DNA from: Anaerolineae bacterium | Lineage (GTDB): Bacteria; Chloroflexota; Anaerolineae; JACIWP01 | NCBI GenBank assembly: GCA_028275445.1 | Contig: JAPWUQ010000002.1 | Location: forward strand, 1 to 47,867 | DNA: 47,867 bases | Reading direction: 5' to 3' | Part shown: positions 1-47,867 of the stretch, piece by piece | How the letters are laid out: every line of letters starts with the position of its first letter | Position numbering within the stretch: the stretch's first letter is position 1 | Program-made: the position numbers and the translations under genes | The notes under the pieces: model-generated | Database searches by the model: none | What the model saw: the letters and a program-made list of their open reading frames with translations, nothing else | Told to the model about the DNA's origin: nothing

Positions 1-2
1 AT

Positions 3-143
3 CAGATCACGGAGCCGATCCTGTCGCCCATCCGCCGGGTGGTGCCCCTGATCGGGATGCTGGACATCAGCCCGATTATCGCCATCATCTTGCTGGAGCT
101 CCTCCGCAACCTGCTGATCTCTGTCATCGCCAGCGTGCTCTGA
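3..143 (+). CDS. YggT/Ycf19-family membrane protein, C-terminal fragment (5' end outside window)
   Basis: Frame-3 translation QITEPILSPIRRVVPLIGMLDISPIIAIILLELLRNLLISVIASVL ends at TGA 141-143. The P-[IL]-R-R-x-[IV]-P...DxSP[IL] pattern is typical of YggT. It is absent from the ORF track because it has no start codon in the window. Confidence 0.6.
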   Translation, partial: QITEPILSPIRRVVPLIGMLDISPIIAIILLELLRNLLISVIASVL

Positions 144-228
144 CGCCGGCACAGGAACTTCTTCTCCGCCGCCAGCGTCTCCCATATGCAGTGTACCAGG
201 GAACACCTGGTTGTCAGGAGGGAATCCG

Positions 229-924
229 ATGGGCAAGATGACAAGATGGTGGATCGCTGGCCTGGCGGCGGTGCTGGTGCTGGCCGGCTGTGCCGCGCCG
301 CAGGCGGCGCCGGCCACGAAACAGTTGGAAACTGCGCCGGCCGGCACAGGAACGCCCACGATAGAGGAGACAGTGAAATTCCAGCAAGAGGCTGTGGCAG
401 ACCTGGCCCAGCGCCTCCAGCTTGCGCCGGAGGATATTACCGTCGAGTCTTCCGCCGTCGTCGAACTGACCCCCGATGACCTGCGCTGTCCGGGCGCCGG
501 CGAGCTGGATAAGACCCTGCCGGCGCAGGTCATGGGCCAGGAAATCGTGCTGAAAAGCGGCGACCAGCGCTACCTGTACCGGGGCTACGGCAAGCGGGTG
601 ATCTTCTGCGGGGAACTGCCGCCGGCGGGTTCCACACCCCAGCCGGCGGGGGGAGAAGAGGCCGTGAAGTCGCTGGACGAGCAGGGTCAGCGCATGCTGG
701 AGCAGGCGCGGCAGGAGCTGGCCGGCAAGCTCGGGGTCAGCCCGGCGCGCATCCAGGTGATCAAGGCGGAACCTGTCCTCTGGCCGGACACCAGCCTGGG
801 CTGTCCTCAGCCCGGCATGATGTACGCACAGGTGGTTACCCCGGGCTATCAATTCATCCTGGAGTACGAGGGCAAGCAGTACGACTACCACGCCGGCCGC
901 GGCCATCTGGTCCTGTGTGAGTGA
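229..924 (+). CDS. Secreted lipoprotein with two tandem copies of a roughly 85-aa Cys-containing domain (function unknown)
   Basis: AGGAGGGA (216-223) lies 5 nt before ATG 229. The N-terminus MGKMTRWWIAGLAAVLVLAGC has a lipobox (LAGC). An internal duplication shows the pattern ...P..I.V......PD.L.CP..G...Q...G....L.....Y.Y......C.E twice. Stop TGA is at 922-924. Confidence 0.7.
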   Translation: MGKMTRWWIAGLAAVLVLAGCAAPQAAPATKQLETAPAGTGTPTIEETVKFQQEAVADLAQRLQLAPEDITVESSAVVELTPDDLRCPGAGELDKTLPAQVMGQEIVLKSGDQRYLYRGYGKRVIFCGELPPAGSTPQPAGGEEAVKSLDEQGQRMLEQARQELAGKLGVSPARIQVIKAEPVLWPDTSLGCPQPGMMYAQVVTPGYQFILEYEGKQYDYHAGRGHLVLCE

Positions 925-947
925 CCGCGTTTACCTCAATGGATAAC

Positions 948-981
948 AACAAGGCCAGGGAGGACATTCCCTGGCCTTGTT
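948..981. terminator. Bidirectional stem-loop between convergent genes
   Basis: Perfect 14-bp inverted repeat: aacaaggccaggga (948-961), 6-nt loop, tccctggccttgtt (968-981). It sits between the stop of the + gene (924) and the stop of the - gene (1006), with T-rich flanks on the + side (ggtttc). Confidence 0.6.
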
Positions 982-1005
982 GGTTTCAGCGGCTTGTGTC
1001 AGTGC

Positions 1006-1584
1006 TTATTTGCCCCACTTTCGTCGGGCGAAGACGGCCAGGCCGGCCAGTCCCGACGCCAGCAGAGCCAGCGTGCCGGCCTCCGGAATCTCCGGCGGCA
1101 GGGTCACGCTCACCTGCCCATCGCTCACCGTCGCCGGAATCTGCGCCCCCTCGGAGTTCACCAGGATGGCATTGGTGATATCCACGGCCGAGGAGCCGTC
1201 CTTGAGGGTGTCGAAGCGGACGGTGAAGAGGGTGCCGGAACCGCTGACGGCCGGCGCCGGCGCCAGCAGGGTCACCGCATAGTCAATGGTGCCGGCGGTG
1301 TTGTCGTGATGGGAGATGACACTGCTGTGGGCCGGGTCCAGCAGGTCGCCGGAAGTCACCGAGGCCACCTTGAGCACGGTGGGATCAAAGTGGATGTGCA
1401 CTTCGGCGCCGTACAGGCCCGTGACGTTGTTGATGCGGATGGCCACCTGCGCCGGCTGGCCCATCTCCACGCTTTGCGTGGCCGGGGAGACCACGACAGA
1501 GGCGCCGGCCTGCGCATAGGCATAGGCCACCAGCCCCAACAGAGCCGCAATCGTTATGATCATTGCCAAACTAATTCGTTTCAC
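1006..1584 (-). CDS. Cohesin-domain surface protein with PEP-CTERM-like C-terminal sorting signal
   Basis: GTG 1584 is preceded by AAGGAGA at about 9-nt spacing. Signal peptide is VKRISLAMIITIAALLGLVAYAYAQA. The cohesin-like module (LYGAEVHIHFDPTVLKV...GTIDYAVTLLAPAPAVSGSGTLFTVRF) is paralogous to the cohesin module in the adjacent protease. The C-terminus is PEIPEAGTLALLASGLAGLAVFARRKWGK (PE-x, hydrophobic helix, RRK). Confidence 0.8.
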   Translation of the reverse strand: MKRISLAMIITIAALLGLVAYAYAQAGASVVVSPATQSVEMGQPAQVAIRINNVTGLYGAEVHIHFDPTVLKVASVTSGDLLDPAHSSVISHHDNTAGTIDYAVTLLAPAPAVSGSGTLFTVRFDTLKDGSSAVDITNAILVNSEGAQIPATVSDGQVSVTLPPEIPEAGTLALLASGLAGLAVFARRKWGK

Positions 1585-1648
1585 GCTTCTCGCTCTCCTT
1601 TCCGCCGGGATGTCCGCATGGCTGTGCATATACCGAGACCTACCCGGC

Positions 1649-1677
1649 AGTGTACCGAATGTGCCGATTTCTGTCAA
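1649..1677 (-). promoter_or_regulatory. Sigma-70-type promoter for the cohesin/PEP-CTERM gene
   Basis: The minus strand reads TTGACA (1677-1672), a 17-nt spacer, then TACACT (1654-1649). This is about 60 nt upstream of GTG 1584. Confidence 0.5.
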
Positions 1678-1706
1678 GCTCCCCTATCCCTCGGGTCGGG
1701 GAGAGG

Positions 1707-1736
1707 CCCAGGGAGGGGAGTTCTCCCCTCCCTGGG
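1707..1736 (-). terminator. GC-rich hairpin just downstream of the protease stop (possible terminator or processing site)
   Basis: Perfect palindrome cccagggaggggag-tt-ctcccctccctggg lies 11 nt after the stop at 1748. No clear U-tract follows on the minus strand, hence low confidence. Confidence 0.35.
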
Positions 1737-1747
1737 CGCTACAGGGT

Positions 1748-4700
1748 TCACTGCCAAGGTGTCGGTGAGGTCGCGCCAAAGTTCGCGCCCACCAGCACCA
1801 GGTCGAAGATGTTGACCGTGCCGTCGCCGTTCAGGTCTGCCCGCGGGTCGCTGGGCGGCGTGGTCCCGAAGGCGCTTCCGACGATGGCCAGGTCCTGGGC
1901 GTTGATGATGCCGTCGTTGTTGACGTCACCACCGCGCAGTTTGCCCGTGGGGACGGTGACCTGCTGTTCGGGCAGGACGTTCACCTGCACCGCGGCATCC
2001 AGGTAGCCGTCGAAGGAGGCGGTGAGGGTGCGGGTGCCCATGGGCACGTCGGTGATGACGAAGTTGCCGGCGGGATCGGTGACCGTGGCGGTGATGCCGT
2101 CAATGGTCAGCACCACACCTCTGGCGTCACTGCGCCCCTGCAGGGTGATGCGGCCGGCGACCGTGCCCAGGTTCGTCAGCACAGTGAAGGCACCATCGTG
2201 CAGCCAGACCGGCTGGGCATGGCCCTCCGCATCGGAGAAGGTGGCGCCGGTGAACGCGACCTCCGAAGTGCCGACGCCCACGCCCTCGAACTCGATGGTG
2301 ACCAGGGTGCCATCGCCGTTGACCGGCGCGGCCGGCGCCAGCAGGGTGATGGCGATGTCAATCTTGCCCAGGGAGTTGTCGAAGTTCAGCAGTGCCGTGC
2401 TACTGCCGGCCGGCAGGAGATCGCCCTGGGTGATCGACTTCACATGCACCACGCGAGGATCGAAGGTCAGGTGCGCTTCGGCGGCATAGAGGTTCTCGGC
2501 GCCGGTGACCTCCAGGTCCACGGACTGGGTCTCGCTGACGCGGAACTGGGCGCTGGCCGGCATGACGGCCATGCTGGTCTTCGGCGTCTTAAAGGTGACG
2601 GGGATGGCCACGGCGCCTGGCGCCACGGAGGGGCCGAGCAGTACCATGCCGTAGGCCTCCATGCCCGGCTCGATGGACGGCACGTTCCAGGCCAGGTTGA
2701 AGGAGATGGGTGTGTGGGCCGGGAACGGTCCGACGGGCGCCGCCGGCACGGAGAGATCGCGTCCCTGGACGGCGTTGACCGTCATGTCAAAGACGTCGCT
2801 GGCGCCCGAGATGCCCCAGCCGTGCACCTGGATGCGGTACGCGCCGTCGGGCGGGAAGTTGATGGTCACCCGCTCCTGGTCGGTGGGCGTGGTGGAGGAG
2901 CCGACCCGCTCGCCAGGGCACTCGAAGACACCGTCATGGTTGGCATCATAGTAGACGTACAGGTCAATGTCACTGCCGTGGGCGGTGTTCTCCGTCCAGA
3001 CGTCCAGCAGAGCGCCGTGTTCGATGGTCAGGTCATGGGTGAAGCTGGCGCTGCAGGGATCGTCCGGGTTGTCCTGGCTGATGGGCTGTTCGGTCAATAC
3101 CTCCGGCACGCTCAGGCCAAAGCCATCCACCGACAGGTCTGCCAGGTTCAGGGAGGAGACGACCTCGATGGGCAGGCTTCCCGTTGCCTGGGTGGTGAAG
3201 ATCTCGATGGGCGACGGCTGGGCGCGGATGGTGCCCACCTGGCCGGCGATGGCCTCGCTGACGTCCTTGCCGGCGAAGATGACGGTGTGCAGGAGCACCG
3301 CGTTCAGGCCGGCGCGGCCCTCGGCAGAGACGATCTCATGCTGGGCACCGGTGGCGGTGTTGAACACCCAGGTGCCGGCGCCGATGTTGGTATTGGTACT
3401 GCGCCCAGTGTAGTCCAGAGTGTACGGGCCGTAATAGTCCGGCTGGTACCAGCGATCCTCCGGGTCGGAGGTGAACTGGTCGGGCGCAGGGCCGAGCACG
3501 ATGGTGTCCACGTCGGTGGGCACGTTGTCCCAGCGGGTGTCCACCAGGAAGTTGGTGCCGGCCGGCAGGTCATCGGGCACGTCGAAGAAGTAGAAGCGCC
3601 AATCGCCGGTCTCAGCGCGCCAGCCCTGGTCCATGGCACCGAAGATGCGCCCGTTGTCATACGGATGGACCGAAGCCGGCGGCCCGCCGAAGACGAAGTT
3701 CGGCGAGGGAGCCGCTACGTTGAAGACCACGGGGATGGTGGTGACATGCGGCTCATGCGCACCGTCGCCGGGGTCGGAGACCAGGATAGCGCCCTCGTAG
3801 AAGCCGACGGGCATATCGGCGGGGATGCGCACGGTGGCGGTGAATGCCGCCTCGCCGCCGGCGGGCACGTGCACCTCGATCTCGGGGGCACCCTCTTCGC
3901 CGAGGCCCAGCACATCCCACGGCATATGGCGGTAGAACTCGACGCGGAACTTGAGATGGGTGACCGGCACGCTGGCATTGCGCCGGCTGTGCTGGAGACC
4001 CAGCCAGATGCCGTCATGCATGCGTTCCAGCGGCTTGTGGATGGTCACCATCTCGGTCGGGGAAGCGCTGTGCAGGTAGGCAAAACGCATGTACTCGCCG
4101 CCGTCCACCTCACAGCCGGCACTGCCCCAGCCGCCCGGACAGTTCACCGTGCCGTTGCCGTTGAGGTCGGTCCAGAGGTTCCCATCCCCGTTGACATCGG
4201 TCCAGTCATAGATCACCATGCGCCAGATCTGGTTGGTCTGGGCGTTGTAATCCCCTTCGGGGTCGAACTCATCCCACGGCATCGCCATGCGGATGATCAT
4301 CAGGTCGGTACCCTCGGGGACGTCCGCGCTCAGATCGCGCAGGAGGTAGTTCGGGCGGTTGAAGTTGTAGGCATCCTCTTGACCCATCGGCGAGGATGTC
4401 CATTCGAAGCTCATCTCGCCGATCTTGACCAGCGTATCGGACGAGACAGTGGCATGGACATCAGCAGTGCCGGGGTTGGTCAGGGTGAACTCGCCCGTGT
4501 AGGTCTTGCCGGGGAAGACGACCTTGGCGAAACCGGGGAAGATGTCGCCGCGATAATCGCCGACCGTCCAGTTATCGGGGGTGGCGAAGACGCCGTACAG
4601 CCCGCCGGCCAGGTCGGTGGCGCGATCGGCGTTCACGCGGCCGGCGCCCTGTATCACCACATCGTTATCGGTAGTGGTGGCGCCGGACATGAAGATCGCG

Positions 4701-6667
4701 CGGGCCTCCGCCCAGGTCGGCAGCCGGCCGTGTGCCTTCAGGAAGGCATCATAGACCAGGGCCAGGTTGCCGGCGGCAACGGGGGTCGCCCGGCTGGTGC
4801 CGCCCCAGGTCTCCCAGGCCGTCCAACCCTCACCCCACTCGTTCAGCGGGATGTCGCCCGAGGCATAGGCGCCGCTGGCCACCACCTTCACGCCCACATT
4901 GCCCTGTGCGCTCGGGCCGCGGCCGGACCACGGCGTGACATCGCCGTAGGTGATCTGATCCATAGTGGTGGCCGAGTCCCAGCCGGTGGAGCCCATCTGG
5001 GTGGAGGCGCCGACGCCGATGAAGGAGTCATCCTCCGGCGAGGTAATGGTGCCGTAGCCCGGAGCGCCGTTGCCAGTGGCCACCAGGACGCTCATGGTGG
5101 GGTTGTACAGGCGCTGGCGGGTGGACATCATGCGGGATTCGTAATCCCAGCCGTCGTTGTCGGTGGCGGAGTTCCCCCAGCTATTGCTGGCGATGTGGAC
5201 CTCATCGCCGGTGCGCACGCGGCCGTCCAGGCCGTACACCATGCAGAGATACATGTCGTAGGTCGAGTCGCCGTAGGTGTAGAAGTCGCCGGCGCCGACC
5301 AGCGCCACATCACGGCCGCCGCCCACCACCATGCCGGTGAATGGGGTGCCGTCGCCGGCCGGCTTGTACGGCGGCGCGCCGCCGTCAATGACGCCCTGGC
5401 CGGCCACCGCTGAGGCGCACAGGGTGCCGTGATCGCCGGCGCCCGAGTGGGTGGGGTCGTTCAGGAAGAAGGCCACCAGACTGCCGGCGGGATCCGGCTC
5501 GAAGCCCCACAGCCAGCCGAAGGGCACGGTATGCTCGCCGTCGGCGATCCAGTAGACCAGGCCGCCGGAGACATCCGCAAAGCCATCGCCGTCCAGGTCC
5601 CGATACGAGACCGGGTCTTCCTTGGTGCACGGCTTCTCGTTGGTGAAGTCGTAGTCGTCGTCCAGGTCCACGTATACCGTGTCGTAGACGCCCGGCTCAT
5701 GCTCGTCCACCAGCAGGACGGCGACGCGCTCCCCCCACCACCACTGCCGCAGGGAATCATCGGGATGGGAGCCGATGCGGTAGACCCCGCTCAGGCTGGT
5801 GCCGGTCAGGGTATAGGTGTGCGGCTCGGAGGCGCCGATGGGCTGATAGGTGGGGTCCTCCTCGGTGATGGTCTTGGTGGTATCCACGTACCAGGTCATG
5901 CCGCTGGCGACGTAGTCATAGCCCAGGTAATAGTCATAGGCCTTGAGGAGGAGGGAATAGGTGTCGATCATGATGGGCCAGCCCTCGTAGTCGCCGAAGG
6001 GCTGTACCGCCCAGGTGCCCATCAGGTCCGGGTGGGCGAAGTCAATGCCGGAGTCCACCACGGCCACGCGGATGCCCTCGCCGGTGAATCCCTTCTCCCA
6101 GGCGGCTTTGGACTTGTGGTTGTCCAGGATGTCGTGCCAGCCGGCCGCGCCCACGCCACTGCCCTCGGGTTTGGCCTTGGTCTTGCCGGCGGCGATCTCC
6201 GCCAGTTTGGCCTGCACCGCCTCGCGCCCCAGCGGCTTGGCCGGCGCATCCGGGTCGCGATAGAGCGGCGGCTCCACTACCGGCTCAAAGGGGAGGATGA
6301 CATTCACCGCCGGATTGTTGGCCAGTTTGGGGAGCACGCCGGCCTTGACGTAGCCGTACACGGTGGTGAAGCCATCATCGGAGAAGGGGCGGATCAGGGG
6401 CTCGCGCAGATAGCGGGTGATATCCACGCCGTTCTTGACCCGCAGGATGATGTGGAACTCCTCATCGGCCGCGGCAGTGGCCAGTCGAGCCCGCAGTTTG
6501 GGATGCACCTTGGCCATGCCGGCGTCCGAGGCGCTGACCGCGCTCACTGCGCCATCAGACGCTGTGGGCGCGGATGCCGGCCCTGCCGCCGAGGGGACAG
6601 CGGAAAGAGGGATCAACAGTGCGAACAGCGCCAGGATACATAGCCATCGCCATACACTTCGTCTCAT
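1748..6667 (-). CDS. Giant secreted S8 (subtilisin-like, TPPII-like) serine protease with C-terminal cohesin, CarboxypepD_reg-like and dockerin modules
   Basis: ATG 6667 is preceded by AAGGAG at about 10-nt spacing. Signal peptide is MRRSVWRWLCILALFALLIPLSAVPSAAG, followed by an I9-like propeptide. The catalytic triad motifs are VAVVDSGIDF (Asp), GDHGTLCASAVAG (His) and GGTSRATPVAAG (Ser), with Asn in IASNSWG. There are about 208 residues between Asp and His by my count. Cohesin-like module is at nt 2180-2572 and a CarboxypepD_reg-like module at nt 1931-2179. The dockerin duplicated Ca-binding repeat (GDVNNDGIINAQDL...ADLNGDGTVNIFDL) is at nt 1751-1930. Confidence 0.9.
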   Translation of the reverse strand: MRRSVWRWLCILALFALLIPLSAVPSAAGPASAPTASDGAVSAVSASDAGMAKVHPKLRARLATAAADEEFHIILRVKNGVDITRYLREPLIRPFSDDGFTTVYGYVKAGVLPKLANNPAVNVILPFEPVVEPPLYRDPDAPAKPLGREAVQAKLAEIAAGKTKAKPEGSGVGAAGWHDILDNHKSKAAWEKGFTGEGIRVAVVDSGIDFAHPDLMGTWAVQPFGDYEGWPIMIDTYSLLLKAYDYYLGYDYVASGMTWYVDTTKTITEEDPTYQPIGASEPHTYTLTGTSLSGVYRIGSHPDDSLRQWWWGERVAVLLVDEHEPGVYDTVYVDLDDDYDFTNEKPCTKEDPVSYRDLDGDGFADVSGGLVYWIADGEHTVPFGWLWGFEPDPAGSLVAFFLNDPTHSGAGDHGTLCASAVAGQGVIDGGAPPYKPAGDGTPFTGMVVGGGRDVALVGAGDFYTYGDSTYDMYLCMVYGLDGRVRTGDEVHIASNSWGNSATDNDGWDYESRMMSTRQRLYNPTMSVLVATGNGAPGYGTITSPEDDSFIGVGASTQMGSTGWDSATTMDQITYGDVTPWSGRGPSAQGNVGVKVVASGAYASGDIPLNEWGEGWTAWETWGGTSRATPVAAGNLALVYDAFLKAHGRLPTWAEARAIFMSGATTTDNDVVIQGAGRVNADRATDLAGGLYGVFATPDNWTVGDYRGDIFPGFAKVVFPGKTYTGEFTLTNPGTADVHATVSSDTLVKIGEMSFEWTSSPMGQEDAYNFNRPNYLLRDLSADVPEGTDLMIIRMAMPWDEFDPEGDYNAQTNQIWRMVIYDWTDVNGDGNLWTDLNGNGTVNCPGGWGSAGCEVDGGEYMRFAYLHSASPTEMVTIHKPLERMHDGIWLGLQHSRRNASVPVTHLKFRVEFYRHMPWDVLGLGEEGAPEIEVHVPAGGEAAFTATVRIPADMPVGFYEGAILVSDPGDGAHEPHVTTIPVVFNVAAPSPNFVFGGPPASVHPYDNGRIFGAMDQGWRAETGDWRFYFFDVPDDLPAGTNFLVDTRWDNVPTDVDTIVLGPAPDQFTSDPEDRWYQPDYYGPYTLDYTGRSTNTNIGAGTWVFNTATGAQHEIVSAEGRAGLNAVLLHTVIFAGKDVSEAIAGQVGTIRAQPSPIEIFTTQATGSLPIEVVSSLNLADLSVDGFGLSVPEVLTEQPISQDNPDDPCSASFTHDLTIEHGALLDVWTENTAHGSDIDLYVYYDANHDGVFECPGERVGSSTTPTDQERVTINFPPDGAYRIQVHGWGISGASDVFDMTVNAVQGRDLSVPAAPVGPFPAHTPISFNLAWNVPSIEPGMEAYGMVLLGPSVAPGAVAIPVTFKTPKTSMAVMPASAQFRVSETQSVDLEVTGAENLYAAEAHLTFDPRVVHVKSITQGDLLPAGSSTALLNFDNSLGKIDIAITLLAPAAPVNGDGTLVTIEFEGVGVGTSEVAFTGATFSDAEGHAQPVWLHDGAFTVLTNLGTVAGRITLQGRSDARGVVLTIDGITATVTDPAGNFVITDVPMGTRTLTASFDGYLDAAVQVNVLPEQQVTVPTGKLRGGDVNNDGIINAQDLAIVGSAFGTTPPSDPRADLNGDGTVNIFDLVLVGANFGATSPTPWQ

Positions 6668-7005
6668 GTCGTTCCTGCTCCTTTCATGCATGAACAATGC
6701 AGAGATTCGGGGGAACAGACAGCGGGCGCGTTTCAGCCTTCCACATCACCTCCTTTCCAGGTTGCGGGGAACATAAGAGACCAACATCGGCTCCTCAACT
6801 TGTGATTGGGCTACTGATCAGGAAATATCACCGCGCCCTCGGAAGGGCGAAAAGGCACAAAAATGGGTCCGGTATCTGCTTGTCAGCGATTCGCCAATTA
6901 CCGCAGTGTGGTCGAGAATCCCACCCCCGAACTCCAGCGGGACCGCAAGACTGCACTTCCGTTGCAGGACAGCGTGTGATGAGGAAAGGCATGTGTTCAA
7001 ATGTT

Positions 7006-7034
7006 ATTATAGCCATATTCGCGGGAAAAGTCAA
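7006..7034 (-). promoter_or_regulatory. Sigma-70-type promoter upstream of the protease gene (long leader)
   Basis: The minus strand reads TTGACT (7034-7029), a 17-nt spacer, then TATAAT (7011-7006). The predicted start near 6998 gives a leader of about 330 nt before ATG 6667. Confidence 0.55.
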
Positions 7035-7096
7035 CGCCAATTTGGCGGGGATGCGAAAGCTGAAACCCCGGGAATGGGTGTGCAAGTGATGAAGGC

Positions 7097-8542
7097 TTAC
7101 CCGCCGAACAGCACAGCCAGCGTGCCCTGCACCAGGTTGAAAAGCCAGGTGGGATACAATCCCAACAGGACGGTGCCCAGGGCGGCGATGCCCGTGCCGA
7201 TGGATAGGCCAAGACAGCGCGCCGGCTCCACCTCTTCCGCCGGCCCAGCCAACGCCATACGCGCCACCACCCGCAGGTAGTAATAGGCCGAGATGACGCT
7301 GTTGATGACGCCGATGATGGCCAACACCATCAGGCCGCTCCGCACCGCGGCGCTGAAGACGTACAGCTTGCCGAAGAAGCCGGCCAGCGGCGGTACCCCT
7401 GCCAGGGAGAACATGAACACGGTCATGGCGGCCGCCAGCCACGGCCGGCGGTGAAACAGGCCGCTCATGCGCGCCAGCTCCACGCCGGCGGCATCCGCTT
7501 CGGCGCGCTCCAGCGCGATCAACACCGCGAAGGCGCCGATGTTCATCAGCGCGTAGGCCATCAGGTAAAAGAGCACGCCGCTGACGCCGGCCTCGCCGGC
7601 CGCCACGCCCACCAGGATATAGCCGGCATGGGCGATGCTGGAATAGGCCAGCATGCGCTTCACATTCCCCTGCGCCAGCGCCGCCAGGTTGCCCCAGGTC
7701 ATGGTCAGCACTGCCAGGATGCCAACCGGCCAGACCCACCAGGCATACAGGGCCGGGAAGACTGTGACCAGCACCCGCACCAGCGCGGCGAAGCCGGCCG
7801 CCTTGGCCCCGACCGACATAAAGGCGGTCACCGAGGAAGGCGCGCCCTGATAGACATCGGGCGTCCACATGTGGAAGGGCACCGCCGCGACCTTAAAGGC
7901 GAAGCCGACCAGCAGGAGCGCCAGGCCGCCGATCAACATCGGGTCGGCGGGCTTCTGCGGGACCGCCGCGGCGATGCCGGCCAGGTAGGTGCTCCCCGTC
8001 GCGCCGTACAGCAGGGCCATGCCGTACAGCAGGAAGGCCGAGGCGAACGCCCCCAGCAGGAAATATTTCATGGCCGCCTCGCCGGAGCGGAGATCGGTCG
8101 TGCGGATGCCGGCCAGGGCATACAGCGCGATGGAGAGGATTTCCAGCGAGAGGAATAGGGTCATCAGATGGGTCGCCGCGCCCAGGAACATCATCCCGCT
8201 GGCCGCCAGCAGGAGCAAACCGTAGTACTCGCCGGCCGGCAGTTCCACCCGCACGACATAGTCCAGGGAAATGAGCAGGGCTAGCACTGCCGCCGCGCTC
8301 ACCACCAGGCTGATCACCAGGGCAAAGCGGTCGGCCGCGGCCATATGCTGGAAGGTCGGCGCGCCTGAGCCGGCCAGCATGCCGGCCGCGGCGGCAAAGG
8401 CGGCCAGGGCGCCGGCCAGCGCCAGCAGTCCGATACCCTTTCGGTCCTTCCATACCAGGTCCGCCAGGAAGACGGCCAGCGCGGCCGCCAGCATGATCAT
8501 CTGGGGCAGAATGCTCACCACCTGTACGTCCGCGATGTTCAT
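7097..8542 (-). CDS. nuoN: NADH-quinone oxidoreductase subunit N
   Basis: 481-aa polytopic membrane protein and last gene of the nuo cluster. GAGGAGAGG lies upstream of ATG 8542. It has a typical ND2/NuoN antiporter-like sequence (...FHMWTPDVYQGAP...). Confidence 0.9.
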   Translation of the reverse strand: MNIADVQVVSILPQMIMLAAALAVFLADLVWKDRKGIGLLALAGALAAFAAAAGMLAGSGAPTFQHMAAADRFALVISLVVSAAAVLALLISLDYVVRVELPAGEYYGLLLLAASGMMFLGAATHLMTLFLSLEILSIALYALAGIRTTDLRSGEAAMKYFLLGAFASAFLLYGMALLYGATGSTYLAGIAAAVPQKPADPMLIGGLALLLVGFAFKVAAVPFHMWTPDVYQGAPSSVTAFMSVGAKAAGFAALVRVLVTVFPALYAWWVWPVGILAVLTMTWGNLAALAQGNVKRMLAYSSIAHAGYILVGVAAGEAGVSGVLFYLMAYALMNIGAFAVLIALERAEADAAGVELARMSGLFHRRPWLAAAMTVFMFSLAGVPPLAGFFGKLYVFSAAVRSGLMVLAIIGVINSVISAYYYLRVVARMALAGPAEEVEPARCLGLSIGTGIAALGTVLLGLYPTWLFNLVQGTLAVLFGG

Positions 8543-8598
8543 TTCCTCTCCTCAGAAACTAGCTTCAACGAAATGCCGGCCCAGGGTCCGCCGCCCCA

Positions 8599-10119
8599 TC
8601 AAGGGAGCCAGGCCACAGCGGCCGCCTGCCCCACCAGGGCATCAATGGTCGCGCCGGCCGGCCCCAGGATCAGGTTCGGGAACACTCCCAGGATAATAAT
8701 GAGCACCAGCAGGGGCACCATGACCAGCAGGTCCGCGCCGCGCATATCCGGCACGTCGGCGTTGCGTCCCTCCGCCGGCCCCTGCATGATGCGCTGGAAG
8801 GTCCACAGCATATACCAGGCGCCCAGGATCATGCCCAGCGCGCCCAGCACGGCATAGGCGCGCACCGATTGGAACAGGCCGACCAGGAGCAGGAACTCGC
8901 CCACGAAGCCGTTGAGGCCGGGAAGCCCCACCGCACCCAGCATGGCGATCAGGAAGCATACGCCCAGAAGCGGCGCCGGCTTCCACAGGCCGCCGAACTC
9001 GGCGATCAACCGGGTGCCGCGGCGCTCCTCCAGCATCCCCACGATCAGGAACAACGCCGCCACGTAAATGCCGTGGCTGACCATCTGCATGACCACGCCG
9101 GCCAGCGACTGTGCGTTCGCCACCACCACGCCCAGCACCACCAGCGATAAATGGGCCACGCTGGAGTAGGCGACCACCCGCTTCACATCCTTCTGCATCA
9201 GCGCCGAGAGGGAGGCGTAGAGGATGCCGATGATGGCCAGGACGGCCAGCCAGGGCGCGGCCGTGCGCAGTCCCTCCGGGAAGAGCTGGAGGCCGAAGCG
9301 CACGAAGCCGTAAATGCCCATCTTGGAGAGCACGCCAGCCAGCAGAACCGTCACCGGCGTCGGCGCTTCACCGTAAGCATCCGGCAGCCAGGTGTGGAAG
9401 GGGAACACCGGCACCTTCACCGCAAAGGCCAGCCCGAACATGGCGAACAGCCAGAGCGGCGCCGGCCAGGGCAGGTTCAGCCCGCGCAGGGTCTGCCAGT
9501 CAAAGGTCCAGGCCCCTGTGCTTTGATAGGCGAAGTAGCCCAGGGCCAGGATGGCGACCAGCATCAGGGCACTGCCGGCCATGGTGTAGATGAAGAACTT
9601 CACCGTGGCGTAGGCCCGCCGTTCCCCACCCCATCTGCCGATGAGGAAATACATGGGGATCAGCATGGCCTCCCAGAACACGTAGAAGAGCACCAGGTCC
9701 AGCGCCAGGAAGACGCCCAGCACCCCGGTCTCCAGCAGTAACAGCCAGAAGAAGTAGCCCTGCACGGCGGAACGGCTCGCCTCATCGCTCCCCACCGGCT
9801 TCCACGATGCCAGCACGGCGATGACGAAGAGCAGTGCGGTGAGGGGAAGCAGGAACAGCGAGAAGCCATCCACCCCCAAGCGGTAAGAAATGCCCAGCGT
9901 CGGTATCCAGGGGAGGTGCTCCTCCCACTGCATGCCGGCCTCCGCCGGCCGGAACAGCGCCACGGCCGCCAGCGTCAGCGCCAGCACTGCCAGCGTAACC
10001 CCCAAGGATATCCCTCGGATGCTCGCGTGCGCCCGCTTATCCCACACCAGCACCAGCAGAGCGCCGGCCAGCGGCAGGAACACGATCAGGCTCAATAAGG
10101 GAAAACCCGCAGAATTCAT
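8599..10119 (-). CDS. nuoM: NADH-quinone oxidoreductase subunit M
   Basis: ND4/NuoM-like sequence (FPFHTWLPDAYGEAPTPVTVLLAGVLSKMG). ATG 10119 (MNSAGFPLLSLIVF...) is preferred over the TTG at 10143, which abuts the nuoL stop. Confidence 0.88.
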   Translation of the reverse strand: MNSAGFPLLSLIVFLPLAGALLVLVWDKRAHASIRGISLGVTLAVLALTLAAVALFRPAEAGMQWEEHLPWIPTLGISYRLGVDGFSLFLLPLTALLFVIAVLASWKPVGSDEASRSAVQGYFFWLLLLETGVLGVFLALDLVLFYVFWEAMLIPMYFLIGRWGGERRAYATVKFFIYTMAGSALMLVAILALGYFAYQSTGAWTFDWQTLRGLNLPWPAPLWLFAMFGLAFAVKVPVFPFHTWLPDAYGEAPTPVTVLLAGVLSKMGIYGFVRFGLQLFPEGLRTAAPWLAVLAIIGILYASLSALMQKDVKRVVAYSSVAHLSLVVLGVVVANAQSLAGVVMQMVSHGIYVAALFLIVGMLEERRGTRLIAEFGGLWKPAPLLGVCFLIAMLGAVGLPGLNGFVGEFLLLVGLFQSVRAYAVLGALGMILGAWYMLWTFQRIMQGPAEGRNADVPDMRGADLLVMVPLLVLIIILGVFPNLILGPAGATIDALVGQAAAVAWLP

Positions 10120-10143
10120 CAGGCCCCCACTCCCTTGCACCAA

Positions 10144-12012
10144 TTACCGCAACAGGAAATATCCCAGGATGATCACCACGCCCACCAGGATGCTCAGGGC
10201 GTACGAACGCACCCGGCCGGTCTGGAGCGTGCCCAATCCCTCTCCGCACACGCCGGCCAGCCGCGCCAGTCCGTTGACCGCCCCATCCACCACCTGCGGG
10301 TCGAACAGCTCGGCGATGAAACGCCCCACCCGCCGCAGTGGCTCCACCACTACCGCCATATAGAACTCATCCACGTAGTACTTGCGGCTCAACAGGGTGT
10401 ACAGCGGGGCGTACTGCCGGCTCAGCCGGGCCGGCGCTTCCGGCCGCACCACGTAGAGGTAATAGGCCAGGGCAATGCCGCCCAACGCCACCACCGCCGA
10501 CACAGCCAACAGCACCCATTCCAGCGCGCCGGCCTCGGCGATGTGCCCGGCCGGCAGTACCGGTTCCAAATAGCCCTCCACCAGCGAGAGCCGCGGCAGG
10601 CCGATATAGCCGCCGACCACCGCCAGCACCGCCAGGATGAGCATGGGGACGGACATCACCGCCGGCGCCTCATGGGCGTGCTCCCACAGCTTCTTCTCCG
10701 CCCGGGTTTTCCCCCAGAAGGTCACGAACAGCGCCCGGAAAATGTACACGGCGGTCAGCAGAGCGGTCACCAGGCCCACCAGCCACAGCACCGGCGAGCG
10801 AAGGAAGGCGCGCCACAGGATCTCGTCCTTGCTGAAGAAGCCGGAGAACAAGGGGACGCCGGCCAGCGCCGCCGCGCCCACCGCAAACACCGCATACGTC
10901 GTGGGGAGCTTCTCCCGCAAGCCGCCCAGCTTCATGATGTTGATCTCGCCGGCCAGGGCATGCATCACACTGCCGGCGGCCAGGAACAAGAGCGCCTTGA
11001 AGAAAGCGTGCGTCGTCAGATGGAACATGCCGGCGCTGTATGCCCCGACCCCCACCGCCAGGAACATGTAGCCCAACTGGCTGATGGTGGAATAGGCCAG
11101 GATGCGCTTCAGGTCCTTCTCCACCAGCGCCATGGTGGCGGCGAAGAAGGCCGTCGCCGCGCCGATGGAGGCCACCACCGTCATGGTGGCCGGCGCCATG
11201 TCGAACAGCACATGGTTGCGCGCCACCATATACACGCCGGCGGTCACCATGGTCGCCGCATGGATGAGGGCCGAGACCGGCGTCGGGCCTTCCATAGCGT
11301 CCGGCAGCCAGATGTAGAGCGGGATCTGCGCCGACTTGCCCGTGGCGCCCATGAACAGCAGGAGGGTGATGGCCGTCACGACCGCCGGCCCCAGCACGCC
11401 CGGCGCCCGCCGGAACACCTCGCTGAACTGCAGGGTGCCGAATGTGGCGAAGATGAGCATGATGCCCAGGGCAAACCCCACGTCGCCCACCCGGTTGACG
11501 ATGAAGGCTTTTTTGCCGGCGTCCGCCGCCGACTTCCGCTCAAACCAGAAGCCGATCAGCAGGTACGAGCACAGGCCGACCCCCTCCCAGCCCACGTACA
11601 TCATCAGGTAATTGTTCGCCAGCACCAGGATGAGCATGGCGAAGACGAACAGGTTCAAATAGGTGAAATAGCGGGCGTAGCGGGGATCCTCGGCCATGTA
11701 GCCCACGGAATAGATATGGATGAGAAAGCTGACGCCTGTGACCACCGCCGCCATCAGGGCGGACAGCGGGTCCAGCAGAAGGCTGAACTCCACGCGGAAG
11801 TTGCCGGCGCGGATCCAGGTGAACAGCGGTTGTTCGATCCCTTTACTGCCGGCGACGCCCACGAGCACCCCCAGGGCCACCAGGAACGACAGGCCGATGG
11901 CGGAGCAGGCCACCCAGCTCACGACCCGCTTGCCTATGCGCCGGCCGAAAAAGGCGTTCACCAGCACGCCCAGCAGGGGGAACAACAGCATCAACCATGC
12001 ATACGCAACCAT
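10144..12012 (-). CDS. nuoL: NADH-quinone oxidoreductase subunit L
   Basis: 622-aa ND5/NuoL-like protein (GWEGVGLCSYLLIGFW, WLPDAMEGPTPVSALIHAATMVTAGVY). GAGGAGG lies upstream of ATG 12012. Confidence 0.92.
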   Translation of the reverse strand: MVAYAWLMLLFPLLGVLVNAFFGRRIGKRVVSWVACSAIGLSFLVALGVLVGVAGSKGIEQPLFTWIRAGNFRVEFSLLLDPLSALMAAVVTGVSFLIHIYSVGYMAEDPRYARYFTYLNLFVFAMLILVLANNYLMMYVGWEGVGLCSYLLIGFWFERKSAADAGKKAFIVNRVGDVGFALGIMLIFATFGTLQFSEVFRRAPGVLGPAVVTAITLLLFMGATGKSAQIPLYIWLPDAMEGPTPVSALIHAATMVTAGVYMVARNHVLFDMAPATMTVVASIGAATAFFAATMALVEKDLKRILAYSTISQLGYMFLAVGVGAYSAGMFHLTTHAFFKALLFLAAGSVMHALAGEINIMKLGGLREKLPTTYAVFAVGAAALAGVPLFSGFFSKDEILWRAFLRSPVLWLVGLVTALLTAVYIFRALFVTFWGKTRAEKKLWEHAHEAPAVMSVPMLILAVLAVVGGYIGLPRLSLVEGYLEPVLPAGHIAEAGALEWVLLAVSAVVALGGIALAYYLYVVRPEAPARLSRQYAPLYTLLSRKYYVDEFYMAVVVEPLRRVGRFIAELFDPQVVDGAVNGLARLAGVCGEGLGTLQTGRVRSYALSILVGVVIILGYFLLR

Positions 12013-12063
12013 CCAATCCTCCTCAAACGTCCGTGGAAGGCGGCCGCCGGGGCCTTTCTTCCA

Positions 12064-12366
12064 TCAGCCCTTCAACAGGGAAACATCGTCCACATCGGTA
12101 GTGGCCCTGTGGCGGAAGATCGAGACGATAATGCCCAGGCCGATGGCCACCTCAGCCGCCGCCACCGCCATCACCATGAAGACGAAGATCTGGCCGTCCA
12201 GCGACTGCAACTGGCGGGAAAGGGCGATAAAGGTGAGGTTGACGGCGTTGAGCATGATTTCGATGCACATGAAAATGACCAGGGCGTTGCGCCGCAGAAG
12301 GACGCCGGCCGCCCCAATGGTAAACAGCACCGCGCTCAATATCAGCAGATAGCGGATGGCATCCAC
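12064..12366 (-). CDS. nuoK: NADH-quinone oxidoreductase subunit K
   Basis: 100-aa protein with 3 TM helices, ND4L/NuoK-like ([22 protein letters not shown]). GTG start at 12366 with GGGAGGGA 5 nt upstream. Confidence 0.88.
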
Positions 12367-12382
12367 GCTTTTCCCTCCCGTG

Positions 12383-12940
12383 CTATTCTTCCTGGGACCG
12401 CCGGCGTGCCCGTGCCAGCGCCACCGCGCCCACTATGCCCACCAGCAGGAGCACGGAAGCCAGCTCGAAGGGCAGTATGTAGTCCAACAGGAGTGTGGCG
12501 CCCAGGAGCTGGATATGGCCGGTCTGGGCAATGGCCTCGGGTGTCACCGTGCCGCGAGCGCCGGCCACCCCTGTCATGCGCGCCACCAGGTAGGCGATCT
12601 CGGCCAGGAAGATCACGGCCAGCGCCCCGCCGGCCGCCGCAAAGCCGGGGGACAGCCGACCCTGCTCCGCCGGCCGCCGGCCCCCCACCAGCATCAGCGC
12701 GAACAGGAAGAGCACCACAATGGCGCCGGCATAGACGATCAACTGGGCAATGCCCAGGAACTCCGCGCTCAGCATGATGTACATGGCCGCCAGCGCCACA
12801 AAGTTCACCAACATGCCCAGGGCGCTGTAAACCACCTGCCGCGCCAGGATGACGCTGAGCGCGCCGGCAATGGCAACGGCACCGAAGATGATGAACAACA
12901 CAGTTTCCAAGGGGGTTGCGGTCATATGTGATATCCCCAT
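12383..12940 (-). CDS. nuoJ: NADH-quinone oxidoreductase subunit J
   Basis: ND6/NuoJ-like hydrophobic protein. ATG 12940 overlaps the nuoI stop by 1 nt (TGATG). Alternative starts are GTG 12943 and ATG 12925. Confidence 0.85.
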
Positions 12941-13419
12941 CACACCTGCTTGACGATGACATGTGGGTGGGCCGGCTCCAGCAACTGCTCCTTGGAATAG
13001 ACCAGTTCGTGCCGGCCGAAATCCGCCAGGGCAAACTCGTGTCCCATGACGATGGCGCCCTTCGGGCAGGCCTCCTCGCAGTAGCCGCAGAAGATACAGC
13101 GCGTCATGTTGATCTCATAGCGCTTGGCATACCGCTCGCCCAGCGAGACGGGGTGCTCCGGGTCATTCTCCGCCGCCTCCACGTATATGGCGCCGGAAGG
13201 GCACACCGCCGCGCACAGGCCGCAGGCGACGCATTTCTCCAGCCCGTTCTCGTAGCGCTGGAGCTCATGCCGGCCGCGGAAGCGCGGGTATATCTCCGGC
13301 GGCTGTTCGGGATACTGCACCGTCACCGGCTTCATGAACAGATACCGGAGGGTGATGCCCATCGCCCGCAAATGTTGGATCAAACCCTTGACAGCGTTCA
13401 CCAGTGCTGACATGCACAT
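12940..13419 (-). CDS. nuoI: NADH-quinone oxidoreductase subunit I (2x[4Fe-4S] ferredoxin-type)
   Basis: Two CxxCxxCxxxCP motifs are present: [12 protein letters not shown] and [12 protein letters not shown]. An alternative ATG lies 6 nt downstream (13413). Confidence 0.92.
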
Positions 13420-13441
13420 CCACCCCTGCAGGGAAAATCGC

Positions 13442-14446
13442 TCAGGCCACCAGCGCCACCACGACCGCCGTCACCGCCAGGTTGGCCAACCCCAGCGGCA
13501 ACAGGAACTTCCAGCCGAACTTCATCCACTTGTCGTAGCGCACGCGGGGGATACTGGCGCGCACCCAGATGAACACAAAGAGCACCACGGCGGCCTTCAC
13601 ACCCAGCCACACCAATTGTAGAAGTGGACTGAGATGGGCGAACGGCCCCTGCCACCCACCCAGGAACAGCGTGGCCACCAGGATGCTCATCACAATCATA
13701 TTGATGTATTCCGCCATGAAGTAAATGGCGAATTTGATGCCGCCGTATTCCGTGGAGTAGCCGGAGACCAGCTCGTTCTCCGTCTCGGGCATATCAAAGG
13801 GAGAGCGGTTGATCTCCGCCATGCCGCTGATAAAGTAGATCAGGAAGCCCACCGGCTGGAGGACAATGAGCGGCAGGGTCCGCTGAGCGGCGATGATGTC
13901 GGCGAAGCGCAGGGAGCCAGTGATGGCGGCAATGCTGGCCAGCGCCAGCCCCATGGGAAGCTCATAGGTGATGACCTGGGCGGTACTGCGCAGGGCGCCC
14001 AGCAGGGAGAAGTTGTTGTTGGAGGACCAGCCGCCCAGGAAAATGCCGTACAGGCCCAGGCCGGCCACGGCCACCACGTACAGCACCCCGACGTTCACAT
14101 CGCCGATCACCATGGTGATCTTGCGCCCCCAGGCCATGAAGCTGTCGCCCACCGGTATCACGCCGAAAACGATGAGGGAGCCGGCCACCGCGATGCCCGG
14201 ACAAATGACATACAGCCACTTGTCCACTTCGGAGGGGATGACCTCCTCCTTGAAGATGGCCTTGAAGGCGTCGGCGATGGGCTGGAGCAAGCCGAAGGGG
14301 CCGGCACGGTTGGGGCCGTAGCGCCGCACGAACCGCCCCACCAGCTTGCGCTCCACATACGTCATGTAGGCGAACGCCAGGAGCAGGACGACGATCACCA
14401 CCAGGCTTTTGATGGCAGGAATCAGCAGGGCATCAATCCAATCCAT
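13442..14446 (-). CDS. nuoH: NADH-quinone oxidoreductase subunit H
   Basis: 334-aa ND1/NuoH-like membrane protein ([30 protein letters not shown]; [24 protein letters not shown]). Confidence 0.92.
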
Positions 14447-14484
14447 AGGTTTCCCCTGTTCTCCCCATGCACGGCCCAGGACAA

Positions 14485-16656
14485 TCAGCCGGCCAGGCTG
14501 ACATGGGCCTCATAGACCGTCAAACGCTCAGGCTCGAGCTTGCGCAGGGCGCCGGCCTCCCCGAGCACCCCATAAGAAAGGCCCTCATAGCCCGGCACAC
14601 AGCGGGCGATCTCGGCAAAGACCTCCTCCGCCGAGGAGAAGTTCCAGCGGCCGGCCTCCCCCAGCCGGGCTCCCAACTGGGTCAGGATCCACCAGGCCGG
14701 CCGGCTCTCGCCCATGGGGCGCAGGGCGGCGCGCGCCCACTGCACCCGACCGGTCAGGTTGGTGAAAGAGCCGTCGGCCTCGGTGAACGCACAGGCCGGC
14801 AGGACCACATCCACATCCGCCGGCACCTCCGCCTTCCAGGAGGTGATGACCGCCAGGAAGTCCGCCCGCAGGCCGGCCGGCACCTCCCCCAGCACCAGGG
14901 CCGCCGGCAGTTTCTGCCCCCGCCATGCCCGCAGGCCCTGGCCGGCCTCCGCCGGCACCCGGCGTCCCCAGAATTGCTGATAGCGATCCAAGGCACGGGT
15001 ATCGGTATACGGCTGGAAGCCGGGCAGGAAGGCGGGGGAGACGCCCATATCCAGCGCGCCGATGGCATTGGCCTGTGCCGGCACCAGGGCCGGCCCTTCC
15101 GCCCCGCAGATCAGCGCCAAATTGCCCAGCGCGCCGCGCAGTACGGCATCGCCGGCACGCGCTCCGCCGTAGAGGATGGTCGGACGCTGAGCCTGCGCCA
15201 GCGCCTCGGCCGCTTCCAGCAGTTCGCCTTCGGGCACGCCGGCCGCATGCATCACCGCCGCGGGGGTATAGGGTTCCATCCAGGCCTGCAACTGCTCCAG
15301 GCCGGCCGCCGCACGCGCCCGACCGCTCTGCAGGATGGCGCGCACCAGGCCGTTGATGACGGCCGCTTCCGTGCCCGGCCGGCACTGCAGCCAGCGGCCG
15401 AAGCGCGCCAGATGCGAGCGCTCCGTGCCTACGATGATGAAGCGGGTGCATCCCATCACGCCGGCGTGCCGGGCGAACAGCTCCAGCAGGGGCGCGGCGT
15501 CCAGCAGGTCCAGGCCGGCGATCAGCACCAGGTCGGACTGTTCGAGCTTGCGGGTAGTGGGCAGGAGCCGCGCCCGCGCCGGCACTTCCGCCGCCATGTC
15601 GATCTGATTGGTGCCCAGTGCGCCGCGCGCCAGCCGCTGGAGCAAGTAATTGGCCTCGTTGCTGTGCTGGGCGGACCCCACGCAGGCCACCCCGGCCGGC
15701 CCATACTGTCCTACGGCATCCCGCAGTGCCTCCGCGGCGCGCGCCAGCGCCTCTTCCCATGACGCCGGCTTCAGCTCCCCATCCTTGCGCACCAGGGGCT
15801 GGGTGATCCGCAGGGTGCCGTCCGCGGCGCGGTGATCGAACTGACCGCGATCGCACAGCCATTCGTCGTTGACATCGGGGTGCTCGCGAGAGACGATGCG
15901 CTTCAGGCGGTTGTACTTGGTGTGCAGGGAGATATTACAGCCGACGGCGCAGTTCACGCACACGGATGGGGTGTGTTTCAGCTCCCAACTGCGCGCGGAA
16001 AAGCGGAAGACGCGGCTGGTCAGCGCCCCCACCGGGCAGATATGGACGGTGTTGCCCGAAAAGGGGGTGTCCAGCGGCTCGCCGTTGAAGGTATCCACAT
16101 AGGTCAGCCGGCCGCGTTCGAACAATCCCAACTGCACGTCATCCGCCCACTCCTCGAGGAAGCGGATACAGCGCCGGCAGAGCACACAGCGCTCCTGATC
16201 CATGATCACATATGGGCCAAGGATGCGCGCCTTGGCCTTGTGGCGCTTTTCCTCGATGAAACGGCTCTTCCCCGGACCGTAGATGAAGGTCTGATCCTGC
16301 AGTTCGCATTCCCCGCCCTTGTCGCACACCGGACAGTCCAGCGGGTGGTTGGTGAGCAGGAATTCCAGGTTCGCGGCACGCGCTTTGCGGATTTCCGGCG
16401 TGTCCGTGCGCACGACCATGCCCGGGCGCACCTCTGTGGTGCAGGCGGTCTGCAGGCCGCGCATTTTCTCCACTTCCACCAGGCACATGCGGCAGGCGCC
16501 CACCGGGATGAGCTTGGCGTAGTGGCACAGCGTGGGGATAGGTATGCCCAGCCGGCGCGCCGCGTCCAGCACCGTGCTGTGCGCCGGCACCGCCACCTCT
16601 TTGCCGTCAATGACCAGCGTCACCATATTGTCCAGCAGCGTGTTTTCGTTCGTCAC
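14485..16656 (-). CDS. nuoG: NADH-quinone oxidoreductase subunit G (75-kDa, Fe-S / molybdopterin-oxidoreductase fold)
   Basis: The N-terminal 2Fe-2S and 4Fe-4S motifs are CHYAKLIPVGACRMCLVEV and HPLDCPVCDKGGECELQ. GTG 16656 is the longest start; an alternative ATG at 16626 gives MVTLVIDGKEV. Confidence 0.9.
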   Translation of the reverse strand: MTNENTLLDNMVTLVIDGKEVAVPAHSTVLDAARRLGIPIPTLCHYAKLIPVGACRMCLVEVEKMRGLQTACTTEVRPGMVVRTDTPEIRKARAANLEFLLTNHPLDCPVCDKGGECELQDQTFIYGPGKSRFIEEKRHKAKARILGPYVIMDQERCVLCRRCIRFLEEWADDVQLGLFERGRLTYVDTFNGEPLDTPFSGNTVHICPVGALTSRVFRFSARSWELKHTPSVCVNCAVGCNISLHTKYNRLKRIVSREHPDVNDEWLCDRGQFDHRAADGTLRITQPLVRKDGELKPASWEEALARAAEALRDAVGQYGPAGVACVGSAQHSNEANYLLQRLARGALGTNQIDMAAEVPARARLLPTTRKLEQSDLVLIAGLDLLDAAPLLELFARHAGVMGCTRFIIVGTERSHLARFGRWLQCRPGTEAAVINGLVRAILQSGRARAAAGLEQLQAWMEPYTPAAVMHAAGVPEGELLEAAEALAQAQRPTILYGGARAGDAVLRGALGNLALICGAEGPALVPAQANAIGALDMGVSPAFLPGFQPYTDTRALDRYQQFWGRRVPAEAGQGLRAWRGQKLPAALVLGEVPAGLRADFLAVITSWKAEVPADVDVVLPACAFTEADGSFTNLTGRVQWARAALRPMGESRPAWWILTQLGARLGEAGRWNFSSAEEVFAEIARCVPGYEGLSYGVLGEAGALRKLEPERLTVYEAHVSLAG

Positions 16657-16707
16657 TGCTCTACCCCGCCCCAGCGTTCTCGCGTCGACATGATCACAGC
16701 TTCGCCT

Positions 16708-17973
16708 TCAGGCGCGCATGGGACAGCGGCCCAGGCGGATATGTTCCAGGTACTCCTCGCGGAACAGGCCGATGCTGGAGCGCACCGGCCCCAGCGCGGC
16801 ATCGCCCAGCGGACAGAAGCTCTTGCCGCCGATGTTGTCGCAGATGTCCAGCAAGAGGTCCAGGTCCTCTTCCCTCCCCCGGCCGTGCTCGATGCGGTGC
16901 AGGATCTGGTACATCCAATCGGTCCCTTCCCGGCAGGGGATGCACTTCCCGCACGACTCGTGGCGGTAGAACTCCGCCAGGCGCTCGGTCACGGAGACGA
17001 TGCAGGTGCGCTCGCCGATGACGATAACGGCGCCGGAGCCGAGCATGGAGCCGGCGGCGGCCACCGATTCGTAATCCAGCGGCACGTCTATCTTGTCCGC
17101 CGGCAGCATCGGTGTGGACGAACCGCCGGGGATAATGGCCTTGATGGCCTGCCCGCCCAGGGGGCCGCCGGCGTACTCGTAGATCAGCGTGCGCAGGGGG
17201 GTTCCCAGCGGCAGTTCATACACGCCCGGCCGCTCCACGTGCCCGCTGATGCAGAACAGCTTGATGCCCGGACTGCGCTCCGTCCCGAAGGAGCGGTACC
17301 ACTCCGCCCCTCGCTCCACGATGAAGGGCACGTTGAAAAGGGTCTCCACGTTGTTGATGATGGTGGGCTTGCGGTACAGGCCGCTCTGGGCAGGGAAGGG
17401 GGGTTTCAGCTTGGGATGGCCGCGGTCGCCCTCCAGCGAGGTGAGCAGAGCGGTTTCCTCGCCGCACACGTAGGCGCCGGCGCCCTTATGGAGGGTCAGT
17501 TCCAGGTTGTACCCGCTTCCCAGGATGTTCTTGCCCAAATAGCCGTGGGCATAGGCTTCCTCGATGGCCTGCTGAAGCCGGCGCGCGCCGAAGGCATATT
17601 CCCCGCGGATGTAGATGAAGGCGTGCTCGACCTGGCAGGCGTACGAGGAGATGATAATGCCCTCGATGAGGCCGTGCGGATCATGTTCGATGAGCACGCG
17701 ATCTTTGAAGGTGCCCGGCTCGCCCTCATCGGCATTGCACACCAGGTAGCGCGGGAAGACATCCGCCGGCAGGAAGCTCCATTTGACGCCGGCCGGGAAG
17801 CCGGCGCCGCCGCGCCCCCGCAGGCCGGAGGCCTTTACCAGCTCCACCAACTGCTGGGGCGTGTATTCCTTCAGCGCCTTGGTCAGCGCCTGGTACCCCC
17901 CGCGCTGGAGGTACACCTCGATGGTATGCGAATTGGGCACCCCGACATTGCGCAGTAGAATCTTCTCAGCCAT
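16708..17973 (-). CDS. nuoF: NADH-quinone oxidoreductase subunit F (FMN/NADH-binding)
   Basis: [27 protein letters not shown] and [12 protein letters not shown] motifs are present. ATG 17973 is preceded by GAAGGA at 7-nt spacing; the track's TTG at 17988 is less likely. Confidence 0.92.
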
Positions 17974-18014
17974 TCGCTCGTCCTTCAACTACCTCGTCAG
18001 CGATTGCCGCCGGC

Positions 18015-18488
18015 TCAATCCCTGGACAGCTCGGCCAGGATAGCGTCCAGCCGCTCCTCGGTGAGGTTCTCGTAATAAGTGTCATCCACCTGCATCATCG
18101 GCGCCGTGCCGCACGATCCCAGGCATTCCACAGTCAGCAGGGTGAATCGGCCGTCGGGCGTGGTTTCCCCCACCTCGATGCCCAGCTTCTTCCGCAGGAC
18201 ATTCACGATATGCTCCGCACCCATCAGGGAGCAGGAGATGTTGGTGCAGACCTGAATGACATGCTTGCCGACCGGCCGGCGGTACAGCATGGTGTAGAAG
18301 CTGGCGACCGAGGCCACTTCCACGGGGGGCAGGTCCATCAGGACGGCCACTTCCCGCAGGACCTGGGGGGACAGGTAGCCGGCCTCGCGCTGGGCGATGT
18401 CCAGCGCCGGCAACAGCGCCGAACGCGCTTGTGGGTACCGCTGCATCAACTGGCGAATCTGCGCTCTCGCTGTCTCTGACAGGATCAA
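18015..18488 (-). CDS. nuoE: NADH-quinone oxidoreductase subunit E (2Fe-2S)
   Basis: VCTNISCSL and ECLGSCGTAP cysteine motifs are present. TTG start at 18488 with GGGAGGAAAG 2 nt upstream (GGAGG core about 6 nt upstream). Confidence 0.88.
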   Translation of the reverse strand: MILSETARAQIRQLMQRYPQARSALLPALDIAQREAGYLSPQVLREVAVLMDLPPVEVASVASFYTMLYRRPVGKHVIQVCTNISCSLMGAEHIVNVLRKKLGIEVGETTPDGRFTLLTVECLGSCGTAPMMQVDDTYYENLTEERLDAILAELSRD

Positions 18489-18508
18489 GGCTTTCCTCCC
18501 GCCCGCGT

Positions 18509-20254
18509 CTAGCGGTCGACCTCTCCCATGGTGATATCAACGGATCCGATGATGGCCACCATATCGGCCAGCCAGGCACCCTCCGCCATAATGGGCGAGG
18601 CGGCGATGTTGGAGAAGGAGGGGCCGCGGATCTTCAAGCGATAGGGCTTGGGGCCGCCGTCGGAGACCAGGTAAAAGCCCAGCTCGCCCTTGGGGGCCTC
18701 TACGGCGGCATAGACCTCGCCGGCCGGCACGTTGAACCCCTCCGTCACCAGCTTGAAGTGATGGATGAGCGCCTCCATGCTCGTCTCCAGTTCCGCTCGC
18801 GGCGGCAGGACCACCTTGCGCTCATCGGCTCTGACCGGGCCGGCCGGCAGTTTGGCCAGCGCCTGCTGGATAATGCGCACGCTCTGGCGCATCTCCGCCA
18901 CCCGCACCAGGTAGCGGGCATAGCAGTCCCCTTCCTTCTGCGTGGGGATATCGAACTCGAACTGGTCGTAGGCGGCATAGGGCGCGTACTTGCGGACGTC
19001 GTAGGCCAGCCCACTGCCGCGCAGGCACGGTCCGGTCACCCCCATGGCGATGGCCTTGTCGAGCGGCAGGTACCCGATGCCCTTGGTGCGGGAGAGCCAG
19101 ATGGGGTTGTTCGTCAGCATGGTCTCCCATTCGTCCAGCGCCTTGACGAAGCCTTCCAGGAAGGAGCGCACCGCCGGCACGAAGCCCTCGGGCACATCCC
19201 AGCGCACCCCGCCCACGCAGAAATAGGTGGGGGTGAGGCGGGCGCCGGCGACCATCTCAAAGATGTTCAGGATGTACTCGCGCTGCTGGAAGGCGTACAG
19301 GAGCAGGGCATGGATCGTCCCCGAGAGGTCCAGACAACTGGTGCCGATCCAGATGCAGTGCGCCGCCAGACGCTGTAGCTCACACAAGATCACCCGCAGG
19401 ACCTGGGCGCGCGGCGGCGGCTCGATATCGAGCAGTTTCTCAATGGCCAGGATCAGCCCCAGGTTGTTGTTCATGGCCGAGACATAGTCCATGCGGTCGG
19501 TATAGGGGATGGCCTGCATGTAGGTCTTGTACTCGACCGTCTTCTCAATGCCGGAGTGCAGGTGCCCGGGGTCCGGCCAGCAGCGCACGATTTTCTCGCC
19601 GTCGAGCTGGAGCACGAAGCGCATGACGCCGTGCGTGGCGGGGTGTTGGGGGCCGAAGTTGACCACCAGCATGCCAGGGTCATCCACCCAGCCCGGCGGC
19701 AGAAGGGGCGGGGTCGAGGGAGCATCCATCACCTGGGTGCCCAGGCCGGCCAGCGCCGGGTCGTCGGCGTTCTCCGAAAAGGCCACCGGTTCCCCACCCA
19801 GGGGATAATCCTTGCGCAGTGGATGCCCCTTCCAATCGTCCGGGAGCATGATGCGGCAAAGGGAGGGATGGCCGTCGAAAATGATGCCCATCAGGTCGTA
19901 GGTCTCGCGCTCGTGCCAATCGGCGCCCGGCCAGATGGAGGTGACGCTGGGGCAATGCGGTGGGTCGCCTTCCAGCGGGACCTTGAGCATAATGCGCCGG
20001 CGGTGGGTCAGCGAGTACAGGTTGTATATCGTGGCGAAGCGGGGCTGAATCCCCAGATGGAGCCGGTCCACCGCCGTGACGAAGGACAGCAGGTCATACC
20101 GCAGGTCAGGATCATCCCGCAGAAAGCGGCAGATGTCCAGCAGACGGTCCACTGCCACCGTGATGGTGACATCGCCCTTGCAGTCCACGGCATCCAAGAC
20201 GGCCCCGGGGAACTGCGCCTGCAGTTTGTCGAGAGTCAGGTTCCCTTCGATCAT
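18509..20254 (-). CDS. nuoC: Fused NADH-quinone oxidoreductase subunit C/D
   Basis: A single ORF has a NuoC/30-kDa-like N-terminal half (...WHERETYDLMGIIFDGHP...) and a NuoD/49-kDa-like C-terminal half (FGPQHPATHGV...IAASPIMAEG...SVDITMGEVDR). ATG 20254 has AAGGA 6 nt upstream. Confidence 0.9.
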   Translation of the reverse strand: MIEGNLTLDKLQAQFPGAVLDAVDCKGDVTITVAVDRLLDICRFLRDDPDLRYDLLSFVTAVDRLHLGIQPRFATIYNLYSLTHRRRIMLKVPLEGDPPHCPSVTSIWPGADWHERETYDLMGIIFDGHPSLCRIMLPDDWKGHPLRKDYPLGGEPVAFSENADDPALAGLGTQVMDAPSTPPLLPPGWVDDPGMLVVNFGPQHPATHGVMRFVLQLDGEKIVRCWPDPGHLHSGIEKTVEYKTYMQAIPYTDRMDYVSAMNNNLGLILAIEKLLDIEPPPRAQVLRVILCELQRLAAHCIWIGTSCLDLSGTIHALLLYAFQQREYILNIFEMVAGARLTPTYFCVGGVRWDVPEGFVPAVRSFLEGFVKALDEWETMLTNNPIWLSRTKGIGYLPLDKAIAMGVTGPCLRGSGLAYDVRKYAPYAAYDQFEFDIPTQKEGDCYARYLVRVAEMRQSVRIIQQALAKLPAGPVRADERKVVLPPRAELETSMEALIHHFKLVTEGFNVPAGEVYAAVEAPKGELGFYLVSDGGPKPYRLKIRGPSFSNIAASPIMAEGAWLADMVAIIGSVDITMGEVDR

Positions 20255-20316
20255 GCCCATTCCTTACCGACCGCTGTATTGGTGAGCGAACACGCGTGTC
20301 CAGCGACGAAAGCCGA

Positions 20317-20796
20317 TTATGCGTAATCCTTGAAGCGATCTTTCTCGATTTTCTTCTGGAGCAGGGTCAGGCCGTAGAGCAGGGCCTCGGGCCGCGGCGG
20401 ACAGCCGGGGATGTAGACGTCCACCGGGATGATTTTATCCACGCCCTGGATGACGGCGTAGTTGTTGAACATGCCGCCACTGCTGGCGCAGGCGCCCATG
20501 GCGATGACCCATTTGGGTTCGGCCAGGTGTTCGTAGAGGCGCTTGACCACCGGGGCCATTTTCTGGGAGACGCGGCCTGAGACGATGAGCAGATCGGGCT
20601 GGCGCGGGGAAGGGCGGAAGACCTCTGCGCCGAAGCGGCTGATGTCGAAGCGGGGGCCGCCGGCGGCCATCATCTCAATCGCACAGCAGGCCAGGCCGGC
20701 GGTCAGCGGCCAGACGGAGTACTTGCGCGCCCAGTTGACCAGCCATTCCAACGAGGTAGCAATGACCGTATCGCCGAGCTTCGTCTCTATTCCCAT
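20317..20796 (-). CDS. nuoB: NADH-quinone oxidoreductase subunit B (N2 cluster)
   Basis: [18 protein letters not shown] and PGCPPRPE motifs are present. It overlaps the nuoA stop by 10 nt. Confidence 0.93.
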
Positions 20797-21146
20797 TCAA
20801 ACGCCCCCTTACGCCATACGTAGATATAGCCTACCAGGAGGATAAGGAGGAAGACGGCCATCTCTATCAGGCCGAAGAGCTTCAACTGCTTGAGCACCAC
20901 CGCCCAAGGGTACAGGAACAGCACCTCCACGTCGAAGAGGAGGAAAAGCATGGCGGTCACATAGTATTTGATGGAGATGCGCTTTTCCCAGGGGCTCCCG
21001 AAGGGGATTTTGCCGGCCTCATACGTGTACAGCTTGTTCTTCGCCGGCTTGCGGGGGCCGATGAACATCGGGACAATCAGGGCGATGGCGGCAAACCCTG
21101 TGGCGAAGATCACCAGAATGAGAATCGGCAGGTAGTCGATCGGCAT
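20787..21146 (-). CDS. nuoA: NADH-quinone oxidoreductase subunit A
   Basis: 119-aa ND3/NuoA-like protein (YECG..PFG.....[14 protein letters not shown]) and first gene of the cluster. AGGAG lies 7 nt upstream of ATG 21146. Confidence 0.9.
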
Positions 21147-21215
21147 TACGACGCTCCTGAACGGAAATTCGCCGACAACGGGTATATTCGCTGTGGAAGC
21201 AAGCTAACAAATTCC

Positions 21216-21244
21216 ATTATACCGTCTCTGACAGTTCTTGTCAA
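21216..21244 (-). promoter_or_regulatory. Consensus sigma-70 promoter of the nuo operon
   Basis: The minus strand reads TTGACA (21244-21239), exactly 17 nt of spacer, then TATAAT (21221-21216). This is about 60-70 nt upstream of the nuoA ATG. Confidence 0.65.
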
Positions 21245-21303
21245 AACGAATCGGGAAAGCGCGCACATTCACAAACCAGGCTCTGGACAGGATGCCCGCA
21301 GGG

Positions 21304-22035
21304 TCACGCCGGCAGTAGCTTGTCCCCCACCAGGCTGGCCAGGAACTGCCGCACCTGGCCATCATCAAAGCGCACCACCACCCGCACATCCCCCTTTTCC
21401 GGCACCACCTCTTCCACCACACCATGCCCGAGGAAGGCGTGGTGCACCGACATGCCGGCCCGATACCGTTCCAGGGCCTCCGGCGCAGATGGGCGCGCCG
21501 GCTCCGCCGTGGAGGCGGCCAGCGCTCTGTACTGCCGGTCCTGCCACAGCTCGGCGAACATCTGCAGGTCCTCCGGGCGGGTCAGCCGGCGGGCGATCTC
21601 GTCACAGCGCCGGCGCGCCTCCGCGATGCGCGGCGCCAGCCCCTGCTTGTACTCCAGCGGCATATCGCTCTGCGCCAGGATGCGCGAGGTGCGGCTGAGC
21701 GCGGCGCGCAGATAACCGATCTGCTGGCGCGGGTCGGGGTGCTCCGGGTCAATGCGCACCAGCGTGACACCCTGCCGCCGGCACAGCCACTCGCGCACCG
21801 CGTCGCGGTTCTCCTCTTCCTCCACCTCCTCGTCGCTGATGCGCCGGCTCTGGGTGCGCATGCCCCCCACGAAGCGCAGGGCGATGCCCAGCTCCGGATA
21901 ATAGCGGTCGAGCTTAAGCCGCCGGCCCGTATAGGGGTTCTGCATCCAGGCCGGCGCGAAATCCTCCCGCACCTCAAAGCCCTCGAATACCCGGCTGATG
22001 ATCTCCAACCATGCGCTGAACGCGGACCACTTCAT
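21304..22035 (-). CDS. Hypothetical protein (degenerate DUF559-like N-terminal region; DUF3553/UvrD-C-terminal-like tail)
   Basis: ATG 22035 has GAGGAG upstream and lies 27 nt downstream of the giant GT-C gene. The N-terminus LKLDRYYPELGIALRFVGG resembles the DUF559/Vsr-like core but lacks its acidic residues. The C-terminus GMSVHHAFLGHGVVEEVVPEKGDVRVVVRFDDGQVRQFLASLVGDKLL resembles the small beta domain at the C-termini of PcrA/UvrD (DUF3553). Confidence 0.6.
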   Translation of the reverse strand: MKWSAFSAWLEIISRVFEGFEVREDFAPAWMQNPYTGRRLKLDRYYPELGIALRFVGGMRTQSRRISDEEVEEEENRDAVREWLCRRQGVTLVRIDPEHPDPRQQIGYLRAALSRTSRILAQSDMPLEYKQGLAPRIAEARRRCDEIARRLTRPEDLQMFAELWQDRQYRALAASTAEPARPSAPEALERYRAGMSVHHAFLGHGVVEEVVPEKGDVRVVVRFDDGQVRQFLASLVGDKLLPA

Positions 22036-22062
22036 CGTCCTCTCCTCGGTACTGCGGTAGTC

Positions 22063-25000
22063 CTACTGTCCTGCCTGTCCCAATGCCCTCAGCCGTTCCG
22101 CAGCGCGCGCTCCCCAGTCGCTCTGCGGGGCCAGCTCTACCAGCCGGCGGTAAAGCTCGCCGGCCTCGTCCCGGCGTCCCATCTCCTCCAGCACTTCCCC
22201 CAGATGATAATAGGCCTCGGCAAATTCCGGCGCCACAGCAATGGCCTGGCGGAAGGCCGCCTCCGCTTCGGGGAGTCGTCCCCGATCGCGCAGGGCCATA
22301 CCCAGCTTATTGTAGGCCGCCGGGTTCTGCGGCGCGGCGTTCACCGCGGCCTGATACTGCTGGAGGGCATCGTCCGGCCGGCCCATCTCCTGGTACGTGT
22401 CTCCAAGGGTGTGGTACATCGCCACATCCTCGGGATGATGCTGGAGCGAGCGGCGGAAAACCTCCACCGCCTCCTCATACCGGCCGAGCTGGCGCAGGCG
22501 GTTGCCCAGCTCGAACTGCAGGCCGGCGTCGGATGGGTTGGCGTCGGCCAGCCGGCGCAGGCGCTCCAACTCCGCCTCGACGCGCCGCGCTTCTTGCTCG
22601 GGCGAGACCGTGGGCACGACCAGCGGGACGGCGGCCGGCGCGGCCGTCCCCAGTTCCTGCCGGCGCACGGCGTAAATCTGCACCTCGCCACTGTCATAGA
22701 CCAGGTCGAGCACGGAGCCGACCAGGCCGGCGAACTTGGCCAGCCCTGCCGCGGGATATACCGCCCGCTCAAAGGGGCCGACGTAAATGTACCCCACATG
22801 ATATTGGCGTAGCAGGGGCAGGACGGCGTTCGGGTCCAGCTCGCTGTAGATGCGGTGCACGTCCTGCTCTCGCTCTGGAATCAGCTCCGGGTAGCGCTGT
22901 TCGTTCTCATGCAGGGGATTGATGACCGTCGGGAAGCCCGTGTTCCAGGCAATGCGCACGCCGTTGGCGCGGTAAAACTCCCACGGTGCCTGCAGGATCA
23001 CCGGCGTGCCCTCGATATGTTCCTCCAGCCAGCGGATGGCATCATAGTCCGGCGCCATATAAATGGGATGCCCTTCCCAGACATACTCCGCCGTCCCCAT
23101 ATAGGCTTGGCCGTCCAGCGTGCCGATGGGCGGGGCAACGGGAAAGCGGTCATGCACCCGGGTATAGGATGCGAAGACCGGATAGACCAGGGAGAGCGCC
23201 AGGAGGATGCTGAAGCCGGCCCACCAGGCCCCCTGCAGGAGCGGCGCGCGGCCGGCCAGCCGGCGCACCACCATCGCCAGGACGCCGGCGCTCCCAAGCC
23301 CCATCAGGACCCAGGCCTGCATGTAAAACTTGAAGATGGTGTTCATGCGGTAGTAGGTGCCGCCCAGGTGATCGCGCACATAGACGATCTCCACCCCCAG
23401 GCATACCAGCAGGCCCATCAGCATCAGCAGTGCCGACAGCCGCTCCTCGATGGGCAGATCGTACCGCGTCACCAGCCACAGCGCCCCCAGCACCAGCTCG
23501 CCGATGATGATAAACGTGAGGATTTGTAAGCCGTTGAGCCGGCCATACATCAGCGGGAGCAGGGCGGCGGAGACCACCGGCACCGCCAGCCCTGCCGCCC
23601 ACCAAGCGGAGAAGCGGAACGCCGGCGGGCGAGCCTCGGTCTCCGGCATTTCTGCCAGGCCCTGGCTGGCCGGCGCCAGCCGGCCGTCCGAGACCGCCTC
23701 GTAGAACTCGTCCAGCTCTTCCTCCAGGTACAGCGCCCCGTGGCCGATGACGCTCTCCGCCGGCAGGGCTGGTACAGCGCGTCTTCGGCTCTCTGCCTGC
23801 CACCAGCGCCAGAGCCGCGCCAATGCCATGCCGGCCGTCAGCCCCGCCAGCGGATACAGGAAGAACCCGAACATGCCCAGGTAATAATTGGCCTCGGTGG
23901 GGTACGTGACCTGTCCCAGGCCGTGCACGAAGGCCTGGAAATAGGTGAAGAAGGGCGCGTACAGAGCCAGCCCCGCTGCCCCCAGCAGGCCGGCACCCAA
24001 CCCGGCGGCGAGAACGGCCTCGGGGAGGCGCCGGCCGGCGAAGCGCGCATCGGCGGCCCAGTGCGCCAGGAGCAGGGCGCCGGCGGTCAGCATCAGGTAG
24101 ACCGGGAAATCCCACATATTGTTGACCGCCATAGTGCCCAGCACCCAGGCCGTGACCGGCAGGGCCAGGACCAACGGCAGATCCCCCGTCACCTCCCCCT
24201 TCTTGACCGAGCGCACCAGGCTCACCAGCAGGGCGATCAGCAGGATGGCAAAGGGCAGGCTGATGACATGCGGATGCAGGTCCGCGAACAAGAAGCTGAA
24301 GAAGGGGAACTCGGTGATGGTGTTCTCATAGGCGCCGTGGGCGCGCGAGGCATCCCAGAACCAGTCGGTGCGCAGGGGCAAGGGAGCGCCGGCGATCCAG
24401 CGCGCTAACCCCTGCAGGATGCCGGCCGGGCTTCCCTGCAAATGCCCATCCGCCAGGCTCCGCAGGGCCTGCGCGACCTCCGGCAGTCCGCCGTAGCCGC
24501 GGATGGGGAAGGCGCCGGCCAGGTTGCCGATGAGCGCGACAAAACCGGCCGCGGCCGCCCCGAAGCGCCGCCGGCCCGTCAGTGTCCATCCCAGCACGAA
24601 GGCCCCGCTCGTCGTCAGGCCGGCCAGGGTGGGGATGAGCAGGTTGAAACCGATGGAGGGGCGCACGCCGGCCAGTTTGATCAGCGTCGAGACGGCGAAC
24701 AGGCCGTAATAGTAATAGTTGATATAGCCGTCGGAGAAGAAGGGGTCGTACGGCGGCATCCAGGCACTGCGCAGGATAGCATTCAAGAAGCCGAACTCCA
24801 TCGGCTTTTCGCCGCCGCGCAGGGGATGCCACAGGTCAGGATTAAGCAGGCGCAGGAGCAGGAACACGCCGAAGCCGGCCAGGAAGGCCGCCTCGCTGAA
24901 CAGGACCTCCCGCCGGTGCCGGCGCCATAGTTCCCGCACCTCCAGCCGGCGCCAGCGGAGCAACAGCCATCCGATGGCGAACAGCAGGGCGAGCGAGAAC

Positions 25001-27264
25001 CAGGCCGCGCCGGCCGTGTACTTCCACAGCCGCAGGCTGGCGACCAGCCAGCAGAAGTAGGCCACTGCCAGCAGGCCCAGGCCCCGCGCCAGGCCGTACC
25101 CGCGCCCGGGCATATCCGGGAAGAGCAGGGCCGCCAGCGGCCAGCCGGCCAGCCCCACCAGCATCAGCACCACCAGCCAGACCAGCACCGCCGGCAGGGT
25201 GCCGGCATTGGCCAGCGGGTTCCACGCCCAATCGTGCACCGCCGGCAGTTCATCCACCGGCCGGTCCAGCATCAGGGATTTGCGGTAGGCCGGCACCGGC
25301 AGTTCGGCCGGCGGCTCCTTCACGTCCCGCCGCACCAACGGGGTGGATTGGAGCGCGTCGGCGAAGAGGGAGCGGAACTCCTCCTCGCTCAGGTCGCGCA
25401 CCTTGCGAAAGATAAGCACCTTGGGATGGTCGTACACGCTGAAGCTCTCGTCGGCGGCGTCATCGGGGAACTCTTTCCCCCACAGCCGCGGGTAGGAGGT
25501 CGCGGAATAGGCCAGCTCGAACCCCAGCCGGCCCTGGAACAGCAGTTCGTAATAGCGGATCTCCACCGGATAGCGCCAGGGGAGCCGGCGGATGGAGCCG
25601 TACAGCCGCGGCGTCGTCAGCACCACATAGTCCACCTGGTGGAGCACGCCGGCGATGTGCTGGAGCTTCTCCTCCGGCGGCATGTCGTGGTACATGTCCA
25701 TCGCCACATGGCGGTAGCCGTGCTGGCCGGGGCTTTCCCCCTCCGCCGGCAGGCTCACCGGCAGGGAATCATCCCAGATTTCCTCGCTGAGCGCCGCGCC
25801 GTCCGGGACATTGGCGTATATCCAGCGGGAGGCCTGGTACCAGGTATGGGGACGGGCATACACCTGCATAAAGGCCAGCGCCCAGAGCAGGGTGGGCACC
25901 AGCACCAGGGCGATGACCAGTCCGCCGGCGACGGCATGCCAGCGCCGGCCCTCCAGCGCCCATTCGGCCCCCAGGCGGGGCAAATGGGCGCGGCCCCAGG
26001 CCGTTGCCGGCAGGCGTTCAGCGAGGCGGCCGGCCGCGTCCGCCAGCCTCACCATCAGCCAGGCCGCCAGCAGGCAGAGGAACGGCACCAGCGGCACCAT
26101 GTAGCGCACGAACTTGACCTCATAGCCGCCCACCTGGAAGAAATAGGGCAGTGCCCAGGCCAGCACCAGGAACAGCCCCCAGCGCGCCGGCTCCCTCGTC
26201 ACCGCCTGCACCCTCTCCCAGGTGCCGCCCCTCTCGCCTGCCGGCCGGCGGATCACCGCCCACATCAGATAGATCAGTGCGACCAGCACGCCGGCCAGGC
26301 CGGCGATGCCCAATGCCCATCCCAGCCCCCAGCGCAGGAGGTTGCTCAGGTGATAGACATAGGGAGCGGTGTTGACGTACTGGCGGGTGTAGGGCCAATC
26401 CACCTCGCCGCGCACCATCTCGGCCTGCCGGCCGATGGCTTCCAGGTAGGTGCCTGGGTCCAGCAGGGCATAGAACTCAAAGGTGCCGAAGGCCAGCACC
26501 ACGCCCAGGCCGGCCAGCGCCATATAGCCGGCCGCCCTGGCCAGGCGCCGGCCGAGCCGCTCTTCGCCCGGCCGCAGGAGGACCAGCAGGCCAGCGGCAA
26601 GGATGACCGCCCCATAGGTGAAGCCGCTGACCTTGCAGGCGGCGGCGCACCCGACCATCAGCCCCATGAGCAGGGCGCGCCACCATCCGCCGCGCGCCAC
26701 AAGCCGCGCGCCGGCATAGACTGCCGCCGTCCCGAAGGCCGTCAGGGCGATGTCCACCGTCATAAAATGCGAGAGCTGGATATGGGTCACGCTGAGCGCC
26801 AGCAGGGCCGCACCGAGCAGACCCTCACGCCGGCCCCAGAAGGTGCGCCCCAGCAGGTAGACCAGCAGGACCGTGAGCAGGGAGAGCAGGGCGGTGGTGG
26901 TCCTGCCCACCACGAAGAACTGGCGGTACTCCCCCTGCCGGCCGGGGAATATCACGGTCAGGAAGCGGTAGAGGTAGACGGGCAGGGTGCCGTAGGCCAG
27001 GTCGTAATGGCCGCCGGCGGGGTCCTCGGGGTTGATGCGCCGCGGGTTCAGGGAGCTGTGATCCGGGTCCAGCAGGTTGCGCCAGTCCGGCGGCCAGGAG
27101 AGGGACACATGGGACATGGTATTGGCGAGATGACGCTCGTCGGGGTGGGGGAAGGCGTCCATCTCGCGGTCCCACTGCAGTTCGTAGAAGCGAAAGCCGG
27201 CGGCGGTCAGCAGTACCAGCACCAGAAGCAGAATGTGACCATAGCGGTGCATGTATCGCGTCAT
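22063..27264 (-). CDS. Giant polytopic membrane protein: GT-C (PMT_2/ArnT-like) glycosyltransferase + DUF2298 (chlor_Arch_YYY) + C-terminal TPR repeats
   Basis: ATG 27264 (MTRYMHRYGHILLLVLVLL) has GGAG 9 nt upstream; the 91-codon upstream extension in the track is Pro/Arg/Ser-rich and overlaps the promoter. The N-terminal roughly 650 aa are multi-TM with HPDERH in the first loop (GT-C style). The middle region has GGEKPMEFGFLNAILRS...PPYDPFFSDGYINYYYYG, the DUF2298/YYY signature. The last roughly 220 aa hold about 6 TPR units (LGNRLRQLGRYEEAVEVFRRSLQHHPED... etc). Confidence 0.85.
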   Translation of the reverse strand: MTRYMHRYGHILLLVLVLLTAAGFRFYELQWDREMDAFPHPDERHLANTMSHVSLSWPPDWRNLLDPDHSSLNPRRINPEDPAGGHYDLAYGTLPVYLYRFLTVIFPGRQGEYRQFFVVGRTTTALLSLLTVLLVYLLGRTFWGRREGLLGAALLALSVTHIQLSHFMTVDIALTAFGTAAVYAGARLVARGGWWRALLMGLMVGCAAACKVSGFTYGAVILAAGLLVLLRPGEERLGRRLARAAGYMALAGLGVVLAFGTFEFYALLDPGTYLEAIGRQAEMVRGEVDWPYTRQYVNTAPYVYHLSNLLRWGLGWALGIAGLAGVLVALIYLMWAVIRRPAGERGGTWERVQAVTREPARWGLFLVLAWALPYFFQVGGYEVKFVRYMVPLVPFLCLLAAWLMVRLADAAGRLAERLPATAWGRAHLPRLGAEWALEGRRWHAVAGGLVIALVLVPTLLWALAFMQVYARPHTWYQASRWIYANVPDGAALSEEIWDDSLPVSLPAEGESPGQHGYRHVAMDMYHDMPPEEKLQHIAGVLHQVDYVVLTTPRLYGSIRRLPWRYPVEIRYYELLFQGRLGFELAYSATSYPRLWGKEFPDDAADESFSVYDHPKVLIFRKVRDLSEEEFRSLFADALQSTPLVRRDVKEPPAELPVPAYRKSLMLDRPVDELPAVHDWAWNPLANAGTLPAVLVWLVVLMLVGLAGWPLAALLFPDMPGRGYGLARGLGLLAVAYFCWLVASLRLWKYTAGAAWFSLALLFAIGWLLLRWRRLEVRELWRRHRREVLFSEAAFLAGFGVFLLLRLLNPDLWHPLRGGEKPMEFGFLNAILRSAWMPPYDPFFSDGYINYYYYGLFAVSTLIKLAGVRPSIGFNLLIPTLAGLTTSGAFVLGWTLTGRRRFGAAAAGFVALIGNLAGAFPIRGYGGLPEVAQALRSLADGHLQGSPAGILQGLARWIAGAPLPLRTDWFWDASRAHGAYENTITEFPFFSFLFADLHPHVISLPFAILLIALLVSLVRSVKKGEVTGDLPLVLALPVTAWVLGTMAVNNMWDFPVYLMLTAGALLLAHWAADARFAGRRLPEAVLAAGLGAGLLGAAGLALYAPFFTYFQAFVHGLGQVTYPTEANYYLGMFGFFLYPLAGLTAGMALARLWRWWQAESRRRAVPALPAESVIGHGALYLEEELDEFYEAVSDGRLAPASQGLAEMPETEARPPAFRFSAWWAAGLAVPVVSAALLPLMYGRLNGLQILTFIIIGELVLGALWLVTRYDLPIEERLSALLMLMGLLVCLGVEIVYVRDHLGGTYYRMNTIFKFYMQAWVLMGLGSAGVLAMVVRRLAGRAPLLQGAWWAGFSILLALSLVYPVFASYTRVHDRFPVAPPIGTLDGQAYMGTAEYVWEGHPIYMAPDYDAIRWLEEHIEGTPVILQAPWEFYRANGVRIAWNTGFPTVINPLHENEQRYPELIPEREQDVHRIYSELDPNAVLPLLRQYHVGYIYVGPFERAVYPAAGLAKFAGLVGSVLDLVYDSGEVQIYAVRRQELGTAAPAAVPLVVPTVSPEQEARRVEAELERLRRLADANPSDAGLQFELGNRLRQLGRYEEAVEVFRRSLQHHPEDVAMYHTLGDTYQEMGRPDDALQQYQAAVNAAPQNPAAYNKLGMALRDRGRLPEAEAAFRQAIAVAPEFAEAYYHLGEVLEEMGRRDEAGELYRRLVELAPQSDWGARAAERLRALGQAGQ

Positions 27265-27328
27265 GCCAGGGTTCTCCGTGCAGACAGCGTTTCGCCGGCG
27301 GGCCGTATCCGGGCCGGCCGTCCTGCGT

Positions 27329-27357
27329 ATTGTAGATGATGGAGGGGAGCGGGTCAA
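27329..27357 (-). promoter_or_regulatory. Sigma-70-type promoter for the GT-C/DUF2298 gene
   Basis: The minus strand reads TTGACC (27357-27352), a 17-nt spacer, then TACAAT (27334-27329). Confidence 0.5.
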
Positions 27358-27392
27358 ATCCGCCGGCGGAGGACGGCCCGGCACGGCGCAAT

Positions 27393-27421
27393 TTGCCCCA
27401 CTGCCCCTGCCGTGCGATAAT
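27393..27421 (+). promoter_or_regulatory. Candidate promoter for the LuxR-Kelch gene
   Basis: TTGCCC (27393-27398), a 17-nt spacer, then GATAAT (27416-27421) preceded by TGC (extended -10 like). This is about 37 nt upstream of ATG 27458. Confidence 0.4.
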
Positions 27422-27457
27422 GCAGGGCAGGTACACCGCAGAACAAGCAGGGATGGT

Positions 27458-28786
27458 ATGGAAGAGCGCGGTTCGCCATCGCCGCTGAGCGAACGGGAGC
27501 TGGAACTGCTGACGCTGGTGGCCAAAGGGGCCAGCAATCAGCAGATCGCCCGGGAGCTGTTCATCAGCGTCAACACGGTCAAAGTGCATCTGCGCAACAT
27601 TTTCGACAAGCTGGGCGTGGAATCGCGCACGGAAGCGGCCATGCTGGCGGTGCGCGAGGGCTGGATCCAGTTAGAGGGGATGCCCGGCTCCGCGCCGGCC
27701 GCGCCCGAAGCGCCGGCCGTCCCTCCCCCGGCCCCCATTTCCCTGCCCCAGCGCATCTTTCTGCTGGCGAGCCTGCTGGTCACGCTGGGAATCGCCTTCC
27801 TGCTCCCGGCCCGCGCTATCCCCAGCGCCGGCCGGCCTGCCAGCCCCTTTGCCGAGCGCTCCGTCAGCACCTCTCTGCTCCCCACCAACACTTCCGCCAG
27901 CCGCTGGTCCCAACAGCCGGCCATGCCGCTGGCGCGCGGCCGGCAGGCCGCGGTCTGGCATGCCGGCCGGATGTACGTCATCGCCGGCGACACGAACGAC
28001 GGCATCACCGGCGCATCCGACATCTATGACACCACCAGCCGGCAGTGGAGCGCCCTGCCCTATAAGCCCACGCCGGTCAGCAACGTAGCCGCGGCGGTCG
28101 CCGCCGGCCGCATCTGGGTGCCGGGCGGCTTCCTCCCCGACGGCCGCGTCACCGCCGAGGTCGAGGCCTACAACCTGGAGACGGGGCAGTGGGAACGGGG
28201 GCCGGCGCTCCCCGAGCCGCTGTGCGGGTACGCGCTGGCGGCATGGGGCGGCAAAGTGTACCTGTTCGGCGGGGCCAACGAGCAGGGGTACACCCGCACG
28301 GCCCTGCGGCTGGACCCCGAGAAAGGCGCGTGGGAGCCTCTGCCTCCCCTTTCCTCGCCGCGGGCGTTTGCCGGCGCGGCGGTGCTGGACGACCGCATCT
28401 ATGTGGTGGGGGGATTTGACGGTCAGCGGGAGCTGAACATCTGTCAGGTCTTTTCGCCGGCCGCCTTCGAGGCCGGCCAGGACCCCTGGGGGGATTGTGC
28501 TCCCCTCTCCCTGGCGCGCGGCGGGTTGGGTCTGGCCGCCGCCGGCAAGACGCTCTATGCCATCGGCGGGGGATGGCAGAGCTATATGGCCTACAACGAG
28601 CAGTATGATGTGGAAAAGGGGGAGTGGACCCGCTTCGATACCCCCATCGAGGGGGAGTGGCGCAACCTGGCCGCCGTCAGCGACGGCAAGACGGTCTATG
28701 CCCTGGGGGGATGGAACGGGCAGTACCTGGATGCGTTCTGGACGTATCAGGCCATTGTGACTATATTCCTGCCCATCACGCCGTGA
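27458..28786 (+). CDS. Membrane-anchored LuxR/GerE-type HTH regulator with extracytoplasmic Kelch-repeat beta-propeller
   Basis: ATG 27458 opens MEERGSPSPLSERELELLTLVAKGASNQQIARELFISVNTVKVHLRNIFDKLGVESRTEAAMLA (GerE HTH). One TM helix follows (IFLLASLLVTLGIAFLLPA), then about six Kelch-like blades (...GRMYVIAGD, GRIWVPGGF, GKVYLFGG, DRIYVVGGF, KTLYAIGGG, KTVYALGGW). Confidence 0.82.
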   Translation: MEERGSPSPLSERELELLTLVAKGASNQQIARELFISVNTVKVHLRNIFDKLGVESRTEAAMLAVREGWIQLEGMPGSAPAAPEAPAVPPPAPISLPQRIFLLASLLVTLGIAFLLPARAIPSAGRPASPFAERSVSTSLLPTNTSASRWSQQPAMPLARGRQAAVWHAGRMYVIAGDTNDGITGASDIYDTTSRQWSALPYKPTPVSNVAAAVAAGRIWVPGGFLPDGRVTAEVEAYNLETGQWERGPALPEPLCGYALAAWGGKVYLFGGANEQGYTRTALRLDPEKGAWEPLPPLSSPRAFAGAAVLDDRIYVVGGFDGQRELNICQVFSPAAFEAGQDPWGDCAPLSLARGGLGLAAAGKTLYAIGGGWQSYMAYNEQYDVEKGEWTRFDTPIEGEWRNLAAVSDGKTVYALGGWNGQYLDAFWTYQAIVTIFLPITP

Positions 28787-28789
28787 GCG

Positions 28790-29674
28790 TCAGGCGGTGG
28801 CGCGGCTGGCCGCTTTCTGTTCTTCCTCCCGGCGGATCTCGTCGTAGACGTGTCCCAGCCCGGATTTGATCTTGGCCTCCAGCTTGACGCCGGCGCTGGG
28901 CTTGCGCGGGAAGAACCCGATGATCTTGGTCAGCACGTTGCGCGCCGCCTCCGACTTGGAGCGGCCGGCAAGGTACTCCTGACGGATCAGCTCCCTCGCC
29001 ACCCGCAGGTAGTCCAGCAGGGGATCGATGACCTGCTTATCGCACACCTCCCCATGTCCCGGCACCAGCACGTCAATGGGCATGCTCTTGAGCTGTTCCA
29101 GGGCGCGCACCCATTCGCCCGAGCTTCCCTGTGCCATGAAGGGGTGCATGTTGCAGACCACCAGGTCGCCGGCGAAGACCACCCGCGCCCGAGGGACATA
29201 GACGATGGAGGATGCCGGTGTGTGCCCGCCGGCATAGATGATATCCACCACCGTATCCCCCAGATAGAGGGTCATCCGTTCCTCGAAGGTGAGCTCCGGC
29301 AGTTGGATGTCCAGATGCAGTAACTCGCGGGCGGTCTCGGGGTCTTTATCCCGATAGCGGTCGGCCAGGCGCTGTTTGAAGTTGTCGCCGTAGCCGCGCA
29401 TATGCTTCCAGGCCACCATGTGGGCGATGGCCGGCGCGCCGAAGAAGACATTTCCCAGCGCGTGCCCCTTGTGGTGATCCGTGTTGATGACGTAAATGGG
29501 CTTCTTGCCGGTCACCGCTTCCAGCTCCGCGCGCCAGGCGCGCGCTTCGCGCGGGATCATGGGCGTATCCACCACCACGATGCCCATGCTGGTGACAATG
29601 GCCCCCAGATTGGTGCCCCGGCTGTCCCGTTTCACGTACACCCCTGGAGCGACTTCCCGCATTCCCGGTTCCAT
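28790..29674 (-). CDS. MBL-fold metallo-hydrolase
   Basis: ATG 29674 has AGGAGG 6 nt upstream (MEPGMREVAPGVYV...). Metal-binding motifs are INTDHHKGH (HxHxDH-type) and a later VPGHG. Confidence 0.8.
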   Translation of the reverse strand: MEPGMREVAPGVYVKRDSRGTNLGAIVTSMGIVVVDTPMIPREARAWRAELEAVTGKKPIYVINTDHHKGHALGNVFFGAPAIAHMVAWKHMRGYGDNFKQRLADRYRDKDPETARELLHLDIQLPELTFEERMTLYLGDTVVDIIYAGGHTPASSIVYVPRARVVFAGDLVVCNMHPFMAQGSSGEWVRALEQLKSMPIDVLVPGHGEVCDKQVIDPLLDYLRVARELIRQEYLAGRSKSEAARNVLTKIIGFFPRKPSAGVKLEAKIKSGLGHVYDEIRREEEQKAASRATA

Positions 29675-29697
29675 CGCCGTCCTCCTGCTGACAGAGT

Positions 29698-30912
29698 TCA
29701 TAGGCTGGACCCTGCTCCGCCGGCCAGGAATGTCATCGCCAGCTCGAGCGCCTCCGCCACGCGATCTGCCGGCATGCCGCCGCCCTGGGCGAAGTCGGGC
29801 CGGCCGCCGCCCCCGCCGCCCACCTTCCCGCAGACCTGCCGCAGGAGCGCCTGCATATCCGCCGGCACATCCGCGGAGCGGCCCAGGAACAACTGCCCCT
29901 TATCCGGCCCCTGCCAGCCCAGCAGTACCACCACGCCGGCATGCTCCAGGAGCCGGCCGGCCAACTGCTTGACCGCCGCCGGCTCGCGGTCGGCGAACAC
30001 CTTGCGCACGACCCGCCACGTTCCAACTTGCTCCGCACCGGCCAGCAGGGCGAGCGCCTCCAGGCCGGCCAGCTCTTCCCGCGCCTTCTGCAACTGCCGC
30101 TGAGCGGCCCGGCGTTCCTCGTCCATTTTGCGGACGATTTCGGGCAGGACCTGCCAGCCCGTGGTGAGAAATGCGCACACCTCCTGGAGCACACCCTCTT
30201 TGCGGCGGTAATCCTGCAGGGCGCGCCGGCCGCACAGGAAGGTCACGCGTGTCTCTGCCCCGCGGCGCTCGACGCCGGCAATATGGATGAGGCCGACCTC
30301 GCCGGTGCTCCGGCAGTGGGTGCCGCCGCAGGCCGACCAGTCGAAGCCGGCCACCTCCACCAGCCGGATGTTTTCCGAGACCGCCGGCGGCTTGCGGAAA
30401 GGCACTTGAGCTACCTCCGCCGGCGTCAGGAAGCGCGCCGTCACCGGCCGGTCCTCGAAGACGATGCGGTTGGCCAGGTCCTCGGCAGCGCGCAGTTCCT
30501 CCGCGGGTATCGGCGCCCGGTCCAGGTCAATGGTGCTGGCATCCTCGCCGAGGTGAAAGGAGACGGTCTGTGCCCCGTTCACGCGCATGAACGCCTCGGA
30601 GAGGATGTGCTGGCCGGTATGCTGTTGCATGTGGTCATGGCGGCGCTCCCAGTTCAGCCGGCCAGTGACGTGCTCTTCCGTCAGGGGGCCGGCCAGGAGG
30701 TGCAGTACCTCGCCCGATGTCTCATCCAGCAGGACGTCCAGCACCGGCACATCGTTCAGCCAGCCGATGTCATGGGGCTGGCCGCCGCCGGTCGGGTAGA
30801 AGGCGGTGCGGTCCAGCATCACCGCCGGCCGGCCGTCCAGCTCCAGCCGGCGCACCACCCGGGCCTCGAATTCCGTCAGATAGGCGTCCTCGTAATACAG
30901 TTTCACGGTCAT
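29698..30912 (-). CDS. alaX: Alanyl-tRNA editing protein AlaX-L type (AlaRS editing domain + DHHA1-like C-terminus)
   Basis: MTVKLYYEDAYLTEFEARV opens the protein. The zinc motifs are HTGQHIL (HxxxH) and CGGTHC (CxxxH). The C-terminal Gly-rich GGGGGGRPDFAQGGG is typical of the DHHA1 region. Confidence 0.85.
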   Translation of the reverse strand: MTVKLYYEDAYLTEFEARVVRRLELDGRPAVMLDRTAFYPTGGGQPHDIGWLNDVPVLDVLLDETSGEVLHLLAGPLTEEHVTGRLNWERRHDHMQQHTGQHILSEAFMRVNGAQTVSFHLGEDASTIDLDRAPIPAEELRAAEDLANRIVFEDRPVTARFLTPAEVAQVPFRKPPAVSENIRLVEVAGFDWSACGGTHCRSTGEVGLIHIAGVERRGAETRVTFLCGRRALQDYRRKEGVLQEVCAFLTTGWQVLPEIVRKMDEERRAAQRQLQKAREELAGLEALALLAGAEQVGTWRVVRKVFADREPAAVKQLAGRLLEHAGVVVLLGWQGPDKGQLFLGRSADVPADMQALLRQVCGKVGGGGGGRPDFAQGGGMPADRVAEALELAMTFLAGGAGSSL

Positions 30913-30925
30913 GGTGCTGTCCGGC

Positions 30926-33040
30926 TCATATCAGCAGGGTGATCAGCCAGGCGCCCAGCGCGATGAAGAGCAGCGCGGTTGCCAGCTTGATGCGGGCGGT
31001 GTTGGTGTTCACGAAGCGCGCCAACTGCTCCGAAGTGGTGCCGAGATAGGCCAGCACAAAGACAATGATGAGCGGCGTGATGAAAAGCAGGTTGTAGAGC
31101 AAGAGGTACATGAACGCTTTGGCGCGCATCGCCGGCACACCCATGACGAACAGGATGGTGGGCAGGTAGACCTGGCCGGTGCAGGCCAGCTCGATCAGCG
31201 AGATGACGAAGCCGGTGACGAAGGCGACGCCGGCGATGGCCTGGGCAGACGCGCCCTCGCGGATGACCTGGTTGATGCGCCGGCGCAACTGCAGGGGCAG
31301 TCGCAGTCGCATTTCCTCCAGCTTGCCGCGCCGTGCCTGGAGGTAGTCCATGAAGCTCAGCACTGCCAGCAGGAGACACAGCACCGCCGTGATGCCGTAC
31401 ACCCATTTGCCCAGGGTGGTCAGGAAGGGGAGCCTCGTCAGCACCTGATACAGCCCCACACCGACCAGCAAGTAGGTGAGAAAGACGCCGATGGCGAAGC
31501 TGGCGCCGACCATCAGGATATCGCGCCCCTTGCGCCCCACAAAGGCCAGGTAAGAGATGAAGAAGACCAGCGTGGCAAAGGCGCAGGGGTTCAGGCCGTC
31601 AATAAGGCCGGCCACAGCCACGGTCAGCACGCCGAAGGACTTGAAGCGCTCGATAATGCGCGATTGGGCGTTGGGAGCTTCCTGTTCCCAGTTCTCCCAG
31701 GTCACCTCGGCACCGCTTGCCTGGTATTTCTGGATCAGGGCCTCGATTTTGGCGGTGCTGACGTCCCCACCCACCAGGTAGTCCTGCCCGACAAATATCG
31801 CCGGCGCGGTGAGCCGGAAGCGCTCAGGCACGTTGTACTTGGTGCACAGCCATTCGTTGAGCGCGGCGTACTCGTTGATGTCAAAGAGCGAGACCTCGAG
31901 GTTGGGATATTTGTTCTTCAGGTAGTTGATCTCGTATTGGGCGCGGTCGCACTCCTGACAGCCGGCCTTGGAAAAGTAGGCCATGTGAATGGTCTTGCTC
32001 GATGCGCTGGCTGGCTGGGGCGTGCCGGTTGGCTGAGCGGTGCCGGCCGCTGACGGCGCCGGCGGCGTGATGGTGCCCTGCGGCGGCTCGAAGTACATCG
32101 GGTCAATGGGCCAGGGGGCGCCGCCCTGCGCCAGATACTCGTCAATCAGTTGCTCCAGGGAACTCTCGATGACGTTGGCGTCGGGGAGCAGATAGCGTCC
32201 GACGATCATCAGCGGGATATAGCCGCGCTGGTTCTCCGGCATGCCGGCCTTTTCCTCAATGGCCAGCTCCAGCGCGAAATTATAGGGGTTGGTGACATCG
32301 AATTCCCGCACCACCACCTTCTCGCCGTACTTCTCGTAAATCTTGGGCATGAAATCGGCGCGGATATGTTCGCAGTGGGGGCAGGTGGGCGAGAAGAAGA
32401 GCATGATATGCACCGCGCCGGGGACACTGCCGGCGGGATGCGGGGTCACTGTCGGGATCATGCGCAGGGTGGGGCGGGCGGCCGGCGTGGCAGGCGTGGG
32501 GGTGGGCGCCGGCGTGGGGAACTTGGCACCGCCGGCATCCAGGAGCCGCTGGACCGTGTCCGCCAGCTTGGCCTGCAGTTCCTCCTTGCCCAGGAGCGCG
32601 GTATCCCCCAGGAAGGCTTCCGGAATGGTGGCTTTGTCGGCGCTAATGCCGTAGGTGCTTTCCAGCGCCTGGAGGAGCTGGTACGTGCCGGCGTCATTGA
32701 TATCCATCAGCCGCACTTCCAGCGAGGCGCCGAATTTCTCCTGAAGCGCCGGCAGGAGGTTCTTCACAACTTCCTGGCAGTCCGGACAGTCCGGCGAGTG
32801 GAAGAGATACATCTGCACCACCGGCGCCTGTGCCGTGACCAGCGTAGTGAACAGTACGACGGCCAGCAGAAGGCCGGCCAGAACACTTCTCCAGGGATAA
32901 TGGCGCTGTGTCAACGCGGTCAACCTCCTCCGCAAAGTAATGTCAACTGCGACCGCAGTGCGGCTCATTATAGCATAATTTGGGCCAGCCGGCGAAACGG
33001 GCCGAAAATCATCACCGTTTTGGTTACGCTTTGCGCCCAC
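30926..33040 (-). CDS. Membrane protein with three extracytoplasmic thioredoxin-like CxxC modules fused to a DsbD/CcdA-like transmembrane thiol-transfer domain
   Basis: A signal anchor (SVLAGLLLAVVLFTTLVTAQA) is followed by three modules with CPDC, CPHC and CQEC, separated by Pro/Thr/Ala linkers. The C-terminal roughly 240 aa have about 6 TM helices with GLNPCAF and ELACTGQVYLP cysteines. The start is ambiguous: GTG 33040 (GAGGA 3 nt upstream) or ATG 32968. Confidence 0.75.
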   Translation of the reverse strand: MGAKRNQNGDDFRPVSPAGPNYAIMSRTAVAVDITLRRRLTALTQRHYPWRSVLAGLLLAVVLFTTLVTAQAPVVQMYLFHSPDCPDCQEVVKNLLPALQEKFGASLEVRLMDINDAGTYQLLQALESTYGISADKATIPEAFLGDTALLGKEELQAKLADTVQRLLDAGGAKFPTPAPTPTPATPAARPTLRMIPTVTPHPAGSVPGAVHIMLFFSPTCPHCEHIRADFMPKIYEKYGEKVVVREFDVTNPYNFALELAIEEKAGMPENQRGYIPLMIVGRYLLPDANVIESSLEQLIDEYLAQGGAPWPIDPMYFEPPQGTITPPAPSAAGTAQPTGTPQPASASSKTIHMAYFSKAGCQECDRAQYEINYLKNKYPNLEVSLFDINEYAALNEWLCTKYNVPERFRLTAPAIFVGQDYLVGGDVSTAKIEALIQKYQASGAEVTWENWEQEAPNAQSRIIERFKSFGVLTVAVAGLIDGLNPCAFATLVFFISYLAFVGRKGRDILMVGASFAIGVFLTYLLVGVGLYQVLTRLPFLTTLGKWVYGITAVLCLLLAVLSFMDYLQARRGKLEEMRLRLPLQLRRRINQVIREGASAQAIAGVAFVTGFVISLIELACTGQVYLPTILFVMGVPAMRAKAFMYLLLYNLLFITPLIIVFVLAYLGTTSEQLARFVNTNTARIKLATALLFIALGAWLITLLI

Positions 33041-33089
33041 TGATCCTCAGGTGAGCGTCGCCGGGGAGATGGCCATCGTCGCCCCCGGC

Positions 33090-34166
33090 TCATGCCTGGC
33101 GCAGGGCGCGTGCCACATCAAACGGATCGGTGCTGACTACGCTGGCGGCGTACAGCTCCATGGAGCCGATGTCAGCGGTGCGGCTGTACAGCGGGCCGCG
33201 ATCCACCACCCGCACGATGGTGGGGAAGCCCTCCCAATCCTCGTTCACGCCGTCGATCGGGCGCCAGTACAGCGCCAGACTGAAGCTCTGGGCGCCCAGC
33301 CGGCCTACCAGCGTTTCCAGTGCCCGGTAGACCGCCTGCCGGAAGGGGATGTCCGGGCGCTCGCCGATGACCAGCATCTCTTTCTCCTTTACCGGAGTCA
33401 GGTGCGCCAGGATGACTGCTCCCGGCATGTCCAATGCCAGTCCCAGCGCACGGTGCACAGCGATGAGGTCATCGAAATAGTTCGCGCCGTGGCCCAGTTG
33501 ATAGAGTTGAGCGGCGCGGCGCCAGTGCTCGACCTTCGGATAATGCATGTCCCGGGTCAGGGTCATCTGCGCGTGGCCATGGAGGATGGAGGCGCCGGCC
33601 TTCCACAGGCAGTTCCACAGGAAGAAGAAATAGCGCGCGTCGCGGTCGGCGTTATGCGCCTCCTTGGCCCAGCGCAGAGCCACATCGAAGTAGTCAATCA
33701 CCTGCTCCTCGCTGAAGCGCAGGGGATGATGTTCCTGGAAGACCACCACGCCGTGGAGGCCGTCGCATTTGGCCACATTGCTGGCCGTCAGGGCGTACTT
33801 CCCGCGCACCCGACCGAAGACGTCCGCCGGCGTCTGGTTCTCTGGATCGCAGAACATGTCGCCCTGGGTGGAGAGGATATCCTCTTCCAGCCGGGCGGGG
33901 TCCATCGGCAGGGGCCGGCGCCCCCGCAGGGGGTTGAACAGGGTGCCCTCCAGGGTGATGCGGTTGGTCACCCGGAGGACCGTTTGCTCCTGCACCTCTT
34001 CCAGCGAGCCGAAGTTGGCCTTCACCCATTCCCGCATGGCCGGCGGAATGCGGAGCCGGCCCACCGCTTTGCTGACCAGGAAGATGCGCTCGAAGCGCCG
34101 GCGCTCCTCGGCCGGCAACCGCTCCACCAGGCTTCCCAGCTCCATGATCGAGGCGTTAGGATCCAT
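33090..34166 (-). CDS. HIT/GalT-superfamily nucleotidyltransferase-like protein
   Basis: ATG 34166 (MDPNASIMELG...) has GGAAAGG upstream; the track's longer ORF would read through two terminator-like hairpins. The HxHxQ motif is in ASILHGHAQM, as in galactose-1-phosphate uridylyltransferase and related HIT-fold enzymes. Confidence 0.7.
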   Translation of the reverse strand: MDPNASIMELGSLVERLPAEERRRFERIFLVSKAVGRLRIPPAMREWVKANFGSLEEVQEQTVLRVTNRITLEGTLFNPLRGRRPLPMDPARLEEDILSTQGDMFCDPENQTPADVFGRVRGKYALTASNVAKCDGLHGVVVFQEHHPLRFSEEQVIDYFDVALRWAKEAHNADRDARYFFFLWNCLWKAGASILHGHAQMTLTRDMHYPKVEHWRRAAQLYQLGHGANYFDDLIAVHRALGLALDMPGAVILAHLTPVKEKEMLVIGERPDIPFRQAVYRALETLVGRLGAQSFSLALYWRPIDGVNEDWEGFPTIVRVVDRGPLYSRTADIGSMELYAASVVSTDPFDVARALRQA

Positions 34167-34193
34167 CACTGTCAACCTTTCCGCTCCTGAAAC

Positions 34194-34228
34194 AGCCTCC
34201 CGCAGGTTTCGAAGGCCTGCGGGAGGCT
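34194..34228 (-). promoter_or_regulatory. 13-bp stem-loop in the predicted 5' UTR of the GalT-like operon (attenuator or stabiliser candidate)
   Basis: The arm agcctcccgcagg (34194-34206) pairs with cctgcgggaggct (34216-34228). It lies between the predicted promoter (34240-34268) and the RBS. On the minus strand it is followed by UGUUUC. Confidence 0.4.
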
Positions 34229-34239
34229 TTGTTGGCCCG

Positions 34240-34268
34240 ACTATACCATAACCGGACCGTTCCGGCAA
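34240..34268 (-). promoter_or_regulatory. Candidate promoter for the GalT-like/Trx-DsbD/AlaX/MBL operon
   Basis: The minus strand reads TTGCCG (34268-34263), a 17-nt spacer, then TATAGT (34245-34240). Confidence 0.4.
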
Positions 34269-34302
34269 AAAGCCTCCCGCCGGTTTCTGGCCGGCGGGAG
34301 GC
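34267..34302 (-). terminator. Rho-independent terminator of the LysM gene
   Basis: On the minus strand a 12-bp GC stem forms between gcctcccgccgg and ccggcgggaggc (34272-34302), followed by UUUUU (complement of AAAAA 34267-34271). It lies 31 nt after the stop at 34333. Confidence 0.7.
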
Positions 34303-34332
34303 ACGCAACCTACCACAAACCCAGCGCCCCAA

Positions 34333-35514
34333 TTATGGGTTCGTGGTCGTCACATCTACCGGCGCAAACTCCACATAGGCCGTACAGCGGCCGTCCAGCC
34401 GCACCTGGATGCTGGTGCCCAGCCCCTCCGGCGTCACGGTGTAGGTGCCCTGGTTAAAGGGCGCGAACTCCACCGCGTACTCGCCGTACTCCGGCTTGGT
34501 GCCGGTCAGACCGACCGTCTGCCAGCCCTCGGTGGAGACCCGCACCGGCAGGCCCTTCTTGCCGATGACCGAGACCCGCAGGACCGAGCGGAACTCCCAG
34601 GTGTCCTGGTTCGTGCAGTTACTGCTGGTGATGCGGCCCACCCACTGCCGCGTGACCACCGGCGGCCGCGGGGTGGATACCGGCGTCGGCGTCGGATACG
34701 GCGGCCAGGTGGGAGGACGCGGCGCCGGCGGATAGACCTGGCCGGGGATCACCAGCACCTGGCCGGAGTAAATCAGCGATGGATTGGGCAGGTTGTTGGC
34801 CTGCACCAGCGCCCATACGCTGGTGCCGTAGCGCAGGGCGATGCGCGCCAGCGTGTCCCCCGGCTGGACCACATAATAGGTGGCCGCCGGCATGCTGGGC
34901 GGCAGAGCTGTCCCGCTGGGGATGAGCAGTACCTGGCCGGCGTAAATGTACCAGGAGTTGGCCAGGTTATTGGCCCGCATAATGGCCTCTACCGTGGTGC
35001 CGAAGCGGTAGGCGATGGAGCTCAGCGTATCCCCCCACTGCACCACGTAGCGCGTCGTAGGCGCCGGCGGGGGCGGCGGAGGCGTCGGAGGCGTGCCGGC
35101 GGCGCCCGGGATTGTCAGCACCTGGCCGGCATAAATGAAATTGGGATTGCTGAGGCCGTTGGCCTGCATGATCGCTTCCACGGTCGTGCCGAAGCGGTAG
35201 GCGATACTGCTCAGGGAATCCCCCCACTGCACCACGTAGGTGGTGCCGCCGGCCGGCGCCGGCGTGCCGGCCACCGGGATGATCAACGTCTGGCCGACGT
35301 AAATATAATCCGGGTTGGCCAGCCCGTTGGCCTGCACGATCGCCCACACGCTGACGCCGTAGTGAGCCGCGATGCCTTCCAGCGTCTCGCCCCAGCGCAC
35401 CACGTGCACCACCTGTCCGCTGGCCGCCGGCGCGCCCTGCACCGGCGCCACCATCCCCATCAGGACGGTCAGCACCAAGGCCAGGATGACCCACCTGCCC
35501 GCGCGATATGTCAT
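34333..35514 (-). CDS. Secreted protein with four LysM repeats and an uncharacterised C-terminal beta-rich domain
   Basis: GAGGAGGA lies 7 nt upstream of ATG 35514. Signal peptide is ...[13 protein letters not shown]. Four LysM units are present ([17 protein letters not shown]..., [17 protein letters not shown]..., [17 protein letters not shown]..., [17 protein letters not shown]...), then Pro-rich linkers and a roughly 105-aa C-terminal domain with 2 Cys. Confidence 0.88.
34918..35241 (-). repeat. Near-identical internal duplication (LysM units 2 and 3 plus linker)
   Basis: The protein segments [46 protein letters not shown] and [46 protein letters not shown] align closely. The corresponding DNA (35107-35241 vs 34918-35052) shares long identical runs, e.g. 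gtgccgaagcggtaggcgat and atccccccactgcaccacgtag. Confidence 0.7.
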
Positions 35515-35590
35515 GGGCTATTCCTCCTCACATGCTTGAACGCCGGCGCGGAACCGGCCGGCAACGCACAGCGCCGCAAAACCTAACATA

Positions 35591-35619
35591 ATCTTACATC
35601 ATGCCAGAGACCGTGTCAA
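35591..35619 (-). promoter_or_regulatory. Sigma-70-type promoter for the LysM gene
   Basis: The minus strand reads TTGACA (35619-35614), a 17-nt spacer, then TAAGAT (35596-35591). Confidence 0.5.
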
Positions 35620-35658
35620 GGGGTCTGGAGAAAATAAACGTAAAGAATCCGCACGGGG

Positions 35659-37377
35659 TCACTGTCCCGCGGCCGGCGCCCACGCTGTCAGCTCCCAACG
35701 CTCTCGGTAGGCGTTATGGAGGAGATAGCGCTCGCGCAGTACTTCCCCGACGCCGGCGCAGAACGTCACCCACTGCACCTCCCCCGTCCCACTGCCGGCC
35801 AGTTGGTAACAGCCGGAGAAGCGGCCGGCCGGCGTCTCGGCGACACCGCTGGAGCGCACCTCCCATGTCATCCGGTCGGGGCCGGCCTGTCCCCAGCGGT
35901 CCCCGACCTGCATGGGCCAGATGAAACGCAGGGACTGGGCCTGCAGTTCGTCCGATGCCAGCAGGGCCTCGCCGGCGTACCCCGCCGGCACGCTCATCAG
36001 CCGGCCGTCCATGAGCACCAGTTCAGAGGGGCTGTCCAGCAGGGGGAGGGCCATTCCTTGAGCGCCTTCCCTCTGCAGTGCGACGAATTGGGCACCCTTT
36101 TGTTCCGTGACGGACGTCACCGTCTCGGTCACCAGCGCCGAGGCCCTCCACCACCAGCCCTCCACCCGCTGAACGGTTTCCACCCGATACACCCACTGCT
36201 TCCCCACCGCGAGGGGATAGGCTTCGGTCAGGGTGGAAAACGTGCGGGCTTCTGGCGAGCCGGCCGATACCGCCGGCATCTCGCTCTGCGTCCACTGCAC
36301 CGGGTTCACCGCCGTGACGTTCACCCGCACCTCCCAGTGCAGATGACTGCCGGTCGAAAGGCCAGTGTTCCCCACCCGGCCGATGAGGTCGCCGGGTTTG
36401 ACGGACTGGCCGGCGCTCACCAGGATTTCGGACAGATGCCAGAAGCCGGAATAGACACCTAGCCCATGGTCAATCACGACCGCTCGGCCCCGCACGGTCA
36501 GCGGCTCCGCCAGGGCAATGCGGCCGGCGGCCGGCGCATACACCGGCGTGCCCTCCGGCGCGCCGAAATCCAGCCCCTCATGATAGCTGGAGGCCGGCCC
36601 GCCGTTATAGGAGCGGCGCTCGCCGAAGGCGGAGGTGACCCGGCGCACGCTCGCCTCCAGCGGATAGCGGAAGGTCCCGGACCACAGCTTCTCCGGCGTC
36701 CGCTGGGAGAAAATGCCGGCCAGGCGCCTCCACTCGGCACGGATCAGTTCGGCGTTCAGGAGGCCGGCCTTCTCGCTGGAAGGCGGGATGACGATGTCAT
36801 ATGTCTCGAAGGTGCCGGCCACCACGTACAGGTTGGCCGACAGCCGGCCGATGGGCTGAGAGTCGCCCTGCTCGGAAGCGGGGTAGGCGCGCAGTTCCAC
36901 GAGGTAGATGCCCGGCTCCTGCATGGCATGCACCGGCAGTAAGGCCCAGGAGCGGAGGCCTTCCTGGACGAAGGGCACTTCGCCCCCCTTATACACGGCC
37001 GTCAAGCGCGCCGGCCGCTCGGTGATGACTTCGCAGGTGACCGTTTCGCCCTGCACCGCCGGCCAGGGGGACAGGCGTACCCGCACAAAGGGCGAGGAAA
37101 GGGGGCCGGCGAGCGGGGAAGCCGGCAGATAGACCAGCAGGCGCTGGCCCACCTCGATCCGATCGGGGTTCGTGATGCCGTTCCAGCGCACCAGGTCTTC
37201 CATACTGACCCCATAGCGCTGGGCGATCAGGGAGAGCGTTTCGCCGGGCTGGACGATGTGCACGGCGCCCTGCGCCGGCGGCCCGGCCAGCGCCTGGCCG
37301 GCGCATGCCGCGCCCAGCACCAGCATCAGCACGATGATAATGATGGCCTGCACAGCACATCTGCGGTGTATATGCAT
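35659..37377 (-). CDS. LysM-domain M23 family metallopeptidase with extra C-terminal domain
   Basis: A signal peptide is followed by one LysM unit (HIVQPGETLSLIAQRYGVSMEDLVRWNGI). The M23 motifs are YHEGLDFGAPEGTPVYA (HxxxD) and GSHLHWEV (HxH). About 215 aa of unassigned sequence follow the M23 core. Confidence 0.88.
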   Translation of the reverse strand: MHIHRRCAVQAIIIIVLMLVLGAACAGQALAGPPAQGAVHIVQPGETLSLIAQRYGVSMEDLVRWNGITNPDRIEVGQRLLVYLPASPLAGPLSSPFVRVRLSPWPAVQGETVTCEVITERPARLTAVYKGGEVPFVQEGLRSWALLPVHAMQEPGIYLVELRAYPASEQGDSQPIGRLSANLYVVAGTFETYDIVIPPSSEKAGLLNAELIRAEWRRLAGIFSQRTPEKLWSGTFRYPLEASVRRVTSAFGERRSYNGGPASSYHEGLDFGAPEGTPVYAPAAGRIALAEPLTVRGRAVVIDHGLGVYSGFWHLSEILVSAGQSVKPGDLIGRVGNTGLSTGSHLHWEVRVNVTAVNPVQWTQSEMPAVSAGSPEARTFSTLTEAYPLAVGKQWVYRVETVQRVEGWWWRASALVTETVTSVTEQKGAQFVALQREGAQGMALPLLDSPSELVLMDGRLMSVPAGYAGEALLASDELQAQSLRFIWPMQVGDRWGQAGPDRMTWEVRSSGVAETPAGRFSGCYQLAGSGTGEVQWVTFCAGVGEVLRERYLLHNAYRERWELTAWAPAAGQ

Positions 37378-37412
37378 GCATCCCCCTGGGGTTCAGACGC
37401 CCGGGCCGGCTG

Positions 37413-38321
37413 TCATGTTCCATCGGCCGATGCATCGAGCGCGCGCAGTATCGCCGGCGTCACGTCGGTGATGGCGCGGGCCTGGCGGAACAGCTCTGCC
37501 GCCGGCCCCACCACCAGCAGGAGCACGGGGTTCTCCGTGTGCAGTTTGGTCTCCATGTCCTCGAAGTTGCCGTGGTCACTGCACAGCACCAGGCTGTCCG
37601 CCGGCCGCATGGATTCGACCACCCCCTGCAGAAAGGCGTCCAGGGCGTAGACCAGCCAGCGCGGCGTATGGGGCAGGCGCCGGTGGCCGATCATATCGGG
37701 GAGAAAGCTCTCGTACAGCACCAGGTCGTATTCCCGGCCCAGCGTGGCCAGATTGCGGCCGGCCTCCGCCGGCCGGCGGTACGCGCCGCGGATGCCGAAA
37801 TAGCGCGGGAAAATGGAGTGGGTGAAGTCCCAATAGACCGCCTGGCCGCGCGCCAGGTCGCGAAAGTCACGGAACGGCAGGCCGGCGGCCAGGTTGGTCA
37901 GGGTTGTGGCGCTGTGCCGGCGCTTCCCTTCCTCCACCAACTGCCAGTACACGTCGGTGTAGGCGTTGGCGAAGGTGGCGCGCCGGCCGGCGGCGGCCGC
38001 CCGTTTGAGGATGCTGTGCTCGGCGATGATTTCCTGGAGCCGGCCGTTCGGATAGCCCGTGACGTGGGTGCCCAGCAGGGCCGGCGCGTTCACGCCGGTG
38101 AACAGCGCCGTTTGGCCGGTGGCGCTCTGGGGCACGCCTGGCACTCCGAGGCAGGCGTCCACGCCGCGCGCCAGCAGGTCGGGCCGCTCTACAAAGAGGG
38201 CCTGGGTCAGCCGCTGGCCCAGCAGACCCTCCAGGAAGGGCGCAGGATAGCGCCAGAAGGGATTGCTGTCATCCGGCCGGCCCAGGCCGAACCCATCCAG
38301 GAAGATGAACAGGACTGCCAA
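37413..38321 (-). CDS. Alkaline-phosphatase-superfamily metalloenzyme (cofactor-independent mutase/phosphatase-like)
   Basis: The N-terminus is MAVLFIFLDGFGLG (metal-binding Asp region). Later motifs are TGY and LCSDHGN. TTG start at 38321 lies 6 nt after the upstream gene's stop. Confidence 0.65.
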   Translation of the reverse strand: MAVLFIFLDGFGLGRPDDSNPFWRYPAPFLEGLLGQRLTQALFVERPDLLARGVDACLGVPGVPQSATGQTALFTGVNAPALLGTHVTGYPNGRLQEIIAEHSILKRAAAAGRRATFANAYTDVYWQLVEEGKRRHSATTLTNLAAGLPFRDFRDLARGQAVYWDFTHSIFPRYFGIRGAYRRPAEAGRNLATLGREYDLVLYESFLPDMIGHRRLPHTPRWLVYALDAFLQGVVESMRPADSLVLCSDHGNFEDMETKLHTENPVLLLVVGPAAELFRQARAITDVTPAILRALDASADGT

Positions 38322-38327
38322 TGCCCT

Positions 38328-38813
38328 TTATCCCAGCTTATACCCGATTTTGCGCAGTAACTGCTTGCGCCAGGCGATATCTTCATCGCCCTCGATGCCT
38401 TTCGTCTTCACGCCGTCAATGACGCCCAGGATGCCGCGCCCCTGCTCTGTCTCGGCGATGACGACCTGCACCGGGTTGGCGGTGGCGCAGAAGATGCGGC
38501 ACACCTCCGGCACCATCTTGACCGCGTTGAGCACGTTGATGGGGTAGACGTTGCGCAGGAAGATGATGAAGCTGTGGCCGGCGGAGAGCGCCAGCGCATT
38601 CTTCTTGGCCAGCTCGATCATCTCGGCGTCCGTGCCGCTGTAGCGCACCAGCGCCGGCCCGGAGGATTCGCAGAACGCCAGGCCGAACTGGATGCCCGGC
38701 ACGGCGGTCACCAGCGCCTCATGCAGGTCCTCCACCGTCTTGATGAAATGCGACTGGCCCAGGATGAAGTTGATCTCATCGGGCTTCTCGATGGTCACCA
38801 GCTTCAGCTCCAT
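38328..38813 (-). CDS. Adenosine-specific kinase family protein (PF04008-like)
   Basis: The 161-aa protein MELKLVTIEKPDEINFILGQSHFIKTVEDLHEAL...VRYSG.D...LA..NA..L.AGH.F.I...N..PINVLN..K.V.EV..I.CATANP matches my recollection of this conserved small family. GAAAGGAGG lies upstream of ATG 38813. Confidence 0.7.
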   Translation of the reverse strand: MELKLVTIEKPDEINFILGQSHFIKTVEDLHEALVTAVPGIQFGLAFCESSGPALVRYSGTDAEMIELAKKNALALSAGHSFIIFLRNVYPINVLNAVKMVPEVCRIFCATANPVQVVIAETEQGRGILGVIDGVKTKGIEGDEDIAWRKQLLRKIGYKLG

Positions 38814-38869
38814 GTCCGACGCCTCCTTTCATGGGACTGATGGATTGCTCTGGGGATGCTGTCCTGCGC

Positions 38870-38898
38870 ATTGTACCACAGGCCGGCCGGCGCGACAA
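38870..38898 (-). promoter_or_regulatory. Candidate promoter for the adenosine-kinase-like/AP-superfamily/M23 gene string
   Basis: The minus strand reads TTGTCG (38898-38893), a 17-nt spacer, then TACAAT (38875-38870). Confidence 0.35.
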
Positions 38899-38971
38899 GC
38901 GTCCCTGGAGAGGGGCGGATTCGGACTGCTGGCCGGCGAACCGCTGTGCGGACGTTCGGCGGCGTGGACAT

Positions 38972-39000
38972 TTGTCAAAAGGTGGGGCATATGCTAGAAT
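38972..39000 (+). promoter_or_regulatory. Sigma-70-type promoter (extended -10) upstream of the GH gene; long leader
   Basis: TTGTCA (38972-38977), a 17-nt spacer, then TGC-TAGAAT (-10 at 38995-39000). This predicts a leader of about 300 nt before ATG 39307/39310. Confidence 0.5.
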
Positions 39001-39306
39001 ACCGCCCGTGAGTGGAAGGAGCCATCGCTTTCATGCCAACTTGGGAGGTTGGGCGTACATTGTGAACATACCAGGGCATCACTCTCCCGGCGGGCTGGTC
39101 CCTGCCGGGTCTCTGGATGGCCTTTCACGCCATTTCCACACCTTTCAATCCCCTTTCCGGCCGGCATTCCCATCCCCCTTCGATTGCGCCTGCGCATGGC
39201 ACGGGACGCCCCATGCCCATTTGCCATTGCGCCCGCCGGCGCAGTCGTTTGCCGCGTGCCGGCGCGCGGTGAACCACTTCGAAGAGGATGAACGCATCAG
39301 GAGGTC

Positions 39307-42273
39307 ATGATGGATGGCACGCAATCCCGCGGTATTGGGAGCACGTTAGAGCAGCTCTTGGAGAGCAAATGGACCGGTTGGATCATCAACCTGGTGGTCA
39401 TCCCGGCCTTGCTGGCGGCAAGCTTACTGCTTCCGCCGATTTCCTTACGCGAGCGATTGTTTGAGGCCGGCTTTGCCCCCATCGCGATGGGCGGCGGCTC
39501 GGTGGTGGACCCGGACGGCACGCAGGTGACCCTGCCGGCAGAAGGACTGCAGGCGCCCGTCCGCGTCCGGCTCACATCTATCCCACGCCTGGAGTTCCTG
39601 GAGGGTTCCGCCGGCCGCGCCCTGCGCAAGGCCGCAGAAAGCATTCCCGAATATCTCGTCATGCGCAGTCCGCTCTATCAGGTTGCCCTGCGGGGGAGCA
39701 TGCCCTCTCAGGCCATCCTGACCATTCCCATTCCCAATGATTCGGAGCCTTATTCCACCCTGGACATCTATGCCTGGCAGGATGACGCCTGGACCTGGCT
39801 CCCACACAACATCATCGCTGAGGATGATGTCATCGAGTCGCACGTGGGCTGGCTGCCGGGAGCCTTTGCCGTCTTTCAGACGGATGCGCGCGCCCCATCG
39901 GTGGGCATTGACCTGGAGGGGGAGGTAGCCCTGCCGGCCAATATGCTGAGTTCCGCCAGCGAGGTCTTCCCCCAGGGCCTCTACATGGCCGATGATGGGA
40001 GCATTGTGGGCGACCTGCCGGCCTCGGTGGAGGCGGCGCGCCAGGCCGGCCTGCGCATCATCCCCACCGTGCGCAACTGGGGGCCGGACGGCGTGGTGCG
40101 CAGTGACCTGACCGACAACATGCTCATCTCCGAGCAGGCGCGCCAGGCCCATGTGCAGGCGCTGGTGAGCCTGGCGGTCAATCATGACTTCGCCGGCGTC
40201 GAGGTGTACTACCGCGGGGTCAGCCCGGACCTGCGGGCCGAGTTCCGCAACTTTATCCAGGCGCTGTCCGACGGCCTGCACACCAACGGCAAACTGCTGT
40301 CGGTGCGCGTGGACCCGCCGGTGCAGATCGCCGAGGATCGCTGGGATACCGGCGCGTATGACTGGGTAGCGCTGGGCATGGCCGCGGATATCTTCCGCGT
40401 GGAAGGCCTTCCGAACCCGGACGCCTGGCGCGCCGGCGGCCAGATGGAACAGTTCCTGAGCTGGGCGGTGGGCCAGGTGGATCGCTTCAAACTGCAACCC
40501 GTCCTGTCTGCCTACAGCGTGGAGCAGGTGGGGAACACGTACACGGCCATCCCGTACTCCCAAGCGTTGGCGGCCTTCACCCAGGTGGAGGTGAGCGGCT
40601 CCAACGTCATCAATCCTGGCCAGCATGTGGCCTTCGCGCTGAAGGCGGCGCGGGAATCCGGCGGGGTGAAGTTCGACGAAGCGCTGGGCACGTATGTGTT
40701 CAGCTACACGGACTCCGCCGGCCGCCGGCATACCGTTTATCTGGAGAACGCCGCCAGCCTGGCCCATAAGACCAGCCTGCTGGCCGGCTATAACCTGCGC
40801 GGCGTGGCGGTGGAGCATCTGGCCGGCGAGCAGAACGACGAGCTGATCTGGCCGGTGCTCCAACAGTACGCCGCCGCGCCGGGTGCCAAACCAGGCGCCA
40901 ACCCGCTGACCGCTACCTGGACGGTGCGCAAGTCCAGCGGCGAACCGCTGGTCTCCGAATCCCGCCCCCTGGATCAGCCGGTCTATGACTGGGTGGCGCC
41001 GCAGGAGCCGGGCGAATATGTGGTGGAGGTGGCTATCGCCGGCGGTGATGGCAAGACGCTGGTGGCCGGCACCCCCATCGCCATGGTCGTGGCATCGCCC
41101 ACTCCTACTCCGACCATGACCCCGACGCCGACGGCCACGCCCACGCCGGCGCCGACCGCAACTCCCAAACCGAAGGCGACGGCCACGCCGAAACCGCAGG
41201 CCTCCGCCGGCGAGAGCGCCAGCCCGGCGCCGGCGCCGCGCAACACCAGCTTCGGCTACGGCATCCAGGCGCACTGGTACTATACCGACCATGCCCAGCT
41301 CGTGAACCATATCAAGGCGCTGGGGTTCAACTGGACCAAACAGCAGGTCGAGTGGAAGGCCGTCGAATCGGGCGGCAAGGGGCAGTACAATTGGGGCGAG
41401 CTGGATCGGATCGTGGAAAGCTGTCATGCCAACGGCATCAACCTTCTGCTGAGCGTGGTGAAGGCGCCGGCCTGGGCGCGTCCGCCCGGAGCGGACCTGA
41501 GGGTGGAAGGCCCGCCGGCCAACCCGCAGGATTTCGCCGACTTCCTCAGCGCCATGGCCGCCCGCTATAAGGGCAAGGTGCAGGCCTATGAGATCTGGAA
41601 CGAGCAGAACCTGCACTATGAATGGGGCAATCAGCCCATCAACGCGGCGCAGTATATGGAACTGCTGAAGGCCGCCTACCGCGCCATCAAGGCGGTGGAC
41701 CCCAATGCCATCGTGGTCAGCGGCGCCCTTACCCCCACAGGTGTGAACGACGGCCGTACCGCCATTGATGACGTGGTGTACCTGGAGCAGATGTATCAGA
41801 ATGGGCTGAAGAACTACTCCGATGCCATCGGCGCCCATCCGTCGGGCTATAACAATCCGCCCGATGCCAAGTTCGGCTATAATGACCCGGCCGAGCCGGC
41901 CTTCAAGAACCACCCCAGCTTCTTCTTCCGGGAGACCATGGAGCGCTACCGCAACGTCATGGTCAAGTACGGCGACAGCAACAAGAAGATCTGGGCGACG
42001 GAATTCGGCTGGGCATCTATCGAGAACCTGGCACCTTCGCCGGCGCCCGGCTACGAGTATGCCGCCAACGTCACCGAGGCGGAACAGGCGGAATATATCC
42101 GCCGCGCCTATGAGATGGGCCGCAATTGGGGCTGGGTCGGCGTGATGTTCCTCTGGAACCTGAACTATGCCCCGGTCGCCGGCCCGCAGGACGAAAAGGC
42201 GGCCTTTAGCATCGTGCGGTCCGACTGGAGCCAGCGGCCGGCCTTCGTCGCCCTGGCCAACATGCCCAAATAA
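39307..42273 (+). CDS. Membrane-anchored multidomain glycoside-hydrolase-like protein: degenerate GH18-like module + Pro/Thr linker + clan GH-A (GH5-like) (beta/alpha)8 domain
   Basis: AGGAGG (39299-39304) precedes ATGATG, and the second ATG (39310) has the better spacing. An N-terminal TM anchor is present (WIINLVVIPALLAASLLL). The mid region follows a YdhD/GH18-like pattern (FAGVEVYYRGV...FIQALSDGLHTNGKLLSVRV...GAYDWVALG), but the DxxDxDxE motif is replaced. The PT-rich linker is PTPTPTMTPTPTATPTPAPTATPKPK. The C-terminal domain has YEIWNEQN (acid/base NE) and IWATEFGW (nucleophile E). Confidence 0.85.
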   Translation: MMDGTQSRGIGSTLEQLLESKWTGWIINLVVIPALLAASLLLPPISLRERLFEAGFAPIAMGGGSVVDPDGTQVTLPAEGLQAPVRVRLTSIPRLEFLEGSAGRALRKAAESIPEYLVMRSPLYQVALRGSMPSQAILTIPIPNDSEPYSTLDIYAWQDDAWTWLPHNIIAEDDVIESHVGWLPGAFAVFQTDARAPSVGIDLEGEVALPANMLSSASEVFPQGLYMADDGSIVGDLPASVEAARQAGLRIIPTVRNWGPDGVVRSDLTDNMLISEQARQAHVQALVSLAVNHDFAGVEVYYRGVSPDLRAEFRNFIQALSDGLHTNGKLLSVRVDPPVQIAEDRWDTGAYDWVALGMAADIFRVEGLPNPDAWRAGGQMEQFLSWAVGQVDRFKLQPVLSAYSVEQVGNTYTAIPYSQALAAFTQVEVSGSNVINPGQHVAFALKAARESGGVKFDEALGTYVFSYTDSAGRRHTVYLENAASLAHKTSLLAGYNLRGVAVEHLAGEQNDELIWPVLQQYAAAPGAKPGANPLTATWTVRKSSGEPLVSESRPLDQPVYDWVAPQEPGEYVVEVAIAGGDGKTLVAGTPIAMVVASPTPTPTMTPTPTATPTPAPTATPKPKATATPKPQASAGESASPAPAPRNTSFGYGIQAHWYYTDHAQLVNHIKALGFNWTKQQVEWKAVESGGKGQYNWGELDRIVESCHANGINLLLSVVKAPAWARPPGADLRVEGPPANPQDFADFLSAMAARYKGKVQAYEIWNEQNLHYEWGNQPINAAQYMELLKAAYRAIKAVDPNAIVVSGALTPTGVNDGRTAIDDVVYLEQMYQNGLKNYSDAIGAHPSGYNNPPDAKFGYNDPAEPAFKNHPSFFFRETMERYRNVMVKYGDSNKKIWATEFGWASIENLAPSPAPGYEYAANVTEAEQAEYIRRAYEMGRNWGWVGVMFLWNLNYAPVAGPQDEKAAFSIVRSDWSQRPAFVALANMPK

Positions 42274-42293
42274 CACGGTAGCAGTGGAGGGAT

Positions 42294-42345
42294 AGGCGGC
42301 GTCTCTGCGGCCGGCATCCATGGCGGGAGACGCCGCCTTTATGTG
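42294..42345 (+). terminator. Rho-independent terminator after the first GH gene
   Basis: A 12-bp stem forms between aggcggcgtctc (42294-42305) and gagacgccgcct (42327-42338), followed by TTTATGTGTTATT. Confidence 0.65.
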
Positions 42346-42376
42346 TTATTCGTGTAGGTGAATGAAGGAGGCATTG

Positions 42377-43783
42377 ATGCCAGCATTCCAGAAGAACATA
42401 TCCCGGCACAGTCTGCTGGTCTGGATGGTCGTCTTCGTCATGCTTGCCATTTCTGTGGGAGGGTTGGCCGGCTGTGGGAATCGGAGCACACCCGTCGCCA
42501 CACCGGAGCCGACGGCAACTGCCACGCCCCTGCCTTCGCCCACGCCAACCCCCATCCCTTCGCCGACCGAGACGCCGAAGGTGGTCCTGCCGATCGTGAC
42601 CAATCAGGGGCAGGGCACACCGGAAGCTACCGCTTCTGCGCCGGCCAACACGCCGGCCGCTTCCCCCTCTGCGCCGGCGACCCCGACCTCTTCGGCGCCC
42701 GGCAAAAAGTCGTCCACCGGCGTGCGCTGGCTGAATTCCCCCGAGTACGGCATGCATGTCTTCCTGTGGTGGCGGCCGGAGGTGGCGGACCGCGATCTGC
42801 AGTTGGTGCGCGACGCCGGCTTCCAGTGGGTGAAGCAGACCTTCGCCTGGCGGGACATCGAGGGGGCCGGCAAGGGACAGTTCGACTGGTCGTATACCGA
42901 TCGTATCGTCCAACAGGTGGAGCAGTACGGCCTGAAACTGCTGGCGCGGGTGGATTCTCAGCCGGCATGGGCCGGCGGCGGGTATCCGGAGAACGGCCCA
43001 CCGGACAACCTACAGGATTTCGCCGACTTCCTGACGGCGCTGGCGGCGCGCTATAAGGGGCGCATCCACGCCTATCAGATCTGGAACGAGCCCAACCTGA
43101 ACGTGCCCGGGCGGAGCGAATGGGGCGGCCGGCCGCCCAACCCGGCCGAATATACCGAGATGCTCAAGGTGGCCTACCGCGCGATCAAGGCGGTGGACCC
43201 GAACGCGATCGTGATCTCCGCCGGCCTGGCCCCCACCACGCGCTGGGACGATGTGGCCATGCCCGACCTGGAGTTCATCCGCGGCATGTACGCCGCCGGC
43301 GCCAAGCCGTACTTTGACATGCTGGGCGCGCACGGCGCCGGCTATAAGGCGCCGCCGGAAATGGACCCGGCCGAAGTGGCGCGCAACCCGGTCTACAACA
43401 ACAACGATCCCAGCCCGGAACCCCTGAAGCGCATCTACTGCTTCCGCCATGTGGAGGATATCCGGCAGGTGATGGTGGAGAACGGGGACGCCGACAAGCA
43501 GATCGCCCTGCTGGAATTCGGCTGGACCATTGACCCGCGCCCCGAATCCCCGTATCACTGGCACGCGGTCACCCCCTTCGAGCAGGGGGAGTATCTGGTG
43601 CGGGCGTATCAGTACGCCAAGGCGCACTGGTCCCCTTGGATCGGCATCATGAGCCTGATTTACCTGCAGAACGTGGACTGGACACCGGAGAAAGAGGAGT
43701 ACTGGTGGTCCATTATTGAGCCGGCATATCCCGAGCTGAAACTGCGGCCGGCCTACGTCATGCTGAAGGAGATGCCCAAATAG
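42377..43783 (+). CDS. Lipoprotein clan GH-A (GH5-like) glycoside hydrolase, paralog of the C-terminal domain of the upstream gene
   Basis: AAGGAGG lies 5 nt upstream of ATG 42377. The N-terminus MPAFQKNISRHSLLVWMVVFVMLAISVGGLAGC has a lipobox, and a PT-rich linker follows. It has YQIWNEPN and ALLEFGW motifs. It aligns with the upstream protein throughout, for example LQDFADFLTALAARYKGRIHAYQIWNE vs PQDFADFLSAMAARYKGKVQAYEIWNE. Both proteins end in ...RPA[FY]V.L..MPK. Confidence 0.88.
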   Translation: MPAFQKNISRHSLLVWMVVFVMLAISVGGLAGCGNRSTPVATPEPTATATPLPSPTPTPIPSPTETPKVVLPIVTNQGQGTPEATASAPANTPAASPSAPATPTSSAPGKKSSTGVRWLNSPEYGMHVFLWWRPEVADRDLQLVRDAGFQWVKQTFAWRDIEGAGKGQFDWSYTDRIVQQVEQYGLKLLARVDSQPAWAGGGYPENGPPDNLQDFADFLTALAARYKGRIHAYQIWNEPNLNVPGRSEWGGRPPNPAEYTEMLKVAYRAIKAVDPNAIVISAGLAPTTRWDDVAMPDLEFIRGMYAAGAKPYFDMLGAHGAGYKAPPEMDPAEVARNPVYNNNDPSPEPLKRIYCFRHVEDIRQVMVENGDADKQIALLEFGWTIDPRPESPYHWHAVTPFEQGEYLVRAYQYAKAHWSPWIGIMSLIYLQNVDWTPEKEEYWWSIIEPAYPELKLRPAYVMLKEMPK

Positions 43784-43814
43784 GCCGCCCGCCCTGACAC
43801 AAGGAGGTGTGCGG

Positions 43815-45137
43815 ATGTGTGACACGCTGGTGGCTCTGGGGAACAGCACGGCGGACGGCAGTGTGCTGTTCGCCAAAAATTCGGACCGGGAGGCCAACGA
43901 GGCTCAAGGGCTGGTGTACTTTCCGCCGGCCCTGCACCGCTCCGACGAGACGGTGAAGTGCACCTTCATCGAAATCCCCCAGGTGCGTGAGACCCTGGGG
44001 GTCATCCTTTCCAAACCCTTCTGGATGTTCGGGTGCGAGATGGGGGCCAACGAGGCCGGCGTCGTCATGGGCAACGAGGCGGTCTTCACCAAACTGCCGT
44101 ATGAGACGAGCGGGCTGACCGGCATGGACCTGATGCGTCTGGCCCTGGAGCGCGCCGATACCGCTCATAAGGCGCTCTATACCATCATCGAGCTGATGGG
44201 CAAGTACGGCCAGTGCGCGCTGGGGGGCTACCGGCACACCATCAAGTATCACAACGCCTTCATCATCGCCGATGCCAAAGAGGCCTATGTGCTGGAGACC
44301 GCCGGCCCGCATTGGGTCGTGGAAAAGGTGCGCGACGTGCGGAGCATCTCCAATGGGCTGTCCATCGGGAGCGAATGGGACGATGCCTCGCCGGGGCTGG
44401 TGGAATACGCTGTCCAGCGGGGATGGTGCCGCTCAAAGGCGGAGTTCCACTTCGCGCGCTGTTACCGCGAGCCGATATACACCTTTTTCAGCGCCAGCTA
44501 TCAGCGCCATGCCTGCACCAGTACTTTCCTGCAGGAGCACAAGGGCCGGCTGACCCCGCGGGATTTGGCGCGCCTCCTGCGCGACCACGGCCCGCACGGC
44601 CAATCCCCTGACTGGCGGCCGGAGCAGGGGCTGTTGATGCAGGTATGCGCCCATGCCTCCTGGGGACCCATTCGCGGGGGCGGTGCCCAGACCGCCGGCT
44701 CCATGATCGCACAGCTCCGGCCGGACGGGGCCACCTTCTGGTTCACGGGCACCGCGGCGCCCTGCACGGGGATCTTCAAGCCGGTCCGCTTTGCCGCCGG
44801 CGAGCGCCTGCCGGCCGTCTTTGGCCCGGAGCCTGGGGCGACATATGACGAACGGGTGCGCTGGTGGCGGCATGAGGTACTGCACCGCGCCGTACTGCTG
44901 GATTACCCGACGCGCATGGCCCTTTATCGCGATGAGCGCGATGCGCTGGAGGGGGAGTTTTTCGCCGGCGGAGAGGGTCCCGATTTCGTGGAGGAGTGCT
45001 TCGCCCGGGCGGATGCCGCCGAACAGGAATGGACGCGGCGCGTGCGCGCAACGCCGGTGCGCCGCCGGCCTGGACTGCTGTACCGCCGCTATTGGGAGGC
45101 GCAGAACCGCGCCGCACAGATGCCGGCGCTGACATGA
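43815..45137 (+). CDS. C69-family/secernin-like Ntn-hydrolase peptidase
   Basis: AAGGAGG (43801-43807) lies 7 nt before ATG 43815, giving MCDTLVALGNSTADGSVLFAKNSDREANEAQ.LVYFP. Cys2 would be the N-terminal nucleophile after Met removal, as in dipeptidase A and secernin. Confidence 0.78.
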   Translation: MCDTLVALGNSTADGSVLFAKNSDREANEAQGLVYFPPALHRSDETVKCTFIEIPQVRETLGVILSKPFWMFGCEMGANEAGVVMGNEAVFTKLPYETSGLTGMDLMRLALERADTAHKALYTIIELMGKYGQCALGGYRHTIKYHNAFIIADAKEAYVLETAGPHWVVEKVRDVRSISNGLSIGSEWDDASPGLVEYAVQRGWCRSKAEFHFARCYREPIYTFFSASYQRHACTSTFLQEHKGRLTPRDLARLLRDHGPHGQSPDWRPEQGLLMQVCAHASWGPIRGGGAQTAGSMIAQLRPDGATFWFTGTAAPCTGIFKPVRFAAGERLPAVFGPEPGATYDERVRWWRHEVLHRAVLLDYPTRMALYRDERDALEGEFFAGGEGPDFVEECFARADAAEQEWTRRVRATPVRRRPGLLYRRYWEAQNRAAQMPALT

Positions 45138-45150
45138 AAGGGCGCACCGC

Positions 45151-45579
45151 ATGGGAGAAACAGCACACGAGGAGATCGCGCAGCGCGCCGGCAGTTTGAT
45201 GCGGCAGGGCTATCACTGAGCGGAGGCCGTCCTGCGCGCCGTTGGCGAGCACTGGTGGGGGGAGTTGGACGAGCGCTTCCTGCGCTCGGCGACCGCCTTC
45301 TGCGGCGGGATCGGCGGCACGCGGGAGGAGCTGTGCGGCGCGTTTTCTGCCGGCGTGATGCTGGTGAGCGCCCGCTACGGCCGGCTCACCCCGCACGAGG
45401 ATGAACTGCCGGCCTATGCCCGTGCGCGCGCCTTTCGTCTGCGCTTCCTCCTGCGCTGGAAGACCCTGCGCTGTGCGCCCCTGCGCGAGCAGGTGTACGG
45501 CCCCGGCGGCCCAGGCTCCTGCGTGGCCGTGGGAGAGGAGACCGTCCGCATCCTCCTAAGCCTGCTGGAGGGCACATGA
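45151..45579 (+). CDS. C-GCAxxG-C-C family putative redox protein with in-frame TGA (candidate selenocysteine U23; alternative is a nonsense pseudogene)
   Basis: ATG 45151 opens MGETAHEEIAQRAGSLMRQGYH, then TGA (45217-45219), then the same frame continues AEAVLRAVGEHWWGELDERFLRSATAFCGGIGGTREELCGAFSAGVMLVSARYG...LRCAPL...SCVAVGEETV to TGA 45577-45579. The family motif G-[FY]-N-C-A-[EQ]-A-V-L places the TGA at the first invariant Cys. Confidence 0.6.
45233..45251 (+). promoter_or_regulatory. Candidate bacterial SECIS-like hairpin downstream of the in-frame UGA
   Basis: UGCGCGCC-GUU-GGCGAGCA forms 7 Watson-Crick pairs plus one G.A mismatch. The apical loop contains GU and lies about 24 nt after the U of UGA. 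This was folded by eye only. Confidence 0.3.
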
Positions 45580-46844
45580 GCAGTCCGCCGGCGTCCTCTG
45601 TCCCTGTCCCCCGCTTGTTACTGCCACTGGGCGCGGCGGTCATCCTCTCGCTGACCGGCGACCAGACCATGTATGCCTCCCTGGCCACCCAGACGGAGGT
45701 GGTGCGCATCAGCATAACGGCGGTGGGGGTCATGCTGGGCGTGAACCGCCTGGTGCGCATCCCCGGCAATCCATTGGGGGGATGGCTGGTGGACCGCTTT
45801 GGCCGGCGGCGTCCCTTTATTGCCGGCATGCTGTTGGGGGCCGTTTCCACCGCGCTGTGCGGCCTGGCGGTGGGCTTCTGGCCGCTCCTGCTGGCGCGCG
45901 CCCTGTGGGGCATCGCCTGGACGCTGATCAACGTCACCGCCATGACCATGGTCATGGATATCACCACGCCGGCAGACCGCGGCCGGACGGCCGGCCTGTA
46001 TCAAATCTCGGTGCTGATGGGCCTTTCCATCATGGCGGTCGGCAGTGGCGCGCTGGTGGACACCCTGGGGTTCCGGCAGACGCTGTTCCTGGGCGCCGGC
46101 GTCACCGGCGTGGGGCTGTTGATCGCTTTGCTGGCCCTGCCGGAGACCGCGCCGGCCCTCCGGCGGTTTCCGCCGGAGCCCGTTGGACGGTGGAGCTGGC
46201 GGCGGGTCAGGGATGGCCTGCGCCGGCAGATCACCCCACCCATCCTCATTTCCATCATCCTGTATGCGCTGACCAATCTGGCCGGCAACGGCGTGGTGAT
46301 GTCAACGGTGGGACTGCTCCTGCGCCTGCGCTACGGCGAGGTGGTCCCGTTGGGGGATCGCGCCATCGGTGTGCCGACGCTGGCCGGCCTTCTGCTGGGC
46401 ATTGGCCCTATCATGGGCATCATCGCCGGCCCGCTCGCCGGCTGGCTCTCGGACCGGGCCGGCCAGCGTTGGCGGGTGATGCGCTGGGGGCTGGCGTTGG
46501 GCATTCTCGGTTTTGCCCTGCTGTCCCTTGACGGCGCAGTGGCGGTCATCGCCGCCGGCGTGATGGTGGCGGCGTTCGCCGACGGCATCCTGACCCCTAC
46601 CACCATGGCGCAGACGGGGGACCTATCGCGGCGGGAGCGGCAGGGGGTGCTCATGGGGCTGTATGCCGCCGGCGGGGATCTGGGGAGCGCGGCCGGCCCC
46701 TTCCTGGCATATGCGCTGGCGTACCTGCTGGAGCTGAAATGGGTGTACGTCCTCTGCATGGTGCTCTATTTCCTCGCCCTGCTGGCGACGTGGAGCGTTG
46801 GCAGGGAACGGGCCTCTTCGCCTCGGGAGATTCCCTCTTTGTGA
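45576..46844 (+). CDS. MFS transporter
   Basis: The 422-aa protein has about 12 predicted TM segments and the MFS loop motif GWLVDRFGRRRP between TM2 and TM3. ATG 45576 overlaps the upstream stop (ATGA). Confidence 0.85.
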   Translation: MSSPPASSVPVPRLLLPLGAAVILSLTGDQTMYASLATQTEVVRISITAVGVMLGVNRLVRIPGNPLGGWLVDRFGRRRPFIAGMLLGAVSTALCGLAVGFWPLLLARALWGIAWTLINVTAMTMVMDITTPADRGRTAGLYQISVLMGLSIMAVGSGALVDTLGFRQTLFLGAGVTGVGLLIALLALPETAPALRRFPPEPVGRWSWRRVRDGLRRQITPPILISIILYALTNLAGNGVVMSTVGLLLRLRYGEVVPLGDRAIGVPTLAGLLLGIGPIMGIIAGPLAGWLSDRAGQRWRVMRWGLALGILGFALLSLDGAVAVIAAGVMVAAFADGILTPTTMAQTGDLSRRERQGVLMGLYAAGGDLGSAAGPFLAYALAYLLELKWVYVLCMVLYFLALLATWSVGRERASSPREIPSL

Positions 46845-46868
46845 TGCTTTCCTCACCTGTGCTATAAT
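46839..46868 (+). promoter_or_regulatory. Candidate promoter for the cytochrome c / ABC1 kinase pair
   Basis: TTGTGA (46839-46844), an 18-nt spacer, then TGC-TATAAT (-10 at 46863-46868). Confidence 0.45.
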
Positions 46869-46927
46869 CAGGTCAATCTTGAGCCTGGCAGTTCTGGTGC
46901 CATCATCATGCCGGAGGAGTGTGCGCG

Positions 46928-47254
46928 ATGCGTCGTTCATGGTGGCGGGTGGTAGCAGTGCTGGCGCTGGTGCTGTTGCTGGCGCCGGCGGGGTGTCAGA
47001 AAGCGGCAGAGCCCGCGGAGAGCGATCAGCCGCCGCCCACGCCGGTGGCGGCACAGGTGTTTGCCGCCAACTGCGCCGGCTGTCACGGTGAGCAGGGGCA
47101 GGGGGCGCGCGGGCCGGCCATCAAGCCCAGCAAGCGGAGCGAGCAGGAGCTGTTCCTCATCATCGCGGACGGCCGCGGGGAGATGCCGGCCTTTCGCGGC
47201 CGGCTGGCGGAATCCGAAGTGCAGGCGCTCATCTCCTTCCTGCGCGGCGAGTAG
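46928..47254 (+). CDS. Small membrane-tethered (lipoprotein) class I c-type cytochrome
   Basis: GGAGGAG lies 8 nt upstream of ATG 46928. The N-terminus MRRSWWRVVAVLALVLLLAPAGC has a lipobox. The heme motif is CAGCH and the distal Met is in GEMPAF. Confidence 0.85.
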   Translation: MRRSWWRVVAVLALVLLLAPAGCQKAAEPAESDQPPPTPVAAQVFAANCAGCHGEQGQGARGPAIKPSKRSEQELFLIIADGRGEMPAFRGRLAESEVQALISFLRGE

Positions 47255-47265
47255 GTGGGACGCGG

Positions 47266-47867
47266 GTGCTTCCAGGTCTGCCCCCGTTCGGCCGGCATGT
47301 CCAGCATCTGCGCCGCTATCAGCAGATCGCCCGCGTCCTGATCCGCCACGGCTTTGACAATGTGGTGGAACAGCTTGGTCTGCTGACCCGGCTGGCACTG
47401 CCGTGGCGGGTCTCGGAGCGGGTGCGTCCCATCGCGCCCTTGACGCCGGCGGAGCACCTGCGTCTGGCTATCGAGGAGCTGGGCCCGACCTTCGTGAAAT
47501 TGGGGCAGATGCTCTCCACGCGCCCTGATTTACTGCCGCCGGCGTATCTGCACGAGCTGTCTAAACTCCGCGATGAGGTTCCTCCGTTCCCCTCGGAGCA
47601 GGCCCGCGCCATTGTGGAGGCGGAGCTGGGCGCTCCCATTGACCAGTTATTCCGTTCCTTTGATGAGAAGGTGCTGGCGGCCGCTTCCTTAGGGCAGGTG
47701 CACGGCGCTGTCCTGCCCGACGGCAGTGAGGTGGTGGTCAAGGTCCTGCGCCCCAATATCCGCCGCATCGTCGAGGTGGACCTGGACATCCTGTACGACA
47801 TGGCGCGGCTGGCGGAAGAGCGCACTGCCTTCGGCAGGATGTATGCCTTCACGGAGCTGGCGGACGA
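47266..47867 (+). CDS. ABC1/UbiB-family atypical protein kinase, N-terminal part (3' end outside window)
   Basis: GTG 47266 has GGTGGGA 5 nt upstream. The translation is ...YQQIARVLIRHGFDNVVEQLGL...LRLAIEELGPTFVKLGQMLSTRPDLLPPAYLHELSKLRDEVPPFPSEQARAIVEAELGAPIDQLF.SFDEKVLAAASLGQVHGAVLPDGSEVVVKVLRPNI, the canonical ABC1 N-terminal signature. It is not in the ORF track because it runs off the window. Confidence 0.85.
   Translation, partial: MLPGLPPFGRHVQHLRRYQQIARVLIRHGFDNVVEQLGLLTRLALPWRVSERVRPIAPLTPAEHLRLAIEELGPTFVKLGQMLSTRPDLLPPAYLHELSKLRDEVPPFPSEQARAIVEAELGAPIDQLFRSFDEKVLAAASLGQVHGAVLPDGSEVVVKVLRPNIRRIVEVDLDILYDMARLAEERTAFGRMYAFTELAD

Follow-up and report, generated by a model that had tools for sequence, protein, structure and literature searches.

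The stretch of DNA analysed here, a window of 47,867 nucleotides (47.9 kb) from an Anaerolineae contig, carries two neighbouring genes on the reverse (-) strand, on which the features given below for these genes and the DNA next to them also lie. The first (1748..6667, stop codon included; 1639 aa) encodes a putatively secreted serine protease of family S8 that ends in a tri-module of cohesin, X module and dockerin (Coh-X-Doc), and the second, a small gene downstream of it (1006..1584, stop codon included; 192 aa), encodes a signal peptide, a single cohesin and a PEP-CTERM-type tail. The protease open reading frame extends over 1748..6697 (1649 aa) and public gene calls begin at the ATG at 6667; Pfam residue positions for the protease domains follow the 1649-aa ORF.

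The protease starts with a signal-like hydrophobic segment, MRRSVWRWLCILALFALLIPLSAVPSAAG, read directly from the sequence. Its Peptidase_S8 catalytic domain (4667..6082; Pfam PF00082, 86.4 bits against a cut-off of 21.8) contains the motifs VVDSG, HGT, SNSWG and GTS, a large insert separating Asp from His, and an intact catalytic triad (D205, H413 and S625, with the oxyanion N495; 1639-aa numbering), which bears out the S8 protease of about 1640 aa proposed in the original prediction. A core of ~1350 aa is conserved in 477 proteins (E<1e-10), the source-named members of which belong to Chloroflexota/Anaerolineae. Further along lies a bacterial pre-peptidase C-terminal (PPC) domain (2819..3028; PF04151, 29.4 bits against 25.9).

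The C-terminal tri-module begins with an internal cohesin (2180..2572), found by Pfam (PF00963, 31.5 bits against a cut-off of 24.1, residues 1388-1493) and by our own cohesin HMM (E 9e-29), which returned exactly the coordinates originally predicted; its AF2 model is poor because the alignment is shallow. The X module (1943..2167), Ig-like and CarboxypepD_reg-like, lies immediately N-terminal of the dockerin and was recognised by our own HMM, by the XDoc alignment and by a match to CarboxypepD_reg (PF13620, residues 1512-1582) which at 28.3 bits remains below the cut-off of 32.3. The dockerin itself (1760..1939) is composed of two Ca-binding loop-helix repeats, DVNNDGIINAQDLAIVGSAFG and DLNGDGTVNIFDLVLVGANFG, detected with our own HMM and as Dockerin_1 (PF00404, 34.1 bits against 22.9, residues 1590-1636). 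Ca-loop residues are complete in both repeats and the motifs DVNNDGIINAQD and DLNGDGTVNIFD are the sole matches to D-x-[ND]-x-[DN]-G-x5-D in the six frames of the window, so that the duplicated Ca-binding dockerin expected at the end of the protease is indeed present.

When searched against PDB sequences, the last ~120 protease residues align with type II X-dockerin (XDoc) dyads over X module and dockerin alike, namely with those of ScaA (4WI0_B/4U3S_B, E ~3e-8, range from 2.5e-8) and CipA (2B59_B, 8e-8). The AF2 model of the tail reaches a pLDDT >90 in its XDoc part, its top Foldseek matches are CipA Coh9-X-DocII (4FL4 and 3KCP, E 7e-15), and the XDoc model matches six type II XDoc chains, including 2B59_B, 5G5D_B, 4WI0_B and 4U3S_B, with TM 0.72-0.74 and rmsd 2.5-3.3 A. 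In both sequence and modelled fold, the tail matches type II X-dockerin dyads and the Coh-X-DocII modules at the C-terminus of CipA.

The small cohesin protein and its candidate expression signals

The GTG at 1584, with an AGGAG ribosome-binding site about 10 nt 5' of it, is the real start of the small gene, since all public homologues are 192 aa long, the exact 192-aa product is present on 12 public contigs and no public record was found of a 223-aa version starting at 1677; that start was rejected on the length of the homologues. The original prediction was correct as regards the signal peptide, single cohesin and PEP-CTERM tail, its start having been placed 31 codons too early. The signal peptide MKRISLAMIITIAALLGLVAYAYA (1513..1584), identified by direct reading and modelled as an N-terminal helix (residues 2-25), is probably cleaved before QAG.

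The cohesin (1105..1491; PF00963, 52.2 bits) is modelled as a confident fold (AF2 pLDDT about 95) between the N- and C-terminal helices. Both cohesins and the dockerin lie above the curated cut-offs of PF00963 and PF00404, the models originally put forward for checking them. The small-protein cohesin aligns with the internal cohesin of the protease over 132 residues without a gap (39% identity, E 2e-28), reproducing the predicted alignment of about 130 aa and its consensus. Its best PDB sequence matches are the Acetivibrio cellulolyticus ScaB cohesins from the XDoc complexes 4U3S/4WI0, and the top Foldseek match is the non-cellulosomal cohesin 2XDH of Archaeoglobus fulgidus (TM 0.83), followed by 4U3S_A and many further cohesins. 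In fold, this compact cohesin is closer to archaeal and type I cohesins (TM ~0.8) than to those of type II (0.62-0.67), so that the analogy with a type II pair is incomplete.

The tail (1009..1089) consists of IPEAGT, a hydrophobic helix, LALLASGLAGLAVFA, and the C-terminal basic cluster RRKWGK. It is recognised by Pfam PF07589, whose cut-off of 20.7 it exceeds with 22.0 bits, is modelled as a helix over residues 169-190 and is conserved in homologues P0002-P0009 and P0012. The 96%-identical MBC7241078.1 is labelled 'PEP-CTERM sorting domain-containing protein' by NCBI. Nine NCBIfam PEP-CTERM protein models match it at ~186-220 of the 223-aa ORF, all below their full-length cut-offs, and TIGR02595 is not among the NCBIfam matches listed for the protein. 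The motif reads P-E-A instead of P-E-P, and the 47.9-kb window contains no exosortase gene.

A GC-rich hairpin directly 3' of the protease stop codon (1704..1740; perfectly paired stem of 14 bp without a T run; RNA folding energy of -34.3 kcal/mol with z -4.2, equalled by 0 of 200 shuffles) and a promoter-like site ahead of the small gene (TTGACA-17-TACACT, 1649..1677; 10/12 in a consensus scan, a pattern match only) lie between the two genes, for which reason their co-transcription is not assured and they may be expressed independently. A terminator-like hairpin (947..982; -32.2 kcal/mol, z -5.75) lies 3' of the small gene. Upstream of the protease gene there is another promoter-like site (TTGACT-17-TATAAT, 7006..7034; 11/12, likewise only a pattern match), which comes after the terminator-like hairpin of nuoN.

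Recurrence of dockerin and cohesin genes

The pair is retained in close relatives (L001-L011) and in a further relative (L016) with a 64%-identical small protein, where the dockerin is the most conserved module of the protease orthologue (89% against 80% for the core). A 65%-identical protease orthologue from a sister lineage (P0042) has Coh-X-Doc and the same syntenic position, and no small cohesin gene is found within 10 kb of it.

We also surveyed 67 loci from other, species-representative genomes, found via cohesin, using Doc and X HMMs built from relatives of this locus, on which the resulting counts therefore depend: a dockerin ORF lies at most 600 nt from a cohesin-only ORF on the same strand in 34 loci, both modules are fused in one ORF in 13 others, 59 of the 63 dockerin ORFs adjoin or are fused to a cohesin, 42 of these 63 carry an X module, and dockerin-only ORFs are located upstream rather than downstream of the cohesin ORF by 28:1. 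The gene order of an X-Doc protein followed by an anchored single cohesin occurs in many unrelated genomes with differing cargoes and anchors, the latter being LysM, lipoprotein, TM tail or PEP-CTERM. Where cases were sampled, Pfam bore the modules out: an LRR protein bearing X-Doc precedes Coh-LysM and a Coh lipoprotein, and in L051 and L060 dockerin proteins of Acidobacteriota precede Coh+PEP-CTERM. In three loci (L021, L043 and L079), stand-alone Coh-X-Doc proteins form tandem triplets, with a TM-anchored cohesin after them. A dockerin-first search of metagenomes identified an adjoining cohesin ORF in 23 of 80 loci, a fused one in 8 more and no neighbouring cohesin in 49, and a profile search returned thousands of multi-cohesin proteins.

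Proposed surface display of the protease and alternative explanations

We lean towards regarding the protease and the small protein as a non-cellulosomal cohesin/X-dockerin surface-display pair. Reading them as enzyme plus anchor is well supported by computation, because the tail matches CipA and type II XDoc and the layout recurs widely; three independent lines, namely the sequence matches of the XDoc and of the small cohesin to the same complexes, the AF2/Foldseek fold and the recurrent gene order, favour the enzyme-plus-anchoring-scaffoldin layout of the original prediction. The protease would be exported via its signal peptide and its X-dockerin dyad would bind, calcium-dependently, the single cohesin of the neighbouring small protein, itself exported and kept at the cell envelope by its PEP-CTERM-type tail, which might act as a plain membrane anchor or after exosortase processing. 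The protease would thereby stay on the cell surface instead of being released. Its internal cohesin, which is paralogous to that of the anchor, would remain free to take a further X-dockerin, either from a second protease molecule, so that short chains would form, or from a different dockerin protein of the cell. Such chains are plausible, since L021, L043 and L079 have tandem Coh-X-Doc genes with a TM-anchored cohesin behind them. PEP-CTERM was defined in outer-membrane bacteria (PMC1569441), and a preprint describes Chloroflexota as now mostly regarded as monoderm (bioRxiv 10.1101/2025.08.19.671072), a view which, like the P-E-A motif and the lack of an exosortase gene in the window, counts against the PEP-CTERM part of the surface-display reading. 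The sister lineage with Coh-X-Doc and no small cohesin gene nearby, the hairpin and promoter-like site between the two genes, and the incomplete type II analogy also weigh against the pairing.

It seems rather unlikely that the dockerin instead pairs with the protease's own kind of cohesin, in cis or head-to-tail, with the small cohesin serving other dockerin proteins. This would suit the sister lineage retaining Coh-X-Doc without a neighbouring anchor gene, the tandem triplets and the many ORFs carrying both modules, and the internal cohesin matches PEP-CTERM cohesins more closely (E ~1e-27 to 1e-29) than it does other cohesins of Chloroflexota (1e-12 to 1e-18), so that the two could share specificity. 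In CipA, however, whose Coh9-X-DocII is the closest structural analogue, the internal cohesin has one partner and the XDoc another; furthermore, the 28:1 upstream position of dockerin-only genes before anchored cohesins points to the neighbour as partner, and in L021 and L043 the tandem sets, too, have a small TM-anchored cohesin at their end.

We give somewhat less credence still to modules that are cohesin- and dockerin-like by descent and do not pair, the dockerin being a Ca-binding stabiliser or binding something else, the small protein unrelated and the adjacency incidental. Cohesins and dockerins are found in many bacteria and archaea without a known role, their presence alone being uninformative on function (PMC9012536), and most of the dockerin-first loci (49/80) lack an adjoining cohesin; yet the adjacency (59/63) and orientation bias hold across phyla, the dockerin helices are highly conserved between orthologues, both Ca loops are complete and binding has been verified for archaeal non-cellulosomal pairs (PMC9012536). 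Least probable, in our view, is that the pair belongs to the periphery of a genuine cellulosome that degrades polysaccharides, with dockerin-bearing glycoside hydrolases (GHs) and a multi-cohesin scaffoldin elsewhere in the genome and the protease as an accessory, as in clostridia. S8 and cysteine peptidases do occur in cellulosomes (review PMC12484212), multi-cohesin proteins abound in metagenomes and GH-like ORFs are present in the window at 39307-43783, but these have no dockerin, the only Ca-loop motifs in 47.9 kb being those of the protease. The window and the 10-kb flanks in related contigs show neither a multi-cohesin scaffoldin nor a CBM, and the cargoes beside related cohesins are of the LRR, caspase-like, C39-like and malectin kinds instead of cellulases.

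Comparison with known systems

The surface-display pair resembles Ruminococcus flavefaciens ScaE, a small single-cohesin protein which a sorting signal at its C-terminus attaches to the cell and which receives the C-terminal X-dockerin dyad of the putative cysteine peptidase RflaF_05439 and brings it to the cell surface (PMC3573020). ScaE differs in its sortase (LPXTG-like) signal and Firmicute host, against a PEP-CTERM-type tail and an Anaerolineae host here, and it also anchors a whole cellulosome through ScaB, whereas no cellulosome context is seen here and the cargo is an S8 protease with its own cohesin. The Clostridium thermocellum S8 protease dDoc_0689 (8X39/8X3A) is also a subtilisin-family protease with a dockerin, and it prefers the cohesin carried by the cell-bound ScaD scaffoldin, which has been read as surface anchoring of the protease (both as summarised in PMC12484212). 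Its sequence match to the window dockerin is weak, and it has a tandem double dockerin without X module or own cohesin, a cellulosome-producing host and an anchor other than PEP-CTERM.

C. thermocellum CipA shares the identical C-terminal order of cohesin, X module and dockerin and gives the best fold match (4FL4, 3KCP, 2B59), but it is a non-catalytic nine-cohesin scaffoldin, whereas it is an enzyme that bears the tri-module here; its anchors SdbA/OlpB/Orf2p have SLH domains, and their type II cohesins contain additional inserts, unlike the compact candidate anchor cohesin. A. cellulolyticus ScaA is a catalytic protein with cohesins plus an XDoc at its C-terminus that binds ScaB cohesins (4U3S, 4WI0), and both halves of 4U3S are the best PDB sequence matches of the two modules here; it is, however, a GH9 glycoside hydrolase with seven cohesins, in an adaptor/anchor hierarchy ending in SLH domains. 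The A. fulgidus cohesin-dockerin proteins share the non-cellulosomal context, and one of their cohesins, 2XDH, is the structure that the small cohesin matches best in fold. Peer and colleagues are said to have reported in 2009 that some of them carry both modules. They are archaeal, and neither a PEP-CTERM-anchored partner nor a protease cargo has been described for them.

From the PEP-CTERM/exosortase (EpsH) system the small protein has the N-terminal signal peptide and the C-terminal P-E-x motif, hydrophobic helix and basic cluster (PMC1569441), differing in its P-E-A motif, its cohesin passenger and a host phylum thought to lack an outer membrane; no mention of a cohesin combined with PEP-CTERM was found in the literature searched. 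Peptidases docked to cell-bound cohesins have experimental precedents (PMC3573020; review PMC12484212), the nearest being the XDoc-bearing peptidase that R. flavefaciens places on sortase-anchored ScaE and the S8 protease of C. thermocellum, which docks to a scaffoldin bound to the cell. The protease described here is probably kept at the cell surface through a docking mechanism that is already known, with a previously undescribed type of anchor.

Protease with a scaffoldin-type C-terminal end

The protease is encoded by an open reading frame at 1748..6697 on the minus strand, for which public gene calls use the ATG at 6667 to give a product of 1639 aa, and a homologue of it (MBC7241079.1) is named 'S8 family serine peptidase' by NCBI. 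Both this gene and that of the small cohesin protein are located on the minus strand downstream of the nuo (complex I) operon, and homologues 96-99% identical to the pair come from Anaerolineae MAGs. The window is itself a metagenome contig from JGI. Pfam analysis identified a Peptidase_S8 domain (PF00082, 86.4 bits) and a PPC domain (29.4 bits), and the catalytic triad is complete, comprising D205 (VVDSG), H413 (HGT) and S625 (GTS), with N495 (SNSWG) as the oxyanion Asn. The complex I operon, whose end lies shortly upstream of the protease gene, includes a fused NuoC/NuoD subunit (18509-20260, minus strand) with the 30-kDa and 49-kDa domains in a single 583-aa ORF.

The original prediction had assigned both a cohesin and a duplicated calcium-binding dockerin repeat to the protease, and both assignments were upheld by Pfam, in which the internal cohesin reached 31.5 bits (PF00963, cut-off 24.1) and the dockerin 34.1 bits (Dockerin_1, PF00404, cut-off 22.9); the position proposed for the internal cohesin was also reproduced by our own HMMs. 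A CarboxypepD_reg-like module scored 28.3 bits, which is under its cut-off. Dockerins consist of two repeats of about 22 residues, each made up of an EF-hand-like calcium loop (D-x-N-x-D-G-x5-D) followed by a helix. Both loops are complete in the protease (DVNNDGIINAQD and DLNGDGTVNIFD), and a motif scan of all six frames of the 47.9-kb window found no further calcium-loop motif outside this dockerin.

The last ~120 residues of the protease can be aligned by phmmer with type II dyads of X module and dockerin (XDoc), in which an Ig-like X module packs against the dockerin that directly follows it, the alignments spanning both modules of 4WI0_B, 4U3S_B, 2B59_B, 5G5D_B and 5K39_B, with E values of ~3e-8 for ScaA of A. 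cellulolyticus (4WI0_B, 4U3S_B) and 8e-8 for CipA of C. thermocellum (2B59_B). A word-seeded search with the 150-aa XDoc gave only 23 matches, mostly fragments. In an AlphaFold2 model of the 290-aa protease tail, the XDoc part was obtained with pLDDT >90 and the dockerin helices fall at fragment positions 241-249 and 271-279. The closest PDB folds to this model are those of the CipA Coh9-X-DocII fragment (4FL4, 3KCP; E 7e-15), followed by six type II XDoc chains (TM 0.72-0.74, rmsd 2.5-3.3 Å) on which the modelled dyad superposes as a single body, matches to be read with the caveat that these PDB entries were included in the AlphaFold2 training set. The internal cohesin was poorly modelled in the same run (pLDDT 36-70) because the alignment supplied was shallow: a joint alignment of Coh-X-Doc (cohesin, X module and dockerin) and small-cohesin sequences had been dropped when MAFFT put the second cohesin half onto the X module, and the run therefore used XDoc relatives only. 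The fold of the internal cohesin is thus assigned only from its alignment with the small cohesin, which covers 132 aa and has no gaps. The tail of the protease is a scaffoldin-type Coh-X-Doc end, and its XDoc is type II-like.

The ~1350-aa core of the protease belongs to a family with 477 matches at E<1e-10 (40-52% identity, covering ~82% of the query), and every match with a named source belongs to Chloroflexota/Anaerolineae. What is appended at the C-terminus varies across this family, being a DNRLRE domain, PF06848 or absent, and the Coh-X-Doc form was found only in the clade of the window, in the homologue P0042 (65% identity) and in L016, a related locus. A conserved giant Chloroflexota protease has exchanged its C-terminal add-on for a scaffoldin-type end. 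L016 retains the pair, with a small protein 64% identical to that of the window, and the identity between the two proteases is highest in the dockerin (89%), followed by the core (80%), the X module (66%) and the internal cohesin (65%). In the P0042 lineage the syntenic position is the same and Coh-X-Doc is kept, and the small cohesin gene is missing, which shows that the tail can persist without a neighbouring anchor. The 65%-identical orthologue loci L012-L015 (protease at ~4176-9083 of L012) are without the small cohesin gene, and upstream, where the window has the nuo operon, they have an M6/InhA-like metalloprotease gene. An ORF at 211-924 (plus strand), a conserved divergent neighbour in every lineage seen including one without the small cohesin gene, encodes a lipoprotein-like product of ~231 aa with an LAGC lipobox and two similar Cys-containing halves, and matched no Pfam or NCBIfam family.

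Small cohesin protein and its PEP-CTERM-type tail

The downstream gene (1006..1584, minus strand) had been proposed to encode a signal peptide, one cohesin and a PEP-CTERM-like tail, all of which were recovered; the proposed start at 1677 was wrong, since the gene starts at the GTG at 1584, 163 nt downstream of the protease gene, and encodes 192 aa. An identical product is publicly recorded and all homologues are 192 aa long; the 223-aa version corresponding to the maximal ORF had no match in the public-record look-up. A perfect 14-bp GC-rich stem without a T run (hairpin at 1704-1740, minus strand; -34 kcal/mol, z -4.2) lies directly 3' of the protease stop, where it may act in attenuation, mRNA stabilisation or processing, and the stretch between the two genes also contains a promoter-like site together with an AGGAG ribosome-binding site; together these sequence features suggest that the anchor gene may be expressed on its own. 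No credible Rfam match was found in the window at 900-7200.

The cohesin of the small protein scores 52.2 bits with PF00963 (cut-off 24.1). It is also the closest relative of the internal cohesin, and vice versa, and the two align as paralogues over the ~130 aa originally proposed (132 residues, no gap, 39% identity). An origin of the small gene by recent tandem duplication was considered, and the term 'recent' was rejected because of this low identity. As the domains, the calcium loops and the cohesin alignment were all found, the observation is confirmed: the two-gene feature is real and had been correctly read.

The cohesin fold is a nine-stranded beta-sandwich (jelly-roll). The partner of a type II XDoc is a type II cohesin, sited on an anchoring scaffoldin and distinguished by its larger size, an additional helix and beta-flaps. 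AlphaFold2 modelled the small protein as a compact cohesin (pLDDT ~95 over residues 30-160) between N- and C-terminal helices, which gave more than 250 Foldseek matches in the PDB at E<=0.001, the top 50 all being cohesins and the first a non-cellulosomal cohesin of A. fulgidus (2XDH, TM 0.83). By sequence, the top PDB matches are type II ScaB cohesins, binders of the ScaA XDoc; by fold, the ~135-aa domain is closer to type I/archaeal cohesins (TM ~0.8) than to type II (0.62-0.67). The candidate partner cohesin is below typical type II size, and the label 'type II' is for this reason withheld from the pair.

The C-terminal tail of the small protein reads IPEAGT-LALLASGLAGLAVFA-RRKWGK. PF07589 (PEP-CTERM) matches it above cut-off (22.0 bits against 20.7, residues 197-219 of the 223-aa ORF), and NCBI names a homologue (MBC7241078.1) 'PEP-CTERM sorting domain-containing protein'; TIGR02595, with which the original prediction was also to be checked, is absent among the NCBIfam matches, in which nine PEP-CTERM family models match the tail, each under its threshold. 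PEP-CTERM sorting goes with an exosortase (EpsH family) gene and several PEP-CTERM proteins per genome. The 47.9-kb window and the flanks of related contigs (up to 10 kb) contained a single PEP-CTERM tail and no exosortase. The signal was defined by a near-invariant Pro-Glu-Pro, a transmembrane helix and a basic cluster, in proteins with a signal peptide at their N-terminus and in bacteria that possess an outer membrane as well as EPS genes (PMC1569441). The small protein has a signal peptide, the tail helix and an RRK cluster; its motif is P-E-A and not P-E-P throughout the window's clade (P0002-P0008), with P-E-P in the more distant homologues P0009 and P0012. The tail belongs here to a MAG of Anaerolineae/Chloroflexota, a phylum that is, in the wording of a preprint, 'increasingly considered as monoderm' (bioRxiv 10.1101/2025.08.19.671072).

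Recurrence of X-dockerin and anchored-cohesin genes

The small protein has single-cohesin relatives with differing anchors, namely a PEP-CTERM tail, a lipoprotein signal peptide, LysM repeats or a transmembrane tail. Scanning of species-representative genomes with the cohesin alignment yielded 67 loci (best identity 41%), in which modules were called within ±8-kb regions by HMMs built from our own alignments. A dockerin ORF and a cohesin-only ORF share a strand and lie within 600 nt of each other in 34 of the 67, and both modules occur within one ORF in 13 further loci; overall, 59 of the 63 dockerin ORFs adjoin or are fused to a cohesin and 42 contain an X module. Where the ORF carries a dockerin only, it lies upstream of the cohesin ORF in 28 cases and downstream in one. 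Among the matches listed in a dockerin-seeded metagenome scan, an adjacent cohesin ORF was found in 23 of 80 loci, with fusion in 8 more. A profile search across 1.84 billion representatives produced 28,366 matches at E<=0.001, of which the best 150 are multi-cohesin proteins; a regular expression found no PEP-CTERM-like tail in these 150.

A Pfam check of sampled loci confirmed pairs in Acidobacteriota MAGs that repeat the two-gene arrangement of the window, in which a dockerin gene is immediately followed by one for a PEP-CTERM-tailed single cohesin. The dockerin protein contains TPRs in L051:6271-8492 (PEP-CTERM 23.7 bits) and FGE-sulfatase and caspase-like domains in L060:5592-8435; the third pair is L046:1476-2434. 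In L081, also confirmed by Pfam, a C39-like peptidase with cohesin and dockerin precedes a small cohesin. Tandem Coh-X-Doc triplets (~340-370 aa each) occur at L021:4547-8558, L043:3870-7857 and L079:3950-7323, the first two ending in a small cohesin with a C-terminal transmembrane tail. These triplets look like an adaptor set able to form chains, which agrees with the chain assembly envisaged in the original prediction.

In other Chloroflexota, an X-Doc-ended protein is encoded directly 5' of a cohesin-LysM gene and a small cohesin lipoprotein gene. This three-gene cassette, on one strand and with a lipoprotein of ~170 aa, was seen at ~5500-10000 of loci L017/L034, L018, L022, L025, L029, L031, L032, L033, L035, L037, L038, L040, L042, L047 and L049. 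In L018 and L047 its X-Doc protein has LRRs and a length of 1150 aa; elsewhere it is ~350-390 aa long, and these short forms show no Pfam match in their N-terminal ~230 aa.

Proposed display mechanism and known systems

Cellulosomes combine a multi-cohesin scaffoldin, a CBM and dockerin-bearing glycoside hydrolases. No multi-cohesin ORF was found in the window or in related contigs, nor a second dockerin in the 47.9-kb window, and neither of two glycoside hydrolase-like ORFs at 39307-43783 (plus strand; 988 aa with weak GH18/GH39 matches, and 473 aa, GH5-like) has a dockerin; across the window and related contigs, the pair thus has no visible cellulosome context. Among the other window genes, an 1824-aa membrane protein (22063-27537, minus strand) with PMT_2 glycosyltransferase-like and DUF2298/Chlor_Arch_YYY (543 bits) domains and C-terminal TPR repeats is possibly an envelope glycosylation factor, and its Chlor_Arch_YYY domain agrees with a Chloroflexota origin. 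A LuxR-type HTH domain is fused to a Kelch beta-propeller at 27251-28786 (plus strand), an unusual architecture for a regulator, and two adjoining peptidoglycan-binding proteins, one with four LysM repeats and the other with LysM and an M23 peptidase, are encoded at 34333-37377 (minus strand).

In the mechanism we propose, both proteins are exported, the tail would hold the small protein at the envelope, through exosortase cleavage and transfer or through simple embedding, and the protease XDoc would dock on the small-protein cohesin, leaving the internal cohesin able to accept a further XDoc. More broadly, the locus may be one example of a general, so far undescribed system of surface display in Chloroflexota that also occurs in Acidobacteriota and other phyla, in which X-dockerin-tagged proteins are held on small single-cohesin anchors with interchangeable attachment and daisy-chained through Coh-X-Doc, a reading we offer tentatively and regard as somewhat doubtful. 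Its cargoes may include proteases, LRR proteins and caspase-like and C39-like peptidases, and its attachment modes may be PEP-CTERM/exosortase, LysM, lipoprotein and transmembrane tail. If such a system exists, a phylum regarded as lacking an outer membrane would use exosortase-type sorting, and what is delivered there would be a docking receptor, not an end-product protein.

The main value of the locus is as an entry point to a broadly distributed gene cassette of X-Doc proteins and anchored cohesins; together they provide a concrete, testable case of putative non-cellulosomal docking. Confirmation of binding would show how the abundant and mostly uncultured Anaerolineae retain large hydrolases at their surface, which matters for how protein is degraded in sludge, sediments and mats, would add PEP-CTERM to SLH and sortase among known cohesin anchors, and would raise the question of the role of an exosortase-type signal in an envelope regarded as having no outer membrane. 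Another possible use lies in designer protein display, for which thermophile-related lineages could supply compact cohesin/XDoc pairs as orthogonal parts.

The best-understood examples of cohesin-dockerin docking are the cellulosomes of a few Firmicutes; elsewhere the modules are widespread and mostly unexplained. No paper in the literature searched contained the combination of cohesin, dockerin and PEP-CTERM or described such a display system in Anaerolineae. That non-cellulosomal cohesins and dockerins are widespread is noted in PMC9012536, citing Peer et al. 2009. The nearest known cases are RflaF_05439 of R. flavefaciens, an XDoc-bearing putative cysteine peptidase that binds the sortase-anchored single-cohesin ScaE (PMC3573020), and a double-dockerin S8 protease of C. 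thermocellum that prefers the cell-bound ScaD (PMC12484212). Both are peptidases on cell-bound cohesins, and both are found inside cellulosome systems; the pair described here differs from known systems in its anchor type, its phylum and its enzyme-scaffoldin hybrid architecture.

Follow-up and report, generated by a model that had tools for sequence, protein, structure and literature searches.

A C-GCAxxG-C-C gene of an Anaerolineae bacterium, recorded as truncated after an in-frame UGA, is almost certainly a mis-annotated selenoprotein gene

Selenocysteine (Sec) forms of the C-GCAxxG-C-C family were first reported, as a "putative redox protein" family with a predicted SECIS element, in the Olavius algarvensis delta-1 symbiont (Zhang & Gladyshev 2007, PMC1976440). 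They are listed in two reviews (PMC9312934 and PMC13188914), in the latter as forms 1 and 2, exemplified by MGD8741185.1 and WP_012158890.1, respectively. A previous, sequence-only reading of the DNA studied here had stated that Sec-containing members of this family were already annotated, and this proved right: both reviews cite Zhang & Gladyshev (2007), and the name that NCBI gives to TIGR01909 is "C-GCAxxG-C-C family (seleno)protein". The published examples are from a deltaproteobacterial symbiont and WP_012158890.1, whereas the clade described below belongs to Anaerolineae/Chloroflexota and to unassigned metagenomic lineages. What the published selenoproteins and the present ones have in common is a family defined by curated HMMs, the pairing of Sec and Cys forms at a conserved Cys, and a predicted SECIS element immediately 3' of the UGA, whose apical loop has a conserved G. 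For Chloroflexi, three selenoprotein families (PMC1794560) and tRNA(Sec) species (PMC5389517) have been recorded. Single-cell genomes of Anaerolineales contain Sec-type formate dehydrogenases together with SelB, and Anaerolinea thermophila UNI-1 encodes SelB (PMC4959059).

Based on our data, the UGA codon at 45217-45219 is very probably decoded as Sec in a 142-residue C-GCAxxG-C-C protein. The gene lies on the + strand, as do all the features described here, of a 47.9-kb window, by which we mean the whole stretch of DNA analysed. Read directly from the window, the coding sequence (45151-45579, 142 residues plus the stop codon) begins with ATG 45151 and runs through 22 sense codons (MGETAHEEIAQRAGSLMRQGYH) to the in-frame TGA, where Sec is proposed as residue 23, and then through 119 codons to a second TGA at 45577-45579. 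The sequence downstream of the first TGA (AEAVLRAVGEH...) is in the same frame as the ORF called by the gene finder. That ORF (45265-45579, 104 aa) starts at an internal TTG, misses the first 38 residues and is a calling artefact. A weak Shine-Dalgarno-like AAAGGG (45137-45142) stands before the ATG with a spacer of 8 nt. The upstream gene, which encodes a peptidase C69-like protein, ends at 45137 and leaves a gap of 13 nt, a normal intergenic distance, in which the proposed start is located. At the other end, the stop codon overlaps the ATG of a gene for an MFS transporter of 422 aa (45576-46844) in the arrangement ATGA.

The split of the ORF, the start at ATG 45151, the AAAGGG, the TGA, the ATGA overlap and a hairpin at 45233-45251 had all been described in the sequence-only reading, and every one of these coordinates was confirmed in the window sequence. 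The same reading took the ATGA overlap as an argument for read-through, a point that does not discriminate, because ribosomes translating the truncated ORF reach the same stop codon. A comparison of neighbourhoods showed that conservation of the pairing with the MFS gene does not extend beyond the window's own clade. The neighbours of the distant Sec forms are a galactokinase and an M24 peptidase, or MBL-fold hydrolases, and the MFS coupling is absent from them. Gene neighbourhoods compared among these distant Sec forms revealed no conservation and gave no clue to function.

Written with C in place of U, the read-through product exceeds the curated cutoffs of both models of the family to which the sequence-only reading had assigned it. 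It scored 58.5 bits against PF09719 (C_GCAxxG_C_C; cutoff 27), with the match starting at model position 1, and 49.2 bits against TIGR01909, a narrow margin over the cutoff of 47.4. For NF045669, the DVU_1555 family C-GCAxxG-C-C protein, the score of 35.4 bits was below the curated cutoff of 103 bits. In an alignment with 21 full-length homologs (22 sequences), the invariant columns were residues 23 (the UGA), 62, 108 and 124, together with G53, G63 and F99. The UGA thus falls on the first of the four invariant Cys positions of the family, as had been claimed. The second is Cys62 (TGC, 45334-45336) in the motif ELCGAFSAG, the third Cys108 (TGT, 45472-45474) in LRCAPL and the fourth Cys124 (TGC, 45520-45522) in GSCVAV. 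Among 23 full-length homologs retrieved, all but one show Cys in column 23, the exception being P0022 with Gly.

The best full-length Cys form, P0020, is 43 % identical to the read-through product over 136 residues, the N-terminal segment included. The alignment passes through the site without gaps (P0020 ...ARAGELMRQGYH-C-SEAVL... against ...AQRAGSLMRQGYH-*-AEAVL... in the window). Since the N-terminus of P0020 aligns across the site, the 22 codons that precede the UGA are homologous coding sequence rather than a leader. The product, with 142 residues in a single domain, is also of the expected size, the full-length Cys homologs having 135-159 aa. Length, a helical domain and the conserved motifs are shared with the Cys forms P0020, P0006 and P0031, for which identity reaches 43-49 %; the difference is that these have TGC or TGT instead of TGA.

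A partial resemblance was found to NF045501, the HUGP/GUXX-star fusion selenoprotein. Residues 7-77 (...YH-U...) align to positions 8-77 of this model with 48.3 bits, and the "HU" of its name corresponds here to His-Sec. This score is far below the cutoff of 325 bits, and the model describes a fusion of 236 positions rather than a stand-alone domain of 142 aa; membership of NF045501 was therefore rejected. From the partial match, curation already seems to cover a His-Sec site here.

The codon found at column 23 in orthologs is TGA in all the homologous contigs in which the gene call is truncated there (19 of 19; L001-L012 and L014-L020) and TGC or TGT in the Cys forms, a comparison that the sequence-only reading had suggested. 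The 19 contigs come from independent samples, MAGs and assemblies, span 28-99 % protein identity and fall into 13 different sequences over the 45 nt that begin at the TGA. The N-terminal peptide before the TGA is conserved, and in frame, across all of them. A word-indexed protein search returned three close relatives, all of them called as N-terminally truncated. Contigs of close relatives from four different samples (L001-L004) have a synteny like that of the window, with the TGA in frame. A scan of species-representative genomes gave three MAGs, all three with TGA at the column. TGA was found in an uncultured Anaerolineae MAG of 86 % identity (L005), in a Chloroflexota MAG of 31 % (L006) and in an Anaerolineales MAG of 28 % (L007). 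A metagenome scan added further TGA forms at 98-99 % (L008 and L009), 48 % (L010 and L011) and 39 % identity (L012), and one Cys form with TGT (L013, 36 %).

When 1.84 billion representative proteins were searched exhaustively with HMMER, 307 hits were obtained. Among the best 55 of these 307 representative clusters, 27 are calls of 92-137 aa that start immediately past the column, at query residues 5-9, and another 24 are full-length. Where DNA was at hand for truncated representative clusters (L014-L020), the TGA was at the column in five of five, after G-[YF]-[HR]. The public records of Anaerolineae orthologs (NCBI, IMG) are likewise truncated proteins of 104-115 aa, such as MBC7241614.1 and MGQ9517524.1, and their called starts are not homologous to one another.

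These data bear on the competing explanation named by the sequence-only reading, according to which the gene is a fresh pseudogene, or the product of a sequencing or assembly error, in which TGC has mutated or been mis-read to TGA. The change from TGC to TGA is a single substitution, and gene calls and public records hold only truncated proteins, as this explanation would have it. However, 19 further contigs, drawn from independent samples and MAGs and spanning 28-99 % protein identity, have the identical TGA; frame and protein sequence are conserved on both sides of it, and the hairpin downstream covaries. A TGA kept down to 28 % identity behind a homologous N-terminus of 22 codons excludes a recent mutation or base-call error, to which we give practically no credence.

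It is also very improbable that the UGA is a genuine stop, with a shortened three-Cys product starting downstream of it and the 22 codons being a leader peptide or untranslated. In-frame TTG, GTG or ATG codons are indeed present downstream of the UGA, and the gene finders have used them. Nevertheless, the starts so called are not homologous: in the window it is a TTG 16 codons after the UGA, elsewhere a Met 5 codons after it, and elsewhere again a GTG. The downstream starts have no Shine-Dalgarno sequence, whereas the upstream start of the orthologs has GGAG, AAGGAG or GAGGAG at the equivalent place, with start codons that precede the UGA by 20-25 codons. The peptide encoded ahead of the UGA has its homolog in the N-terminus of the Cys forms, and a protein started at 45265 would lack the AVGEH helix, which is conserved, as well as the first 38 Pfam model positions. 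A genuine stop would leave unexplained why it falls exactly on the invariant Cys column in every lineage.

Beyond the UGA, which we take as the Sec codon, the region that follows has the form of a bacterial SECIS element. The hairpin (45233-45251, + strand) begins 13 nt after the UGA and consists of a stem, 45233-45240 paired with 45244-45251, and a GUU loop at 45241-45243; its sequence in the window is UGCGCGCC-GUU-GGCGAGCA. An architecture of UGA, 13 nt, a stem of 8 bp and a 3-nt GUN loop is common to all Sec forms, with one G.A mismatch at 45236/45248 in the window's clade and U-A there in other lineages. The bacterial SECIS model, as given in the Fig. 2 legend of PMC13188914, has a loop of 3-9 nt, a stem of 4-16 bp, a distance of 16-37 nt from the UGA to the loop and an energy of -7.5 kcal/mol or below, with a G in the first two loop positions. 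The window lies within all of these limits: its loop has 3 nt, starting with G followed by U, its stem 8 bp and its UGA-to-loop distance 21 nt, and the hairpin folded alone has an energy of -8.8 kcal/mol. The likeness to the bacterial SECIS consensus (bSECISearch, Zhang & Gladyshev; as described in PMC13188914) thus includes a stem-loop inside the coding sequence just 3' of the UGA and a loop that starts with G-U. With E. coli elements such as the fdhF SECIS, on the other hand, there is no sequence similarity. The loop in the window is minimal (3 nt), the window's clade has the G.A mismatch, and binding of SelB is here a prediction.

Local folding energy compared with shuffled sequence gave no excess stability (z = +0.57 and +1.54). 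In stability the region does not exceed random GC-rich sequence, and thermodynamics alone is therefore uninformative. Rfam, in which bacterial SECIS elements are poorly covered, returned no match at the gathering threshold for the whole window, or at E <= 10 for 45100-45400. What held of the proposal that the hairpin is a SECIS element is its position, its GU loop, its spacing and its agreement with the published model; local folding energy on its own did no better than the shuffles.

Comparison among lineages was more informative than folding energy. In an ungapped alignment of 14 sequences, the stem is paired in 94.2 % of cells and four of its eight pairs show double changes. None of 500 shuffles matched the observed pairing, the double-change count or the covariation score, and sliding the 3' arm by 1-3 columns lowered the pairing to 21-51 %. 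Some of the changes alter two amino acids at once across the stem. In L020, Leu/Glu (CUC/GAG) is switched to Phe/Lys (UUU/AAA); in L012, Leu/Glu is replaced by Ile/Gly (AUC/GGU); and in L016, Ala/Gly (GCC/GGC) has become Thr/Gly (ACC/GGU).

The stem overlaps the conserved peptide LxAVGEH. Because of this overlap, sequence conservation and the score of a covariance model partly reflect protein homology and are not purely structural evidence. Synonymous codons were accordingly resampled with each peptide held fixed and with each gene's own codon usage (for the window, the usage of its genes). The probability of a pairing equal to or higher than that observed was 0.02-0.21 per sequence. For the window alone it was 0.15, since its GC-rich codon bias already favours the codons of the hairpin. 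Combined by Fisher's method over nine lineages, with one value each, the probability was 1e-4, and 1.2e-4 without the window's clade. By these values, an RNA-level constraint is real across the family; the window by itself is insufficient to demonstrate it, in keeping with its unremarkable folding z-scores.

A covariance model over the UGA region, one of the checks suggested at the outset, did find the element. The model was built from nine distant Sec forms, with the window and its close clade excluded, and both strands were scanned with filters off. Its sole significant match in the whole window was 45217-45261 on the + strand (37.2 bits, E = 1.8e-7), the runner-up reaching 12.6 bits. The Sec forms of the window's clade, also held out, scored 36.7-43.5 bits with the same model. 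The Cys forms L024 and L013 scored 11.1 and 7.6 bits, and the hairpin is absent in two of the three Cys forms examined. The third, P0031 (L021-L023), has a perfect hairpin after its TGC, with a score of 42.8 bits, and the element is consequently neither strictly exclusive to Sec forms nor diagnostic of them. The simplest reading is that the hairpin of P0031 is a relic SECIS, left after a recent change from Sec to Cys in a conserved, GC-biased peptide.

The hairpin of P0031 may also be taken to favour a role that is independent of Sec, and thus a read-through in which no Sec is inserted. The UGA would then be read by a near-cognate tRNA as Trp or Cys, or as Cys carried on tRNA(Sec), and the hairpin would be a general stimulator of read-through or pausing. 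We regard this as decidedly improbable. The recoded site bears the hallmark of a Sec/Cys pair, an invariant Cys column of redox type. The family is curated as a selenoprotein family, and the hairpin satisfies every constraint of a bacterial SECIS element, the G-U start of the loop included. With Trp in place of an invariant Cys the protein would not function, and the hairpin of the Cys form is also explained by a recent replacement of Sec by Cys within a conserved peptide.

The recoding to Sec would concern this codon in particular. Among ordinary stops in the window TGA is the most frequent; it ends 19 of 32 genes, among them the selenoprotein gene itself and its upstream neighbour. A genome-wide reassignment of UGA is ruled out by this count, and the recoding is therefore site-specific. 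The genes of the Sec machinery were sought within the 47.9-kb window, and neither tRNA(Sec) nor selA, selB or selD was found there by scanning for tRNAs and annotating some 35 genes with Pfam; the tRNA scan detected no tRNA gene at all in this stretch. A GC3-based scan for further genes interrupted by TGA gave only two ordinary same-frame junctions of nuo genes and was insensitive, as it missed the known site.

On the Sec reading, ribosomes would initiate at ATG 45151 and pause at UGA 45217. The hairpin at 45233-45251 would recruit SelB-GTP-Sec-tRNA(Sec) to the paused ribosome, and Sec would go in at residue 23 in place of termination by RF2. Translation would then run on to the TGA at 45577-45579 and probably be coupled, via the ATGA, to the downstream MFS transporter gene.

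With four invariant residues, Cys or Sec, a helical domain such as this is suggestive of a redox or metal-binding centre, and Sec23, which takes the place of the first invariant Cys, is most likely part of such a centre in a small all-helical protein. For the Cys homolog P0020, AlphaFold2 predicts a domain of seven helices with high confidence (pLDDT 95.5). Searched by fold with this model, the PDB yielded nothing of meaningful similarity (best E = 1.2, TM about 0.25); a search of the PDB by sequence likewise gave no neighbour, and neither search gave any hint of function.

Because the hairpin is embedded in the LxAVGEH helix, forces paired amino-acid switches and is intact in at least one Cys form, it may be asked whether it has a second role independent of Sec, for example a translational pause for the insertion of a cofactor or metal, with Sec and Cys forms interconverting freely on a fixed RNA scaffold. 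We think this unlikely, and hold the same view of a separate proposal, that a predominantly selenium-using clade is hidden by truncated calls.

The gene is almost certainly a genuine selenoprotein gene that has been mis-annotated, and it belongs to a selenoprotein family known since 2007. It therefore adds no new class of system, and the biochemical function of the family is not revealed by the finding. What is new is a Sec clade of Anaerolineae/Chloroflexota that is publicly recorded only as truncated proteins of 104-115 aa. The finding corrects a recurrent error of public annotation, by which the Anaerolineae orthologs are recorded without their first catalytic residue. It also offers a teaching example of an RNA structure that constrains a protein through paired amino-acid switches across a stem. 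Judging from the 27 of the best 55 representative clusters that are truncated after the column, Sec forms seem to account for roughly half of the nearest clusters; since the TGA was present in five of five of those checked, the use of Sec in this subfamily is probably widely under-counted. For an abundant and mostly uncultured lineage, the gene would represent one more selenoprotein, and it implies that the source organism decodes Sec.

In the window, the subtilase (Peptidase_S8) encoded on the minus strand at 1748-6697 is 1649 aa long and carries PPC, cohesin and dockerin domains, and it is adjoined by a 223-aa cohesin-domain protein (1006-1677, minus strand). Together they form, in this Anaerolineae genome, a pairing of cohesin and dockerin that resembles those of cellulosomes. 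A complete complex I operon, nuoA-N, made up of 13 genes, follows on the same strand (7097-21146) and includes a fused nuoC/D gene that joins the 30-kDa and 49-kDa domains (18509-20260, minus strand). Three antiporter-like subunits are encoded in this operon.

Also on the minus strand, we found an 1824-aa membrane protein (22063-27537) in which a PMT-type glycosyltransferase region is joined to DUF2298 (365 bits), with an array of TPR repeats at the C-terminus, as well as a 704-aa protein (30926-33040) with several weak thioredoxin- and glutaredoxin-like domains (Glrx-like, Thioredoxin_4, Glutaredoxin and Thioredoxin_2). The latter is an unusual multi-Trx-fold protein. Four sizeable ORFs of the window with a strong coding signature gave no Pfam match above the cutoff: 211-924 (plus strand), 21304-22035 and 33090-34316 (both minus strand), and 39307-42273 (plus strand, 988 aa), the last one matching glycosyl-hydrolase families 18 and 39 at sub-threshold level only.

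Among the homologous contigs, two unrelated lineages have a metallo-beta-lactamase-fold gene directly beside their Sec-form gene: it lies upstream in L010 (1887-2870) and 2 nt downstream in L016 (1850-2779). The window also has such a gene (28790-29701), distant from its own Sec-form gene. The NCBI orthologs MBC7241614.1 and MGQ9517524.1, both from Anaerolineae bacterium, are truncated calls that bear no selenoprotein annotation. In JGI/IMG and NCBI alike, a 47,867-bp contig carries members of the called ORF's protein cluster, and the window is therefore probably a whole MAG contig. At the column otherwise invariantly occupied by Cys or Sec, the full-length homolog P0022 has Gly (YH-G-SES).

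The full-length Cys form P0031, with TGC at this column, retains 13 nt further on a hairpin whose 8-bp stem is perfectly paired and whose loop reads GUG (L021:1567-1601, L022:433-467 and L023:160-194); this element reached 42.8 bits with the SECIS covariance model built from nine distant Sec forms. Either it is a candidate relic SECIS that has outlived the replacement of Sec by Cys, or it points to a Sec-independent role of the hairpin.

When the stem region of the window (45230-45254) is compared with the homologous positions in three other Sec-form contigs (L012, L016 and L020), residue pairs encoded by its two arms co-vary with base pairing kept. Across the stem, Leu/Glu switches jointly to Phe/Lys or to Ile/Gly; in a further switch, Thr/Gly (ACC/GGU) takes the place of Ala/Gly (GCC/GGC). 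Within the conserved helix, the protein sequence is constrained by the RNA structure of the stem.
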